From positions 3,328,001-3,392,000 of the forward strand of contig OY970368.1 of assembly GCA_963718615.1 (NCBI GenBank): 64,000 bases of DNA, read 5' to 3'. Origin of the DNA: an uncultured cyanobacterium. GTDB taxonomy: Bacteria; Cyanobacteriota; Cyanobacteriia; PCC-9006; JAAUQQ01. Shown here one piece after another: positions 1-64,000 of the stretch (position 1 is the stretch's first letter; each line of letters opens with the position of its first letter). The notes under the pieces were generated by a model. That model saw only the letters and a list, made by a program, of their open reading frames with translations, was not told where the DNA came from and ran no database searches. Both the position numbers and the translations under genes were made by a program.

Positions 1-630
1 GGGAATCGAACCATTCATCTAAATCTGAACAACATTAGTTCAGGGGACGATGCGGATCTACGTCTTTATCGTGACAATGGCAATGGTATTTTTGATTCCC
101 ATGATACTATTGTGGCAAGCTCATCCAATTCAGGTCATCAGGATGATTTAATTGATTATTATGCCACAGCGGGAACCTATTTTGTTGAGGTAGCTCGCTA
201 TGCCAATGGCAGCAATGGAGCAGTCAATTATGACCTTGATCTATCGGCAACCACGAATCGAGAAAGTAATTTGGTAGGAGGCGAAATAACGCTGGGAACA
301 ATTTCCAGCGATCTCCATCGCTCGGGTTCCCTAAACAACAGCAATACCGTTGACTCCTATGCATTTTCCTTGGGATTTTATGGAGGAGTTAATATTTCAT
401 TGAGTGGTTTGAGTGCGGATGCGGATATCCGACTCATTGAGGATACAAACAATAATGGTATTGTTGATAGCGGAGAGGTAATTGGAAGTTCGACGCAAGC
501 CGGTACCTCGTCGGAATCAATTAATGGTATCGATTTTTCTGGTAACTATATTCTCCAGGTCTATCAATACAGCAGCACGGCTACGAACTACTCTCTCTCC
601 TTAGACTATTTCTCAACACCGTTTGCTTAG
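1..630 (+). CDS. PPC (pre-peptidase C-terminal) domain repeat protein, 5'-truncated by window
   Basis: Frame 1 is open from base 1 (GNRTIHLNLNNISSGDDADLRLYRDNGNG...). Two PPC-like modules: DADLRL..D.NGNG / AGTYFVEV and LSGLSADADIRLIEDTNNNG / SGNYILQVYQY. Stop TAG at 628-630. Confidence 0.75.
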   Translation, partial: GNRTIHLNLNNISSGDDADLRLYRDNGNGIFDSHDTIVASSSNSGHQDDLIDYYATAGTYFVEVARYANGSNGAVNYDLDLSATTNRESNLVGGEITLGTISSDLHRSGSLNNSNTVDSYAFSLGFYGGVNISLSGLSADADIRLIEDTNNNGIVDSGEVIGSSTQAGTSSESINGIDFSGNYILQVYQYSSTATNYSLSLDYFSTPFA

Positions 631-641
631 AACGCTTGTCT

Positions 642-1058
642 TTAGTAAGGATTTTCCATCCGGCTAGGGGGGAGGAGTGCAGACTTTTTTCGATAGCTGG
701 AGCGCTGGCGATCGAATTGTCGCTCCATGGGATCTTTCTTCATTGCCTTAAATAGGAGGCCAATGGGAAACACAAGGCCATAGAAAACAATCCCCAAAAT
801 AATGCGGGAGTTAATCCAGCCCAAAATGGCTCCAAACCGCATCCAAAGATAGTAAGCCGGACGGAGCGTCATGGGGGCGATCGCCCCCAACGCAATCAAA
901 ATCGCCGAAAGAACCCATAGAAAAGTAGGCGCACTATGGCCCTTAATCCAAGGCAGGAATAAACCAAAGATGAGAATCAAGCCAATACCCGTAACAAACC
1001 CAAATTCGCGCAACCGTTTGCGATTAGCCGGTGGAATTTCGTGAAACATGATGATCAA
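642..1058 (-). CDS. SxtJ-family membrane protein
   Basis: LREFG..., WMRFGAILGWINSRIILGIVFY, KKDPMER and C-terminal MENPY are typical of the SxtJ family. Lies directly downstream of a carbamoyltransferase. Confidence 0.8.
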   Translation of the reverse strand: MIIMFHEIPPANRKRLREFGFVTGIGLILIFGLFLPWIKGHSAPTFLWVLSAILIALGAIAPMTLRPAYYLWMRFGAILGWINSRIILGIVFYGLVFPIGLLFKAMKKDPMERQFDRQRSSYRKKSALLPPSRMENPY

Positions 1059-1095
1059 TTCACAGTACTTATCAACTCATCGGACTCAATCGAAC

Positions 1096-2937
1096 TTAAT
1101 CCAACTCAAATTCCTGTTGCCAGGATTCATCCTTGGGAACGGCTGGCTGCCCAGTCTTTTTCAATAGACAATTTTCGAGCACCAGATAATCCATTTCCGT
1201 ACGCATAAAGCACCGATAGGCATCTTCCGGTGTGCAAACAATAGGTTCACCGCGCACATTAAACGACGTATTGACAATTACAGCGCTGCCGGTCTTTTTT
1301 TCAAATTCCTGAATCAATCGATAGTAACGTGGATTCGTTTCAGGATGGACCGTTTGAATTCGAGCGGAATAGTCAACATGGGTGATTGCGGGGAGTTGCG
1401 ATCGCTCCATCTTCAACTTCTCAACTCCAAACGCCTGCGACTGTTCTGGTGTGATTGGCAAGCGCAATCCTTCCTGCACTTCAGCGACCAAAAGCATATA
1501 GGGACTGGGGCGATCGATCTGAAAATAATCCGCAACGCGCTCGTGCAAAACCGAGGGAGCAAAGGGTCGAAAAGATTCGCGGTATTTGATTTTGAGATTC
1601 ATAACCGACTGCATTTTTGGACTACGGGCATCGCCAATAATCGAACGTCCGCCCAGGGCGCGGGGGCCAAATTCCATTCGTCCTTGGAACCAACCGATGA
1701 CATGTTCTGCGGCAATCAACGCTGCGACTTGGGGCAAAAGCTGCTCATCGGCAAGCCGCTCATAGGGTGCATGAATCGATTGTAAATAGGCTTCAATCTC
1801 TTCATTGCTAAAGGCTGGACCCAAATAGCCTCCGGTCATGGCATCGCCTGTACCTGCCTGTCGAGGTTGGTCACGGTACTGATACCAGGCGGCGAGGGCC
1901 GCGCCCACAGCACTGCCTGCATCCCCAGAAGCGGGTTGAATCCAGATATCTTCAAACGGCCCCTCTCGCAATAACCGCCCGTTGGCCACACAATTGAGCG
2001 CTACGCCTCCGGCTAAACAGAGATAGGGCTGTTGGGTTTCGCGATGGACTGTCCGACCTAGGCGCAACACGATTTCCTCCGTCACCCTTTGAACAGAAGC
2101 GGCTAAATCCATCTCTCGCTGGCTGAGTGGCGTTTCCGGTTGGCGAGGGGGTGCGCCGAAAAGGCGATCGAATCGCGAGTGGGTCATGGTCAATCCGGCG
2201 GCATAGTTGAAATAGTCCATGTTCAACCGGAAGGTGCCATCAGCCTTAAGATCGAGCAGATGTTCCAGGATCAGATCTACATATTTAGGTTCGCCATAGG
2301 GGGCCAATCCCATGACTTTATATTCCCCCGAATTTACCTTAAAGCCGGTGTAGTAGGTAAAGGCGGAATAGAGCATCCCCAAGGAATGAGGAAAATCGAG
2401 CTCCCATTGAGGGGTGAGTTGATTATCTTGCCCGAGCCAGACGGAGGCAGTGGCCCATTCCCCTACAGCATCCAGACAGAGAACCGCCGCTTGCTGAAAC
2501 GGGCTGGGGAAAAAGGCAGCGGCAGCGTGGGCCTGGTGATGCTCGGTGAAGAGCAGTTTGGGCAGGTCATCCCGCTGGCATTGGCCGACTTGGCGTAGCT
2601 CTTTTTTGAGGACGGTTTTAAGGTAGAGCTTTTCCTTTAGCCAAACGGGCATCGCCATGGTGAACGATCGCAAGCCCCGAGGTGCGTAGGCAATATAGGT
2701 CTCCAGCAAGCGCTCAAACGTCACCAACGGCTTTTCGTAAAAGACGACTTCCTCTAAATCCGTCAGACTCAAGCCCGCTGCCGCAAGACAGTAGCGAATA
2801 GCCTGGGCGGGGAAGCGAGCATCGTGCTTTTTGCGGCTAAACCGCTCTTCCTGGGCAGCGGCAACAATGTTGCCATCAATGACCAGAGCGGCGGCGCTGT
2901 CGTGGTAGTACGCGGAGATGCCAAGGATTGCCGTCAT
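1096..2937 (-). CDS. O-carbamoyltransferase (NodU/CmcH/SxtI family)
   Basis: ILGISAYYHDSAAAL, EHHQAHAAAAF, SGEYKVMGLAPYG, GGVALNCVANG, GRMEFGPRALGGRS, RESFRPFAP, NTSFNVRGEPIV. ATG at 2937 chosen over the upstream ATG at 2973. Confidence 0.93.
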   Translation of the reverse strand: MTAILGISAYYHDSAAALVIDGNIVAAAQEERFSRKKHDARFPAQAIRYCLAAAGLSLTDLEEVVFYEKPLVTFERLLETYIAYAPRGLRSFTMAMPVWLKEKLYLKTVLKKELRQVGQCQRDDLPKLLFTEHHQAHAAAAFFPSPFQQAAVLCLDAVGEWATASVWLGQDNQLTPQWELDFPHSLGMLYSAFTYYTGFKVNSGEYKVMGLAPYGEPKYVDLILEHLLDLKADGTFRLNMDYFNYAAGLTMTHSRFDRLFGAPPRQPETPLSQREMDLAASVQRVTEEIVLRLGRTVHRETQQPYLCLAGGVALNCVANGRLLREGPFEDIWIQPASGDAGSAVGAALAAWYQYRDQPRQAGTGDAMTGGYLGPAFSNEEIEAYLQSIHAPYERLADEQLLPQVAALIAAEHVIGWFQGRMEFGPRALGGRSIIGDARSPKMQSVMNLKIKYRESFRPFAPSVLHERVADYFQIDRPSPYMLLVAEVQEGLRLPITPEQSQAFGVEKLKMERSQLPAITHVDYSARIQTVHPETNPRYYRLIQEFEKKTGSAVIVNTSFNVRGEPIVCTPEDAYRCFMRTEMDYLVLENCLLKKTGQPAVPKDESWQQEFELD

Positions 2938-3015
2938 GGGTCTAGGAAAAAGAGCGTTGCAGAACGCTAGCATAAACGATTTGGGGTTTCTTGCTGGGCG
3001 CTTTGGCTTCGAGTG

Positions 3016-3633
3016 CTAATGAACCTGACCCGCAGCTAACAAGGCCTTAGCAGTTAAATTTAGCTCGGGAAACGTTTTCAGATCGATCGGTTGTTCTCCG
3101 CGCAATAATCTGATCTGATACTCGCCCTCTCCCCATTGACAAAGACTAATGGTGGGTTGCTTGGGAAAACCGATATGCCGCCGTCCTCCCAAACCGAGAT
3201 AATCAACGATCAAATATTCCTGAATTCCCATCGCCTCATAATCAGTCAGCTTGTGGCCATAGTCATCGCCCCAATTGCTGCTAACGACCTCAACGACTAG
3301 CGGAGCTGAAGTTCCCTGAGTAATCGTTGAGGCTTTTTTCCAGAGCGGTTCTTGATCAAGCTGGCGTTTGTCTAGCACCACTAAATCTGGTTTGTAGCCC
3401 ATAAACGGTGTTTTAGGTTTCACCGTGCAGGTGCGTGGCAAGAGGTAGGGCAAATTAAGGCGGCGAATCTCAAAATTGAGCTCCGCCACCAGATAGGCAA
3501 TGATTTCCTCATGATCCCCCGTTGGATTCACCTCAACTCGCTCCCCGTTAATAAGTTCGTAAATTCCGCCATCTTCGGGATAGCTCTCTAGATATTCATC
3601 GAACGTTAAGGCTGGAAGACGCGCTTGAATCAT
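3016..3633 (-). CDS. Uma2-family (PD-(D/E)XK) putative endonuclease
   Basis: LTFDEYL..YELINGE, PDLVV, LVVEVVS.NW.DDY..KL..YEA.GI.EY.IVDY pattern. Confidence 0.88.
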   Translation of the reverse strand: MIQARLPALTFDEYLESYPEDGGIYELINGERVEVNPTGDHEEIIAYLVAELNFEIRRLNLPYLLPRTCTVKPKTPFMGYKPDLVVLDKRQLDQEPLWKKASTITQGTSAPLVVEVVSSNWGDDYGHKLTDYEAMGIQEYLIVDYLGLGGRRHIGFPKQPTISLCQWGEGEYQIRLLRGEQPIDLKTFPELNLTAKALLAAGQVH

Positions 3634-3685
3634 GGAATTTTCCAAGACAAGAATTTAATTGTTCAAGGACTAATTGTCCAAGACC

Positions 3686-4837
3686 CTACAGATTATTGGG
3701 ATCGATGCCTCCTTCCGGAATCACCCATTTTGGTGTTTCCGTGCGTGCCTTTTCAGCCCGCTCCGCGTTGCGCCGCTCCACGGCGATCGCCGCCAACTCC
3801 AGCATCTTATCCAACGAGGTCGTTTCAATAAACGCTGCGGCCTTGGCCTGTTCATCCTTGCTCGGACATTGGTCCCCCAGAATGCAGCCATTCACACAGG
3901 CGATCGCACAGTCAATCGTCTGCCCCGTCGCGGGATGAATCGGTTGAATCGATAGATTCTGAGCGGTTGTGCTCGCACCTGGCTGGACCCTACTGCCCAT
4001 GGCCCCCGAAAAAACCAACTGAGCCGGTCCTGTCATATACAGATGATTATTGGCTGCCGACCATTCGATGATCAGATTGCCGCCGGGGAGTTCTAGGGTG
4101 GCTTGGCGATCGCTCAAATCATTCAACACCGCCGCCACGAGCGAGGCACAGGCCCCCGTCCCACAGGCCAGCGTTGCCCCCGCGCCCCGTTCCCAAACCC
4201 GCATCTTAAGATAATCGCGGCTCACGACCTGAATAAATTCGGTATTGGTCCGGGCCGGGAAAACCGGATGGTTCTCAAATTTGGGGCCAAGGGCCGCTAG
4301 ATCAATGACTTCAGCATCCTCCACAAACGTAATTGCGTGGGGATTGCCCATACTCACGCAGGTCATCGCCCAGGTTTTGCCGTCCACCTCCAAGGGCTGA
4401 GCCACAACCTGATGCGCACGCTCAGGCAGCGTGGTGGGAATTTCCGCTGCGGCCAATCGAGGCTCACCCATATCGACGCGAACCCGCCCATCTGCCTGAA
4501 GCGTCGGTACGATTAGTCCCGCTAGGGTATGGATGCGATATTGCTTTTCCGTGCCTACAGGAATGCCTTCTAGGTCTGCAATAAACCGGGCCATGCAGCG
4601 AATGCCATTGCCACACATCTCCGGCTCTGAGCCATCGGAGTTGAAAATGCGCATCGTGTAATCGGTGCCGTTCTGACCGGGCAAGGCAAAAATCACGCCG
4701 TCTGCACCAATGCCAAAATTGCGATCGCACCACTGCACCGCCTCTTCTGGCGATAGCTGAGGTTCATTGCTCTCGCGATTGTCGATCAGGATGAAGTCGT
4801 TTCCCAGCCCGTGGTACTTGCTAAAGGCGATGCTCAT
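3686..4837 (-). CDS. dapF: Diaminopimelate epimerase with a fused ~100-aa Cys-rich C-terminal extension
   Basis: [60 protein letters not shown]. The frame continues past the normal end (VFSG) into a [15 protein letters not shown] domain. Confidence 0.93.
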
Positions 4838-5083
4838 GGTGGATTGCTAAATTTTGCTCTCTTGGCACTCTATATAAAAATATTATGGGCTTTAGACCTC
4901 TGGTGTCAGAATCTAACTAAAGACAAGGCAGGAGACCAATCAAGAGACCAAGCGGCAAATGAAGGCAAAAGCCCCAGGTCTGGGCATTCTCTAGAGAGAG
5001 ACAATAGTGTTACAGTCGCTAGTACTACAGTCGCTACTGAGGCTATTCGGTCCCCAATCATCGTCACGCCTTATATCGTCCCT

Positions 5084-5311
5084 ATGAACATTCCCGTCAA
5101 AGCAGTGGTCGAATCTCCGACCCCCAGCCTACGCCAGCTCCAGGGTTACATTCGCGAAAAACAGCCCTTAGAGATCAAGCTTCTGACTGGCGATCTATTA
5201 TCTGGAACCCTGTTTTGGCAAGATACCGATTGTCTGTGCCTCAAACTGTCTGGCGATCAGACGATTACGGTGTGGAAACAGGCGATCGCCTTCATCCAGC
5301 CGAAGAACTAG
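5084..5311 (+). CDS. hfq: Cyanobacterial Hfq-related Sm-fold protein
   Basis: PSLRQLQ.YI.....EIKLLTGDLLSG.L.WQD..C..L......VWKQAIAFIQP is the cyanobacterial Hfq signature. Divergent from dapF. ATG 5084 is in frame with the 4811..5311 ORF. Confidence 0.9.
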   Translation: MNIPVKAVVESPTPSLRQLQGYIREKQPLEIKLLTGDLLSGTLFWQDTDCLCLKLSGDQTITVWKQAIAFIQPKN

Positions 5312-5328
5312 AGTGACGAAGTGATGGG

Positions 5329-6261
5329 GTGGTATTCTTCAGAGTCATGCAGCATTTGCATCCTCCTCCACCATCCATGGTTATGAAGCTGAAGTCTTTG
5401 CTCGGGTCTCGCCTGGGGCGATTGACCCCGTTTTTTATCGTTGGCCTCCTGATGATCTGGGCGATCCCGGCTAGTGCCCTTGAAGCCCGCCTTAGCCCCA
5501 GCAGCCCGAAACTGGGCGATACGATTTCCGTTGTGGTGACCGATGTTGCCCCAGACACTGAGCCTACGGTCACGTTCCGCAACAAAGCCTATCCCGCTTT
5601 TCCCCTGGGCAACGGTCGCTTTCGGGCGCTGCTGCCAACAACGCCCTTGGATAAACCGGCGCGGGAAACGGTTCAAGTCAGTGATGGGCAGGCGCAGCAG
5701 TCGCTGGCCGTGCAGGTGGGTGATCGCAGTTTCCCCACCCAGAGCATTTGGCTCCCCCCCGGCAAAGCGGAATTGAATGGCTCGGACTACGAATTTGACA
5801 AAGTCGATGCCTTCAAAGCCCTCGTGACACCCCAGAAGTTTTGGAATGGACCCTTTAAGCGCCCAGCGAATGCGGAGGTCACAACGGTCTTTGGTGTCAA
5901 GCGCTACTACAACGGTGTCTTTGCCGATGACTATTATCATCGCGGCGTTGACTATGGCGGCGGCACCGGTGCGCCGGTTTACGCCCCCGCCGCAGGCCGG
6001 ATTGCCTTGATTGGCCGTGAGCGGGATGGCTTTGAAATTCACGGCAACTGCGTCGGCCTTGACCATGGTCAAGGCGTGCTGAGTATCATGATTCATCTCA
6101 GCCGGATTGATGTGCAAGAAGGGCAAATGGTCCAGGCCGGTCAGCAAATTGGGGCGATCGGCTCCACGGGCGCAGCCACCGGCCCCCATCTCCACTGGGG
6201 ACTCTATGTCAATGGTCAAGCCGTAGACCCCGTCGCTTGGCGGTATGACGGCGTCGAATAG
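5329..6261 (+). CDS. M23-family metallopeptidase (peptidoglycan endopeptidase)
   Basis: Signal/TM segment, HRGVD (HxxxD) and GSTGAATGPHLHW (HxH) zinc motifs. Confidence 0.9.
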   Translation: MVFFRVMQHLHPPPPSMVMKLKSLLGSRLGRLTPFFIVGLLMIWAIPASALEARLSPSSPKLGDTISVVVTDVAPDTEPTVTFRNKAYPAFPLGNGRFRALLPTTPLDKPARETVQVSDGQAQQSLAVQVGDRSFPTQSIWLPPGKAELNGSDYEFDKVDAFKALVTPQKFWNGPFKRPANAEVTTVFGVKRYYNGVFADDYYHRGVDYGGGTGAPVYAPAAGRIALIGRERDGFEIHGNCVGLDHGQGVLSIMIHLSRIDVQEGQMVQAGQQIGAIGSTGAATGPHLHWGLYVNGQAVDPVAWRYDGVE

Positions 6262-6934
6262 GGCTGCCGTATCTCCCTTTTCCTGGGCAAATCTCGGAGC
6301 TGTTCTAGCCAGCGGACGGTTAATCCTACGTCCGTAGCGGTTCCGTGTGCCTCGTCAGCAATGCGGATGCGAGAATTTTGGCCTGGGTATGGCCTGGGCG
6401 ATCGCGATCCGCTTTCTGCTTTTGGGCAATCTAAAAACCACATTTATTTGCTTCAAAAAGAGATAAATCAAGTCGACAAAAGGGTTGACCTCAGACCTTG
6501 ATCAAGTCTCCAAATCAGGAATAGCTGAAGGGTTGGCGATCGCTCCAGATTCAACCCTTTCAAAGGTCAATAAAAATATTCGGTCAAACACTAAATTCAC
6601 ACTAACTTCAAAATCATAAAAATGCTTAAAAATCTCGAATCGAGAATAAAAAGCTCGATCTATACGGTTTTAGAAAACCCTAGAGTTCCTATAGATTCTG
6701 AGTTTTGTTTGTCGAAGTAAAATAAGCCAAGAGAATACCCTAGCCTCTCAGCCATTCCTATTTTGCCTTTTTCAACAGGATTAAAAGGGTTTATAAGAGG
6801 GGCCTTACCTAGAGTTTTGTGGAGATTACGGCGACAAATTTGAATCCTATATCAGGATGTTTTCTGATGTTGACGCCTCTGCATGATTGTTAACGTGATG
6901 GGGAACGATAAGCCTAAGGCTCACGACCTGAAGG

Positions 6935-7525
6935 ATGATACAGGAAGCCACTATGAACAGTATTGAAAAAATCGTTCAGCAAGCCATTCAAGATGGTTAC
7001 CTGACTCCCGCTATGGAAGCCGAAGTGGGTCGCATCTGCGATACCGCCTCTGAGCTTTCCATCGAAGAGTACATGGCCCTTGACCGTCTGATGGGCGCGC
7101 TGTTGACCGGTGAAGTGGTTGCGGTTCCCCGTAAGCAGTTCATTAATGTGATGGAAGAGCTGGTCCTAACGGAGGCGATCGCCCGCGTGGGTGAAATCGA
7201 ATCCAACAGCGACCAGACCCTAGACCTCGGCGATATCGCAGCTTATGCCCTGAATCGTCTCCCTCCCCTTTACGCAACCACCGAGGAAGGCGCTCGCTTC
7301 CAGCGGGAACGCGCCCAAGAGCGGCTACGGGAACTGATTGGACAACAGGTGGAAGAGGCCATTTCCCACAGCCTCAACCGTCCCGAATTCTTCCCCGAGC
7401 GTCAAGCCCTTAATAAAGGCGTGACCAGTGGCTCGATTCTAGAACAGGTGACCGCCTTGCTGCGAACCTACGCCCCTGATCTCGATGAACAGGCGGGTAA
7501 AGGGCAACCCATCGCCATCGGCTAA
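6935..7525 (+). CDS. ComFB-domain protein (cyanobacterial c-di-NMP receptor family, CdgR-like)
   Basis: NVMEELV...DIAAYALNRLPPLYATT..G ComFB motif, preceded by the SIEKIVQQAIQDGYLTPAMEAEVGRICD N-terminal domain. True start may be ATG 6953. Confidence 0.85.
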   Translation: MIQEATMNSIEKIVQQAIQDGYLTPAMEAEVGRICDTASELSIEEYMALDRLMGALLTGEVVAVPRKQFINVMEELVLTEAIARVGEIESNSDQTLDLGDIAAYALNRLPPLYATTEEGARFQRERAQERLRELIGQQVEEAISHSLNRPEFFPERQALNKGVTSGSILEQVTALLRTYAPDLDEQAGKGQPIAIG

Positions 7526-7584
7526 TCGCCCCAGGGGTTAGCGTCCTTTGTCGTGAGACTTGATCGTCAATCTCGTTTACTGGG

Positions 7585-7610
7585 ATAGGGCCTGAGGGCT
7601 CAGGCTCTAT
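7585..7610. terminator. Inverted repeat between convergent genes (possible bidirectional terminator)
   Basis: atagggcctga-gggc-tcaggctctat stem-loop between the ComFB and L,D-transpeptidase 3' ends. Confidence 0.45.
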
Positions 7611-7676
7611 TTCGGCGATGACCCTGAATGCAAGGTTTCATCAAGCGACAAAGCTTGAACAGGACGCTGGCATGGG

Positions 7677-8360
7677 TTAGGGCTGCACCTCCAATAACCA
7701 TCCCGGCTTGACCACGTCATACAGGGCCAAAATATCCGCATTGCGCAAACGCACACAGCCATGGGACACCGCTTCGCCGATCAGCGCTTCATTGGTCGTT
7801 CCATGGAGACCAAAGCTGTAGCCCCCGTTTGACCAAAAGCTAATCCAGGCTGCGCCTAAGGGATTGTCTGGACCCGGTGGCACGATGCGACCCGTCAGCG
7901 GATGCTCCCAGGCCGGATTTCGCTGCATATCTCCAATTAAGTAACGCCCCTGGGGGGTTTGCCAGACTTCGTGGCCGATGGCGACGGGGTATTCGGCGGC
8001 CAGTTTTTTCTTTTTGTATAGATAAAGTTTGCGATCGCTCAGATCCACCACGATCCGTCCCTGGGGATTCGGCAAACCTCGGGGCTCCATCGCAGGCTCC
8101 GCCGCCCAGAGCACACCGCCCAGGGTCCAAAGGGGAGAAAAGGCCGGTAGGACAGCGGTCTGGGACCCACTTTTCATCCAATTCAAGTTCATTCGGTCCG
8201 AGTTCATTCGGCCCGAGTTCATTTGGCCCGAGTTCATTGCAGTTACGCTGCTAAGGCGATCGCCCTCAGTCCCCTGCATCCAGCTCTGCACCATGATCCA
8301 TAGCGAGAGCCCCAGGCACATCAGCATTAAACTGTGGTGAACCGGCAGAGATCGTTGCAT
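7677..8360 (-). CDS. L,D-transpeptidase (YkuD family)
   Basis: IVVDLSDRKL, YPVAIG...TP.G, GPDNPLG, GLHGT......G.AVSHGCVRL catalytic motif. Confidence 0.9.
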   Translation of the reverse strand: MQRSLPVHHSLMLMCLGLSLWIMVQSWMQGTEGDRLSSVTAMNSGQMNSGRMNSDRMNLNWMKSGSQTAVLPAFSPLWTLGGVLWAAEPAMEPRGLPNPQGRIVVDLSDRKLYLYKKKKLAAEYPVAIGHEVWQTPQGRYLIGDMQRNPAWEHPLTGRIVPPGPDNPLGAAWISFWSNGGYSFGLHGTTNEALIGEAVSHGCVRLRNADILALYDVVKPGWLLEVQP

Positions 8361-8551
8361 GCGCTGTCACTCAAAACCCCTTATCTCTTTCCAGTCTCTC
8401 TTCCAGTGTATAAAGATTTCCCTCAACTCAGCGCAAATGCCCGCTTCAGTTCAATTTTTTCGCCCAATATTGAGTATTCTTGAAGGTCAAGGAACCTAAT
8501 ACAGGAGAGCGCGTCTCTAGGGAACAGACAGTTTTGGAGTAAAAGCTGCCC

Positions 8552-9208
8552 ATGAGTGCCTCTCTGTCGGTATCCTGGTTAACGGTCGAGCTCAACGCAG
8601 CCCAGACGCCTGTGCGCGCCGATAAACTCTCAAACACAGACCTTATTCTCGAATGCCAGACCGGGTTCAAACCCAACCGCTCGGCCTTCGCAGAACTCGT
8701 GCGCCGTTATCAGAGCCACGTTGATCGGCTACTCTATCACCTGGCTCCCGACTGGCAGGATCGCTCTGATCTGGCCCAGGAAGTGTGGATCCGGGTTTAT
8801 CGAAATATTAAGCGGCTGCAAGAGCCTAATAAATTTCGGGGGTGGCTCAGTCGGATTGTCACGAACCTCTTTTACGATGAGCTGCGCAAGCGCAAGCGCC
8901 ATCGCCGTCCGCTCTCTCTGGATGCCCCCTATGTCCTCAACGGTGACGAAATGGACTGGGACATCCCCTCCGATGAGCCGGGTCCTTCGGAGAATTTGAG
9001 CACGCGGGAATTTTATTCCCAGCTCCAGACGGCGATCGCAGACTTGCCCGAAGCGTTCCGCACGACAATTATTCTGCGTGAGATTGAAGGACTTTCCTAT
9101 GAAGAAATTGCTGAGATGACCGATGCCTCGCTGGGTACTGTAAAATCACGGATTGCAAGAGCAAGACAGCGATTACAGAGTCAGCTTCAGCCCTATCTTG
9201 ATCTTTAG
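8552..9208 (+). CDS. sigG: ECF (group 4) RNA polymerase sigma factor SigG
   Basis: DLAQEVWIRVY, FRGWLSRIVTNLFYDELRKRKR, EGLSYEEIAE...LGTVKSRIARAR. The MSASLSVSW N-terminus is typical of cyanobacterial SigG. Confidence 0.88.
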   Translation: MSASLSVSWLTVELNAAQTPVRADKLSNTDLILECQTGFKPNRSAFAELVRRYQSHVDRLLYHLAPDWQDRSDLAQEVWIRVYRNIKRLQEPNKFRGWLSRIVTNLFYDELRKRKRHRRPLSLDAPYVLNGDEMDWDIPSDEPGPSENLSTREFYSQLQTAIADLPEAFRTTIILREIEGLSYEEIAEMTDASLGTVKSRIARARQRLQSQLQPYLDL

Positions 9209-9348
9209 GGTTTGATCCTTAGGACTGGGTCCTTGGGGCTGACGCGTTGGCACGATCTAGCAGCCGCATGTTGTACCCCACGTCTCCTCCTAACCTTTTC
9301 CAAATCTGTCGTTAGCTCGATTCCCATTCCTTTTTCGAGAGCGATTCT

Positions 9349-9951
9349 TTGTATATTACGGACAGGCAAACGGCTATGTTACAGCGCGATCGATTTGAAC
9401 TCTTGAGTGCCTACCTGGATGGCGAAGTCACAGCCACCGAACGTCGTCAGGTGGAAGAATGGCTCAACCATGATGAACCCACCCGCCGATTGTATGATCG
9501 CCTCCTCAAACTGCGGGAAGGGTTCCAAGGCATGCCGCTGTATGCTTCCCAGCCAGTGGATGATACGGTAGCCCAAGTGATGGGGCGACTTGATCAGCCT
9601 CGGCGTCCCTCTCGTCGACTGATGGCCTTGGGGGGAGGGGCGATCGCTGCAGCAGTGGTTGCAGCCCTCAGTAGCTTGATGGGAGGTCCGCTCAGCCCTC
9701 AGTTCGCCAAGCAGCCGGTACCGGGGTCTTCTGCCAGTTTGGATCCCGCCCTAGAATCTCCCATCGCGGTGCAACTCCCCGCAACGGTGCCCAATGGGGC
9801 GTCTGGTGATGGCTCCAGCGATATGTCCAGCGACGTGTCCAGCGATGCGTTGATGATCGCCATCGACCAACCGATCCTATCCATGGGCGATGATACGGGG
9901 TCTCCAGCCGGGGGCTCGCCGTTGCCCTCCCCTGGTGCAGACGTCAATTGA
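9349..9951 (+). CDS. Membrane anti-sigma factor cognate to SigG
   Basis: RDRFELLSAYLDGEVTATERRQVEEWL anti-sigma motif, then a TM helix and LMIAIDQPI. Directly downstream of sigG. Confidence 0.82.
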   Translation: MYITDRQTAMLQRDRFELLSAYLDGEVTATERRQVEEWLNHDEPTRRLYDRLLKLREGFQGMPLYASQPVDDTVAQVMGRLDQPRRPSRRLMALGGGAIAAAVVAALSSLMGGPLSPQFAKQPVPGSSASLDPALESPIAVQLPATVPNGASGDGSSDMSSDVSSDALMIAIDQPILSMGDDTGSPAGGSPLPSPGADVN

Positions 9952-9973
9952 TGCTTGCCCGTTAACGCCAGTT

Positions 9974-10456
9974 TTAATGCCAGTGAGACTCGTGCCAGCA
10001 GCCGTCTGGCACATGCTGGCCTGCGTAGACTTGGATTTTGCTGGGACTCATCCAGTAGACCCATACCGTTGCCGAGGGTGGGAGGCTGAGGGGAGGGCGA
10101 TCGCGCCAATCTTCAGGCCCAACGTCGAGCCAAACTTCAATTTGACGCCGTTCGTAGAGATTATCCGCAGCCTGATCGTCAGGATGATAATCCTCTAGTT
10201 CATCGAGCTGGGCGAGAGCGGTGGACGCGAGGGTTAAGACATACCCTTGCACCGTTTCTGTACCTGTTGTCATGGCAGGGTAGCCCAGATTGAGATGATA
10301 GAGGGATCCCTGGGCCCAAGCAGGTTCTGCGGCGATTAAGGTGTCGGCGCAATAGGCATTGTGATAGCGTTCTCCGGGTTTCAAGGTGCCGTAGACAAAA
10401 ACTTTGATGCAGGATAGTTCCTGGACCTGGGACGAGTGGGTTGGGGAATTTTGCAT
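9974..10456 (-). CDS. Gamma-glutamylcyclotransferase (AIG2-like) family protein
   Basis: VFVYGTLKPG, GYPAM, LDELEDY, YERRQI, WVYWM. ATG 10456 avoids overlap with the upstream gene. Confidence 0.85.
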   Translation of the reverse strand: MQNSPTHSSQVQELSCIKVFVYGTLKPGERYHNAYCADTLIAAEPAWAQGSLYHLNLGYPAMTTGTETVQGYVLTLASTALAQLDELEDYHPDDQAADNLYERRQIEVWLDVGPEDWRDRPPLSLPPSATVWVYWMSPSKIQVYAGQHVPDGCWHESHWH

Positions 10457-10511
10457 GGATGGGCGATCGCTTCGTGTTTCAGGAATATGACAAAAAGGGG
10501 AGACCCACTCC

Positions 10512-11300
10512 CTAAAGTAGATAGCGCCCAAGGGCGATCGCCACCCCCGTCAGCGTCAAATTATCAATATCTCGAAAGGGTAAAGCCTCCACCAGCGTCG
10601 TGGCTATGCCAATGAGCAGTAGGGCGATCGCCGTCTCCCCCAGCCTCAACCCCGGCTGAAAATAGCCCAACCCATTCAACCCCGCGAGCATCACCCCGCT
10701 CAGCCCCACGCCCCCTGCAAACATCGCCGCTGAACCGGCCCAACTTTTCTCCGTGCTCAGGGGCAATTTCACCCGGCCAAACCGTCGCCCTATAATATCC
10801 GCCAGACCATCGCCCCCACACATCATCATCAGCGCCACTACCCCCACCGGGGACGATCGCCAAAACACCAGCGTACAGACCATAAAAACCAAGCCGTAAA
10901 ATAACGGCCCTCGCAAAATCTCCCGAGGATTGCCGCTGCGGGTCATGGCTTGGACAGCAGCCGGATCCTGGAGGAATCCCAGGCCGATTGCAACAAACTG
11001 AAGAACAATCAGCAGCGGGACGCAAACTGCGAAATAGCGGGCTTCGGGGCGATCGCTAAACAGCACCCAGGTTAGGACAAACAGCGGCCCCGTGCCAATG
11101 TGAATAATTTTGCGGCTGAGCTTGGGCTCCAGAAAATTTCGCTGGGCCAGCCCGTTGATCAAGCGTAACCAGGAAAGGGCGATCGCCAGCGACAGAGCCG
11201 CCGCCCCTGCATCCCAAACCCAATCGTTCGTCCAATCGTGAGCCCAATTCCAATTCCAATTCCAAATCTTGATCGTGACCCCGTCAAATTCCATAGACAA
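10512..11300 (-). CDS. Phytol/polyprenol kinase (cytidylyltransferase-like, VTE5 type)
   Basis: SRKIIHIGTG, E.LRGPLFYG, GGDGLADIIGRRFG, KSWAGS, DIDNLT; multi-TM protein. Confidence 0.85.
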   Translation of the reverse strand: MSMEFDGVTIKIWNWNWNWAHDWTNDWVWDAGAAALSLAIALSWLRLINGLAQRNFLEPKLSRKIIHIGTGPLFVLTWVLFSDRPEARYFAVCVPLLIVLQFVAIGLGFLQDPAAVQAMTRSGNPREILRGPLFYGLVFMVCTLVFWRSSPVGVVALMMMCGGDGLADIIGRRFGRVKLPLSTEKSWAGSAAMFAGGVGLSGVMLAGLNGLGYFQPGLRLGETAIALLLIGIATTLVEALPFRDIDNLTLTGVAIALGRYLL

Positions 11301-11713
11301 GTTAAAAGGCTCTGTGTTTGCCGAAGCATTGCACCCAGAGCCAAAAGGAAAGTGACTTAAATTTTAAGACTTTGGGAATGAAAATAAAATCCCCGCAGTC
11401 CGTTAGAGGTTTAGAATTAGGAGTCTAGAGATAGAGAGTCGCACCGAAGTGCAGATAGAGGGTCGAAGATAGTGCCTGGGGAAATCCACCGAGCCTTAGT
11501 GGCTTCAGTGGCTGGTGCTAATTGGCACTTAACCCTTCGGCGATGTCCTTACTATAACCGTCCCCCTAGGCTTGTGGAACAAGAAACGGTGAAGACCTAC
11601 GGGTAAATCTGTAAAGTTTCGGATACTTGGACCGAATGGGGGTCAAACCGTTGGGAGAGATATCCGTGATTCTCCCTTTGGTCAGTACATTTGAGCACTC
11701 TCTGAGAGTCGAC

Positions 11714-12838
11714 CTAGGCGTCGATCGCCCCACCACAGGAACTCCCCGATCCTGCGGTGCAACCATAGCAGTGTCGCCCTGTCACGACGCTTCGCTGGGC
11801 AAAGTCCTCGGGGCGAAAATTCTGTAGCGTGATCGGTGAACCATCGGGATATTGGGCTTCCAGATCGAGCATTTGATTAAAGTCACAGTCAAAAATCCGC
11901 CCGTCCCAGCCGATGGAAAGCGTATTGCGACACATCAGCCCATCGAGCGTCGCCGGGTTAAAGGCATTGACCAACAGCGTCATGTAGCTTTCCAGATTAC
12001 CGGAGGCTTCTAGCCATTCCAGGTAACGGGAGATGGGCATATTATTGAGGGCAATGAGGCGATCGAAGGTGACGCCATGGTTGCGCTGGAGCCCCCGTTT
12101 CCACTCCTGCTCGGCTTTACCCTGGTTCCCCGCCAAAAATGCACCGACGGGATTGGTCATCAGTGTTAACCGTCGTTTGGGATCTCCCTGGCCATAGCCT
12201 GCGCCATTGAGGCGATGCAGCGCTTCGATGGATTTTTCGTAGGTACCGTCACCGCGCTGGGCATCGGTGTTACGTTGACGGTAGTGAGGCAGGGAGCATA
12301 CGACCTCAACGCCCCGTTCCGCTAGCCATTCGGGCAAATCTTCTCGTCCCGGCAACAGTAAAACCGTGAGGTTACAGCGATCGATCACCTGCTTCCCCCG
12401 GTTCACACATTCATCAACCAGATAGCGAAAATGGGGATTGAGTTCCGGTGCACCGCCGGTAATATCGACGGTGTGGGCCGAGGTCTGATCCAAGGCTTGC
12501 AGACAGGCATCAATGGTGGCCCGGTCCATGTTTTCCTGGGTGCGATCCGGCCCAGCGTCCACATGGCAATGGCGGCAGGTCATGTTGCAAAGTTTGCCGA
12601 TGTTGATCTGAAAAATTTCGAGCGGGGCTGGTTGTAAGGCTGTCTGGCCCGTAGCGGCGATCGCCGCTGCAAACTCACCCCCCTGGGGCAAATCAGCTAA
12701 ATTCAAGGCGTTCAGATCCGCAAGCTGTTGTTGGGGGTCTGCGAGGGGAGAATGGCGACGGTGAAGCGATCGCGTGGGTTTCGCGCCAAATTCAGGGCGA
12801 TCGAGATCGGCGAGGTCGAGGGGTGTGGTATCAGGCAT
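11714..12838 (-). CDS. arsS: Arsenosugar biosynthesis radical SAM protein, ArsS family
   Basis: QINIGKLCNMTCRHCHVDAGP (CxxxCxxC), DITGGAPELNP, IDRCNLT, LMCRNTLS..WDG..FDCDFNQML, C-terminal HCYGCTAGSGSSCGG. Confidence 0.88.
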   Translation of the reverse strand: MPDTTPLDLADLDRPEFGAKPTRSLHRRHSPLADPQQQLADLNALNLADLPQGGEFAAAIAATGQTALQPAPLEIFQINIGKLCNMTCRHCHVDAGPDRTQENMDRATIDACLQALDQTSAHTVDITGGAPELNPHFRYLVDECVNRGKQVIDRCNLTVLLLPGREDLPEWLAERGVEVVCSLPHYRQRNTDAQRGDGTYEKSIEALHRLNGAGYGQGDPKRRLTLMTNPVGAFLAGNQGKAEQEWKRGLQRNHGVTFDRLIALNNMPISRYLEWLEASGNLESYMTLLVNAFNPATLDGLMCRNTLSIGWDGRIFDCDFNQMLDLEAQYPDGSPITLQNFRPEDFAQRSVVTGRHCYGCTAGSGSSCGGAIDA

Positions 12839-12938
12839 CGGTTCAAAAAAGGACAGGTTTAATGAGGCTTGAATGGAGTGATGGGGAGAGTGATGGGGTC
12901 ATGGAATGATGATGGGGTGATGGGTGAACCGCTGGGGG

Positions 12939-13268
12939 TTACATGGACATCTGCTGGGCTTGGTCCATCATTTGTAGCCCGTGGATGAGGGAAGCTCCGC
13001 CTCGAATTGCTGTGGCAACGTGGACGGCTTCGGTCATTTCTTCTAGATCTGAGCCCTGCTGGAGTGATTCTTTGGTATAGGCTTCGATGCAGTAGGGACA
13101 TTGCACTGTATGGGCAACCGCGAGGGCAATCAAGGCTTTTTCCCGTTTAGACAAGGCTCCGTCGTCAAAGACGGATTGGTAATAATCAAAGAACTTTTTG
13201 GCGAGCTCCGGGCTGCCTTCGCCGATTTGGCTAAACTGGGGCAAATGTTCGCGCTTGTAGTAGTCCAT
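12939..13268 (-). CDS. Arsenosugar-biosynthesis-associated peroxidase-like protein (CMD/AhpD family)
   Basis: GALSKREKALIALAVAHTVQCPYCIEAY (CxxC), EAVHVA.AIRGGASL.HG. Immediately upstream of arsS on the same strand. Confidence 0.85.
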   Translation of the reverse strand: MDYYKREHLPQFSQIGEGSPELAKKFFDYYQSVFDDGALSKREKALIALAVAHTVQCPYCIEAYTKESLQQGSDLEEMTEAVHVATAIRGGASLIHGLQMMDQAQQMSM

Positions 13269-14108
13269 GCAATTAACGATGAAAATGCGATAAATTAAGA
13301 GGCGACCTGCAAGACGTGCCAGCAGATCTTGCAGTTCTTGTTCATCCTAGCGATGAAACCTGAAGGAAAGCTGAGAACTTCAGGAAAATCGAGCGATCGG
13401 GTTGAAGTTTAGTGAGAGTCTAAGATTTAGTTTGAGCCTAGAGGCGTTAGATGCCTTGTGGGTGCCTAGATGCCTTATGGGGGTTGTGGGCGATCGCCCC
13501 TACTCTCCCCCTCCCTAAACCTCCAGAAAAACCGCTAGATCATCCATGCCACGCTCAAACGCCACAGAGTGCGGGGCCTGTAATTCCACGGAGCAAAAAC
13601 CGAAGCTTCTCCGGCAGATTTCAGAGATGGTACTCCAATTCATTCAGTAGTTAAACTCATTTTTTCAAGTTTTGAGCGAGCGTATCTGATGCGCCGATAC
13701 GATTTGATGCACTTTAGTCTAGAAGTTTAGCTAAAAATTGAGATTAAAGCCAGTTGTCATAGGGCTTTTGACAGATCTATTCATGCTCAGTGATTACCAG
13801 GCATTTTGTACAGATTTCCTCCGCAATCATGTTGAGGTCAATCACAACCTCTGACTATTTTAGAGCCGTAGACACTCGATAGAAAAACGGGGAGTGGGGC
13901 AATCGTAAGTTCATCGCTCTCTCGGAGCCTTAGCTAATCGTTGGAAATTAGAATTTAGAGTAAGTTTGGCGATCGCTTCGTCCTGCTCTCGTCCTGCTCT
14001 CTCAGAACGGGATCATGCTGGAGACAGTTTGAGCCATTGCTAAAAATCAGGGTTTTGCAGCTACGGTCTCTGATTAGAGATTGGAGATGAGTTCGTGCAT
14101 TAGATTAC

Positions 14109-16853
14109 TTGTGGGGAGAACTTCTTTCAATGTTTCAGCTAAGCCTTAAGCCCCTTGCTTTAAAGTCTGTTCATTTACTGCTTCTTTTAGGGTCTGCCTT
14201 TCCATTCGCCTGGGGTAATCTTAATCCTGCTTGGGCACAGGAATCTACTCAGCAAGACTCAGTTCAGCAAGACTCAGTTGTACTAGAGACCGGAGCACAA
14301 ACCTTAAAAATTCCCTCACGACTTAGCATTCAGCACAGCAGTTCTAGCGCTGGATTTGACGGTTTGACCAGTCTGAGTGGCTTTATTCCTCTAGAACAGT
14401 TATCTGGTGCTCATATTACCTTTATAGAGGGCGATGTCTTACTGGATAATGGTGCAAACCTTGGTTGGAGTCTAAGCTTGGGTCATCGCGGCTATAGTTC
14501 TCAGGAAAATCGCGTGCGCGGCGGCCATATCGGCATTGATGGCCGTTCAACGGATGAAAGTACCTTTTATCAACTTGCAGCCGGTTATGAAAGCCTAGGC
14601 GATCAGTGGGATGTGCGATTCAATGGCTATTTGCCCATTGGCGAAACCACCAATACGATCCGAGATGTTAACTTCGACAGTGGTTTACAAACTTCGACGG
14701 CCTTTCAATCGAATCAATTGGTTCTTTCTGCAATTCGTGAACGTCAGCGAATTCTTCAAGAAGAAGAAGCCCTCGGGGGTTTTGATGCGGAAGTAGGTAC
14801 AAAACTCAGTCGCTGGAATGGGGGAGAACTGACGGGAGCGATCGGCGGCTATTTGCTAACGGGCGAAGAGACTAGCCTCGGTGGCCAACTGCGTCTATCG
14901 GCGAACTTCAAATCTAACTTTAATGCGGGAGTTGCCGTTCAGCATGACGGCATTTTTGGCACTAATCTTGTGGTTTCTCTCGGGGCAAGTCTGCCCAATC
15001 TGCGATTTCAAAAACAGGAAGAGCAGAAATTTCAAACCGAAAATGAAGTTGCTATTCGTTTAAGAGATCCCCTTCATCGTCGTTCAACCGTCGCAGTTCA
15101 AAGCCGCAATAAGTCTGAAATCTCCTTTGAATCGACAACGGCAGCCCTTAAAAACCCTGAAGAAGAACAGGAGTATCGATTTCTTCATGTAGACCTTGCG
15201 AAGGGAGCGGTTGCAGGGGATGGGACCTATGAAAATCCATTGGGTACAGTGGAGGCGGCGATCGCCCTAATCAACAGCAACCCCAATACCTATAGCGATG
15301 GTAATACGATCGTCTACGTCGATGGTGAATCTGCTCTAAGCACGACGATTCCTGGATTTGTCCTCCCCGATCGCGTCAGTATCCTCTCCCAAGGACCCCA
15401 ACAAACGATTGCGGGCATGTCTTTTCCCGGCTTCCCCACGACCCCGACGCGTTTACCCTTTTCAGCACAAGCCAATTTCAATATACCGAATAATAGCGCC
15501 CCTAAGGCGAATGGCGTAGCGGTGTTGTTACCCGATTCTGGAGATAATGTTTTTCCTGTGATTACGGGAGGAGCAAATGCGGATTTAGTTACACTTGGTA
15601 ATAGCACGGTTCTGGCGGGTTTCCAAATTCAAAATGCATCCCAACATGGCGTTACGGCATCCAATGTCAACAACGTAGAGCTACGCAATAATGCGATTTC
15701 TGGTTCTGGGGGGAACGGCATCTTTTTGGATGATGTGGGGGGTAGCGCGACGCTGTTTGATAACACGGTTACGGGGTCGGGCGATCGCGGTATTTTTGCC
15801 CGCAATACCCAAACCAATCAATCTTTGGATGTTGCGATCGCAGGCTACGACCTCAATAACAACCGAGTGGGGATGGAGTTTGCAGCGATTGCTAGCACCA
15901 CAGGACCTCAGGTGCCTGCTCAAATTATTGCCATCGGCCCGAGTCTTAGCATCAATACCAGCAGCGGTTTACCCGGTGGTACAGCGCTCACCAATTCTGT
16001 CTTGAACAGCACGGATGAAGGGATTCTTGTCCAGGCTACAGGGGATGCCTTACTCACGAGTGCAACCCAGGAATTCACGTTTGACCAAGGCACGATTGAT
16101 GGGAGTGGTGGTGCCGGTTTAAGCGTTTTGGCCAATGTCGGTGCCCATGTTCAGGAAGTTAATGTGAGGAATAGTGCGATCGCCAACAACGGCGGTGCGG
16201 GCATTCAAATCGTCAACGGAACGCCGCCAGCGGGGGCCACGGTAACCGCAGCATCCCAAGAACTGATCATTCGCAATAACAGAATTGACAACAATGGAGG
16301 CGCGGGCATTGATGTGGCGGTAGGCGATGCGAGCAGTCAGGAATTAGTCATTCGAGGGAATCAAATTACTAACAATGCTGGGGGGGGCATTAACTCGATC
16401 GCTCGGAACGTTGCGATTCAGGAATGGCGGACGGATTCTGCGACAGGAGATGCGGGGATTAATGAGAATACGATCACGGGAAATGGGGGTGAGGCGATCG
16501 CCATTAATGCCCAAGATTTGGCTATCTTGCCGATTGTGAGTGTGGTGAATAATGAGATTTCGGGGGGGGGATCGCCGGATGTGGCGATCGCCACCACCTC
16601 TACCCCAAGTTCTCCAGGAACGCCAACGGCTTGTGCTGTAATTTCTGGCAATCGTTTGGGGGGAGCAATTCGCCTGACTGGGGTCTCAACGGTGTTATCG
16701 GGTGGGCTACCGACCTTCCAAGTTCAGGATTTGCTCAGTCTATCTAATTTAAATAATGGAACTCCAGTGGTCTTTTCTTCGAATCTTTTGGGTACTGTAA
16801 CGACACCAGACACTGCTCCATTTAGCAATGAAACGGGTGGCTGTATTCAATAG
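14109..16853 (+). CDS. Outer-membrane protein: N-terminal inverse-autotransporter-like beta-barrel plus right-handed beta-helix passenger
   Basis: Signal peptide (NPAWA-QE). Amphipathic strands YQLAAGYESLGDQWDVRFNGYLPIG and GGFDAEVG, then GDGTYENPLGT and many I.NN.I..N.G.GI beta-helix repeats. Confidence 0.7.
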   Translation: MWGELLSMFQLSLKPLALKSVHLLLLLGSAFPFAWGNLNPAWAQESTQQDSVQQDSVVLETGAQTLKIPSRLSIQHSSSSAGFDGLTSLSGFIPLEQLSGAHITFIEGDVLLDNGANLGWSLSLGHRGYSSQENRVRGGHIGIDGRSTDESTFYQLAAGYESLGDQWDVRFNGYLPIGETTNTIRDVNFDSGLQTSTAFQSNQLVLSAIRERQRILQEEEALGGFDAEVGTKLSRWNGGELTGAIGGYLLTGEETSLGGQLRLSANFKSNFNAGVAVQHDGIFGTNLVVSLGASLPNLRFQKQEEQKFQTENEVAIRLRDPLHRRSTVAVQSRNKSEISFESTTAALKNPEEEQEYRFLHVDLAKGAVAGDGTYENPLGTVEAAIALINSNPNTYSDGNTIVYVDGESALSTTIPGFVLPDRVSILSQGPQQTIAGMSFPGFPTTPTRLPFSAQANFNIPNNSAPKANGVAVLLPDSGDNVFPVITGGANADLVTLGNSTVLAGFQIQNASQHGVTASNVNNVELRNNAISGSGGNGIFLDDVGGSATLFDNTVTGSGDRGIFARNTQTNQSLDVAIAGYDLNNNRVGMEFAAIASTTGPQVPAQIIAIGPSLSINTSSGLPGGTALTNSVLNSTDEGILVQATGDALLTSATQEFTFDQGTIDGSGGAGLSVLANVGAHVQEVNVRNSAIANNGGAGIQIVNGTPPAGATVTAASQELIIRNNRIDNNGGAGIDVAVGDASSQELVIRGNQITNNAGGGINSIARNVAIQEWRTDSATGDAGINENTITGNGGEAIAINAQDLAILPIVSVVNNEISGGGSPDVAIATTSTPSSPGTPTACAVISGNRLGGAIRLTGVSTVLSGGLPTFQVQDLLSLSNLNNGTPVVFSSNLLGTVTTPDTAPFSNETGGCIQ

Positions 16854-16978
16854 CTTCGTTGTTCTATGACTCTCAGCTAGATTCTTAAGCCCGCATCGCT
16901 TCCAGTGGGCTATCAGAATATTATCTCTGCATTTCGATTAGTACTTTTGGCGTCTCTGCAAACTTTCTTGAGAATTTC

Positions 16979-19900
16979 TTGACAATGAATACTGTGCTTA
17001 CTCGTGATCTTCAAGTTCTTTTCGTTGATCCTAGTGTTCAAGATTATCAAAATCTTCTTCACGAATTAGATTCAGGCATTCAGTGCTTTGTTTTAGACAA
17101 TAATCAAGATGGTATAGAACAAATCTCGAAGATTTTAGACAATATTAGGCAAAAGGCAGCAAATATTGAATCGACTTCAATATTTTTGTTAACTCATGGC
17201 TATTCGGGTGGCGTTCGACTTGCAAAATCGGATTTTAACTTATCATCTCTGAGCCAATACGAGAAAGACCTACAGAGTTGGTTTAATCACGAAAACACGC
17301 AATATAATTCGTTATCATTTTGCGCTTGTAATGTTGCTACGGGAGATATAGGAAAAGAGTTTATAGAAAAAATTGGTCAGATCACTCAAGCTACAATTCT
17401 TGCATCAAGTTCTCCACTAGGTAGTAGTCTGCTGAATGGCAACTGGCATCTAGATTATTGTACCACAGAGGGAGTGGAGTCAAAACTCCCATTCTCAAGC
17501 GAATCTCGCAATAATTATCCTTATATTCTTCCTACACTACCTGCCGTTGACACTATCTTTAGTATCAATGGAAATGCATCAAAAATTGACGATGATGAAA
17601 TTCGGCTCACCCCAGATGCCTTTAGCCAATCAGGCTCTGCATTCTCCACAGCCCGAATTGATTTTAATTACGATTGGACTTTTAATTTTGCCGTTTATTT
17701 GGGCGTTTCCGATGGGGGTGCAGATGGTATCGGATTTGTGCTACATAACGATCCTCGCGGATCAAGCGTAACAGGTGAATTCGGTGGTGGTTTGGGTATT
17801 CTTAATATCCAAAAATCTATTGGTATTGAATTCGATACTTGGCAAAATCCAGAGTATGGAGATCCAGTCGCTGACCACACATCTATCCTTTTACCTGACA
17901 CGACAGGTCTTGATCGTCTCACTACAATTGAGAGCTTAAGTAATATCGAAGATGGTCAATATCATAATGTTATTGTCACCTGGAATGCCACAACAAAAAC
18001 CCTTTCTTATACATTAGATAGTGTTCAAAGAGGCTCCGTTGTTCGTGATGTTATTAATCAAGACTTTGGCGGAGAAAAATTAATTTATTTTGGATTTGCT
18101 GCTTCAACTGGTGGTGCAAAAAATGAGCATAAAATTAGGATCTCAAATTTTGAAGGAAGATTAATTAATTCTTCTGGAAATGACATTATTAATACGGCCA
18201 ATGCTTCTCCCGTGATTGCTTCGCCTACTGGTAGTCCAGCCAGTTTCACAGTGGTGGAAAATACGAGCATTGCAACAATTCTTGCAGATGTGAACTCTAG
18301 TGATGCAGAAGATGGTGCTGAAACAAATCTTACCTACTCTTTAAGTGGAGTTGATGCATCACGGTTTAATATTGATTCCAATGGCCGTCTAACTTTTAAG
18401 GCTGCACCTGACTTTGAATCCCCGCTGGACTCCGGAGCTAATAATAGCTATGATTTTACAGTAACTGTAACAGATACTGAAGGTGCAACAGATACTCAAG
18501 ATATCAGGATTATAGTTGCTAATGTTAATGATAATAATCCTGTAATCTCAACGCCATTAGGATCTCCGGCAACGCTAAATGTTTTAGAAAACACAGTCAC
18601 TGTTGTTAATGTTAATGCGAGTGATGCAGAAGATGGTGCTGAAACTAACTTGACCTATTCCTTAAGTGGTACAGATTCATCATTGTTTGTAATTGATAGC
18701 AATGGTAATTTGTCTTTTAAGGTGGCTCCAAATTTTGAAAACCCTCAAGATAATGGAACTAACAACGTCTACGATGTCACTGTTAATGTTACGGATTCAG
18801 GGGGATTAAGCGATCTTCGGGCTATTCAGATCACCGTAATTAATGTCAATGAATCACCCAAGGCTAACGCGGATATAGCTGCTGTGGCAGAGAAATCTGC
18901 TGCTACCATTAACTTAACAAATAATGATACTGATCCAGATGCTGGTACTGATCTAGAAGTTACAGCACTGAATACTACTGGCATTAAAGGGCTTGCCAGC
19001 ATCAATCCTGATGGAGAAGGCGTCACCTACAATCCCAATGGAGCGTTTAATAGTTTGGCTGTGGGTGAAACCACAACGGATAGCTTCACCTACACCGTCA
19101 ACGATGGCAACGGCGGCACTAACACGGCCACAGTTACTGTCACGATTATAGGAGAAAACGATCAGCCCACCGCCAATTTTGATGCAGGCACCGTGGCGGA
19201 AGATGGAACCACCAGTATTAACCTCACAGGTAACGATACGGACCCTGACGGAAGCGATGACTTAGAAGTCACGTCCGTTGGAACCCTTGGAACCCTAGGT
19301 TTGGTTAGCATCAATCCTGATGGGGAAGGCGTCACCTACAATCCCAATGGAGTGTTTAATAATTTGGCCGTGGGTGACACTGCAACAGATACCTTCACCT
19401 ACACAGTCAGCGATGGCAACGGCGGTACCGATACGGCCACTGTTACCGTCACGATCACGGGAGAAAACGATCAGCCGAATCTAGATTTAGACAATGATGG
19501 TGTGAGTGGAGATGTAGACTATGCCACTCTGTATCAACCGGGTACCCCAGTCAGTATTGCTGAAGCGGGGGGCAGCCTTATTACAGATATTGATGGGGAT
19601 ACGCTAACCATCTCCATCGTCTTGGATAACCCTCTAGACGGGGCTTCTGAAACCTTCAGTCTTCAGCCTGGGTTTACAATTCCAGGTTCGCTCAGCATAA
19701 CCCCTATTACGTCAGGCATCAGCATTGCTCCCAGTGGTTCTGAAACTCCGACGGATGCAGAGTACCAAGCCGTTTTGGAGGCAATTCGGTACAACAACAG
19801 CGATATGGCCTCGGATCGGAGCGATCGCACCATCACCATCACCGTCAACGACGGCACCGGCACCCCCAATGCCACCGCCACCGCCACAACAACCATCAAC

Positions 19901-22900
19901 TACGACACCGATGACGATGGTATCGCCGACACCCTAGACCTTGATGATGACAACGATGGCATCCTTGATCTTAATGAGCAATTTGTCGATCAATTTGTTT
20001 ATGCGGCTTTCACTAATGTTGGTGAGCAGCAGGCTAGTGGTCAGATTAACGGGATTAATTTTACCTACACAACGACTCAGACTGTCCTCAACATTACAAA
20101 CTCAATGTATAACCATGGGACTTTCCCATCTGAGTACGATGTTCCCAATGTAAATCCCACCATTCGCAATGACCAAGCCTCAACGAATCAATTGGTATTT
20201 GAGCAGCCAATGCTCAATCCAGTGCTGGTTTTTTCGTCGATTGGCAATCCTTTGACTCCTGTGCCAATTGAGTTTGGAGCGCCAGTTGAAATTCTCTGGT
20301 CTCAAGATGTAACGATTAATAGCCCCACTAGTATCACAGGAGCAGAAGGGTTTGCGATCGTTCGATTTAACGGCCTGTTTGATGTCATTGATTTTCAATA
20401 TCTAGCAGACGAGACATATGTAAACTTTGCCTTTGGGGCTAGCTTTAAACAGGGGGAGGATACCGACGGTGATGGTATTCAGGATTATCTGGACCTCGAC
20501 TCCGATAACGACGGTATTACCGACAATGTCGAGGCGCAAACGACAGCCGACTATATTGCGCCGACCGGCACCGATAACGATGGTGACGGTCTCGATGATG
20601 CCTATGAGGGCGCGGGTAACCAGGGGCTGACTCCGGTCAACACCGACGGCACGGATGCCGTCGACTATCTGGACTCAGATTCTGATAACGACGGCATCAG
20701 CGATGCTGCCGAGCGTGGAACCGGTGGACCCACAACGAATGCAACGGGACTCTCCGACGCGACCACCGATGCTGACGGCGATGGTCTGTTCGACGTTTTC
20801 GAAGGAGGTACGCCCAACGATGGCTTCGACGTCAACGGTGACAACCTGACGGGCACGACTTTTAATCTCGCCGATACTGATAACGATGTCCTCTCTGATG
20901 GCAGCGATGCCATTGCCCGATCTAATGATCTCGACTATCGCGACAACAGCACCGAAGTTTCGATCACCGCTAACGATGCTAACGCGGCTGAAGCCGCCGA
21001 CAACGGTCAATTCACCGTCACCCTAAACCAGCCCTTCAGTAGCGACACCACCGTCAACTACAGCATTAGTGGAACGGCCAGCAATGGCACAGACTACACA
21101 ACCCTGACCGGCTCGGTCATAATTCCTGCTGGTGCCACTTCCGCGCCCATCAATATCGCTGTTACGGATGATCCCTTAGTGGAGCAGGATGAAACCGTCA
21201 TCCTAACCCTTACCAGTGCCACCAACCCCAAGGGCACTGTGACGCTAGGAAGTGAAAATACTGCAACGGTCAACATCACTGATACAGATACGGCTTTAGT
21301 GTCTATCAGTGCTACGGATGCGATCGCGGCAGAAGATATCAACAATGGGCAATTTACCGTTAGCCTCACGAATCCCAGCGATGTTGATACCGTCATCAGC
21401 TACAGCATCGGGGGAGATGCAACCCCCGGCAGTGACTATACGCCCCTTACCGGAACGGTCACCATTCTGGCAGGTAATACCAGCGCCACCATCAACGTAT
21501 CGGTTCTAGATGACAGCCTTAGTGAGCTCGATGAAGCCGTCACGGTTACCCTAATAGCCATAACCAGTGGGGATAGCGATGTTTCCATTAACCTCGCCCA
21601 AAACGCTTCGACAGTAACGATTCTGGCGGATACCGATGGCGACAATGTTCCTGACATCATTGACCTAGACGACGACAACGATGGCATCCTCGACACGGTT
21701 GAAGCTGCCACTGCTCCTGCGAATGGTGACACCGATGGAGATGGCATTCCGGATCGCCTCGACCTTGATTCTGACAACGACGGCATCAACGATGTCATCG
21801 AAGCGGGTCATGGCGTCACCGATACCGATGGCGATGGTATGCTCGATGGGCCTGTCGGTAGCGATGGGATTCCCGATGCCGTTCAATCTAGTCCGAATAG
21901 TGGCATCGTCAACTATGCTCTGGCGAATACCGATGGTGATGGTCAGCCTGACTTCCAAGACCTCGACTCCGATAATGATAGTCTCTCCGACCTGATCGAA
22001 GGCGGCAGTGGCGGAGCCGATGCAAATAACGATGGCGTAGTGGATGGTCCCGATACCGATGGCGATGGCATCCAGGATTCAGTTGATGCAACACCTACGA
22101 CCTATGGTGATGGAGCCAGTCCTGCACTGCCCGATGCCGATAGTGCAGCCAATCCCAATACCCCCGACTATATCGATGTTGATAGCAACAACAACGGAAT
22201 CAACGACATCGCTGAAGCGGGCAATGGCATTCTCGATCCCAATGGGGATGGGGCGATCGATAACATCACCGACAATGACAAAGACGGCATTCCCGACGTC
22301 GTCGACGATTCCGATCTCGATGGAATTCCTGACGCCGTTGATGGCACACCCAATCCAGCTTTCGGGGGGCTGGGAGAGCCCGATAGCGATGGGGATGGCA
22401 TTGCAAACGTTGATGACCTCGACGACGACAATGATGGAATTTTAGATGCGGTTGAAGAAGCAGGAAACGCCATTCGCGACACCGATGGCGATGGAATTCT
22501 CGATCGCCTAGACCTAGACTCTGATAACGACGGCATCAACGATGTGCTCGAAGCGGGCCACGGAGCACCGGATGCCAATGGCGACGGCATCCTCGATGGT
22601 CCCGTTGGAAGTGATGGTATTCCCGATTCAGTCCAGGCTTCACCCAATGATGGCACCGTGAACTACGGTTTACCTGCCAACAGTGACAGCGACCCCATCC
22701 CCGACTTCCAAGACCTCGACTCTGACAACGACAGCCTCAGCGACCTCTACGAAGGCGGGAGCGGTGGCCCCGATGCCAACAATGATGGCGTCGTTGACGG
22801 GATTGATAGTGACGGCGATGGCATTCTCGACGCAGTAGATGGTGTGCCTGCAACCTATGGGGATGCGGGAAGTCCTGCACTGCCCAACGCTGATAATGAC

Positions 22901-25900
22901 CTAGTCCCGAACTACATTGACCCCGACAGCGATAGTGATGGGGTCAATGACATCGATGAAGCTAGCAATGGTAGTTTAGATGTCAATAACGATGGCGAGA
23001 TAGATGACCTTGCTGATGCCGATGGGGATGGTGTTCCCGATGTCATTGATGACTCCGATTTAGATGGCACGCCTGATAAAACTGATACCACGCCCAATGC
23101 TGGCTTTGGTGGTCTGGGTCTTGTGGACACGGATGGCGATGGCGTTGCTGATATTGCAGACCTGGATGACGACAACGATGGCATTCTGGATACTGTTGAA
23201 GAGGCAGGGAATCCGGATCGAGATACTGATGGCGATAGCATTCTAGATCGTTTGGATCTAGACGCCGATAATGACGGCATCAATGACTTGATTGAAGCTG
23301 GACATGGTGCCATTGATGCCAATGGCGATGGCTTGGTGGATGGCAATGTCGGAGCCAATGGTTATGTGGATATTCTAGAGACCACTCCCGATTCCGGCGA
23401 AGCGAATTTTGCACCTCGTAATAGCGACAACGATGCCAATCCCGATTTTCAAGATCTTGATGCTGATAATGACAGCATTAGCGATCTGATTGAAGGCGGC
23501 AGCAATGGTGCAGACGCCAACAACGATGGCGTGGTGGATGGACCCGACACCGATGGAGATGGTATCCAAGATAGTGTGGATGGCACACCCAATAGTTTTG
23601 GGGATAGCGGCAGTCCTGCGGTCCCCAATGATGATGCAGACACAACACCCAACTACATCGACCCAGACAGCAACAATGATGGCACTCATGACATCCTCGA
23701 AACCGGCAACGGTGTTCTAGATGGCAATGGGGATGGGGTCATCGATAATGCCACAGATCTGGATGGAGACGGCATTGCTGATGTCATTGATGATTCTGAC
23801 AACGATGGCACACCTGATGCAGTAGACACGACACCGAATGCAGCCTTTGGCGGTTTAGGGGGGCCTGCACCGGATGCAGATGGGGATGGCATTGCCAACG
23901 ATGCAGATCTCGACGATGACAACGATGGCATTTTAGACAGCATTGAAGAAGCGGGAGACCCAACCAGGGATACGGATGGAGATGGCATTCCGGATCGCCT
24001 CGACCTTGATTCTGACAACGATGGCATCAACGATGTCATCGAAGCGGGTCATGGCGTAACCGATACCGATGGCGATGGTATGCTCGATGGGCCTATCGGT
24101 AGCGATGGGATTCCCGATGCCGTTCAATCTAGTCCGAATAGTGGCATCGTCAACTATGCTCTGGCGAATACCGATGGTGATGGCCAGCCCGACTTCCAAG
24201 ACCTTGATTCTGATAACGATAGCCTTAGTGACTTAGTTGAAGGCGGCAGCGGAGGTAATGATAGCGATGGCGATGGCGTCGTCGATGGTCCCGATACCGA
24301 CAAAGATGGAATTCAAGATTCCGTCGATGGTAACCCAGGTCTCTATGGGGATGGAGGAAATTTCGCACCGCAAAACAGCGATAGCGATCCAAATCCGGAT
24401 TACATCGATATTGATAGTGACGGAAATGGCGTTGATGATATTGACCAGGCCGGAAGTACAATTCTCGACGGGAATAACGATGGCAGAATCGATGACATTA
24501 CCGATAACGATAACGACGGCATTGCTGATGTTATTGACGATTCCGATCAAGATGGGATTCCTGATATTTCCGATAGTGATCCCCAAAGCTTTGGCGGGCT
24601 AGGTAAGGCCGACACCGATGGCGATGGCATTCTCAACTCGGAGGATTTGGATGATGATAATGATGGGATTCTGGATACCGTTGAAGAAGCTGGAGATATC
24701 GATCGCGACACCGATGGCGATGGCATTCTAGACCGTTTGGATCTCGACAGCGATAACGACGGCATCAACGATGTGCTCGAAGCGGGTCACGGAGCACCTG
24801 ACGCCAATGGCGACGGCATCCTCGATGGTCCCGTTGGAAGCGATGGTATTCCCGATTCAGTGCAGGCTTCACCCAATGATGGCACCGTGAACTACGGTTT
24901 ACCTGCCAACAGTGACAGCGACCCCATCCCCGATTTCCAAGACCTCGACTCTGACAACGACAGCCTCAGCGACCTCTACGAAGGCGGGAGCGGTGGCCCC
25001 GATGCCAACAATGATGGCGTCGTTGACGGGATTGATAGTGACGGCGATGGCATTCTCGACGCAGTAGATGGTGTGCCTGCAACCTATGGGGATGCGGGAA
25101 GTCCTGCGCTGCCCAACGCTGATAATGACCTAGCCCCGAACTACATTGACCCCGACAGCGATGGTGATGGGGTCAATGACATCGATGAAGCTAGCAATGG
25201 TGGTTTAGATGTCAATAACGATGGCGAGATTGATGACCTTGCTGATGCCGATGGAGATGGTGTTCCCGATGTCATTGATGACTCCGATTTAGATGGCACG
25301 CCTGATAAAACTGATACCACGCCCAATGCTGGCTTTGGTGGTCTGGGTCTTGTGGACACGGATGGTGATGGCGTTGCTGATATTGCAGACCTGGATGACG
25401 ACAACGATGGCATTCTGGATACTGTTGAAGAGGCAGGGAATCCGGATCGAGATACCGATGGCGATGGCATTCTAGATCGTTTGGATCTAGACGCCGATAA
25501 CGACGGCATCAATGACTTGATTGAAGCTGGACATGGTGCCATCGATGCTAATGGCGATGGCTTGGTGGATGGCAATGTCGGAGCCAATGGTTATGTGGAT
25601 ATTCTAGAGACCACTCCCGATTCCGGCGAAGCGAATTTTGCACCTCGTAATAGCGACAACGATGCCAATCCCGATTTTCAAGATCTTGATGCTGATAATG
25701 ACAGCATTAGCGATCTGATTGAAGGCGGCAGCAATGGTGCAGATGCCAACAACGATGGCGTGGTGGATGGGCCCGACACCGATGGAGATGGTATCCAAGA
25801 TAGTGTGGATGGTACACCCAATAGTTTTGGGGATAGCGGCAGTCCTGCGGTCCCCAATGATGATGCAGACACAACACCCAACTACATCGACCCAGACAGC

Positions 25901-28300
25901 AACAATGATGGCACTCATGACATCCTCGAAACCGGCAACGGTGTTTTAGATGGCAATGGGGATGGAGTCATCGATAATGCCACAGATCTGGATGGAGACG
26001 GCATCGCCGATGTCATTGACGATTCTGACAACGATGGCACACCTGATGCAGTAGACACGACACCGAATGCAGCCTTTGGCGGTTTAGGGGGGCCTGCACC
26101 GGATGCAGATGGGGATGGCATTGCCAACGATGCAGATCTCGACGATGACAACGATGGCATTTTAGACAGCATTGAAGAAGCGGGAGACCCAACCAGGGAT
26201 ACGGATGGAGATGGCATTCCGGATCGCCTCGACCTTGATTCTGACAACGACGGCATCAACGATGTCATCGAAGCGGGTCATGGCGTCACCGATACCGATG
26301 GCGATGGTATGCTCGATGGCCCAGTGGGGGCCAATGGCGTGGATGATGCTGTTGAATCCTCACCGGATAGTGGGATTGTGGATGCTCCTGTCAACAGCGA
26401 CAGTGATGCTCAGCCAGATTTCCAGGATTTGGATGCGGATAACGATGGTCTCTCTGATTTCCTCGAAGGAGGTGCGCTGTTCAATGGCGGATTTGATGCT
26501 GACGATAATGGCGTAATTGATGGACCAGATACAGACAAGGATGGTATTCCTGATTCGGTTGATGGCACACCCAATGCCTATGGAGATAGCGGCAGTCCGG
26601 CATTGCCCGATGGCGATAGTGCTACGGATCCAGATTCGCCGGATTATCGCGATCGCACCAACAACGAAAATGGCCTCAATGACATCAATCCCGATCTAGA
26701 TCTCAACAACGACGGTGAAATCGACGATGTCACCGATAACGATAACGATGGCATTGCCGACATCATTGATGACTCTGACAGCGATGGTATGGTCGATGCA
26801 AACCCCGCAGAAACCGATCCTCAAAGCTTTGGCGGTCTGCCCGCAACGGACACGGATGGGGATGGCGTGCCTGACAGCCGTGACCTAGACGATGACAACG
26901 ATGGCATTCTTGACAGCGATGAAGGCAACGGCAAGATTGATACCGATGGCGACGGAATTGTTGATTCCCGCGACCTAGATACGGATAACGACGGTATCCT
27001 TGATGTGGAAGAAGCGGGCCATAGTCAAGCCGATATCGATGGAGATGGACGGGTTGATGGTCCTGTCGGTAATAACGGACTGCCAGATACCGTTGAATCG
27101 ACTCCCGACAGTGGCATTCCTAGCTATACGGTGTTGGATACCGATGGGGATGGCATTGAGGACTTCAAAGACCTCGATTCCGACAACGACGGTATCAATG
27201 ATGTGATTGAAGGGGGTGGCCAAGACCCCGATGGAGACGGGACGATCCACGGCGGTGGTCCGATTGTGGATGTGGACCGAGATGGCATTTTGGATGTCAT
27301 TGATCCGTCCCAAGGGGGAAGTCCTGTTCCTGTGCTGGATACGGATGGCGATGGCATCGAAAATTATCGGGATTTAGATTCTGACAATGATGGCGTCAAA
27401 GATATTGTCGAAGGTGGAAATGCGGCTGCCGATGCTGATGGGGATGGTCGCATTGACGGGCCAGATGCCGATGGGGATGGCATTCCTGATCGGGTCGATC
27501 CGTCCCTCGGCTTTGGCGACTCGGGCGATGGCACTGCACCGGATAGCAATGGTGATGGTATTCCCGATTTCCTCCAACCCGGCAGCAACACGGGCTCCGG
27601 CAGCCAAGGCACTGGCGGTAGCGATGTGATTAATGGCGGTGCTGGGGGCGATATTATCAATGGTCTCAGCGACGACGACGTTTTGGACGGTGGTGCAGGC
27701 GATGATGTGATCAATGGCGGCAGCGACCAAGATACGACTGTTGGGGGAAGCGGCAACGATATTGTTAACGGCGGTAGCGATGGTGACCAAGTCAATGGCG
27801 GCGATGGCAATGACATCGCGAACGGCGGCAGTGGTAATGACCTCATTGCTGGGGATGACGGTGACGATATCATGAACGGCGGTAGCGGTCTGGATACACT
27901 CTATGGTGGTCTCGGGAATGACATCCTCAATGGCGGCAGTGGAGATGACCTGATCTATGGCGGTGCAGGCAGTGACATTATTCGTGGCTCTACGGGCAAT
28001 GACATGCTGGTAGGCGGCGATGGTTCCGATCTGTTGTTTGGTGGTCAAGGAGATGATCGCTTTGTCTACGAATCCCTGAGCGAATTCGGCGATACGATTC
28101 TTGATTTTGAGATTGTGCGCGATCGCATCGATCTCCAAGGCATTTTCAACGGTAATGCGGCCCTAGGTAGCAATGTGCAAGCGCAACAGCTCGGTCTGCA
28201 TTCGCTGATTCTTGCCAATACAGGCTCCGGTATGCAACAGGTTGCCATGCTGCTCAATGTTAATGCCAGTACCTTAGATAGCAGCAACTTTATCTTCTAA
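16979..28300 (+). CDS. Giant (3773 aa) Ca-binding RTX/T1SS-type surface adhesin: DUF4347, L-type lectin, cadherin, Ig-like, Calx-beta, TSP3-like repeats, RTX tail
   Basis: DUF4347 (FVDPSVQDYQ, DGIEQI, THGYSG, CNVA, GNWHL); legume-lectin GADGIGFV and IGIEFDTW; cadherin APDFE; DSFTYTV.DGNGG Ig repeats; Calx-beta GTASNGTDY; DxDxDGxxDxxDxDDDNDG repeats; GGxGxD nonapeptides; DTILDF...DRIDL C-terminus. No Sec signal peptide. Confidence 0.85.
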   Translation: MTMNTVLTRDLQVLFVDPSVQDYQNLLHELDSGIQCFVLDNNQDGIEQISKILDNIRQKAANIESTSIFLLTHGYSGGVRLAKSDFNLSSLSQYEKDLQSWFNHENTQYNSLSFCACNVATGDIGKEFIEKIGQITQATILASSSPLGSSLLNGNWHLDYCTTEGVESKLPFSSESRNNYPYILPTLPAVDTIFSINGNASKIDDDEIRLTPDAFSQSGSAFSTARIDFNYDWTFNFAVYLGVSDGGADGIGFVLHNDPRGSSVTGEFGGGLGILNIQKSIGIEFDTWQNPEYGDPVADHTSILLPDTTGLDRLTTIESLSNIEDGQYHNVIVTWNATTKTLSYTLDSVQRGSVVRDVINQDFGGEKLIYFGFAASTGGAKNEHKIRISNFEGRLINSSGNDIINTANASPVIASPTGSPASFTVVENTSIATILADVNSSDAEDGAETNLTYSLSGVDASRFNIDSNGRLTFKAAPDFESPLDSGANNSYDFTVTVTDTEGATDTQDIRIIVANVNDNNPVISTPLGSPATLNVLENTVTVVNVNASDAEDGAETNLTYSLSGTDSSLFVIDSNGNLSFKVAPNFENPQDNGTNNVYDVTVNVTDSGGLSDLRAIQITVINVNESPKANADIAAVAEKSAATINLTNNDTDPDAGTDLEVTALNTTGIKGLASINPDGEGVTYNPNGAFNSLAVGETTTDSFTYTVNDGNGGTNTATVTVTIIGENDQPTANFDAGTVAEDGTTSINLTGNDTDPDGSDDLEVTSVGTLGTLGLVSINPDGEGVTYNPNGVFNNLAVGDTATDTFTYTVSDGNGGTDTATVTVTITGENDQPNLDLDNDGVSGDVDYATLYQPGTPVSIAEAGGSLITDIDGDTLTISIVLDNPLDGASETFSLQPGFTIPGSLSITPITSGISIAPSGSETPTDAEYQAVLEAIRYNNSDMASDRSDRTITITVNDGTGTPNATATATTTINYDTDDDGIADTLDLDDDNDGILDLNEQFVDQFVYAAFTNVGEQQASGQINGINFTYTTTQTVLNITNSMYNHGTFPSEYDVPNVNPTIRNDQASTNQLVFEQPMLNPVLVFSSIGNPLTPVPIEFGAPVEILWSQDVTINSPTSITGAEGFAIVRFNGLFDVIDFQYLADETYVNFAFGASFKQGEDTDGDGIQDYLDLDSDNDGITDNVEAQTTADYIAPTGTDNDGDGLDDAYEGAGNQGLTPVNTDGTDAVDYLDSDSDNDGISDAAERGTGGPTTNATGLSDATTDADGDGLFDVFEGGTPNDGFDVNGDNLTGTTFNLADTDNDVLSDGSDAIARSNDLDYRDNSTEVSITANDANAAEAADNGQFTVTLNQPFSSDTTVNYSISGTASNGTDYTTLTGSVIIPAGATSAPINIAVTDDPLVEQDETVILTLTSATNPKGTVTLGSENTATVNITDTDTALVSISATDAIAAEDINNGQFTVSLTNPSDVDTVISYSIGGDATPGSDYTPLTGTVTILAGNTSATINVSVLDDSLSELDEAVTVTLIAITSGDSDVSINLAQNASTVTILADTDGDNVPDIIDLDDDNDGILDTVEAATAPANGDTDGDGIPDRLDLDSDNDGINDVIEAGHGVTDTDGDGMLDGPVGSDGIPDAVQSSPNSGIVNYALANTDGDGQPDFQDLDSDNDSLSDLIEGGSGGADANNDGVVDGPDTDGDGIQDSVDATPTTYGDGASPALPDADSAANPNTPDYIDVDSNNNGINDIAEAGNGILDPNGDGAIDNITDNDKDGIPDVVDDSDLDGIPDAVDGTPNPAFGGLGEPDSDGDGIANVDDLDDDNDGILDAVEEAGNAIRDTDGDGILDRLDLDSDNDGINDVLEAGHGAPDANGDGILDGPVGSDGIPDSVQASPNDGTVNYGLPANSDSDPIPDFQDLDSDNDSLSDLYEGGSGGPDANNDGVVDGIDSDGDGILDAVDGVPATYGDAGSPALPNADNDLVPNYIDPDSDSDGVNDIDEASNGSLDVNNDGEIDDLADADGDGVPDVIDDSDLDGTPDKTDTTPNAGFGGLGLVDTDGDGVADIADLDDDNDGILDTVEEAGNPDRDTDGDSILDRLDLDADNDGINDLIEAGHGAIDANGDGLVDGNVGANGYVDILETTPDSGEANFAPRNSDNDANPDFQDLDADNDSISDLIEGGSNGADANNDGVVDGPDTDGDGIQDSVDGTPNSFGDSGSPAVPNDDADTTPNYIDPDSNNDGTHDILETGNGVLDGNGDGVIDNATDLDGDGIADVIDDSDNDGTPDAVDTTPNAAFGGLGGPAPDADGDGIANDADLDDDNDGILDSIEEAGDPTRDTDGDGIPDRLDLDSDNDGINDVIEAGHGVTDTDGDGMLDGPIGSDGIPDAVQSSPNSGIVNYALANTDGDGQPDFQDLDSDNDSLSDLVEGGSGGNDSDGDGVVDGPDTDKDGIQDSVDGNPGLYGDGGNFAPQNSDSDPNPDYIDIDSDGNGVDDIDQAGSTILDGNNDGRIDDITDNDNDGIADVIDDSDQDGIPDISDSDPQSFGGLGKADTDGDGILNSEDLDDDNDGILDTVEEAGDIDRDTDGDGILDRLDLDSDNDGINDVLEAGHGAPDANGDGILDGPVGSDGIPDSVQASPNDGTVNYGLPANSDSDPIPDFQDLDSDNDSLSDLYEGGSGGPDANNDGVVDGIDSDGDGILDAVDGVPATYGDAGSPALPNADNDLAPNYIDPDSDGDGVNDIDEASNGGLDVNNDGEIDDLADADGDGVPDVIDDSDLDGTPDKTDTTPNAGFGGLGLVDTDGDGVADIADLDDDNDGILDTVEEAGNPDRDTDGDGILDRLDLDADNDGINDLIEAGHGAIDANGDGLVDGNVGANGYVDILETTPDSGEANFAPRNSDNDANPDFQDLDADNDSISDLIEGGSNGADANNDGVVDGPDTDGDGIQDSVDGTPNSFGDSGSPAVPNDDADTTPNYIDPDSNNDGTHDILETGNGVLDGNGDGVIDNATDLDGDGIADVIDDSDNDGTPDAVDTTPNAAFGGLGGPAPDADGDGIANDADLDDDNDGILDSIEEAGDPTRDTDGDGIPDRLDLDSDNDGINDVIEAGHGVTDTDGDGMLDGPVGANGVDDAVESSPDSGIVDAPVNSDSDAQPDFQDLDADNDGLSDFLEGGALFNGGFDADDNGVIDGPDTDKDGIPDSVDGTPNAYGDSGSPALPDGDSATDPDSPDYRDRTNNENGLNDINPDLDLNNDGEIDDVTDNDNDGIADIIDDSDSDGMVDANPAETDPQSFGGLPATDTDGDGVPDSRDLDDDNDGILDSDEGNGKIDTDGDGIVDSRDLDTDNDGILDVEEAGHSQADIDGDGRVDGPVGNNGLPDTVESTPDSGIPSYTVLDTDGDGIEDFKDLDSDNDGINDVIEGGGQDPDGDGTIHGGGPIVDVDRDGILDVIDPSQGGSPVPVLDTDGDGIENYRDLDSDNDGVKDIVEGGNAAADADGDGRIDGPDADGDGIPDRVDPSLGFGDSGDGTAPDSNGDGIPDFLQPGSNTGSGSQGTGGSDVINGGAGGDIINGLSDDDVLDGGAGDDVINGGSDQDTTVGGSGNDIVNGGSDGDQVNGGDGNDIANGGSGNDLIAGDDGDDIMNGGSGLDTLYGGLGNDILNGGSGDDLIYGGAGSDIIRGSTGNDMLVGGDGSDLLFGGQGDDRFVYESLSEFGDTILDFEIVRDRIDLQGIFNGNAALGSNVQAQQLGLHSLILANTGSGMQQVAMLLNVNASTLDSSNFIF
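21629..27570 (+). repeat. Intragenic tandem array of ~745-bp units with a 2229-bp higher-order duplication
   Basis: Units start with D[TSA]DGD..(x)..DLDDDNDGILD at 21629, 22382, 23126, 23873, 24611, 25355, 26102 and 26849. About 22480-24090 is near-identical in nucleotides to about 24710-26320 (offset 2229; the duplicated shadow ORFs show the same offset). Confidence 0.92.
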
Positions 28301-28350
28301 GGTGTTGAGCTTGCTTCTCCTCCTGGAGAAAAGGGTGGATGCTTAAAAGT

Positions 28351-28383
28351 CTAGATTGGGTTAATTGACGAAACCCAATCTAG
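28351..28383. terminator. Perfect 12-bp inverted repeat downstream of the giant adhesin (terminator/REP-like hairpin)
   Basis: ctagattgggtt-aattgacga-aacccaatctag. Confidence 0.55.
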
Positions 28384-28456
28384 GCTGAAAAGAGGTTTCG
28401 AAAGAAGGTTAAAAATGAGTTTCAGTGGGGCATTCTAGCAACTTTTAAATTTTGAA

Positions 28457-30214
28457 TTGAAAAGGCAGAGTTTTTCCATGGCTGAGCTGACCCCGGTAGA
28501 GTTGGGTAACCCTGTTTCCTTGCTCAACGAGAGTGATTATGCTGCGCTTCAGGCGTTGTATATTAACACGGATGGTGAGCAGTGGAAAAATAATCAAGGT
28601 TGGCAAGATTGGGATTTTTTAAGCCCAACACCACCCGAACTGTCGGTCATGAATGGCTGGTTTGGAGTCAGTTTGAGTGGCGATCGCATCACCACTCTCT
28701 CCCTCGGCAGCAATCGACTGAAGGGCAACTTACCAACGGCCTTAGGCCAACTCTCCGACCTCAAAACGCTCTATCTTTATGGTAATCAGTTAACCGGTGT
28801 TATCCCGGAATCCCTGGGAAATTTGAGCCAGCTTAATCACCTAGCATTGAGTGGTAATCAACTGGATGGAGCATTGCCTTCAAACCTGGGAAATCTTGCT
28901 AATTTACAATATCTTTATCTGAACAACAATCGTTTACAAGGGGTGCTACCGACAGAATTTGCCGATCTGGAAGAGCTGATTTACCTCTCTCTTGCAGACA
29001 ACCAATTCAGGGGTGAAATCCCGGAGACTTGGGGCAGTTGGCCCAACCTTAAAACCTTGCAATTGGCCAATAACCAACTGAGCGGAACGGTTCCCCCAGC
29101 GCTAATAGATGCAATTCATCAAGGGAGCGGTTCTTACAATCTCAATAACCCGATCGCGGTGACCGGTTTGCCAGCGACCATTGCCCTCATGGAAGCGATT
29201 GAACCCACTGCGATCGCCTTGACGTTCAGCGATCTCGATGCTCTGGGCAGTGACGATCTGGAGACTTTGGCCCTCACCGCAACGGTCGATCATCCCGATC
29301 TCGTGACCCTCGAACTCACTGGAACCGGGGCCGATCGAACCCTCAACCTCATGCCCCAACCCAATCGAGCTGGAACCACAACGCTGCGGCTAACCGCCCA
29401 AGATGACAGTGGCGAACAAACGACGGTGGCGATCGCCCTCACACTCCAGGACCAACCGGAAACCGGAAGTTTTAGCGCTGTTAGGGATTTGTTGTGGCGC
29501 AATCCCACCACAGGCGAAAATCTCCTTTGGCGGATGGCCGGACTCGATCGAGTTGAAACAATTGCGCTCACGGCAGGATTGGATGCTAACTGGGAATGGG
29601 TCGGCCTCGGCCAATTTAATGGGGATGATCAGACGGATTTGGTCGGGCGAAATGCTCAAACGGGCGAGACCCAACTGTGGCTGATGAATGGCAATGCCTT
29701 GGCCGAAACGGTGACTTGGACTGCGAACCAAAACGAAGGACAGTTGGTAGGATTAGGTGATTTTGATGGCGATGCTCAAACCGATTTGATTTGGCGAAAT
29801 TCCCAAACAGGGCAAAATTATATTTGGTATTTGAACGGTAATGCGCTGCGTCAGCGTCAGCCATTGATGGCGATCGCCGACTCCCATTGGCAGATCGTCG
29901 GCACAGGACAATTTAATCAGGATGCCTACAGCGATCTAATTTGGCGCAATCTTAAAACAGGGCAAACTTTGCTTTGGCTCATGCAAGCCGGAAGCCCCAT
30001 GGCGGCCTTACCGCTCCCATCCGTATCCAATCTAGACTGGCAACTGGTGGGGACCCGAGATTTAAATCAAGATGGTGGATCAGACCTACTCTGGCAAAAT
30101 GCCCAGACCGGGGCCGCAGTGGCTTGGTTGATGCAGAGCGGTCAGCGGCTGTCGGCCCATCACTTGAACCCTGCGGGAGATTTGGGAGCATCGGCCCATT
30201 GGAGTTTGAGTTAA
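28457..30214 (+). CDS. LRR + Ig-like + FG-GAP/VCBS repeat protein
   Basis: ALQALY..TDG..W cap and about 6 plant-type LRRs (LxLxxNxLxGxxPxxLGxLxxL); GTGADRTLNLMP Ig/cadherin-like domain; G[DQ]F[ND]GD..DLIWRN..TG repeats. Confidence 0.8.
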   Translation: MKRQSFSMAELTPVELGNPVSLLNESDYAALQALYINTDGEQWKNNQGWQDWDFLSPTPPELSVMNGWFGVSLSGDRITTLSLGSNRLKGNLPTALGQLSDLKTLYLYGNQLTGVIPESLGNLSQLNHLALSGNQLDGALPSNLGNLANLQYLYLNNNRLQGVLPTEFADLEELIYLSLADNQFRGEIPETWGSWPNLKTLQLANNQLSGTVPPALIDAIHQGSGSYNLNNPIAVTGLPATIALMEAIEPTAIALTFSDLDALGSDDLETLALTATVDHPDLVTLELTGTGADRTLNLMPQPNRAGTTTLRLTAQDDSGEQTTVAIALTLQDQPETGSFSAVRDLLWRNPTTGENLLWRMAGLDRVETIALTAGLDANWEWVGLGQFNGDDQTDLVGRNAQTGETQLWLMNGNALAETVTWTANQNEGQLVGLGDFDGDAQTDLIWRNSQTGQNYIWYLNGNALRQRQPLMAIADSHWQIVGTGQFNQDAYSDLIWRNLKTGQTLLWLMQAGSPMAALPLPSVSNLDWQLVGTRDLNQDGGSDLLWQNAQTGAAVAWLMQSGQRLSAHHLNPAGDLGASAHWSLS

Positions 30215-30215
30215 C

Positions 30216-31340
30216 CTAATCCTTGGGTAAGCGATTGCCTCGGGACGATTGCCATTGATTCAGCCAAACCGCTAACAGCGTCACCACCGACAGCGGAATC
30301 ACAAATAGAATCATCGCTCCACTAAAGGGACCTAGGACCGCATGGTCCATAGTTCGCAGCACCAAATAGGCAACGTAGGCCGCGTAATAGCCCACAAACA
30401 CCAGCCCTTCCCAGCGGCTAATGACATTTCCCGTAAAGAAAATCGGCAGACAGGCGATCGCCACCGCAATCATAATCGGAATATCAAACCGGACCGCTGC
30501 GGAGGATACCGCCAACCCCGCCGGAGAAAACAAACTGGAAAGACCCAAAACCACCAAAATATTAAAAATATTGCTGCCAACCACATTGCCCACGGCAATA
30601 TCCCGTTCGCCCTTCAGCGTCGCCACGATCGAGGTTGCCAGCTCCGGCAGCGATGTTCCGGCGGCCACAATGGTCAAGCCAATCACCAGTTCACTCACCC
30701 CGATGGCTTGGGCGATCGCGATCGCAGAAGTCACTAACCACCGAGACCCCAAAAGCAACAACCCAACGCCCAAACCAATCCAGCCTAGGTTAATGGCCCA
30801 TGTCTTTAGCGTCATTTTCTGATTGCTCTGGTCTCCGCCTCCATATTCCTGCGCATATTCCGCCCGCACGGCTTCATTTTGCTCTCGGCGGGATTGGATA
30901 ATCTGAAAGGCCGTATAGCCAATACCACCTGCGCTCAGGAGCAGCCCATCGGGCAACGTCAGGCGACCATCAGCACCCAGAACCAGCATCAGAATCGAGA
31001 CCCCGATCATCACTGGCACATCAATCCGAACCAGCTGTTGGGCGACGACAAGGGGGGCCGCAAGGGCAGACAATCCCAAAATCAGCAAGACATTAAAAAT
31101 ATTGCTCCCCACGACATTGCCCACGGCGATATCAATCTGGCCCGTAAGGCTCGACTGAATACTCACCGCCAGCTCCGGCGCACTCGTTCCGTAGGCAACA
31201 ATCGTCAATCCAATAATTAACGGCGAAATGCCCAGACTCGTGGCTAAGTTTGAGGCTCCCCGTACCAGCGCATCCGCGCCAACCACCAATAGTGCAAGAC
31301 CCGCAACTAACAGAACGATCGTAGCGATGCTCATACACAA
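30216..31340 (-). CDS. Ca2+/Na+ antiporter (CaCA family, YrbG-like)
   Basis: Duplicated alpha motifs GLTIVAYGTSAPEL...GNVVGSNIFN and GLTIVAAGTSLPEL...GNVVGSNIFN. Confidence 0.92.
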   Translation of the reverse strand: MCMSIATIVLLVAGLALLVVGADALVRGASNLATSLGISPLIIGLTIVAYGTSAPELAVSIQSSLTGQIDIAVGNVVGSNIFNVLLILGLSALAAPLVVAQQLVRIDVPVMIGVSILMLVLGADGRLTLPDGLLLSAGGIGYTAFQIIQSRREQNEAVRAEYAQEYGGGDQSNQKMTLKTWAINLGWIGLGVGLLLLGSRWLVTSAIAIAQAIGVSELVIGLTIVAAGTSLPELATSIVATLKGERDIAVGNVVGSNIFNILVVLGLSSLFSPAGLAVSSAAVRFDIPIMIAVAIACLPIFFTGNVISRWEGLVFVGYYAAYVAYLVLRTMDHAVLGPFSGAMILFVIPLSVVTLLAVWLNQWQSSRGNRLPKD

Positions 31341-31539
31341 AGACAGCCGGAGACATCTCTCGGAGGAAAAGGTTGACGATGTTTAAGAATTTGAGTTAGC
31401 CCTCGATTTTCCCACGAAAGCCGGGTCTGGGGATCACGCTGCGATAAATCTTGATTCCTCTGCACGCTTCCTAGGGAGAGCTGCTACGCTAAAATCGTTA
31501 ACTTACGTAACAGATTCGCTGAAACTGTTTAGTGAAGTC

Positions 31540-32595
31540 GTGGTGGAATCCCGTGAACGTCAAATTCGCCGCGAGCTTATTGCCGCCATCTTGCTCTTCT
31601 TGGGGGTTCTGCTGATCGGCACGGCAGGATATCGGACGATTGAGCGATGGAGCTTGCTGGACTCCGCTTATATGACCATTATTACCCTAAGCAGCGTAGG
31701 GTTCGGCGAAATCCAGCCCCTCAGCCCCCCAGGAAGACTCTTTACAATTTCGCTGATTTTGATGGGCCTTTTGAGCATTGGCTATATTGTCAATCGATTT
31801 ACAGAGGCTATTGTCCAGGGCTACTTTCAAGATAGCCTGCGTTCTCGCCGGAAACGACGTGTGATCAAGAAACTACGCAATCACTATATTTTATGTGGCT
31901 ATGGCAGGGCCGGTCGCCATGTGGCCCATGAATTTGCCGAGGAGCAGGTACCGTTTATCGTCGTCGATCCGCAGCCCGAAGCAATTCTGGATGCAAAACA
32001 GCGTGGCTACCTTACCTACCAGGGAGATGCGACCCTTGATCAAACCCTGATTGCAGTGGGAATCCAGGATGCCAATTGCATTGTGGCGGCGATGCCTTCG
32101 GACTCGGACAATCTTTACACCGTGCTTTCCGCCAAAGCCCTGCGACCAGGTTTACGGACGATCGCCCGCGCCAATACCGAAGAAGCCGTCATCAAGATGC
32201 AGCGAGCGGGGGCCGATGCGGTGATCTCTCCTTATATTACGGGGGGAAAACGGTTGGCCGCAGCAGCACTACGCCCTCAGGTGATGGATTTTGTAGATGG
32301 CATTGGATTGGGAGGCGATCGCTCCTTTTATCTAGAGGAGGTCGTGATTCACGCCCAGGACTGTCCCTATGTGAATCAGGAATTGCGGGAGACGGATTTG
32401 CGATCGCGCAGCAGCGCTCTCATCCTGGCGATTCGTCGCACCGAGGGGGAGCTAATTCCAGGGCCTACCGGAGAAACTCGCTTGCTGGATGGCGATTTGC
32501 TGATTTGCATGGGAACAGCAGAACAACTCCGAACGCTCATCAAAATTCTGATCCCCCTGGGCTCGACCATGCCGCGTTTGCCCCGCAATCAGTAA
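31540..32595 (+). CDS. Potassium channel with RCK (TrkA-N/TrkA-C) domains
   Basis: Pore SSVGFGE between two TM helices; HYILCGYGRAG Rossmann motif; C-terminal TrkA-C (LAIRR..GELIPGP...GDLLI). Confidence 0.9.
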   Translation: MVESRERQIRRELIAAILLFLGVLLIGTAGYRTIERWSLLDSAYMTIITLSSVGFGEIQPLSPPGRLFTISLILMGLLSIGYIVNRFTEAIVQGYFQDSLRSRRKRRVIKKLRNHYILCGYGRAGRHVAHEFAEEQVPFIVVDPQPEAILDAKQRGYLTYQGDATLDQTLIAVGIQDANCIVAAMPSDSDNLYTVLSAKALRPGLRTIARANTEEAVIKMQRAGADAVISPYITGGKRLAAAALRPQVMDFVDGIGLGGDRSFYLEEVVIHAQDCPYVNQELRETDLRSRSSALILAIRRTEGELIPGPTGETRLLDGDLLICMGTAEQLRTLIKILIPLGSTMPRLPRNQ

Positions 32596-32672
32596 AATTC
32601 CTTAAAATTGCTTGCAACCCAAAAGTTGACCGGACCTTCGGCTTAATCTCCGCACAATTTCGATGGCGTGTC

Positions 32673-32885
32673 CTAATTGAGCTTGAGCGCTGCAACCGGA
32701 ACCTCATCCCAGGAGGAAACCCTATACATCCGAACGGTCCATCCCTGAGCTTTTTGAGCATCGCTTAAATTTTCCTGAAAGGAAACATAACATTCCCTGG
32801 CTTGCTCTTCATTGCAACAAGCGATACAGGCATAGAGAATCCCAGCCGGATCCACCTGTTCATTTACCCAAATGGTTTTAGACAT
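32673..32885 (-). CDS. Conserved small cyanobacterial hypothetical protein
   Basis: IWVNEQVDPAGILYACIACC.E..A..C...F..NL...QK..GW.....VSSWDEVPVAALKL, recalled as a conserved cyanobacterial ~70-aa family. Divergent from psbA. Confidence 0.65.
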   Translation of the reverse strand: MSKTIWVNEQVDPAGILYACIACCNEEQARECYVSFQENLSDAQKAQGWTVRMYRVSSWDEVPVAALKLN

Positions 32886-32893
32886 GCTTTCAC

Positions 32894-32911
32894 TTTACAA
32901 AAATAAACAAA
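32894..32911 (+). promoter_or_regulatory. Possible HLR1 (RpaB-binding) direct repeat upstream of psbA
   Basis: tttacaaa-aa-taaacaaa resembles (G/T)TTACA(T/A)(T/A)-N2 repeated. The second half has two mismatches. Confidence 0.3.
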
Positions 32912-33120
32912 GCTTGAGCAAATACTCAAACAAACTACAAATAAGTTAATGGCAAGGTTTTTGAAAGTCTTGTAGCCTTTAATTAAGGCATTGCAACGAA
33001 AGTTGACTGTCTTTTCATAATTCGCATTCCTAGTTAAAAGCTTACAGGCAATTTGTCTAAATGGCTTTAGCCGGGATTGTCAGTCTTTATCTGTACATTT
33101 CTCGCAATTCATAAATCACC

Positions 33121-34203
33121 ATGACGACTACACTTCGCGGACGCGAAAGTGCCAGTACGTGGGAGCGCTTTTGCGCTTGGATCACAAGCACCAACAACCG
33201 CATTTATGTGGGTTGGTTTGGCGTTCTGATGATCCCTTGCCTGCTTACTGCCACGATTTGCTTCATTATTGCGTTTATCGCAGCACCTCCCGTCGATATC
33301 GATGGCATCCGTGAGCCTGTGGCTGGCTCCTTGCTCTACGGCAACAACATCATGTCTGGCGCGGTTGTGCCCTCTTCCAACGCCATTGGCCTGCACTTCT
33401 ACCCCATCTGGGAAGCAGCTTCCCTCGATGAGTGGTTGTACAACGGCGGCCCTTACCAATTGGTTTGCTTCCACTTCCTCATCGGCATTTTCTGCTGGAT
33501 GGGTCGTCAGTGGGAACTCTCCTACCGCCTCGGCATGCGTCCTTGGATTTGTGTGGCTTACTCTGCACCTGTAGCAGCAGCAACCTCAGTTTTCCTGATC
33601 TACCCGATCGGCCAAGGTTCGTTCTCCGATGGTATGCCCCTGGGTATCTCCGGTACATTCAACTTCATGTTCGTGTTCCAGGCTGAGCACAACATTCTGA
33701 TGCACCCCTTCCACATGCTCGGTGTGGCTGGCGTCTTCGGTGGAAGCTTGTTCTCCGCAATGCACGGTTCGTTGGTGACTTCTTCCTTGGTGCGTGAGAC
33801 CACTGAAGTAGAATCCCAGAACTACGGCTACAAGTTTGGACAAGAAGAGGAAACCTACAACATCGTTGCAGCCCACGGCTACTTCGGTCGTCTGATTTTC
33901 CAATACGCTTCGTTCAACAACAGTCGTGCACTGCACTTCTTCTTGGGTGCATGGCCGGTTGTAGGCATTTGGTTGACCGCAATGGGCATCAGTACCATGG
34001 CATTCAACCTCAATGGCTTTAACTTCAACCAGTCTGTGATTGATAGCCAAGGTCGCGTTGTTGCAACCTGGGCCGATGTCCTCAACCGTGCGAACCTGGG
34101 TATGGAAGTGATGCACGAGCGCAATGCTCACAACTTCCCCTTGGATCTCGCTTCGGGTGAAGCTACTCCCGTTGCCCTGACTGCTCCTGCGATCAACGGC
34201 TAA
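33121..34203 (+). CDS. psbA: Photosystem II D1 protein (Q130, D1:1-type, all Mn4CaO5 ligands present)
   Basis: 360-aa canonical D1 with Y161, D170, E189, H190, H198, H215, H272, H332, E333, D342 and A344. Confidence 0.99.
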
Positions 34204-34261
34204 GAGTAATCTGAAAGAGCTAATCATTGACCGATTTTCGGGACTCTGATTTAGCAGGCTT

Positions 34262-34292
34262 AAAAAGGCGCTCTCTTCGGGGAGCGCTTTTG
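34262..34292 (+). terminator. Rho-independent terminator after psbA (bidirectional with tex)
   Basis: aaaaaggcgctctc-ttcg-gggagcgcttttg: GC stem, UUCG loop, A/T tracts on both sides. Confidence 0.85.
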
Positions 34293-34365
34293 ATTTGCAT
34301 ATTTTTTGTGCGAGCTCGTTTTAAGCTCAATTATCGGGCGCGGAATGCGCGCCCCAACACAAGGA

Positions 34366-36726
34366 CTAAAGCTTGCGGCCAAACTTGCGCTTGAGTTCAT
34401 CCAGGGAATTGCCCGAGGTCGAGTGAGTCTGGCGAGGCCGCTGGGTCGCTGGATTTTGCGGTGCGCCGGAAAGCTTTTGATGCACAGGATTTGGCTTGCT
34501 CGGTCGACTGGTGCTGGGAGTAGCAGACAGTATTTCTGCCCCAGGCTGAGCCCCACCGCTCACGGCTTTCATCGAAAGGCCAATGCGTTTGAGCTTTTCG
34601 TTCACCTCCATGACCCGAACCTTGACCACCTGACCCACCTTCACCACATCCTTGGGATCTTGAACAAATTGGTTAGCCAATTGAGAAATATGAACCAAAC
34701 CATCTTGGTGCACGCCGATATCGACAAAAGCGCCAAAATTTGCCACATTAGTGACAATTCCTTCTAGCTCCATGCCTTCCTTGAGGTCACTCATTTCGTT
34801 GATATCTTCCCGGAACTGGGCATAGGTAAACTGGGCACGGGGGTCACGACCTGGTTTTTCGAGTTCTTGAAGAATGTCTCGCAGCGTTGGTTCGCCCACC
34901 GTATCAGTCACATAACGTTTGAGGTCAATCCGATTAATTTCTAGATTCTTCAGAAAATTGGGGGATATTGTATCGACCTGAGCATCGCTCAAAATGCTTG
35001 ATACAATGCCATAGCTTTCCGGGTGAACGGCAGTATTATCCAGGGGGTTTTTGCCCCCGCGAATCCGCAAAAACCCTGCACATTGTTCAAAGGCTTTGGG
35101 TCCTAGTTTAGGCACTTTGAGCAACTGTTTGCGATCGCCAAAGGCCCCATTCTCATTGCGGTAGCTAACGATATTGTTGGCGATCGCCCCAGTAATTCCC
35201 GACACATACATCAGCAATTCTTTTGAAGCGGTATTAAGGTCAACCCCCACATAGTTCACACAGCTTTCAACCGTTTCTGCCAGCTTTTGTTTGAGCAATT
35301 TCTGATCGACATCATGCTGATATTGACCTACACCAATGGATTTTGGGTCGATTTTCACCAACTCAGCCAGGGGGTCTTGCAAGCGACGACCAATGCTGAT
35401 AGCACCTCGAACGGTGATATCTAAATCGGGAAATTCGGCGATCGCCACCTCACTCGCTGAATAAATCGACGCCCCCGCCTCATTCACCATGACCTTAATG
35501 GGCGGTTGCTTAAGGCATTGAAACACTTCCCCTACAAAGGCTTCAGTCTCGCGACTGGCGGTGCCATTGCCAATGGCCACGAGCTCAATTTTGTACTGTT
35601 CAATTAACTGTTGAATCGTTTGAGCAGCCTGTTCGCGCTTGCCGGCTCCCGTGTGGGGAAACACCGCTTGATAGTTAAGATATTTGCCGGTCTGATCAAT
35701 GACAGCGACTTTGCAGCCCGTGCGAAAACCGGGGTCGATGGCCAATGTGGGCTTCATGCCCGCAGGCGCAGTCAAAAGCAAATCCCGCAGATTGGCCTCA
35801 AAGGTTTTAATCGACTCAATATCGGCCCATTCTTTCTTCTCGCCAATCACCCCAGTGACCAGCGAGGTTTTCATCAGACGGCCAAAGGCATCTCGAATCA
35901 GGGTTTGATAAAACTGACGCAGTTGCGGAGATTGGCTGCGCAGAATGCAGGACTCTAGATAGTCAATCACCACATCTTCTTCAAACTCAAGATTCATTCC
36001 CAGAATCCCTTCACTTTGGCCCCGCAGCAGGGCCAGGAGATTGTGGGGGGCGATCGCCTTGATGGAAATTTGATAGTTGCGATAGGTCTCGAATTTGGTG
36101 CTGCCTTCAGGAAACTCAGCTTTGATTTTGGACGTGAAGATTCCGGTTTTGAGCAGAAACTCCCGTACCCAAGCCCGCAGTTCTGCCCGTTCTGCAATGC
36201 CTTCTGCCAAGATATCGGCGGCTCCCTGGAGGGCATCTTCAGCCGTGGCAACGCCTTTTTCTGGATCTACATATTGCGAAGCTTCTGCCCCAAGGTCGGC
36301 CTTGGGGGATTGGGGGGTATTGAGGGATTCAAGCCAATCTGCTAAGGGTGCTAAACCCTTTTCTCGGGCCATGGTGGCGCGGGTGCGGCGTTTGGGCTTG
36401 TAGGGCAGATAGAGGTCTTCGAGATCGGTTTTTTGGCTGCAGGCTGCGATTTTGGCCTGGAGTTCGAGGGTGAGTTTGCCTTGGTCGGCGATCGCCTTAA
36501 GGATGGTTTGTTTGCGATCGCTCAGTTCGCTCAGGTAGCCATGGCGCTCTTGAATCTGCCGCAGTTGGGTTTCGTCCAATTCGCCAGTGCGCTCTTTGCG
36601 GTAGCGGGCAATGAAGGGAATGGTTGCGCCTTCGGCGAAGAGGTCTAGGGCGCTTTGGACCTGAGCCGGGTGAATGTCAAGTTCTTGGGCGATTTGAGCG
36701 GTAAAGGATAGCTGGGGAGAAGACAT
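34366..36726 (-). CDS. tex: Tex-family RNA-binding transcriptional accessory protein
   Basis: GATIPFIARYRKERTG.LDE, LEDLYLPYKPKRRTRA, AIDPGFRTGCK, GNGTASRET, RRLQDPLAELVKIDPKSIGVGQYQHD and an S1 domain. ATG 36726 avoids overlap with the VWA gene. Confidence 0.93.
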   Translation of the reverse strand: MSSPQLSFTAQIAQELDIHPAQVQSALDLFAEGATIPFIARYRKERTGELDETQLRQIQERHGYLSELSDRKQTILKAIADQGKLTLELQAKIAACSQKTDLEDLYLPYKPKRRTRATMAREKGLAPLADWLESLNTPQSPKADLGAEASQYVDPEKGVATAEDALQGAADILAEGIAERAELRAWVREFLLKTGIFTSKIKAEFPEGSTKFETYRNYQISIKAIAPHNLLALLRGQSEGILGMNLEFEEDVVIDYLESCILRSQSPQLRQFYQTLIRDAFGRLMKTSLVTGVIGEKKEWADIESIKTFEANLRDLLLTAPAGMKPTLAIDPGFRTGCKVAVIDQTGKYLNYQAVFPHTGAGKREQAAQTIQQLIEQYKIELVAIGNGTASRETEAFVGEVFQCLKQPPIKVMVNEAGASIYSASEVAIAEFPDLDITVRGAISIGRRLQDPLAELVKIDPKSIGVGQYQHDVDQKLLKQKLAETVESCVNYVGVDLNTASKELLMYVSGITGAIANNIVSYRNENGAFGDRKQLLKVPKLGPKAFEQCAGFLRIRGGKNPLDNTAVHPESYGIVSSILSDAQVDTISPNFLKNLEINRIDLKRYVTDTVGEPTLRDILQELEKPGRDPRAQFTYAQFREDINEMSDLKEGMELEGIVTNVANFGAFVDIGVHQDGLVHISQLANQFVQDPKDVVKVGQVVKVRVMEVNEKLKRIGLSMKAVSGGAQPGAEILSATPSTSRPSKPNPVHQKLSGAPQNPATQRPRQTHSTSGNSLDELKRKFGRKL

Positions 36727-36748
36727 ATGGGTTATGCAGAAAGGTCGC

Positions 36749-38014
36749 TTAGGAGGAAGCATCATCCGGCGATGGCGATGCCTGGAGTATGGTTTTCGAG
36801 ACGATGCGGGTCTTTTTGCGATCGCTCTCCGATAACTCCTCTCCCGACTGTAACCGCGTCGCATTTTCCTGCAACACCGTTGCCGCTCGCTGGTCGCCCA
36901 TTTGCAACGCCGTTTGCGCAGCCGTTTGCAGCATGGTGGCGGCCCCTGTGCGATCGCCCGCCTGAAGTTTCGCCTCGGCGATCTGGGTTTGTCGATATTT
37001 GGCTAGCGTCAAGACTTGCTGTTGGACATCGGCATCCACCTGGGCCGCATGATCCGCCACCGCTTCGACGGCGATCGCCACCGGCTCAGACAGCAGGCCG
37101 GTTTTCCCCGAAGCCGGATCATCGTAACGAACCCGAAGCTGAGCAATGTCGTGGCGACCCTCAGGCAACTGCTGAATATAGAGATTGACCAACACCTGCC
37201 GGGGAAAATCCACCATCAGGTCTCCCAGTCTGGCCTCAATGCGGTTGCCTTCGACGAGGGGCTGTAGCTCAATGACATCTGGGCTGACCTGGGCCAGGGG
37301 CTTGGTGTTGGCCAACGTCACCCGAGGATCCAGTTCTAGCAGGAGCTGGGCATTGGTCAACCCCACGGTTTGCATCCGCTGAAAGAGGCGGCTAAATTCT
37401 CCTAGAACCTCTTCAGACCGTTCAATGTAGGTGAGGCTGCCGCCGCCCACGTCGGCGATTTGTTCCAGGATATTTTGGTTCCAGTGGTCGCCAAACCCCA
37501 GCGTATTCACCGTTAGGCCAAAATCCGCCGCCAGTTTCGCAAATTTCAAACAGCGCTCATTGCTGCCATGTTCATTTTCGCCATCGGTGAGTAGCAGCGC
37601 CTGGGACACCGCCTCGCCCTTGCCCTTAGCCAATTCTTCAATGCCGAGCCGGAGTCCTTCGTCAATGGCGGTGCCCCCGCCCGCCTCCAGTTGGGCGATC
37701 GCCCCCCGAATTGTCGCCGGATTGTCGATCACCTGGTTGGGAATTAACAGCCGCGCCCGATGGTCAAAGCTGACGACCGACAGGCGATCGCCCGGTGTTA
37801 GTTTTTCCAGCAACCGCAAGGCCGCCTGTTTCACCGTTTCGAGGGGACGGCCCCCCATGGAGCCGCTCTGGTCCAGCATGAGGCAAAGATTTAGCGGCGC
37901 ACGGCCTGCCCCTGCCGCCAAGGCACTGATCGAGACCGCGAGCTGTCGTTGACTCTGGGGTTGGGCGATCGCCACCTGGGGGTCACTCAGCGTACCGTTT
38001 AAACCAACTTGCAT
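36749..38014 (-). CDS. VWA-domain protein
   Basis: LNLCLMLDQSGSMGG (MIDAS DxSxS), GGTAIDEGL, LLTDGENEHG, C-terminal DRKKTRIVSKT. Confidence 0.88.
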   Translation of the reverse strand: MQVGLNGTLSDPQVAIAQPQSQRQLAVSISALAAGAGRAPLNLCLMLDQSGSMGGRPLETVKQAALRLLEKLTPGDRLSVVSFDHRARLLIPNQVIDNPATIRGAIAQLEAGGGTAIDEGLRLGIEELAKGKGEAVSQALLLTDGENEHGSNERCLKFAKLAADFGLTVNTLGFGDHWNQNILEQIADVGGGSLTYIERSEEVLGEFSRLFQRMQTVGLTNAQLLLELDPRVTLANTKPLAQVSPDVIELQPLVEGNRIEARLGDLMVDFPRQVLVNLYIQQLPEGRHDIAQLRVRYDDPASGKTGLLSEPVAIAVEAVADHAAQVDADVQQQVLTLAKYRQTQIAEAKLQAGDRTGAATMLQTAAQTALQMGDQRAATVLQENATRLQSGEELSESDRKKTRIVSKTILQASPSPDDASS

Positions 38015-38257
38015 TCGCCTTTTCCTTTCCGACAGGTCATTCGTTCCAACTGCTTCAACTCAGCGACCGAACGGGGGTCTTGTTCTCTATTCTGACCTAA
38101 GATTTCGGCCCTGTGGCCCCTCACTCGCTTTCAGTTTGCCCAAATGGAGTTAAAAAGAATTGCAGAAAAAATTTAGGGCTGATCAACCGCAGCCGTCTCG
38201 TCAAACCGAGCGCTAGTATGGTACTGGTAACGCGCAAAGCCTAGGCAAGACCAATTT

Positions 38258-38953
38258 ATGAGTGGACCGATCAAAGCTGTTCAAGCGGCTTCCTACGGAG
38301 ACGCCTACTATCGCACTCCGCCGCCCGATCTCCCTTCACTATTACTGAAGGAGCGGATTGTTTATTTGGGCCTGCCCCTCTTCTCTGACGACAACGTTAA
38401 ACGTCAGGTGGGGGTTGATGTCACTGAGTTGATCATTGCTCAACTGCTGTACTTGCAGTTTGATAGCCCTGAAAAGCCGATTTACTTCTACATCAACTCG
38501 ACGGGCACCTCCTGGTATGACGGGGCCTCTGTGGGATATGAAACCGAGGCCTTTGCGATTTGCGATACCCTCAGCTACATCAAGCCACCGGTCCATACCA
38601 TTTGCATTGGTCAGGCCATGGGCACCGCTGCGGTAATTTTGTCCGCTGGCACCAAAGGCTGTCGGGCCAGCTTGCCCCACGCCACCATCGTGCTCAATCA
38701 GCCTCGAACCGGCGCAGGCCAAGGGCAAGCTACGGATATTCAGATTCGGGCCCAGGAAGTGTTGGACAACAAGCACACCATGATGGAGATTCTCTCGAAG
38801 AACACCGGCCAGCCTATTGAAAAGCTTGTAAAGGATACCGATCGCACCTTCTATCTCACCCCTGACGTGGCAAAGGAATACGGCATCATTGATCGAGTTC
38901 TGGAAAGTACCAAGGACTTGCCTGTCCCGCCCGTTGCGGCAGGGATTGGCTAG
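38258..38953 (+). CDS. clpR: ATP-dependent Clp protease non-catalytic subunit ClpR
   Basis: RTPPPDLPSLLLKERIVYLG, YINSTGT; GQAMGTAA lacks the catalytic Ser. Upstream of clpP. Confidence 0.88.
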   Translation: MSGPIKAVQAASYGDAYYRTPPPDLPSLLLKERIVYLGLPLFSDDNVKRQVGVDVTELIIAQLLYLQFDSPEKPIYFYINSTGTSWYDGASVGYETEAFAICDTLSYIKPPVHTICIGQAMGTAAVILSAGTKGCRASLPHATIVLNQPRTGAGQGQATDIQIRAQEVLDNKHTMMEILSKNTGQPIEKLVKDTDRTFYLTPDVAKEYGIIDRVLESTKDLPVPPVAAGIG

Positions 38954-39034
38954 GGCCCAGAGTTGGGCTAACCCATTGGTTGGGAATTTTTGTTGAATCT
39001 TTGTTGAATTTTTGTCGTTTTTTCCTGAACTTCT

Positions 39035-39628
39035 ATGCCTATTGGTGTTCCTAGCGTTCCCTATCGCCTACCGGGTAGTCCTTACGAGCGCTGGATTGAT
39101 ATCTATACCCGTTTGAGTCAAGAGCGCATTATTTTTCTGGGCCAAGAGGTCACGGATTCCCTCGCCAACAATATTGTGGCGGTGATGCTCTATCTCGACT
39201 CCGAGGACAATACCAAGCCCATCAACCTGTATATCAATTCTCCCGGTGGCTCCGTCACAGCAGGCATGGCGATCTATGACACCATGCAATACATCAAGTC
39301 CCCCGTAGTGACGATCTGTGTGGGGTTGGCTGCGTCCATGGGAGCCTTTTTGCTCGCCGCCGGTGCGCCGGGTAAGCGGTTGGCCTTGCCCCATGCTCGG
39401 ATTATGATCCACCAGCCCCTGGGGGGAACAGGCCGTCGGCAGGCGACGGATATTGAGATTGAGGCGCGGGAAATCCTACGGATTAAACACAACCTCAACG
39501 AGATTTTGGCCCAGCGCTCGGGTCAAAGCTTGGCCAAAATTGAAAAGGATACCGATCGCGACTATTTCCTCTCCGCTGCCGAAGCCAAGGAATATGGGTT
39601 GATTGATCGGGTGATCGAAGATGCCTAG
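39035..39628 (+). CDS. clpP: ATP-dependent Clp protease proteolytic subunit (ClpP3-type)
   Basis: [23 protein letters not shown] (Ser), RIMIHQP (His), DTDRD (Asp). Confidence 0.95.
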
Positions 39629-39779
39629 GGCATGACCCTGGCGGCCAGCCTGACGGTGGGGGCGTGAATTCCACGCCCTCGTAAATCTTTGCCCTCGTGA
39701 ATCTTTAGAAATTTGTGACGATTCGGTATCTTCAGGGTAATTTTGTATCTGATGACTCACCTATCGCGATCGCCAGGGA

Positions 39780-40355
39780 ATGAAGTTGCCCGACTGCTAC
39801 CGCATCCTAGGACTCCGTGAGGGCGCTTCCTACGAGGATATTAAGGCGTCCTATCGCCGTCTGGCACGGCAGTATCACCCCGATGCCAATCCGGGTAATG
39901 ATGACGCTCACGCCAAGTTTGTACGGGTTGCCCAAGCCTACCAGCATTTATCGCAACAGATTTCGCCGCTGGAAGCACGGAATTTTACGGGTATTTATAA
40001 CGATCTGCTGGGGCCACCGAGTCCCTCTCCGGCGGAGACCAGTCCTCAAACCCTGGCGCGGGAGAACAAGCTCAAGCAAGACATCTATGGCAAGCTTCAG
40101 ATGACCTTGCAAAATCAACGCTTTCCCCGTGCTGTGGCGTTGGTTGAAGGTTTGGCCCAGCGTTTGCCCCAGGATGCGGAAGTGCGCCAGTGGCAGGCCA
40201 TCACCTATCAGTATTGGGCGCGTCATTTGATTAGCGAGCGGCAATTCGACAAGGCTCGGGTCTACTTGAGAAAAGCCCTGCGTGTCGTGCCCCATAACCG
40301 CACGCTCACCGAAGAAATGGAGCGCGAACTAGAGCGCATTGAGCAATTGCGCTAG
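39780..40355 (+). CDS. J-domain (DnaJ-like) protein with TPR-like C-terminus
   Basis: CYRILGL..GASYEDIKASYRRLARQYHPD (HPD motif), then FPRAVALVEGLAQRLP.D.EVRQWQAI helical repeat. Confidence 0.87.
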   Translation: MKLPDCYRILGLREGASYEDIKASYRRLARQYHPDANPGNDDAHAKFVRVAQAYQHLSQQISPLEARNFTGIYNDLLGPPSPSPAETSPQTLARENKLKQDIYGKLQMTLQNQRFPRAVALVEGLAQRLPQDAEVRQWQAITYQYWARHLISERQFDKARVYLRKALRVVPHNRTLTEEMERELERIEQLR

Positions 40356-40366
40356 CCCAGACCGTT

Positions 40367-41647
40367 TTGAGCCTTCCCATGACTCCTCCCCATGACCCTT
40401 CTGCCTCGCGATCGCCCCTTCGGTGGCTCACCCCCAAACCTTGGCTGCTCCAGCGCGATCGCCTCACCCACGGGCTCGAAATCCGCTGGGTCAACCCCTC
40501 CTATAGCGGTTGGGTGTTGATAGGACTAGGGGCGTTTTTCTTTTTGGCGGCGAGCAACACCATGGCGGGTTGGCTCTACGTGATGAGTGGGGTGACCGTG
40601 GCGCTGTTGGCGATCGCCACCTACCTGGCTCGGCGCAGTCTGAAAGGATTGACCGTGACTCGGAGCGATCGCGCCGCCTTTGTCAGCACCGATCAGCCGA
40701 TTCCCCTGAGCCTCGCGATCGAAAATTCTACAAGTCAGCCCAAAACCCTTCTGGAACTCCAAGAGGGTCCACCGCTTGCGGTCGAGAGCTGCTATCGACA
40801 GGCGATCGCCCTGATCCCCGCCCGCGATCGCTTGCCCCTGCGCTACAGCCTCCCAGGCCAACCCCGAGGCATTCTTCGCTGGGAAACCTTGACACTGCGC
40901 AGTGCCGCGCCCCTAGGGTTGCTCTGGCACCGTCGGACCCTAGAGGCTCCCTTCAAAGCCGTCGTCTCTCCCCCGATTTTGCCCCTTGATCGCTGTTCCC
41001 TGGTGGATAGTCTTGGACAGGAGCAAAACCCCAACCTCCTGAAGATTCAGCGATCGCAAACCGCCAACGAAGGCCTCACCCGCGCCCTGCGACCCTATCG
41101 CTGGGGCGACCCCATCCGCATGGTCCATTGGCGAACCAGCGCCCGTTATGGCGAACTGCGCGTCCGCGAACTAGAAACCCTCCAAGCCGGGGAAGACATT
41201 GTTTTTGCCCTGGACGACCAACATCCTTGGTTTGCCATCCCCGAACTGAACCTTACCGGCCTAGGCCAGCTTCGCCCCCAGGCGATCAATAGCTTCGAGC
41301 AAGCCGTCGTCGCCCTCGCGTCCCTGTATCGTTACGCGAGCCGTTATCAGAGCCGAGTTGCCCTCTGGACCCAAACCCATGGGTTGCTTCGAGGCGATCG
41401 CCCCATCCTCGAAGCCCTCGCCGGCATTCAGCCCCCTGCCCCCACGCCCCAAACCATTCGTTCTCCTAGCGATCGCCCCCAGCAACCGCTCATCTGGCTG
41501 ACCCAAACCCCCAACACCCTCAGTCAACTTCCTCCCGGCAGCCGCTGGCTCCTTTGGCCTCATCCTGCGATCCCTCTTCAATCCTTGAATACCAAGGGAC
41601 TGACCCTAGATCCCCCTCAACCCCTCCAATTCCAGCTGCAATTCTAG
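40367..41647 (+). CDS. DUF58 domain protein
   Basis: Two N-terminal TM segments, APLGL, LRPYRWGDPIRMVHWRTSARYGELRVRE, FEQAV. Confidence 0.85.
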   Translation: MSLPMTPPHDPSASRSPLRWLTPKPWLLQRDRLTHGLEIRWVNPSYSGWVLIGLGAFFFLAASNTMAGWLYVMSGVTVALLAIATYLARRSLKGLTVTRSDRAAFVSTDQPIPLSLAIENSTSQPKTLLELQEGPPLAVESCYRQAIALIPARDRLPLRYSLPGQPRGILRWETLTLRSAAPLGLLWHRRTLEAPFKAVVSPPILPLDRCSLVDSLGQEQNPNLLKIQRSQTANEGLTRALRPYRWGDPIRMVHWRTSARYGELRVRELETLQAGEDIVFALDDQHPWFAIPELNLTGLGQLRPQAINSFEQAVVALASLYRYASRYQSRVALWTQTHGLLRGDRPILEALAGIQPPAPTPQTIRSPSDRPQQPLIWLTQTPNTLSQLPPGSRWLLWPHPAIPLQSLNTKGLTLDPPQPLQFQLQF

Positions 41648-41684
41648 AAATCCTTCTTTCTTCTCTCTTTTTCTTCTTTTCTCT

Positions 41685-42101
41685 ATGCTGCCCCCCGAAT
41701 TTTGGCAAGGTGCTGACCAGTTCAATCAAAGCGAGTTTTACGCCTGTCACGACACCTTCGAAGCCCTTTGGATGGAAACCCTAGATCCCGATCGCACCTT
41801 TTATCAGGGTCTACTGCAAATCGCCGTCGGTCTATATCACCTCAGCAACCTCAACTGGCAGGGAGCCGTTACCCTCCTCGGCAGCGGCAGCGGTCGGCTG
41901 CGGGGCTATGAGCCGGACTACGAAGGCGTTCAGGTCACCCCCGTGCGCGAGGCGGCTCAAGCGATTTTGGAATTGCTGCAAACCGAAGGCCCCGATCAGA
42001 TTAAACCCTGCGCCGAAGCCGTTGGATTACAGCCTGGGGGAGAGCCGGCTCGGCTGACATTACCTCAGATTTATCCCCTCGACGAAGCTTCAATCCTTTG
42101 A
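41685..42101 (+). CDS. DUF309 domain protein
   Basis: FN..EFYACHDTFEALW......FYQGLLQIAVGLYHL...N..GA. Confidence 0.88.
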   Translation: MLPPEFWQGADQFNQSEFYACHDTFEALWMETLDPDRTFYQGLLQIAVGLYHLSNLNWQGAVTLLGSGSGRLRGYEPDYEGVQVTPVREAAQAILELLQTEGPDQIKPCAEAVGLQPGGEPARLTLPQIYPLDEASIL

Positions 42102-42389
42102 TAGACCTTTATTGAATCGATCATTAATCGAACAATTAACCGAATCACGGCATTGTCCGATGGCTTTGTCCTGGGGAAATAAAAAATTTCTGGGAAAACT
42201 AATAGCGAGCACGCCCTGGGCAGCCCGTCCGGTCGTTAGTAGCCGTAAGCTAAGATCACGAAAGCAGGCAACCTTGAGCCCGATTGCACAGTCCCTAGAT
42301 CATAGAGGCTGACATGGATGGCTCTGGGCCGAAGTCGGTCTGAGTGAATCCATTGTGACTCAGTTCTTGGTTGGGTGAAGTAATTTCTG

Positions 42390-42890
42390 GTGTTGGTGGC
42401 AATCATGGTGGCGTTCTTCAAAACTCCTCGAATGTTTTTAGGGCAAGGCGGATCTCGTAAAACCGCTCTGGTGGCGGGATTAGTGGCGGTCTGCGTCGGG
42501 GGGCTAGGGTCCATCGTTGGGCCGAGTCTGACGGGGGGCGATCGCGCCCAAGCCCAAACGGGTTCCCCCAATGCCATCACGCTCGATGCGGATGTGCAGG
42601 AAGCCAACGCCAAAACCGGCGTAGTGACCGCCCGAGGCAACGTACGAATTGTCTATCCTGCACGCCAAATCCAAGCTACAGCTGCCCAAGCCCAATACTT
42701 TAGCCAAGAGCGCCGCATTGTCATGACGGGCAATGTCAATGTCATTCAATCCGGGACCAATAGCATTCGCGGCGAAGTGGTGACCTATTTGATTGATGAA
42801 GGTCGGTTTGTGGCCTTGCCCAAGCAAACTCAGCAGGTGCGATCGGTCTATACGATTAATGACCCAAACCCGGTCCCCGCTGGGCAGTAA
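42390..42890 (+). CDS. lptA: LptA/OstA-family LPS transport periplasmic protein
   Basis: ADVQEANAKTGVVTARGNV, QAQYFSQERRIVMTGNV, TYLIDEGRF. Upstream of lptB. Confidence 0.85.
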   Translation: MLVAIMVAFFKTPRMFLGQGGSRKTALVAGLVAVCVGGLGSIVGPSLTGGDRAQAQTGSPNAITLDADVQEANAKTGVVTARGNVRIVYPARQIQATAAQAQYFSQERRIVMTGNVNVIQSGTNSIRGEVVTYLIDEGRFVALPKQTQQVRSVYTINDPNPVPAGQ

Positions 42891-42905
42891 GCCGAACCTT
42901 GGGTT

Positions 42906-42950
42906 GGTCTTACAGCCTTTAGTCTTACAGCCTTTGGTCTTACAGCCTTT
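42906..42950 (+). repeat. 3 x 15-bp tandem repeat in the lptA-lptB spacer
   Basis: [g/a]gtcttacagccttt at 42906, 42921 and 42936. Confidence 0.9.
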
Positions 42951-43043
42951 GGTTTCACTGCATAAAGCGAAGCAATTCAACCGAAGAGTCCACTAGATAC
43001 CTCTTTAGCGTCCCGTTCAGCCTATTCCCGTTCAGCTCAGGAG

Positions 43044-43778
43044 TTGTCCTTGAAGATTCTGCTTGAAAACGTCCAAAAGAGTTATGGCAAAAAGCCCATT
43101 GTGCGTCGAGTCAATCTCTCGATCTCCCAGGGGGAAATTGTCGGGCTTTTGGGACCCAATGGCGCAGGCAAGACAACGACGTTTTATATGGCTACCGGCA
43201 TTGAAAAACCCGATCACGGACGGGTGTGGCTCGATGACCACGACATTACTCGGCTCTCCATGACCCATCGCGCTCGTCTGGGGGTGGGCTATTTGGCTCA
43301 GGAAGCTAGTATTTTCCGGCATCTGAGTGTCGAAGACAATCTTCGCCTCGTCCTCCAACAGAGTGCGCTGTCCAGAACTGAGCAAGCGGAGCGCCTGAAC
43401 CAACTGATGAAAGAGTTTCGGCTCCAGCGGGTGGCCCACACCCTAGGGATTCAGGTGTCCGGGGGAGAGCGACGACGGACGGAAATTGCCCGAGCCCTAG
43501 CAACCGGAAGCGCTGGGCCTAAGTTTTTGCTCTTGGATGAGCCCTTTGCGGGGATTGATCCGATTTCCGTGGCGGAAATTCAGGAGATTATCGAACAGCT
43601 TCGTCGCAAGCAAATTGGTATCCTCATCACAGACCATAATGTGCGCGAGACGTTGAGTATTACCGATCGCGCCTATATTCTCCGGGATGGCGAAATCCTC
43701 GCAGCCGGGAGCCCCGAGGAACTCTACGGTAATCCCTTGGTTCGCCAATATTACCTCGGCGAAAATTTTCAGCTTTAG
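43044..43778 (+). CDS. lptB: LPS export ABC transporter ATP-binding protein
   Basis: GLLGPNGAGKTTTFY, YLAQEASIFR, SGGERRRTEIARAL, LLDEPFAGIDP, ILITDHNVRETL, YYLGENF. Confidence 0.95.
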   Translation: MSLKILLENVQKSYGKKPIVRRVNLSISQGEIVGLLGPNGAGKTTTFYMATGIEKPDHGRVWLDDHDITRLSMTHRARLGVGYLAQEASIFRHLSVEDNLRLVLQQSALSRTEQAERLNQLMKEFRLQRVAHTLGIQVSGGERRRTEIARALATGSAGPKFLLLDEPFAGIDPISVAEIQEIIEQLRRKQIGILITDHNVRETLSITDRAYILRDGEILAAGSPEELYGNPLVRQYYLGENFQL

Positions 43779-43811
43779 TCCACTCTTCTTTGATTTACGC
43801 CCAGATCTTCA

Positions 43812-45008
43812 ATGGCCTCTATTACCCCTAGCCTTGCTAAATCCCTTGGTCGCTCCCAGTCTTGGCGATCGCTTTGGGGTTGGCTACCGATTATGGATCG
43901 CTACATTTTTATGCAGCTCCTGGGGCCATTTTTGTTTGGGGTAGGCATTTTTTCCTCCGTGGCGCTCTCCATTGGGGTTGTCTTTGACCTGGTACGTAAA
44001 GTCACCGAATCAGGGCTACCGTTGGGGATTGCGCTGGAAGTTTTCTTGCTAAAAATGCCGTCGTTTGTGGTGTTGGCGTTTCCGATGTCGATGCTGCTGG
44101 CCACGCTCATGGCCTACAGTCGCTTGTCCAGTGATAGTGAGCTGACGGCGCTGCGCAGTTGTGGCATTAGCGCCTATCGGTTTGTGATTCCGGCGATTTT
44201 GCTCAGCGTTATGGTTACGGGGCTGACGTTTGTCTTTAACGAAGCCGTGGTTCCCGCTGCAACCACCCAGGCGAATGAGACGCTGAAAATGGCACTGGAG
44301 GGCGATCGCCCCATGTTCCAGGACCAAAATATTCTCTACGAACAATACGAGCGAGTGCGGACGCCAGAAGGCGACAGAATTAATGTCCTTAACCGCTTGT
44401 TTTATGCCCAGAGCTATGACGGCGAGCGGATGCATGGTCTGACAATTTTGGATTTTTCACGGGGGAGCCTCAGCCAAATTTTGACCGCCGATTCGGGCCT
44501 CTGGAATATGTCCGCCAATACCTGGGACTTTTTTGATGGTTCTATCTATTTGGTTGCGCCGGATGGTTCCTATCGCAATATTGTGACGTTCCAGCAGCAT
44601 CAGCTCAATTTGGCCAAAACCCCCATCGACTTGAGCCAGCGTAGACGAGATTCGACGGAGATGAATATTGCAGAATCCAAAGAATATTTAGCGTTGTTGG
44701 AGCAGGGGGGCGATCGCAAAAAGGCCCAAAAGCTAGAGGTCCGCATTGCCCAAAAATACGCCTTTCCCTTTGTTTGCTTAATCTTTGGCCTGATTGGCGC
44801 AGCCCTGGGCATTGTGCCCAATCAGCGCACCAGCAAAGCCACGGGGTTTGGCCTGAGTGTGTTGATTATTTTTGCCTACTACATTACCGATTTCATTTGT
44901 GGGGCGATCGGCATTCGTGGCGCGCTACCGCCCTTGGTTGCCGCATTTTTACCCATCCTCATTGGGTTTGGCGTGGGCACAGGTCTGCTGGTGCGGGCGG
45001 CTCGCTAG
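43812..45008 (+). CDS. LptF/LptG-family permease
   Basis: MDRYI..QL..PFLFG, YSRLSSDSELTALRSCGIS, FNEAVVP, GFGLSVLIIFAYY. Follows lptB. Confidence 0.9.
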   Translation: MASITPSLAKSLGRSQSWRSLWGWLPIMDRYIFMQLLGPFLFGVGIFSSVALSIGVVFDLVRKVTESGLPLGIALEVFLLKMPSFVVLAFPMSMLLATLMAYSRLSSDSELTALRSCGISAYRFVIPAILLSVMVTGLTFVFNEAVVPAATTQANETLKMALEGDRPMFQDQNILYEQYERVRTPEGDRINVLNRLFYAQSYDGERMHGLTILDFSRGSLSQILTADSGLWNMSANTWDFFDGSIYLVAPDGSYRNIVTFQQHQLNLAKTPIDLSQRRRDSTEMNIAESKEYLALLEQGGDRKKAQKLEVRIAQKYAFPFVCLIFGLIGAALGIVPNQRTSKATGFGLSVLIIFAYYITDFICGAIGIRGALPPLVAAFLPILIGFGVGTGLLVRAAR

Positions 45009-45046
45009 GCCTCCTCAGCCCCTTGACGGTCTAAGCCGTTGGTCCC

Positions 45047-47689
45047 CTATGTTGCTTGTAAACTCAGTTCAGCCTTGGGGGGAGTCCAATCCTGAGGCAA
45101 TTGTTGAAAGAGCGGATGATCGGCAGCTAATCCCATTTCCTCAGACAAATACTGCGCCACTTGATGCAAATAATCCGAAGCCCGTTGATGCACTTCAACC
45201 CCCTCGGGCTGTTCCTTGAGCAGCGACACATAGGTCTGGGTCGCCATTTCTAAATGGGCAAACGTCACATTGGAATTGTGGCTGGACTGGGGCAACATCC
45301 CTAGGCGTTGATGTACCAATCCCAGATTGAGCCGAGTGGCCACCGGATCAAACCCAAAGGAGGTTGCCCCTACAGCCGTCAGCTCCCGCACCATCTGGAG
45401 GGCGGCATCATAGGCAATCACGCTTTGCTCTAGGGATTCTTGGGTGGTTTGTGGATCGGCATAGGGATGGCTCGCCAGATGCAGGAGCGATGCCCCGAGA
45501 TTGTTTTGGGTGGCCGCGTGGGACAGGGGGGCTTCTGTACGGGTCCGGTACAGCAGCGCAATTTGATAGGTGCCGACGGCCAAACGCAAGAGGTCCAGGG
45601 ATCGCTCCATTTGGCCCAGATGTAGATAGGCCGTTCCTAGGTTGTTCTGGATCATGCCGTACCGGAGGGGATCCGTTTCGGGGTCATTGGCTGCTGCCGC
45701 TGCGGTATAGGCTGCGATCGCCTGTTGCAGACAGTTTGCGGCGCGATCGCCCATTTCCTGTTGGGCCAAGTTCCAATAGGCCGTCCCCAAATTATTAGGA
45801 ATCGCTGCGGCTAGCATCGCAGTGGGTTGGGAGAGAGAGCGTTCGTCGGGGGCGATGTCATCGTTATCGTCCTCAGCTTTGGCCAACTGGGCTTTTTGAC
45901 AGGCAGTCCAGGCCACTTCGTAGGCACGCACGGCCAATCGCCAGCTATTTTTGGGATTCTCCAGCGTGGCAAGACTGCCGTAGGCTTCGCCTAAATGGTC
46001 ATGCAACTCAATCCAGGCACTAGAGAAGGGGTGCACCTGACAGCGCTGGATACCTTTGCGGTAGGTTTGCACCGCTCGATGCAAACTTCTGAGGCGATGG
46101 TTGGGCTGTTGTCGACTCAAAGTCCAGTACAGATAGCCCAAATCATCATAGGTTTTGGGGTTGAGTGAGGCGTCGCGATCCAGATAGGGAAGGGCTTGTT
46201 CATAGGCGGCAATGGCAATCACAATATGCATCAAATTGCGCTGCCCTTGATTGACCCGTTCGCGATAGAAATCAGCCAGGTTCAACAACCCCGAAGCCAC
46301 TTGGCTGGCGGGAGGGGGTGCGTCGGTATGGGTCGCGTCCAATTGTTCCCAGATCATCAATGGCGGATAGGCTACCGAGCCCCCACCGGGCTGTAGTTGT
46401 GCCAGTTTTTCGATGAGTTTACCGAGGGGAATCTGTGTGGGTTGATTGATCAGAGCCGCCACCAGATCGGAGGCCCCAAGCTGGGCCAAATCGCCTTGGG
46501 CAAGACTCTGCTCTGTCCGGTTGGTTGCCTCGGAACCGACATCTGGAGGGGATTGGGTGGGGGCTTCTGCTTCTAGCTGGAAGGCGGTAGCTTCTGGGGC
46601 TTCTAGCTCCCCAATCTCCTCTAAATTCTCTAGCTCTTCTGGGTCTTCTAGATTCTCTAGGTTCTCTTCGGTGGTGGCCCTCCATTCCGCATTGGGCTTT
46701 AAATCTGTGTAGGTTTCCAAATCCGTAAACGCATCGGGATCGGGTGGAACAGCAACTGCGGCTAACACCATCGGCTGAGCAGTTTCCAGCGCTTGCAATG
46801 CAGCTAGGGCTTCAGAGGCTTGGCGGTAGCGTTGACGGGTGGCGCGCTGCAAGAGTCGATTTAAAATCGCTTTGAGCCCTTCACTGATGGCGATCGCGCA
46901 GTCTTCTTCCCAGCGCCAACAGTCCTCTTCCAAATCCCACAGCTTTTCAGGATGCTTGCCGGTTAAGAGCTGAATCGCCGTTACCCCAAGGCTATACAAA
47001 TCGCTAGACAAAACCAGATTGCCCAGGAGGCATTCCGGGGCACGATAGCGCAATTGCTGCAAATCCTGGATGCGTTCGGGGGCCGGGGTGACATAGCCCT
47101 GGGAAGGATGGCCCACTTGCTTGGGGAGGGCGATCGCCCGATAGCTGACCAACTTAAGCCCCACCTGAGCCCCGCCGTCCACCAGCGTCAGCGGTCGCAA
47201 ATCTCCATGAATAATCTGGGCCTGATGGAGTTCATCCAAAGCGCTCAAAACGGTCGTCATGACCGCGCGAACTTCTGCCTCAGACAACAGCCCTTGGCGA
47301 TCCAGACGCTGGGCGAGGTTTTCCCCTTCAATCCACTGATGAATTAAAAACTGGGCTCCTCGATAGGTACCTCCAGAGGGACCTAATTGCTCAACCACGG
47401 CCAAAATTCGGGGCAGGGCCCGCTGGTGACTCAGTTGCTCCAAACGCAGCAGTGCCGACGGTTCCCAATAGGGGATCGATTGGGTTTCGTCTCCCAGCCG
47501 CAAGGCCACCCCTTGGGGCTGGGACGGTAAATGCTCATCCCGCACAATCAGCGATTGGCCCAGTGCCCCCAAGGGTTGTAGCGGACGAAAGCGATTCACA
47601 ATCAGGAGGGGGCTACCACAATGGTGACAAAATCTTGCTGTGGGAGGGTTTTGTGGCTTAGAACAGGCGGCGTTGGAGCAGTAGGTCAT
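45047..47689 (-). CDS. 4-Cys-prefix Ser/Thr kinase-like (probable pseudokinase) + TPR protein
   Basis: YCSNAAC..PQN....FCHHCGSPL zinc prefix; kinase fold with YRAPE and SDLYSLGVT but degenerate catalytic motifs; C-terminal NNLG.AY TPRs. Confidence 0.8.
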   Translation of the reverse strand: MTYCSNAACSKPQNPPTARFCHHCGSPLLIVNRFRPLQPLGALGQSLIVRDEHLPSQPQGVALRLGDETQSIPYWEPSALLRLEQLSHQRALPRILAVVEQLGPSGGTYRGAQFLIHQWIEGENLAQRLDRQGLLSEAEVRAVMTTVLSALDELHQAQIIHGDLRPLTLVDGGAQVGLKLVSYRAIALPKQVGHPSQGYVTPAPERIQDLQQLRYRAPECLLGNLVLSSDLYSLGVTAIQLLTGKHPEKLWDLEEDCWRWEEDCAIAISEGLKAILNRLLQRATRQRYRQASEALAALQALETAQPMVLAAVAVPPDPDAFTDLETYTDLKPNAEWRATTEENLENLEDPEELENLEEIGELEAPEATAFQLEAEAPTQSPPDVGSEATNRTEQSLAQGDLAQLGASDLVAALINQPTQIPLGKLIEKLAQLQPGGGSVAYPPLMIWEQLDATHTDAPPPASQVASGLLNLADFYRERVNQGQRNLMHIVIAIAAYEQALPYLDRDASLNPKTYDDLGYLYWTLSRQQPNHRLRSLHRAVQTYRKGIQRCQVHPFSSAWIELHDHLGEAYGSLATLENPKNSWRLAVRAYEVAWTACQKAQLAKAEDDNDDIAPDERSLSQPTAMLAAAIPNNLGTAYWNLAQQEMGDRAANCLQQAIAAYTAAAAANDPETDPLRYGMIQNNLGTAYLHLGQMERSLDLLRLAVGTYQIALLYRTRTEAPLSHAATQNNLGASLLHLASHPYADPQTTQESLEQSVIAYDAALQMVRELTAVGATSFGFDPVATRLNLGLVHQRLGMLPQSSHNSNVTFAHLEMATQTYVSLLKEQPEGVEVHQRASDYLHQVAQYLSEEMGLAADHPLFQQLPQDWTPPKAELSLQAT

Positions 47690-47803
47690 GACATTCGGTA
47701 GCTCATATCTTTATGAGTACCCAATTTGATGACCTGTCTCAGAGAATGGCTCAAATTTCACGGAACGGCATGACCCGACAAAGACGCCGGCTGGAAAAAA
47801 GAC

Positions 47804-48760
47804 TTAAAGCTTCAAATCTCCCTTAGGGTTCAGCCATTCATTCAATCCCTCACCCAGCAGCGAGAGGCTCACCACTAACGTGGTCAAGGCCAGTCCCGGA
47901 AACAGCGCTGTCCACCAAATTCCTGTGGGCAACGCCCCCAGAGCCTGTTGCAAATCCTGCCCCCATTCCGGTGTAGTGGGGGGTAAGCCCAAGCCTAAAA
48001 ATCCTAAGCCTCCCAGAACCAACACCGCATCCGCCGCATTGAGCGTAAACAGCACCGGTACGCTGGGAATCACATTCAAAAATAAATATCGACTGATAAT
48101 TTTCCAGGTCGACGCGCCCATGGCCTGGGCCGCTTCCACAAACAGCTCGGCCTTGACGCTGACGGTCTGGTTACGCACGACCCGATAGTACTGGGGCACA
48201 TAGGCAACACAGAGGGCCAGCGCCGCATTGAGCAACCCTCGCCCTACCACAAAGGCCAGCGTAATCGATAGCAACAACCCCGGCAAGGTGTACAGCGTAT
48301 CCATCAAAAACAGCAGGATCCGATCCAACCCGCCCCCCAAATAGCCGCTGACCAGCCCAAGGGGAACACCGATCAGCAAACTGAGCAACGTCGCTAAAAC
48401 AACCACCTTGAGCGCGGCCTGGGTCCCAAACAGCGTCCGCGAAAACACGTCATACCCCTCTTGGCTAGTGCCAAACCAGTGGGCCGCTGACGGAGGCTCA
48501 TGGATCGGATTGATTAGGGATGCTGTGGGATCCTGCACCCAGCCCAACCCTTGGAACAGGGGCGCGAGCAGCGCGAGCAAGATAAAGGCCAAGGTCATCA
48601 GCAAGCCCACCCCCGTCAGCCGCGCCGACAAACTGGGTCCAAATAGACCCCGAATCTGACGCAGTGATCCAGATTGAATGAAAGATGCCATGGCAGATTG
48701 CACCGAATGATTGAACCGAATGCTGTCGCCCCATTCTAAAACTGAAGACAACACAAACAA
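47804..48760 (-). CDS. Peptide/nickel ABC transporter permease (DppC/OppC type)
   Basis: PPSAAHWFGT..G.DVFSR, FVEAAQAMGAS (EAA loop), LGFLGLG.P...PEWG, WWTALFPG. True start probably ATG 48691. Confidence 0.88.
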   Translation of the reverse strand: MFVLSSVLEWGDSIRFNHSVQSAMASFIQSGSLRQIRGLFGPSLSARLTGVGLLMTLAFILLALLAPLFQGLGWVQDPTASLINPIHEPPSAAHWFGTSQEGYDVFSRTLFGTQAALKVVVLATLLSLLIGVPLGLVSGYLGGGLDRILLFLMDTLYTLPGLLLSITLAFVVGRGLLNAALALCVAYVPQYYRVVRNQTVSVKAELFVEAAQAMGASTWKIISRYLFLNVIPSVPVLFTLNAADAVLVLGGLGFLGLGLPPTTPEWGQDLQQALGALPTGIWWTALFPGLALTTLVVSLSLLGEGLNEWLNPKGDLKL

Positions 48761-48937
48761 ATGTTAACCAGATCGATCGTTTACTTTGCCCCTCTAAAAT
48801 TCTCGTTTACCATTGGGCCGGGTTGCAGCTCGATGAAGACTTGCTTGCGAGTGATCAGGCAGGTCTGTTTTGTGCATGAATTCCAGGATTTCCCAGACTT
48901 TGCTAACCTAGCTTAGATAGTCTTGGAAGGTTGACGC

Positions 48938-50101
48938 GTGGATATCCAACTGGGAAGGGGTAAGGCTGCCCGTAGAGCCTATGGAATTGACGAAATTGCG
49001 CTGGTTCCTGGCCCGCGTACGTTAGATCCCAGTCTGGCGGATACTCGCTGGAGCATTGGTGGCATCGAGCGGGAAATCCCAATTATTGCGAGCGCGATGG
49101 ATGGCGTCGTGGATGTGAAAATGGCGGTCCGCCTCGCTCAGTTGGGCAGTATGGGTGTGATTAATTTGGAGGGGATTCAGGCCCGCTACGAAGATCCGGA
49201 GCCCATTCTAGATCGCATTGCGGCGGTGGGTAAGGACGAGTTTGTGCCCTTGATGCAGGAACTCTATGCCAAGCCGGTTCAGCCGGAGCTGATTCAACGA
49301 AGAATTCGGCAAGTCAAGGACCAGGGGGGCATTGCTGCGGTGAGCGTGACGCCTGTGGGCGCGCTGAAATATGGAGGGGCGATCGCCGAAGCCGGAGCCG
49401 ATCTGCTCTTTATTCAGGCCACAGTCGTTTCTACCGATCATCTCTCTCCTGAGGCCATTACACCCCTAGACTTAGCTCAGTTTTGCGCGGAAATGTCCAT
49501 GCCCGTCGTCTTGGGTAACTGTGTGACCTATGACGTTACCCTGAATCTAATGAAAACGGGCGCAGCCGCAGTTTTGGTTGGCATTGGTCCCGGTGCTGCC
49601 TGCACATCCCGTGGGGTCCTCGGCGTCGGAATTCCTCAAGCAACGGCGGTCGCTGACTGCGCCGCAGCTCGGGATGACTATTTCAAGGAGACCGGACGAT
49701 ACGTCCCGATCATTGCCGATGGTGGGTTGGTGACAGGGGGGGATATTTGCAAATGTATTGCCTGTGGAGCCGATGGCGTCATGATTGGCTCTCCCTTTGC
49801 GCGAGCACAGGAAGCTCCTGGACGGGGCTTCCACTGGGGCATGGCGACCCCTAGCCCTGTACTACCACGGGGCACCCGTATCCGGGTCGGAACAACCGGA
49901 ACACTGGAACAAATTTTGCGCGGTCCGGCCCAACTGGACGATGGCACCCATAACTTCCTCGGGGCTCTGCAAACCAGCATGGGAACCTTGGGAGCCAAGG
50001 ACATCAAGGAAATGCAGCAGGTTGAGGTGGTCATTGCCCCTTCTTTGCTGACGGAAGGCAAGGTTTACCAAAAGGCCCAGCAGTTGGGAATGGGTAAGTA
50101 G
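48938..50101 (+). CDS. guaB: IMP dehydrogenase, cyanobacterial GuaB3 type
   Basis: IIASAMDGVVD, VGIGPGAACTSRGVLG (catalytic Cys), IIADGG, WGMATPS. Confidence 0.93.
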   Translation: MDIQLGRGKAARRAYGIDEIALVPGPRTLDPSLADTRWSIGGIEREIPIIASAMDGVVDVKMAVRLAQLGSMGVINLEGIQARYEDPEPILDRIAAVGKDEFVPLMQELYAKPVQPELIQRRIRQVKDQGGIAAVSVTPVGALKYGGAIAEAGADLLFIQATVVSTDHLSPEAITPLDLAQFCAEMSMPVVLGNCVTYDVTLNLMKTGAAAVLVGIGPGAACTSRGVLGVGIPQATAVADCAAARDDYFKETGRYVPIIADGGLVTGGDICKCIACGADGVMIGSPFARAQEAPGRGFHWGMATPSPVLPRGTRIRVGTTGTLEQILRGPAQLDDGTHNFLGALQTSMGTLGAKDIKEMQQVEVVIAPSLLTEGKVYQKAQQLGMGK

Positions 50102-50224
50102 GGAGCGTCATGGCGTCGTAAAGAAATGTTGCAAAACCCCGCAACTGTTTATCTTTCAACGCTTTTCCGCTCATTTCCTTGTGATATTGCGTGATATTGC
50201 ACTGATAAATTGAGACGAGGCAAC

Positions 50225-50230
50225 TACAAT
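50225..50230 (+). promoter_or_regulatory. -10 element of yfr1
   Basis: TACAAT about 6 nt upstream of the Yfr1 5' hairpin. Confidence 0.55.
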
Positions 50231-50235
50231 AAAGT

Positions 50236-50305
50236 GAGCGGAGACGCATGTTTCCGTTCACTCCTCACACCACACTTCGCCTGGACGGAAGTTCAGGCGT
50301 TTCTT
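50236..50305 (+). ncRNA. yfr1: Yfr1 small RNA
   Basis: Ultraconserved ACTCCTCACAC at 50260-50270 between a 5' hairpin (gcggagac-gcat-gtttccgt) and a terminator hairpin (cgcctggac-ggaa-gttcaggcg plus T-rich tail). Located in the guaB-trxA spacer, the known Yfr1 locus. Confidence 0.93.
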
Positions 50306-50422
50306 CTTTTATTTGTCCCCTCGTTTTCTGTATCCAAGTATGTCGGTCCTATTATCAAAATTCTCAGAGTTCGCTATTGTAGGAAATTGAGGATAATGAT
50401 TCATTAACCAAGGGTTTTAAGC

Positions 50423-50746
50423 ATGTCAGCAGCCGCTTCGGTGACGGATGCCAATTTCAAGTCGGAAGTGTTGGAAAGTGAGCTTCCCGTACTCGTGGAC
50501 TTTTGGGCTCCTTGGTGTGGCCCCTGTCGGATGGTTGCACCGGTTGTCGATGAAATCGCCCAACAGTACGAAGGTCAAGTCAAAGTGGTCAAGGTCAATA
50601 CGGACGAGAGTCCAAGCGTGGCCAGCCAGTATGGCATTCGGAGCATTCCGACTCTAATGGTCTTCAAGGGAGGGCAGCGGGTCGATATGGTTGTGGGTGC
50701 TGTCCCCAAAGCAACATTGGCCAATACCCTCGAAAAATATCTCTAA
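50423..50746 (+). CDS. trxA: Thioredoxin (m-type)
   Basis: [25 protein letters not shown]. Confidence 0.97.
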
Positions 50747-50793
50747 GGTCTCCCTAAGCCCGTTTTCGGCATTAGGCCAAAAACAGATTGACG

Positions 50794-50824
50794 AGCGAGG
50801 TCTCAGGACGGGGCCTCGCTTTTG
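50794..50824 (+). terminator. Rho-independent terminator after trxA
   Basis: agcgaggtctc-agga-cggggcctcgct followed by ttttg. Confidence 0.75.
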
Positions 50825-50906
50825 CTAGTCTGATTTTGTGGCGTCTGCGCTTCATTCCCTGAGAAGTCATTGGGTACAATGAGAGTCCAATTCGTAAGCA
50901 TCACCT

Positions 50907-51974
50907 ATGGGCTCATCCAATCCGACGGCAGCGCTGGAAACCCTTCAGTCAGAACTCTCTACCCTTATTGCTCAATTACCGTCCTTAGAACATGGCAAGC
51001 TGATTAAGCGTGTTCTAGAAAGCCTCTTGGTGATGGCCCAGGAAGACCTAGAACGCCTGGATTGGAAAATTTTGCTGGGCTCTTTGCAAGACATGGAGCG
51101 AGCCTTCACGCTGTTTTCGCCCTATCGACATATTCGCAAAATTGCGGTGTTTGGTTCAGCGCGAACGCCAAAGACGGACCCGGATTATCCGATGGCGGTT
51201 GAGTTTTCTCGCCGGATGGCGGAGCAAGGCTTCATGATTATGACGGGTGCAGGGGGGGGGATCATGGAGGCAGCGAATGAAGGGGCGGGGCGATCGCAAT
51301 CCTTTGGGCTCAATGTCCAACTCCCCTTCGAGCAAAGCGCCAATCCCTTTATCAAAGGGGATAATAAGCTTCTGCAATTTAAATACTTTTTCACCCGCAA
51401 ACTCTTTTTTCTGCGGGAAACCGATGCAGTCGCGGCCTTCCCTGGTGGTTATGGCACCATGGATGAACTCTATGAATGTTTAACCCTGGTGCAAACGGGA
51501 AAATTTGGACCAGCACCGCTCATTTTGGTTGATCGACCGGGTGGAGATTATTGGCAGGAGTGGGAGAAATTTAGTAAGGATCAGCTTCTTCTAAAAGGAC
51601 TCATTAGTCCTGAAGATCCTTGCCTATATACGATTACGGATCAAGTCGAAGTTGCCTGTCGAGTTATCTCTGATTTCTATCGTGTTTACCATTCTAGTCG
51701 CTATGTTGGACCCTTGTTTATCATGCGGCTCAAGGCTGAACTAACGGATGAAGATGTAGAGTTTCTGAATCATTCATTCAAAGATATTTTAGTCACCGAT
51801 CGGATTGAAAAAACTCAAGCCCTGCCGGAAGAGGCCGCCGATGAAACCGTTGGCATGCCGCGCCTTAAGTTTCACTATAATCAGCGAGATACGGGACGTC
51901 TTTATCAACTGATTGCAGAAGTGAATCGATTGGGTGTCAAGTCCCTAGGTGAAGCTCACCCAGAGCAAAAATAA
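50907..51974 (+). CDS. LOG-family (lysine-decarboxylase-like) nucleotide monophosphate phosphoribohydrolase
   Basis: VFGSART, TGAGGGIMEAANEGA, FKYFFTRK, FPGGYGTMDE (PGGxGTxxE). Confidence 0.9.
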   Translation: MGSSNPTAALETLQSELSTLIAQLPSLEHGKLIKRVLESLLVMAQEDLERLDWKILLGSLQDMERAFTLFSPYRHIRKIAVFGSARTPKTDPDYPMAVEFSRRMAEQGFMIMTGAGGGIMEAANEGAGRSQSFGLNVQLPFEQSANPFIKGDNKLLQFKYFFTRKLFFLRETDAVAAFPGGYGTMDELYECLTLVQTGKFGPAPLILVDRPGGDYWQEWEKFSKDQLLLKGLISPEDPCLYTITDQVEVACRVISDFYRVYHSSRYVGPLFIMRLKAELTDEDVEFLNHSFKDILVTDRIEKTQALPEEAADETVGMPRLKFHYNQRDTGRLYQLIAEVNRLGVKSLGEAHPEQK

Positions 51975-52235
51975 TTTGATTATCGCATCCTAAGAAGAGT
52001 CAATGTTCCAATTTTATAGCATTGACTTTGTGGGCCTAATGATTGCTCTCGACCTTGACTCCAATACAGTTCTTGGCCCAGTAAATTAATATTGTCTAAA
52101 GTTATTCGTGATCATTTTACCAACAGCTTTCTTACGTATTTGAGACAGCTTTATCGATAAATTGGGAAAACTAGAAGCTAAGCACTACACGATTTAATTT
52201 TCTGTTTCTCGGAAAATCGAGGATCTTTATCAGGG

Positions 52236-54896
52236 TTGCATTTGCTGTACTCCCGTCAGGAAAGTCTACCAGGACTGTGTCTCATGAGTTACGGCCATGT
52301 TTCCGATCTAGCATCTCCTAGGAGCCAGCCAGGTCGGGATGCTGCATCCAATTCTCACCCGACCGACCCGATGTCTTCAGGTTGGTCTGAGTTTCAGCAT
52401 CTGTTCCTAACGCTGAATGAAAGCGATGGCTTTTCTCAGCTTAAACTCGTCTTGGAGAGTATGGATGATGCCATTGTTTTGCTTAATGCTCAGAGAGCAC
52501 TCCTCTTTGTCAACTCAGCCGCTAATCATCTTTTAGGAGATGGGGTGCATAGCTTTGTGCAACAAGATTGGGCAATTAGGTTAAGCGAGCTCTATGGAGC
52601 CCAAAAGTCTGCCCCAATCTCTTTGTCTGCTCAATCTTTTCTAGAGTCTACAGATTCTTCCTCCCTTTCAGAGGCAAAACCTAGAGTCTTTAAAATTTAT
52701 AGCACGGATGAGCCCGAGCAATGGATCACAGTTGTTGAACGTCCTCTCCATAATCCTCAACAGCAGTTGCTTGGCAGTTTAATTATTTGCCGTGATATCA
52801 GTGAACATAAGCGGGTTGAGGAAAAGCTGTTACATGATGCTTTCCATGACAAGCTAACGGGATTGCCCAATCGCAATCTACTACTCAAGCAGTTGGAACG
52901 GGCGATCGCCACTACTCAACAATCCTCTAAATATCAATTTTCTGTTTTATTTTTAGATCTTGATCGGTTTAAGGTCATTAATGATAGCCTTGGTCCCATA
53001 GTTGGAGACCAACTACTGATTGCAGTAGCACAACGACTGAAACGTTGCCTAAGGGTAGAAGATATAATTGTGCGCTTAGGCGGTGACGAATTTGCAATTT
53101 TGTTGAATGATATCAAAGATATCAACTATAGTCAGCAGGTTGCTGATCGAGTCAACCAAGAGCTAGTCTTACCCTTTAATCTGAATGGACATGAAGTGTT
53201 CGCGGATGTCAGTATTGGCATTGCGACTGGTGCCCAGGGGTATGAAAAACCAGAAGAAATTTTGCGGGATGCAGACATTGCAATGCACCATGCTAAAGAA
53301 CTGGGAAAATCCTGTTATCAGTTCTTTGATAAAGCGATGCATATCGATGCAGTCAAGCTGCTTCAGCTTGAAAACGATATTCGTCGAGCAGTTGATCGGA
53401 AGGAATTTCAAGTTCACTACCAACCGATCATCTCACTGCACAGCGAGGAAATTGCAGGATTTGAAGCGTTAGCTCGCTGGCGACATCCTCAACAAGGATT
53501 TATTCCTCCCTCAGAATTTATTCCCGTTGCAGAAGAAACAGGTTTAATCATTCCCCTAGGACTTTGGGTTTTACAGGAAAGCTGTTGGCAGATGAAAGTC
53601 TGGCAACTTCAGTTTCCTGAGGCGCACCAATGGACAATCAGCGTCAACATCTCCGGTCGTCAGTTGATGAAGCCACACTTTGTGGAGCATGTAAAGCATA
53701 TCTTAGCTGACACAAATCTCTCTTCTAAAAACCTAAAGCTGGAAATTACTGAGAGTGTTTTACTAAATAGTAATCAAGAGGTTACTTATATCCTAAAACA
53801 GCTTCAATCAATTGGTATTCAGCTTGCAATGGATGACTTTGGCACTGGATATTCTTCGATGAGCTATCTCTTAGATTTTCCATTTAATACGCTTAAAATT
53901 GATCGATCATTTATTAAGAGCATGGAAGGGTCTAGGAAAAAACTAGGCATTGTTCGTTCCATTATTAACATGTCAAGCAATTTAGATATGAATGTCATTG
54001 CTGAGGGTGTTGAAACTATGGGACATCTGGCTCAGCTCAAAGTTTTAAAGTGTGGCTATGGTCAGGGACATTTCTTTGCTAAAGCATTAGACTCTCAATC
54101 TGCTGAAGGGTTTATTATTTCTGAGCTTGCAAAAGTTGGAAGTAATCGTTATTCCGATCTTGAGATGTCGGTTGAAGAACTGCGATCTCGAGAACAACTA
54201 CTTCTACAAATCGAAAGCCTTCAACAGGAATTAAACGAAATTAAGCAAGAGAAAGTCGATCTTGAAATTTTATTGGAAACAGCCACAGAACATGCGAGCA
54301 TTGTCGAACTAGAATTAGAGCAAGAGATTTTCGACTATCAGAAAAACGAAGAGGCTCTTCAAAAAGCCAATCGTGAACTAGAAAATTTATCTAGCCTAGA
54401 TAGCCTAACTCAGTTGGCAAATCGCCGTCGTTTTGATGAATATATCAGAGAACAATGGGATATCTTAGGTCAACAAAACAAGCCACTCTCGCTTATTCTT
54501 TTGGATGTTGACTACTTTAAAAATTATAACGACCATTATGGACATCAAGCTGGAGATAACTGCCTCATTCAAGTTGCCCAAGTGATGATGCAATCTGTCA
54601 AAAGTTCTCAGGATTTAACGGCTCGATATGGTGGCGAAGAATTCGCAGTGATTATGCCTAATACAGGGGCAGGAAGTGCAATTAGAACTGCTGAGCAAAT
54701 CCGCATCACATTAAAATCTCGCCAAATTTCTCATGCCGGATCTCTAGTTGGTGAACATGTTACAGTCAGTCTTGGTATTGTTAGTTTAGTACCAACCGCA
54801 ACGGGCAAACCAAATGCACTGATTGACTTAGCTGATCGCGCACTCTATGAAGCTAAGTCTCAAGGGCGTGATCGGTTTATCTTATTTTCAAGCTAA
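52236..54896 (+). CDS. PAS-GGDEF-EAL-coiled coil-GGDEF c-di-GMP synthase/phosphodiesterase
   Basis: PAS/PAC (FVNSAA, CRDISEHK); GGDEF-1 (HDKLTGLPNR, RVED...RLGGDEF); EAL (FEALARW, DDFGTGYSS, EGVE); GGDEF-2 (LDSLTQLANRR, ARYGGEEF, ADRALY.AK..GRDR). Confidence 0.92.
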   Translation: MHLLYSRQESLPGLCLMSYGHVSDLASPRSQPGRDAASNSHPTDPMSSGWSEFQHLFLTLNESDGFSQLKLVLESMDDAIVLLNAQRALLFVNSAANHLLGDGVHSFVQQDWAIRLSELYGAQKSAPISLSAQSFLESTDSSSLSEAKPRVFKIYSTDEPEQWITVVERPLHNPQQQLLGSLIICRDISEHKRVEEKLLHDAFHDKLTGLPNRNLLLKQLERAIATTQQSSKYQFSVLFLDLDRFKVINDSLGPIVGDQLLIAVAQRLKRCLRVEDIIVRLGGDEFAILLNDIKDINYSQQVADRVNQELVLPFNLNGHEVFADVSIGIATGAQGYEKPEEILRDADIAMHHAKELGKSCYQFFDKAMHIDAVKLLQLENDIRRAVDRKEFQVHYQPIISLHSEEIAGFEALARWRHPQQGFIPPSEFIPVAEETGLIIPLGLWVLQESCWQMKVWQLQFPEAHQWTISVNISGRQLMKPHFVEHVKHILADTNLSSKNLKLEITESVLLNSNQEVTYILKQLQSIGIQLAMDDFGTGYSSMSYLLDFPFNTLKIDRSFIKSMEGSRKKLGIVRSIINMSSNLDMNVIAEGVETMGHLAQLKVLKCGYGQGHFFAKALDSQSAEGFIISELAKVGSNRYSDLEMSVEELRSREQLLLQIESLQQELNEIKQEKVDLEILLETATEHASIVELELEQEIFDYQKNEEALQKANRELENLSSLDSLTQLANRRRFDEYIREQWDILGQQNKPLSLILLDVDYFKNYNDHYGHQAGDNCLIQVAQVMMQSVKSSQDLTARYGGEEFAVIMPNTGAGSAIRTAEQIRITLKSRQISHAGSLVGEHVTVSLGIVSLVPTATGKPNALIDLADRALYEAKSQGRDRFILFSS

Positions 54897-55203
54897 ATTA
54901 GTAAAACTATCTTTTCAAAGAGATACCTTTTAATAACATTTTGATGGACTGTATGAGTGCAAAACTAAATCATTAAAAATTGAGAAAGCTATTTACTTCT
55001 CTACAGACAATTATTAATCAATGCCTTTGGGTCTGATGAACGACATCTACTGGTGCGAATATATCGAGAATTTAAAAAGAAAAAACTAGATTTATAGGCT
55101 CACAAGGCATTGGCAAGGCATTAGCAATGTCTTACCTCCAAAAAGCATAGACTCGACAACCTCCCAAATATTCTAAACAGCCAATAAAGAGAAGAAAAAA
55201 CTT

Positions 55204-55551
55204 TTATTGTATTTCTAGTTTCAGGCTTGGCATCAAACGTTGTAAATTCTTTAGAGATTTACCCTGCCAAGGAATCTCTTCGTTACCTAGCACAGTTAAT
55301 TGAACTGTTTTACGCTTCCTAATGTTGATTACAAACTTAGATAATAAGCTAATTCCCAAGCTATTTAGGAACTGGAGCGAGCGTAAGTCAATTATAATTA
55401 GAGACGACTCTTGGTCTGCCATGGCTTCTAACATAGAGATAATTTGTTGATAATCAGGCTCACTGCCTTGAAATCTCATCGAGCCTTCCAGTCGGATAGT
55501 TGCTTGATTAGAATCGTAAAAGACACAATATTTTTCATGGGAAATTTTCAT
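55204..55551 (-). CDS. Slr1659-type STAS-like partner-switch protein (SiaC/anti-anti-sigma analogue)
   Basis: DLRSLQFLNSLGISLLSKFVI..R and IPWQGKSLKNLQRLMPSL.L signature. ATG 55551 is in frame with ORF 55204..55599. Confidence 0.8.
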   Translation of the reverse strand: MKISHEKYCVFYDSNQATIRLEGSMRFQGSEPDYQQIISMLEAMADQESSLIIIDLRSLQFLNSLGISLLSKFVINIRKRKTVQLTVLGNEEIPWQGKSLKNLQRLMPSLKLEIQ

Positions 55552-55667
55552 ATGTAATACTTCTTTGAATGGAGATTGAGAACTAGGCATGATATTCAAA
55601 AAATGTGAAGCAGAAAGGATCGTTAACAGCTTTAAAGATGACCAAATCGAACAGTAGTCCTATAAGT

Positions 55668-56267
55668 CTAAATAGCTAGTTGTACCATAGTCGTAACCGT
55701 TATACTATCCTGACTAGTCGACTCATATTCAAACTTCCAGCCTAACTTTGCCGAATAGTCATTTAGCATAGTAAGTAGACCCAGCCCAGAATCAATATGA
55801 TTTTCAGCATTTCTTTCGAGCTGACGAATATAAAGCTCTTCTGGATCTGAATTGACAACCTCTTCAATATAGCGTTGGAAACTTAAAACTGAATGCGGAT
55901 TGATACTGTTTTTGATAAAGAAGATAATTTTGTCGACATCAAAGCAGAGACGAATTTGCGTATAGTCTACTTGGTTTTTATAACTAAACTTCATCGCATT
56001 TTCCAATAGCTCGTTGGCAATGAAGCTTACTGCATCTTTAATTTCAGCTTGTTTTTTCTGAGCCGCAAGATCTTCGTCCTTAATTGGTAAACAAGTTACA
56101 AGATAATCAGCGAGGAAATCAGCAGATATACCATTATTGCGCCATCTTTTCCTAGGAGGAGCACTACTAGGTGTGAAATGCAAAACTAGCTGCTCTCTGC
56201 AAGGAGGTAAGGCATCAATAAAATCACCAAACGTTGTAGCTGTTGGTATTATATTTCTGATAGTCAT
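55668..56267 (-). CDS. Slr1658-type GHKL-fold regulator (SiaB/anti-sigma-kinase-like)
   Basis: RWRNNGISADFLADY, ANELLENAMKF (N-box), SGLGLLTMLNDY.AKLGWKF, VTTMVQL. Confidence 0.8.
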   Translation of the reverse strand: MTIRNIIPTATTFGDFIDALPPCREQLVLHFTPSSAPPRKRWRNNGISADFLADYLVTCLPIKDEDLAAQKKQAEIKDAVSFIANELLENAMKFSYKNQVDYTQIRLCFDVDKIIFFIKNSINPHSVLSFQRYIEEVVNSDPEELYIRQLERNAENHIDSGLGLLTMLNDYSAKLGWKFEYESTSQDSITVTTMVQLAI

Positions 56268-56295
56268 TGTTTTTCCTCGGAGTAGTTAATTAGTT

Positions 56296-58098
56296 TCAGT
56301 TTTTACGTTTAATAACTAAAAGTGTAATGTCATCGTAAATTTTACTATTGTCGATATGATCGTATAAGTCCTTAATTACAGTATCCTTAATTTCTAAAGC
56401 TGATTGATGACGGCATTGATTGATGCGATCGCACATTCGTTCCAGACCATACAACTTTCCCTCTTTACTCTCCGCTTCTGTAACACCATCAGTATAAAGA
56501 ACAATAACGTCTCCTGGATGAATATAAACCTCGGTTTGATCAATAAAATCAAGAATCTCCTCTTCAAGTCCAATGGGAAAACCCAAATCAACTGTACTAA
56601 TTTGATTAATTTTTCCAGATTGAGTAAAGATTAATACTTCCTCATGCTGTCCACTTATCTTTAAACGCCCCTCATTATAGTCAACTAGCATCAACGTCAG
56701 ATTTTTATCAGTTTCCATCCTCTTAATGTTGTGAAATATGGTTCGATTAACAACATCAAGAATTCGATTTTGTTCCGTTTCTCCATTCTCAATCAATGTT
56801 CGAATTGTGGTCTGGACCATTAACATTAACACGCCACTTTCTAGGCCGTGTCCCGTTACGTCTCCTATACCAATCCGAATAGAGTCTCCATAGCAAATCA
56901 CGTCATAATAATCTCCTCCAACTTCTTCCGCAGGCGTCATAAATCCTGCAATTTCCAGATCCTCAATTTTGGCAAGCTCTTTTTCTTTTGGAAGGATCAT
57001 TTGCTGTAACTTTTGTGTGATTTCTAATTCAGCATTTAGTCGTGTATTTTCTTGTTCTAGCTTTTGATTTAATGTTGTAATTTCATGATTAGCTTGTGCA
57101 AGTTGGTCGAGATATGAAGTTTCTTGATCTCGTAATCTTTTCTTCTCAAGACAAGCATCTACACGTGCTTTGAGTAAAACTGGATTAAAGGGCTTTGCTA
57201 GATAGTCTTCTGCCCCCATTTCAATGCATTTAACGACACTATCAATTTCGTCTAAAGATGAAATCATAATTACAGGTAAATATCGCCAATCGCTGTTTCT
57301 TAGCCATTTTAATACCTGATATCCATTAATCTCTGGCATAATAACATCGAGCAACACTAAATCAAAGCTGCCTGACGTAATTGCTTGAATTGCTTCTAAT
57401 CCACTCGAAACTTCTGTTTTCTGATGCCCTTGTCGCTGAACATATCGACTTAGTAAATCTCGATTGACAGCGTTGTTATCAACAATCAAAATATGAGATT
57501 TATAACTTAGATCAGACTTGTGTTCAGTATCTTTATTCTTAGAATGACAGTTTATTTCTTGTCTGTAGTCGGATAGAGAAGGCGAGAAGTCTGAAATATT
57601 TTCTTGTTGCTTTTGAGTCGAAAACTTTAATGGCATTGTAACTGAGCTTTGTTGGATCAAGTCTTGAAAGAGACAAGCTGCAACTTCTATTTTCTCAACA
57701 TCAGCCCTGAAGGATTTAGGTGCTAAAGGTTTAAGATTTTGGCACTTTTCCAGCAATGGCTGAGCCAAAGGCTGCAACCGTGCTCGAACCCAATGTTTTG
57801 CACAATTCGATATCTCAAAAGCTATATTTTCGTCAATGACAAACTCATCTTGCAATGATTCTATCGTTAAACCGCGACCAATATAGGATACTAAATGTTT
57901 GTTCTTTAGTGAGATCTCATGTAACTGTGACGATAGGATTTGGATATCTTGCAGATCAACTGATTCTTCCAACTCCTCTATTAATAGCTCACTGTAGCCT
58001 TGAATTGCATTTAAAGGCGTATAAAGCTCATGTCTAAAATGAGCAATCCATGAGCTATAGTCTATTAGTTCAGCATCTAATGCTTGAGACACATTCAT
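56296..58098 (-). CDS. DHp(HisKA)-REC-PP2C (SpoIIE-family) phosphatase
   Basis: RHELYTPLNAIQGYSELL H-box; REC (DLVLLDVIMP, GAEDYLAKPF); PP2C motifs EVGGDYYD, IGDVTGHGLESG, LYTDGVTEA, DDITLLV. Confidence 0.9.
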   Translation of the reverse strand: MNVSQALDAELIDYSSWIAHFRHELYTPLNAIQGYSELLIEELEESVDLQDIQILSSQLHEISLKNKHLVSYIGRGLTIESLQDEFVIDENIAFEISNCAKHWVRARLQPLAQPLLEKCQNLKPLAPKSFRADVEKIEVAACLFQDLIQQSSVTMPLKFSTQKQQENISDFSPSLSDYRQEINCHSKNKDTEHKSDLSYKSHILIVDNNAVNRDLLSRYVQRQGHQKTEVSSGLEAIQAITSGSFDLVLLDVIMPEINGYQVLKWLRNSDWRYLPVIMISSLDEIDSVVKCIEMGAEDYLAKPFNPVLLKARVDACLEKKRLRDQETSYLDQLAQANHEITTLNQKLEQENTRLNAELEITQKLQQMILPKEKELAKIEDLEIAGFMTPAEEVGGDYYDVICYGDSIRIGIGDVTGHGLESGVLMLMVQTTIRTLIENGETEQNRILDVVNRTIFHNIKRMETDKNLTLMLVDYNEGRLKISGQHEEVLIFTQSGKINQISTVDLGFPIGLEEEILDFIDQTEVYIHPGDVIVLYTDGVTEAESKEGKLYGLERMCDRINQCRHQSALEIKDTVIKDLYDHIDNSKIYDDITLLVIKRKN

Positions 58099-58100
58099 AG

Positions 58101-58487
58101 CTACTCGTTTGAATAGGGCTGCGTTTTTTTGAGCAATGCTTCGATTTTACTAATCAGGCGTTTTAGATCTACTGGCTTAGTATCATAGTCATCACAACCG
58201 GCTTCTAGTGCCTTTTCGCGATCGCCTGACATTGCATGAGCAGTTAATGCAATAATCGGAATAGATTGAGTTTGAGGATTAAATTTAATATAACGCGTTG
58301 CTTCCCATCCATCTAAAATAGGTAAGCTCATATCCATTAAGACTAAGTCAGGTTTTTCTGCAATACTCATTGTCACACCTTGGGCCCCATCGGAAGCAAT
58401 TGCAACCTCGTAGCCACGTCGACTTAATCGTCGAGACAGCATATCTTGATTCATTTCGTTGTCTTCAACCAGAAGTAGCTTTACCAT
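58101..58487 (-). CDS. Single-domain response regulator (DivK-like)
   Basis: LLVEDNEMNQDMLSRRL, DLVLMDMSLP, IIALTAHAM.GD, GCDDYDTKP. ATG at 58487. Confidence 0.92.
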   Translation of the reverse strand: MVKLLLVEDNEMNQDMLSRRLSRRGYEVAIASDGAQGVTMSIAEKPDLVLMDMSLPILDGWEATRYIKFNPQTQSIPIIALTAHAMSGDREKALEAGCDDYDTKPVDLKRLISKIEALLKKTQPYSNE

Positions 58488-58548
58488 AAATTTAAAGGTC
58501 AAAATTCTTAAAAAGATTAGGGAAATAGGCAAAAGTTTAAATCTCCAA

Positions 58549-61026
58549 CTAAGATATATATGGTATTAGTAATTGAGAGTTTTCTTTTAACCTTTCCTGT
58601 CTTTCTATTGCTTTTAATAATAGATCTTTTAATGTTGAAAGGAGAATCTTGCTTTCGCATAAATCTTTAATTAAAATTTCCTCAACTTGTCCTTGCAAAC
58701 TTTGACGTTCAATGAAAGTTAGATCTTTAGCAGTCATTAAGATAACTGGGATTGCATCATAGAGACTATCCTGCCGTAAAGCCTGTAAAAACTCAAAACC
58801 ATTCATTTTAGGCATCAAAAGATCTAATATAATTAAATTAGGATAGAAACCTGAATTTAATAGATGAAGACCTTCTATACCATTTTCAGCCGTTTTGACT
58901 ATCCAACCTGCTGGTTCAAGTTGATGCGTTAATAAGTCTCGAATGATAGGATCGTCATCAATGAGCAGGATTTCTCGATTTTCTCCCTCTTGACAACAGC
59001 GTTGTAAAACCTCATATAGTCTTTGACGATCTATTGGCTTTGTTAAATATTCTGAGGCACCGAGCGCATATCCTCGACTCTGATCGTTTACAAAACTCAT
59101 CATAATAACAGGAACCTCAGCTAGTTCTGAGTCGCTCTTAATCTGACTTAAAACAGACCAACCATCAATATCAGGCAAAATTACATCCAAGGTAATTGCC
59201 TGAGGACGGATTTCCCGAGCTAATCGTAGGCCCTCACTTCCTGTCGTAACAGTTTGTACAGCAAATCCCTGTTTAACAAGAAAACGACGCATAATGTCGT
59301 GAACGGCTAGATCATCATCTATGACTAATATCGTTTTTTGTAAGTTAGGCTTTGAAAAGTCTTCGTTTTCCTGGACAACACTTAAATTATTTTTATGGAT
59401 ATCAACCTTTCTAGGTAGTTGAATTATAAATGTGGAACCCTCTCTCAATTGACTGTCTACTTTAATGCTTCCTCCCATCATTAAACAGAACTCCTTAGTA
59501 ATTGCTAATCCAAGTCCTGTTCCTCCATACTTACGGGTAGTAGAAGCATCTGCTTGAGAAAATGCTTGAAATAACTTATTTTGCTGCTCAATCGTCATTC
59601 CAATACCCGTATCTCGAACTTTAAATAGAATCAAGTTTTGATCACTATCTTGATCCTCGACGATTTCTAAATAAATTTTTCCACAACTTGTAAACTTACT
59701 TGCATTGCTCAGTAAGTTTAGTAAGCATTGGCGAATTTTAGTTAGATCAGCATACATTTCGCCAATATCGACAGCACATTCTATAATCAACTGATTTTGC
59801 TGTTTATCTATTAATGGATGTACTGTTGTAACGACGTCCTCTATTAAATCTTGAATTGAAAAAGTTTCTAAGTAAACTTCCATTCGGCCTGCTTCTATTT
59901 TAGATAAATCTAAAATATCGTTGATCAGACCTAGCAAATGCTTTCCCGCACTATGAATTTTAACTAAATCTGGGACAAAATCTTCTTCGCCTAAATCAAG
60001 CGCCTCTTCATGCAGCATCTCACTGTATCCAATAATTGCATTAAGTGGTGTTCGTAGCTCATGACTCATATTGGCAAGAAACATACTCTTCGCCTGATTT
60101 GCCTCTTCTGCAGCGGCTTTTGCCTCACGAGCTTCTTCAATGCTATCCGCTAACTCTGTAGTTCGCTGAATGACCTTCTGTTCTAGAGTTCGATTATAGT
60201 CTGCTAAATCTTCTTTTGCCTTTTCCAAGTCAATTTGGCTACTTTCTAGAGCTTCTGTTTTATTTTGAATCATGCTAGCCATTTGATCAAACGCACGGGA
60301 AATTGTTGCGAGTTCATCAGACCCCTTGAGCTGAGCACGCACACTTAAGATTCCCTCTGATAATAAGTTACTGGCTGAGACTAACCTGGCAGCACGTCGA
60401 GTTAAGACCTCTTCAAAAAAGAACCAAACTGCTATACAAAGAAGGGTAAGAACAAAGGTGGATTCTAGCGATCGCTTTAAAGCATCTCCATAGGTCTGTT
60501 GGCGTAGGCGCTTTAAGTCATAATCTAGGAACAAAATACCAATTTTTGAGGGTAATATTTCGCCTGGATCTGACTTGAAAGCAACTGGATATAGGGCTTG
60601 AATAGATTGATGATCTGGACTGATTAAAACTTCACCTGCCTGCATTTGACGAATTTTTTCTATCTTTACATGGAGTTGATCTGCGGGAGTTTCTTCAATT
60701 GAAAGACCCTTGAGAAGCTGAGATGTCGTTAGAAGTACCTTATTTTGATCATCGAAGAGAATCGCAGACTTTAATTCAACTTCGTCTTCTAACTGACTGA
60801 TCATAAGAGCAGCACCATCCCCGCTGACGCGACGATACAAGTATTCCAAGATACCAGAGGTATGGTCGCCCATAAATCTGACGTAGTTGCTTACATTTTG
60901 CTCATTGCGACGATGAGCGAGGTATACTTCACGCCGAAATGAGTAAAAGCTAGAAAAACTACCTAAGATTAGTAAAATTAACGGAATTGAAAGGCGTAGG
61001 GGTGGTGGAAACCGCTTTGACATCAT
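58549..61026 (-). CDS. Membrane hybrid histidine kinase: TM-periplasmic sensor-TM-HAMP-HisKA-HATPase-REC-REC
   Basis: Two TMs flanking about 150 aa; HAMP ([13 protein letters not shown]); [14 protein letters not shown]; [23 protein letters not shown]; two receiver domains. Confidence 0.93.
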
Positions 61027-61064
61027 CAGCTCCTAAGAAAGGACAAACAACAATCGTTGTTTGA

Positions 61065-62093
61065 CTAAGGACGAATACTTTTGATGACGCTGTCGTCCAT
61101 CAGTAGAGTTGGATCAACTGTCTTTTTCAATAAACCGTTCTGTTTCATAATTGTTACAAGATGTTTTGAGCTTTGTACTAAAGTAGATTCTTGACTTCCT
61201 AATAGAGTTTTATTTTCTTCTAGACTCGGGACTCTTACTCCTTTTAAGGATGCTAAGAAGTCTGTAGACGACATATTGTAATCAGCAGCCAAGAGTTCAG
61301 CAGATTTTTGAGGATTTGCTTCTAGATATTCTTGAGCCTTAAACCATCCTTCCAGTAGGTGTTTTAGATTACGATGTTGATTTTTGAGCGTCTCTGTATG
61401 CACACCCAGAACATCGACAATCTCTCCAGGAATCTGGCTACTATCAAATAGGTGATTTGCACCTTCCGTAACCAGTCGAGAGCTCATCGGTTCATAGGTC
61501 ACTAATCCATCAACCTTGTCTTTTTTAAAGGCTTGACCATGTTCGAAGGTTGCCAAAGGGACGATTTGCAAATCCTTAGTTGAAAGATTTACGGTTTCTA
61601 GAGCTCGGGTTAGAAGAAACGCACCTAATCCTGATGATTCAACGCCGACTCGCTTCCCTGATAGTTCCTTTAAACTGGAAATGTCAGGCTTGCCTAAAAT
61701 CGCATCGGCTCCATGGGAGCTGTCAATAACTAAGACAAAGCGCATATCCTGCATGACCTCAGCGATTGGCATTGCATCGTTCATCGTCAATGCAACGGCG
61801 TCAAGTTCACCATTTCGAAAGGCTTTGAACATTGCACTATTGGAAGAATAGGTTGTTAGGTTGGCAACATTAGAATCGTAATACTTTAAGTCCTTTGCAA
61901 GATAAAAGCTTGCATATCCTGGCCAAACAACAACACCTATCCTGATAGGATTTTCTCCAATTTGAATACAGGACGGCAAAGAAACGGTACAGAACAAAGA
62001 AACGAGAAGAAGGGAAATCCATTGAACTTTCAATTGAGAAGCAAACAACTTGATACAAGACAAAGTTTTTGCTTTCAAGAGACTTAGATCCAT
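61065..62093 (-). CDS. NMT1/THI5/SsuA-type substrate-binding lipoprotein
   Basis: Lipobox-like SLPSC; IGVVVWPGY..FYLA, DSSHGADAI, L.GKRVGVE, VTYEP, FDSSQIPGEIVDVL, WFKA. Confidence 0.85.
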   Translation of the reverse strand: MDLSLLKAKTLSCIKLFASQLKVQWISLLLVSLFCTVSLPSCIQIGENPIRIGVVVWPGYASFYLAKDLKYYDSNVANLTTYSSNSAMFKAFRNGELDAVALTMNDAMPIAEVMQDMRFVLVIDSSHGADAILGKPDISSLKELSGKRVGVESSGLGAFLLTRALETVNLSTKDLQIVPLATFEHGQAFKKDKVDGLVTYEPMSSRLVTEGANHLFDSSQIPGEIVDVLGVHTETLKNQHRNLKHLLEGWFKAQEYLEANPQKSAELLAADYNMSSTDFLASLKGVRVPSLEENKTLLGSQESTLVQSSKHLVTIMKQNGLLKKTVDPTLLMDDSVIKSIRP

Positions 62094-62146
62094 GACTCAA
62101 TACCTCAAAAATAAAGAGAAAAACTATATTGGTTTATTAATGAAAC

Positions 62147-63199
62147 CTATTGGTTAGACGCTAGTGCTTCAATAAGATGATTGTCAATCAATTCTTCTAG
62201 TGGATAAATCTTTTGAAGATGGTGACTTTGTGCCAATTCTTCTTGAAGCTTATGTACACATTTTTCTAACCATGATTCTTTGAGAGAGAGCATCCTTGCA
62301 TTTTCCTCTAAAGTATATTCATGAATTCCTTGCATTGCTTTGAAAAGTTCTTTACTCATTAGCTTATTGCGAGCAAAAATTATTTTAGCCGCATCTTGAG
62401 GCTTGTTTCTGTAGTATTCTTGTGCTTTAAACCAACCGTTTATGAGCTCTTGAAGAGCTAATTTATAGCTTTCTATTGAATCATCTCGAACCAACAAAAC
62501 ATCAACGATCTCGTTCAGCATTTGATGACTACTAAAGACTTCTTGAGCTCCTTCTGCTATTAGCTGAGAAAGAATTGGTTCATAGGTGATAATCGTAGAA
62601 ACTGATGACTGACGGAATGAATTAATTTGATCATTCAGATCAAGGGGAACAACCTGAATATCCTCTATCGTCAGTCCTGCCAGATCGAGTAGACGTGTGA
62701 GCATTAAGGTTCCCCGGCTCGAAGCTTCTATAGCAACAGTTTGTTTTTTTAATTCATAGAGAGATTTTATAGGATTTCGAGTAATAACAGCATCTGCCCC
62801 ACAGGAACTACTCAAGATCAAGACAATTTTGAGATGCGGATCTGTATCTGAAAGAAGCAAAGCATCTCCCAATGAAAGCAGTAATCCGTCAAGTTGCTGA
62901 TTGCGAAAGGCACGATTTTTATCTTCAACGGTAGGATAATTAATCAGCCTAATATCTTGTTGATCGTAATAGCCTAAACGTTGAGCAAGATAAACGTTGT
63001 TATAAGAAAGGCCAGTAGTTGTTCCAATTCTGAGAGGAGCTGCATTCGAGGTGCAACTCACAAAGGCTAGACTAATAGCGCTAATGAGTCCAACCAAAAG
63101 CGTCTTGAAGCGATGTTTTTTGGGAACCGGCGATCGCCAAGCGGAATATATTCTATTGATCAATCTAATTGATCTAAGTGGTAGAGAACGGCGCATCAC
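62147..63199 (-). CDS. NMT1/THI5/SsuA-type substrate-binding lipoprotein (paralog)
   Basis: Lipobox-like AFVSC; YLAQRLGYY, SSSCGADAV, ITYEP, FSSHQM.NEIVDVL. WFKAQEY is shared with the adjacent paralog. Confidence 0.82.
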   Translation of the reverse strand: MMRRSLPLRSIRLINRIYSAWRSPVPKKHRFKTLLVGLISAISLAFVSCTSNAAPLRIGTTTGLSYNNVYLAQRLGYYDQQDIRLINYPTVEDKNRAFRNQQLDGLLLSLGDALLLSDTDPHLKIVLILSSSCGADAVITRNPIKSLYELKKQTVAIEASSRGTLMLTRLLDLAGLTIEDIQVVPLDLNDQINSFRQSSVSTIITYEPILSQLIAEGAQEVFSSHQMLNEIVDVLLVRDDSIESYKLALQELINGWFKAQEYYRNKPQDAAKIIFARNKLMSKELFKAMQGIHEYTLEENARMLSLKESWLEKCVHKLQEELAQSHHLQKIYPLEELIDNHLIEALASNQ

Positions 63200-63648
63200 C
63201 TTTACTTACCCAACAAACTGCTGGAAATTGACTCATTATCCTTTTGACCCATTAATCGCCTTTAACTCCGTCTCTGTTTTATAGAAAAGCGGTTTATCTA
63301 CGGCTTTGGATAGGATGTCCTTCAGTATGCCCAGCGAGATTTTAAAACCGACAAAATTTGATTAGTCCGTAAAACCTAGGAAGCACTTGAGTCATGATTC
63401 TCTAGGAAACCGTGTTTTTACTCAATTCTCCTTAGTCAGGGTTATCTATGCTAGATATGTAGATCTTGTCTATGGGCTTCATCTCTATTACTTAGAAGCT
63501 GTCTGCTTAAATGTTATCCGTCTTGTCGTTTTCCATCTTGATTGCTATCTAGCGTTGATCACTCAGTTGATTCATCAAGTTGGTACACTCAATTAGTACG
63601 TCGCCATTCTCATCCATCATTCTTGTACGTTGTAGAGTTTTGAACACA

Positions 63649-64000
63649 ATGAAATCCTCTGTGCATAGGCTGAATGACATTACCCAGCATGAAATTGAGG
63701 CACTCAAACATGAATATAATATGTCTGATGCTCATACACATCAATCTCAGTCTCCAAGCCAGAGGAAAATTGTAGAGCGTCTACCACAGCTTTGGTTTGA
63801 CGCAGAGAATAAGCGACAACATGAGTTAGAGCAATGCTTCTTAGAAAATTTCTTTCGGGTACAGGGACGACCTTGGGCGCTTAAAAATAAGCTTCCTATG
63901 CTGGTCTATTCAGCTTCAATTGCAATGGCAATTACTGCAAACTACCTGCTTAAGAAAAAGCTGACTGTAAGTTTAATTCATCCATGTTTTGACAACTTGG
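63649..64000 (+). CDS. RohP/MppP-family PLP- and O2-dependent L-arginine oxidase, 3'-truncated by window (not in ORF track)
   Basis: Hand translation from ATG 63649, open to the window end: MKSSVHRLNDITQHEIEALKHEYNMSDAHTHQSQSPSQRKIVERLPQLWFDAE...VYSASIAM...LTVSLIHPCFDNL. Matches the RohP N-terminus as I recall it (DLTQHEIQAL..YNLADAHTHQ.QS.SQ..IV.RLPQLW..AE...PCFDNL). Confidence 0.82.
   Translation, partial: MKSSVHRLNDITQHEIEALKHEYNMSDAHTHQSQSPSQRKIVERLPQLWFDAENKRQHELEQCFLENFFRVQGRPWALKNKLPMLVYSASIAMAITANYLLKKKLTVSLIHPCFDNL

Follow-up and report, generated by a model that had tools for sequence, protein, structure and literature searches.

The window, a stretch of 64,000 nucleotides, ends in an AT-rich block (52236-64000, GC 0.38 against 0.523 for the genome) in which a PAS-GGDEF-EAL-GGDEF gene is followed by a minus-strand operon, a 449-bp gap and a divergent gene for a RohP-type oxidase. 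The operon encodes two NitT/TauT binding proteins without a transporter, a hybrid kinase, a receiver, a DHp-REC-PP2C protein and members of the slr1658 and slr1659 families. This gene order, the strands and domains, the divergent oxidase and the AT-richness had been proposed by a sequence-only reading and were confirmed, the domains with Pfam and NCBIfam profiles. The features, two of them beyond the window and placed in window-equivalent coordinates from locus L002, are as follows:

52284..54896, plus strand: PAS-GGDEF-EAL-coiled coil-GGDEF protein (Pfam, NCBIfam, motifs); the ORF opens at TTG 52236, with ATG 52284 the likely start
55204..55599, minus strand: slr1659-superfamily STAS-like protein (NF047705, 141.9 bits, cut-off 100)
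55668..56267, minus strand: slr1658-family protein, DUF6272, GHKL-like (NF052618, slr1658_cyano, 250.1 bits, cut-off 200)
56296..58098, minus strand: DHp-REC-PP2C protein (Pfam HisKA 17-55, Response_reg 203-313, SpoIIE 405-598)
58101..58532, minus strand: stand-alone receiver (Response_reg, 89.1 bits)
58549..61026, minus strand: hybrid histidine kinase, with TM, PDC-type periplasmic domain, TM, HAMP, HisKA, HATPase, REC and REC (Pfam, hydropathy)
61065..62093, minus strand: SBP_B, NitT/TauT (NMT1/SsuA) family binding protein without transporter (NMT1_2, 66.1 bits)
62147..63199, minus strand: SBP_A, NMT1/SsuA-family binding protein (NMT1_2, 36.2 bits)
63200..63648, no strand: divergent intergenic region, 449 bp between SBP_A and the RohP-type gene
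63649..64000, plus strand: RohP-type O2/PLP-dependent L-arginine oxidase-hydroxylase, 5' end (ATG 63649, cut by the window end)
64790..65644 (L002 1790-2644), beyond the window: RohR-like DHDPS-family aldolase (DHDPS, 74.6 bits)
65957..66457 (L002 2957-3457), beyond the window: SMR exporter (Multi_Drug_Res, 77.2 bits)

Low GC extends to every gene from 52236 to the window-equivalent position 66457 (0.36-0.45 per gene, 0.42 for the cyclase gene). Among 3042 windows of 12 kb, the segment 54897-65956, with GC 0.383, falls at the 0.1 percentile, and the island has a lower GC than its flanks in 4/4 genomes examined.

The complete oxidase gene (L002 649-1872, equivalent to 63649-64872) encodes 407 aa, and its earlier assignment as RohP/MppP-type can be narrowed to RohP. 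Its product scores 423.3 bits (E 9.4e-126, 6c3a) against the RohP structures 6C3A-D, of which 6C3A and 6C3C are given as RohP in the literature, and 164.3 bits against MppP (5dj1); the alignment with RohP shows conservation of both EDTGKTWP, the PLP-lysine stretch, and DAHTHQ near the N terminus. An aldolase homolog follows RohP at 77/80 genome loci and 56/80 metagenome loci (mostly short), and in L065, a rohPQRS-type cluster of Pseudomonas, the gene occupying the place of rohR is also of the DHDPS family. The island aldolase is 48-52% identical to its counterparts in rohPRQ clusters of Pseudomonadota MAGs, and the nearest relatives of both island enzymes are non-cyanobacterial (65-68%).

Taking the order of the reactions from PMC10724926, the oxidase would convert L-arginine and O2 to 4-hydroxy-2-ketoarginine, which the RohR-like class I aldolase would split into pyruvate and guanidinoacetaldehyde. 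RohQ, going by the title of a cited reference, catalyses a cyclodehydration that is also spontaneous. Among the genes that had been proposed for the region beyond 64000, the RohR-like aldolase and an exporter are present, and RohQ is absent genome-wide: its family, DUF6190, was found neither in the complete own genome nor in three relatives, having been detected in 2/2 positive-control genomes. No RohS linked to the island was found either, so that the comparison with azomycin synthesis does not extend to its final product, the expected one here being 2-aminoimidazole or its open-chain precursor. Guanidinoacetaldehyde would close spontaneously to 2-aminoimidazole, at a rate not accelerated by RohQ, and with no linked RohS to oxidize it the pathway would end there.

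It is very unlikely, in our view, that the two enzymes yield a product different from 2-aminoimidazole, any signal then being a larger guanidino acid; in that case 4-hydroxy-2-ketoarginine would be coupled by the aldolase with a second metabolite, as happens for the side chain of mildiomycin, or the product would stay intracellular. MilM, 60% identical to RohP, feeds a different pathway, that of mildiomycin, through its partner MilN (as described in the portion of PMC12464687 cited), so an oxidase with a partner enzyme need not mean retro-aldol cleavage, and the lack of RohQ in the own genome points the same way. However, no biosynthetic gene besides rohPR was found within the island, and in the closest non-cyanobacterial clusters (L010-L013 and L017) a RohQ family gene lies directly 3' of the aldolase, which links aldolases of this clade with the route through guanidinoacetaldehyde. 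As for the exporter, two features count against its part in the system: its membrane carboxylate is Asp, not Glu, in the own genome and in L006, and it has Gly instead of Trp at a position that we take to mark guanidinium exporters. A long-tailed SMR occurs in 4/5 family genomes with RohP and in 0/3 without it, and this atypical protein at the island edge probably exports the product.

SBP_A is a diverged paralog of SBP_B (35% identity); each has a single N-terminal hydrophobic segment ending in Cys, as lipoproteins do, and no permease or ATPase gene for them lies within the operon. SBP_B, which scores 116.6 bits against SsuA_fam and 108.8 bits against TIGR03427 (both below cut-off), is the more conserved, with orthologs in the relatives L006-L009 at 54-72% identity. 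SBP_A evolves fast (35-49% to its orthologs) and, judging by these genes, is decaying in some relatives, having lost 77 internal residues in L007 (a degenerate gene) and changed a pocket Asp to Asn in L008 and L009. Outside the island, the closest paralog of both in the own genome is a GimA-like protein, 29% identical to SBP_B, that serves as the binding protein in a gdmH-hypA-hypB-ABC operon. The genes of this operon are arranged like those of the guanidine importer of Synechocystis, in which GimA binds guanidine at about 97 nM (both as reported in the sections of PMC12704784 drawn on), and this speaks for a ligand of that class. All five mapped positions of the proposed GimA pocket are aromatic or Asp in SBP_B; since the same pattern is found in one other own-genome paralog (two more differ at 2/5), it is not specific. 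SBP_A has Gly where GimA has Trp, and its possibly larger pocket would suit the larger guanidino acid considered above.

In the hybrid kinase, a PDC-type periplasmic domain of ~155 residues (31-185) lies between transmembrane segments at 9-30 and 186-210. The AlphaFold model of residues 25-192 (pLDDT 69.9) matches the sensor domains of WalK, KinD, CitA and CqsR in Foldseek (E 9e-6 to 5e-4). Complex prediction for SBP_B with this domain gave 0.54 (best control 0.04), a mark reached by 116/157 solved complexes and 2/215 mismatches, scores of 0.60 or below counting as weak support; the runs agreed in at least 93% of contacts, with a partner pLDDT of at least 80. An SBP_B-like gene adjoins a kinase gene with a homologous N-terminal domain at 14/14 fetched loci (a PIN gene lies between them in one), and SBP_B is presumed to be the ligand receptor for the hybrid kinase. 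The stand-alone receiver is 78-92% identical in L006, L007 and L009.

The DHp-REC-PP2C protein has an intact H-box, FRHELYTPLNAI, and no ATPase domain, and by analogy with SiaA is presumed to be both the phosphotransfer point and the switch phosphatase. The slr1658-family protein (DUF6272 28.8 bits; SiaB_fam_kinase only 21.8 bits, cut-off 85) would correspond to SiaB as the presumed serine kinase, and the slr1659-like protein (likely start Met17, 55551; STAS profile 18.9 bits, below cut-off), with a candidate phospho-serine within DLRSLQFLNSLG, to SiaC as the presumed phospho-switch partner. The comparison that had been drawn with SiaABCD, in which a PP2C/kinase switch works with the SiaD cyclase, is a fair one as regards mechanism: the slr1658/slr1659 pair, of which the own genome has one copy each, neighbours a PP2C gene at 9/20 other cyanobacterial loci and a GGDEF gene resembling the island C-terminal cyclase at 6/20. 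The same cannot be said of the adjoining PAS-GGDEF-EAL-GGDEF gene as a component of the system, as it is not beside the island in L006, L007 or L009 and has orthologs elsewhere in two relatives (about 65-66% and 61%), the closer one on another contig with left-flank housekeeping genes. Its motifs are GGDEF at 282 (RxxD five residues upstream), EAL at 410, DDFGTG at 533, EGVE at 590 and, behind the coiled coil, GGEEF of a second GGDEF domain at 799; the C-terminal part scores 256.8 bits against the SiaD profile (cut-off 290), and the protein is a candidate for the output of the partner switch.

The cassette of an SBP_B-like protein and a PDC-kinase (36-43% identity) is found in 19/401 sampled cyanobacterial genomes, 0/19 with a RohP match. 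This type of sensor does not, then, need a RohP synthase, and it may read an environmental compound. As a whole, the make-and-sense interpretation of the sequence-only reading is supported in part. The island sensor itself could detect an outside nitrogen cue (for example guanidine, a polyamine, agmatine or material derived from arginine), the product not being its ligand; the cue would time the production of 2-aminoimidazole, which would then act as an allelochemical on the biofilms of competitors or be a by-product formed as arginine is broken down. Besides the RohP-free cassettes, the guanidine binding of GimA, the nearest characterised relative, is in keeping with this, as are two loci in one genus where the cassette has a divergently oriented gene for spermidine synthase beside it, and the many solitary RohP-RohR(-RohQ) clusters without any sensor. 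We nevertheless consider it unlikely, as neither the operon nor the island was found to encode a transcription factor or sigma factor by which the sensor might turn on rohPR, the partners of slr1658/slr1659 modules at other loci are PP2C and GGDEF genes and not transcription regulators, and the sensor linked to RohP in Pseudomonadota is a chemoreceptor, with an output other than gene expression.

The island is a real, co-inherited make-plus-sense unit, and the linkage expected between oxidase and sensory operon is borne out in the family. The rohP-rohR pair lies head to head with the same operon in 4/4 related Pseudanabaenaceae species having RohP (the sensory gene set is complete in L006, L007 and L009, including the degenerate SBP_A of L007; L008 is cut inside the kinase gene). 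RohP occurs in 5/8 family genomes, SBP_B orthologs of at least 56% identity occur only in those five, on the same contig, and neither half was found in the three without RohP.

As all five linked species belong to one family, this may be due in part to common ancestry at a single site in the chromosome, and rohPR(-SMR) and the sensory operon could be functionally unrelated cargo of one mobile or recombined segment, persisting from one insertion in the family ancestor. The common site where the flank is visible (SMR-M17 on the right in the own genome, L006 and L007) is consistent with this, as is a mosaic origin, the nearest relatives of rohP and the aldolase lying outside the cyanobacteria and those of SBP_B and the kinase inside; neither an integrase nor a tRNA marking a single mobile unit was found at the island. 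Such chance cargo is doubtful, however, as the divergent layout, short gap and a conserved non-coding block have been retained in three genera, even where protein identities fall to 48-72%, while over the same span the flanks changed (those of L007 and L009 have gained a bufferin-like cluster, and the cyclase gene has a different location). Furthermore, the SBP-SBP-kinase head joins the slr1658/slr1659 module only with rohPR (0/20 other loci), and the binding-protein superfamily was recruited beside RohP in other phyla as well, separately, as the proteins there resemble GimA more than they do SBP_A or SBP_B. In Pseudomonadota (L010, L014) genes for a chemoreceptor (MCP) and an NMT1 binding protein directly precede rohP, rohR and rohQ on the same strand, L017 has CheA, a CheW-like gene and a weak NMT1-like gene with rohPRQ, and two Actinophytocola RohP loci have an NMT1 binding protein and an ABC permease. 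Over 82 RohP loci, 13 binding-protein genes lie within 5 kb and none at 5-10 kb, this adjacency being a minority trait (12/82 RohP loci, 1/80 metagenome loci) among loci that are kin within each clade.

Self-sensing of the island's own product seems to us the best reading, with a probability of roughly 0.4, and a horizontal acquisition of the island (about 11-14 kb), its halves inherited as a unit, is part of that explanation and just as tentative. Against self-sensing, the operon has no DNA-binding output, so that an autoinduction loop is not visible. We infer the product, ligand, phosphotransfer order, output and c-di-GMP effect as follows. In the periplasm SBP_A and/or SBP_B would bind a small cationic nitrogen compound, most likely the island product, and the loaded protein would be presented to the PDC-type domain of the hybrid kinase. 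Phosphate would pass from the kinase His to a kinase REC and from there to the PP2C protein, through its ATPase-less DHp to its REC, the PP2C acting against the slr1658 kinase to set the phosphorylation state of slr1659. The target on which free slr1659 acts would most likely be a diguanylate cyclase like SiaD, for which the C-terminal GGDEF of the convergent gene is one candidate. The island is assembled from modules already known; a maker that adjoins a complete membrane sensing pathway in divergent orientation, and is inherited with it in related species, suggests, without proving it, a new kind of self-made chemical signal. The divergent region between the two halves yielded no Rfam family or riboswitch, and in an alignment of five such regions a 40-nt non-coding block (63413-63452) is kept in every species and is a candidate for a promoter or operator common to both sides.

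The window covers positions 3328001-3392000 of a source genome that is complete (6.10 Mb in a single contig), its closest public relatives being Pseudanabaenaceae MAGs, and all of the genes named in the sequence-only reading were borne out by the open reading frame list and by Pfam and NCBIfam matches. Seven minus-strand genes with tight spacing make up the sensor operon. A gap of 449 bp, in agreement with the divergent promoter region of about 450 bp claimed earlier, and with a conserved block at 63413-63452, separates this operon from a RohP-type oxidase gene, and two further genes follow in the 20 kb read past the window end (locus L002, in which 63000 is added to a position to obtain its window equivalent):

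52236/52284-54896, plus strand: PAS-GGDEF-EAL-GGDEF protein (Pfam, NCBIfam, motifs)
55204-55599, minus strand: slr1659, seventh and last gene of the operon
55668-56267, minus strand: slr1658, sixth
56296-58098, minus strand: DHp-REC-PP2C protein, fifth
58101-58532, minus strand: receiver, fourth
58549-61026, minus strand: hybrid kinase, third
61065-62093, minus strand: SBP_B, NMT1/SsuA-family binding protein, second
62147-63199, minus strand: SBP_A, NMT1/SsuA-family binding protein, first gene transcribed
63649 (ATG), plus strand: RohP-type oxidase, 407 aa, cut by the window end
L002 1790-2644: DHDPS-family class I aldolase (PF00701, 74.6 bits), directly after rohP
L002 2957-3457 (window-equivalent 65957-66457): SMR-family pump, after the aldolase

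The finding is real and reaches past what the window itself showed. The island is a new combination of known modules, and the reading of it as a system that makes and senses its own product is testable and fairly bold.

Every gene from 52236 to window-equivalent 66457 has a GC content of 0.36-0.45, against 0.523 for the genome, and the stretch 54897-65956 ranks at the 0.1 percentile of GC (n=3042 windows of 12 kb), in keeping with the AT-rich block that had been claimed; values return to normal at the M17 aminopeptidase gene past the SMR pump. No tRNA gene was found in window positions 45000-64000, nor any integrase or transposase domain among the open reading frames scanned in the window and L002. 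Consensus promoter sites (18 against 25.3 in shuffled sequences) and terminator sites (3 against 6.5) were fewer than chance would give, and these predictions were set aside. At the gathering threshold, no Rfam family was detected in the island, in L002, in three loci of relatives (L006, L007 and L009) or in the Pseudomonadota locus L010. With E allowed up to 1, the sole match in window positions 50000-64000 lies outside the island and is the cyanobacterial sRNA Yfr1 (RF01116; 50238-50301, plus strand, 58.3 bits, E 1.2e-9), just upstream of a thioredoxin gene (50423-50746). Other 12-kb windows with a GC content of 0.41 or less occur in the same genome at about 1356000-1374000, 2126000-2140000 and 3154000-3172000, which may be additional foreign islands.

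Few cyanobacteria have RohP: it was found in 3 of 401 sampled genomes including the present one, with the other two proteins 47% (with an in-frame stop) and 44% identical. The former gene (L004, G065:C39:5027-6190) carries a single in-frame TAA and may be a pseudogene; no aldolase gene was found within the 4.2 kb of its locus. The four nearest RohP genes in the genome collection (72-74% identical) all belong to Pseudanabaenaceae MAGs, and in all four the sensory operon stands head to head with rohP-rohR. Three of these loci (L006, L007 and L009) carry all genes, SBP_A being degenerate in L007, and the fourth (L008) reaches a contig end inside the kinase gene. In a sample of the family comprising 8 genomes from 3 genera, RohP is present in 5, and SBP_B orthologs at least 56% identical occur in exactly these 5 genomes, on the same contig as RohP; the three RohP-less genomes (88%, 87% and 62% complete) gave binding-protein paralogs of 20-29% only. 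The co-occurrence of oxidase and sensory operon, which the sequence-only reading had proposed to check, is thus seen in every RohP-bearing relative and in none of the three RohP-less genomes of the family sample. The SMR pump with a long tail follows a similar distribution (4/5 RohP genomes against 0/3 others).

The linked loci are kin, not independent cases. Nevertheless, protein identities over the relatives' loci go down to 48% (the highest being 92%) and the flanks differ: the right flank (SMR, M17) is common to the source genome, L006 and L007, and a bufferin-like cluster has been inserted 3' of the aldolase gene in L007 and L009. The arrangement has therefore outlasted considerable sequence divergence and changes in its flanks. 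That the two halves are neighbours with no functional link, as shared descent might allow, seems rather unlikely to us. The inserted cluster consists of DUF2282, MbnB/TglH/ChrH and DUF2063 genes, presumably the layout of a bufferin-type copper-binding RiPP cluster, followed by a Rce1-like protease gene (L007 12593-14892, L009 12584-14843); in L007 the trio is located between the aldolase and SMR genes.

The oxidase, of which an identical 407-aa protein is already on record in databases, is fold-type I aminotransferase-like (PF00155, 34.5 bits). Over residues 31-409 it matches crystal structures 6c3a-d at 423.3 bits, whereas MppP scores 164; bioRxiv 10.64898/2026.02.25.707955 gives 6C3A and 6C3C as RohP. 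Its EDTGKTWP and DAHTHQ stretches align with RohP, and D27, A28, H29, T30, H31, Q32 and K230 are invariant in an alignment of 22 oxidase sequences. We take the catalytic residues to be the lysine that binds PLP and the His-containing segment near the N-terminus, both of which are conserved here. Assignment to the MppP (enduracididine) equivalog was rejected (TIGR04462, 164.2 bits against a cut-off of 450), and by these scores the oxidase, among the O2- and PLP-dependent L-arginine hydroxylases, is RohP-like, not MppP, and would form 4-hydroxy-2-ketoarginine from L-arginine.

The aldolase carries VIYN and IKDSS, which presumably sit at the catalytic Tyr and Schiff-base Lys motifs of the DHDPS family. 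Of 80 genome loci, 77 have an aldolase homolog after RohP, as do 56 of 80 metagenome loci, most of which are short. The present protein shares 28-36% identity with the aldolases of actinomycete and Pseudomonas clusters and 48-52% with those of Pseudomonadota rohPRQ clusters, and its putative retro-aldol function is assigned from the closest non-cyanobacterial clusters (L010-L013 and L017), in which RohQ comes directly after the aldolase. That the enzyme pair makes a different product appears quite improbable beside this likeness; such a divergence has a precedent in MilM, which is 60% identical to RohP and feeds mildiomycin synthesis via its partner MilN, according to PMC12464687.

Azomycin is made by the RohP oxidase, the RohR retro-aldolase, the RohQ cyclodehydratase and the RohS N-oxygenase, as laid out in PMC10724926. 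In a Pseudomonas MAG cluster (L065), RohP is followed by DUF6190, DHDPS, Haem_oxygenas_2 and Rieske genes, an order that identifies the first three families as RohQ, RohR and RohS, respectively. RohQ (DUF6190, PF19689) was unmatched in the complete source genome and in three relatives, the same search being positive in 2/2 control genomes, and neither RohS in the island nor Rieske or DoxX genes with rohP-rohR were found. The cyclodehydration catalysed by RohQ is said to proceed spontaneously as well. With RohQ missing from the genome, a RohS-like gene only at a distance and ring closure possible without an enzyme, the expected product would be 2-aminoimidazole or the open-chain aldehyde, not azomycin. 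The earlier suggestion of a 2-aminoimidazole/azomycin pathway thus survives in its first half only, and the search past position 64000 that went with it has supplied a RohR-like aldolase and an SMR exporter, with no RohQ match genome-wide. As in the azomycin clusters RohPQRST of Streptomyces and Pseudomonas, the first enzyme is close to crystallised RohP and a DHDPS-family enzyme comes second, after RohP (compare the gene in the RohR position of L065). Unlike them, the island is without RohQ, linked RohS, Rieske and DoxX genes, would end in an amino compound rather than a nitro antibiotic, and has its genes paired with a sensor operon, which is absent from the actinomycete and Pseudomonas clusters examined.

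The only RohS-like match in the source genome, an HDO-family gene at 3848855-3849430 (L086; 33% identity to a Pseudomonas RohS over 192 residues), is part of an open frame of 405 aa and lies some 460 kb away from the island. Patescibacteria and other uncultured lineages commonly carry rohP-rohR(-rohQ) clusters that lack RohS (L015-L023 and many of L172-L203), some of them adjoining serine recombinases or methyltransferases, and RohS is present in only 23/80 metagenome RohP loci. The frequency of such RohS-less clusters points to 2-aminoimidazole as an end product in its own right, and a widespread one.

The SMR pump has an Asp in place of the usual membrane Glu in the source genome and L006 (Glu in L007), the motif reading LDVLG against LEVVW in two other cyanobacterial SMRs. 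Its conserved tail, some 60 residues long and terminating in PEFS, is absent from other cyanobacterial SMRs. A guanidinium (Gdx) exporter was considered and rejected, as the score with the SugE model is 73.3 bits (cut-off 126) and the position three residues past the membrane carboxylate has Gly instead of the Trp that we take to mark the Gdx/SugE subtype; PDB scores barely discriminate here (64.7 bits for a Gdx-Clo-type entry against 60.7 for EmrE).

On the sensor side, SBP_B and SBP_A match NMT1_2 at 66.1 and 36.2 bits (cut-off 24.7), and both carry a single hydrophobic segment at the N-terminus that ends in Cys. Their genes head the kinase operon and no ABC permease or ATPase gene occurs between 52236 and window-equivalent 66457, so that neither protein has the cognate partners of a transport role. 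Outside the island their nearest paralog is a GimA-like protein of the same genome (29% and 25% identical to the two island proteins), whose operon comprises an agmatinase-family gene, hypA, hypB and the binding protein, permease and ATPase genes, a layout matching that of Synechocystis gdmH-ghaAB-gimABC in PMC12704784. Orthology of the island proteins to GimA was rejected on these low identities and on the GimA-like protein having a gdmH-hypAB-ABC operon of its own. This guanidine-assimilation-type operon is complete at 4367016-4372201 of the source genome (L151 6016-11201, minus strand), with GdmH-like agmatinase-family, hypA-like and hypB-like genes, an SsuA-family binding protein (275.7 bits), permease and ATPase.

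Synechocystis GimA binds guanidine with a KD of 97 nM and has a proposed pocket of W59, W62, D135, F205 and D233 (PMC12704784). When these positions are mapped with one constant offset of 21, the source genome's GimA-like protein shows W,W,D,F,D, SBP_B W,Y,D,Y,D and SBP_A G,Y,D,Y,D. W,Y,D,Y,D also occurs in one other paralog of the genome, and W,W,D,Y,N in two; the pattern was therefore dropped as an indicator of the ligand. PDB sequence searches with SBP_A and SBP_B gave weak, ligand-uninformative matches to taurine, sulfonate and nitrate binding proteins (E 4e-5 to 8e-3), and an AlphaFold2 model of SBP_B, built on an alignment of 5 rows, had a mean pLDDT of 45.6 and was considered too poor for pocket and fold analysis. 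The sequences would fit a small cationic nitrogen ligand, 2-aminoimidazole not being singled out. Compared with Synechocystis GimABC/GdmH (PMC12704784), the island proteins share the binding-protein superfamily and SBP_B keeps aromatic or Asp residues at the five pocket positions; they differ in heading a kinase operon and in having no permease, ATPase, hydrolase or riboswitch. SBP_A is diverging faster than SBP_B and decaying in some relatives, which makes SBP_B the likelier working receptor.

In the kinase, two membrane segments flank about 155 periplasmic residues that are modelled as a single PDC fold (pLDDT 69.9). Foldseek matched this model to the sensor domains of WalK, KinD, CitA and CqsR, and a protein-atlas look-up of the periplasmic part led to sCache/CHASE-type clusters only. 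Proteins 36-43% identical to SBP_B occur in 19/401 cyanobacterial genomes, and in all 14 loci fetched (L158-L171; for example L158 7368-10474) the gene adjoins one for a kinase with a homologous N-terminal periplasmic domain, a PIN gene intervening in one of the 14. This constancy is strong evidence that binding protein and kinase function as a pair. Complex prediction for SBP_B and the kinase PDC domain lends weak support to such pairing, scoring 0.54 against 0.04 for the best of three controls, on a measure whose mark is reached by 116/157 solved complexes and 2/215 mismatches and on which passes up to 0.60 are weak; the predicted complexes share at least 93% of contacts between runs, with a partner pLDDT of at least 80 and shallow alignments.

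These cassettes share with the island the pairing, the gene order, the homologous kinase N-terminus and the HAMP-HisKA-HATPase core (14/14). They differ from it in that the binding protein is single, the PP2C-slr1658-slr1659 tail is missing and RohP does not lie nearby; the genes downstream vary, with REC-GGDEF in one locus only. We found no paper on this two-gene cassette in cyanobacteria. A spermidine synthase gene is divergent from the cassette in two loci of one genus. None of the 19 genomes has a RohP match, which shows that the sensor type can do without the RohP synthase and weighs most against the self-sensing reading. The island's sensor could read an outside cue instead; we regard this as unlikely.

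A comparable architecture is found in LuxP/LuxQ, the Vibrio autoinducer-2 receptor, which combines a transporter-less periplasmic binding protein with a hybrid kinase. In both systems the binding-protein gene adjoins that of a hybrid kinase with a PAS/PDC-type periplasmic domain. The island departs from LuxP/LuxQ in that its binding proteins are two paralogs of the NitT/TauT type, not the ribose-binding-protein type, its kinase has one PDC domain rather than two, and its output is a partner switch, not LuxU/LuxO; the cytoplasmic core of the kinase scores 273 bits with the NCBIfam LuxQ model, below the cut-off of 1200.

The DHp-REC-PP2C protein has an intact N-terminal H-box (FRHELYTPLNAI), no ATPase domain and a SpoIIE/PP2C match of 130.8 bits. 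Its gene lies directly upstream of slr1658, which is adjacent to slr1659 (250.1 bits against 200 and 141.9 against 100 with their respective models); both are single-copy in the source genome, and slr1658 is present in 71/401 cyanobacterial genomes. Among 20 other cyanobacterial slr1658 loci, chosen for long contigs, slr1659 is adjacent in 20; 9 have a PP2C gene within 5 kb, and 6 have, within 2 kb, a GGDEF gene resembling the C-terminal cyclase of the island's convergent gene. The binding-protein/kinase head was found in 0/20 of these loci, so it is joined to the switch only where rohPR is present.

The likeness to SiaABCD put forward earlier stands for the PP2C gene and its kinase/STAS-like pair and falls for SiaB family membership and for a SiaD-type cyclase in the operon. 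The Pseudomonas aeruginosa system (PMC7647112, PMC8457831), like the island, encodes a PP2C phosphatase, a small GHKL-type kinase and a STAS-like substrate together, and the slr1658/slr1659 pair often lies beside a stalk-GGDEF cyclase in cyanobacteria (6/20 loci). Unlike that system, the island's phosphatase would be driven by a DHp-REC phosphorelay rather than by SiaA's own sensor, the operon holds no GGDEF gene, and sequence membership fails, the SiaB_fam_kinase and STAS models staying below their cut-offs (21.8 bits against 85 for slr1658 with NF038262) and neither protein matching a PDB entry below E 0.1.

The convergent PAS-GGDEF-EAL-GGDEF protein has intact motifs for a first cyclase (GGDEF at 282, with the RxxD inhibitory site five residues upstream), a phosphodiesterase (EAL 410, DDFGTG 533, EGVE 590) and a second cyclase (GGEEF 799, after a coiled coil from about 640 to 720). 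The convergence on the operon noted in the sequence-only reading is real here and is not repeated at L006, L007 or L009: two relatives have a full-length ortholog on another contig (66% and 61%), and the third has no ortholog, its best match being partial at 49%. One of these orthologs stands behind the ABC permease, IMPDH-like, thioredoxin and LOG genes that precede the gene here, at normal GC (0.52, against 0.42 here); the gene therefore belongs to the left flank and was dropped as an island member. Its C-terminal stalk-GGDEF (residues about 640-886) is 35-43% identical to cyclases beside slr1658/slr1659 elsewhere and scores 256.8 bits with SiaD, below the cut-off of 290. On these resemblances c-di-GMP would be the likeliest class of output, with the convergent gene as one candidate target.

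From the gene identities and the linkage, which are observed, we infer every functional step of the following mechanism. Arginine would be oxidised and then cleaved, the resulting aldehyde cyclising to 2-aminoimidazole, which the SMR pump would export. SBP_B, and perhaps SBP_A, would bind it in the periplasm and dock on the PDC domain. Phosphate would start at the kinase His, move to the kinase REC(s), enter the PP2C protein at its DHp and go on to its REC, the stand-alone REC serving as a branch or sink; PP2C activity against that of the slr1658 kinase would set the phospho-state of slr1659, which would engage a cyclase. That the island senses its own product we put somewhat short of even odds. 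The full proposal, in which 2-aminoimidazole or guanidinoacetaldehyde is a self-made extracellular signal, derived from arginine by two enzymes, exported by the pump, read by a transporter-less binding protein of the guanidine type on a PDC kinase and passed through a phosphorelay and SiaBC-like switch to c-di-GMP and aggregation, and wired to chemoreceptors in some Pseudomonadota, has in our estimate a probability of roughly 0.3.

In the full-text literature covered, from which subscription journals are mostly absent so that a negative is no proof of nothing published, we found no RohP-linked sensor, no natural signalling role for 2-aminoimidazole (guanidinoacetaldehyde included) and no function for slr1658/slr1659, names that occur in studies which, judged by title and abstract, are large-scale or unrelated; nothing relevant on RohP/MppP or SiaB/SiaC in cyanobacteria came up either. 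To our knowledge, few cyanobacterial signalling systems have been defined from maker through relay. If the proposal is true, the island would provide a cyanobacterial cell-to-cell signal of a chemical class new among autoinducers, with maker, exporter, receptor and relay all identified by sequence, and would give natural functions to the "truncated" rohP-rohR(-rohQ) clusters without the nitro-forming enzyme, to the uncharacterised slr1658/slr1659 pair (71/401 cyanobacterial genomes) and to the widespread cassette of transporter-less binding protein and PDC kinase. Synthetic 2-aminoimidazoles have been studied as antibiofilm agents; the signal would be their natural counterpart, and a natural receptor for the parent compound would be of interest to that field. 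Even if self-sensing is wrong, the island pairs a ligand class with an orphan sensor family in a testable way.

Binding proteins near RohP are not limited to cyanobacteria. In two related Pseudomonadota MAGs (L010 and L014), rohP-rohR-rohQ is immediately preceded, on the same strand, by genes for a four-helix-bundle chemoreceptor and an NMT1 binding protein; in L017 the genes that precede rohPRQ in this way are CheA, one like CheW and an NMT1-like one with a weak score (20.2 bits, E 6e-4). Two Actinophytocola loci have an NMT1 binding protein and an ABC permease adjoining the full cluster. Over 82 loci, 13 NMT1 binding-protein genes lie within 5 kb of RohP (one of them having also served as a query) and none at 5-10 kb. 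Such genes accompany RohP in a minority of loci: most of those in actinomycetes, Patescibacteria and metagenomes have none (1/80 of the last has one), and the scan of these 80 metagenome loci gave no further cyanobacterial or chemoreceptor-linked RohP loci. The RohP-linked proteins of other phyla are 30-39% identical to the source genome's GimA-like protein against 23-27% to SBP_A/SBP_B; this superfamily has therefore been recruited more than once.
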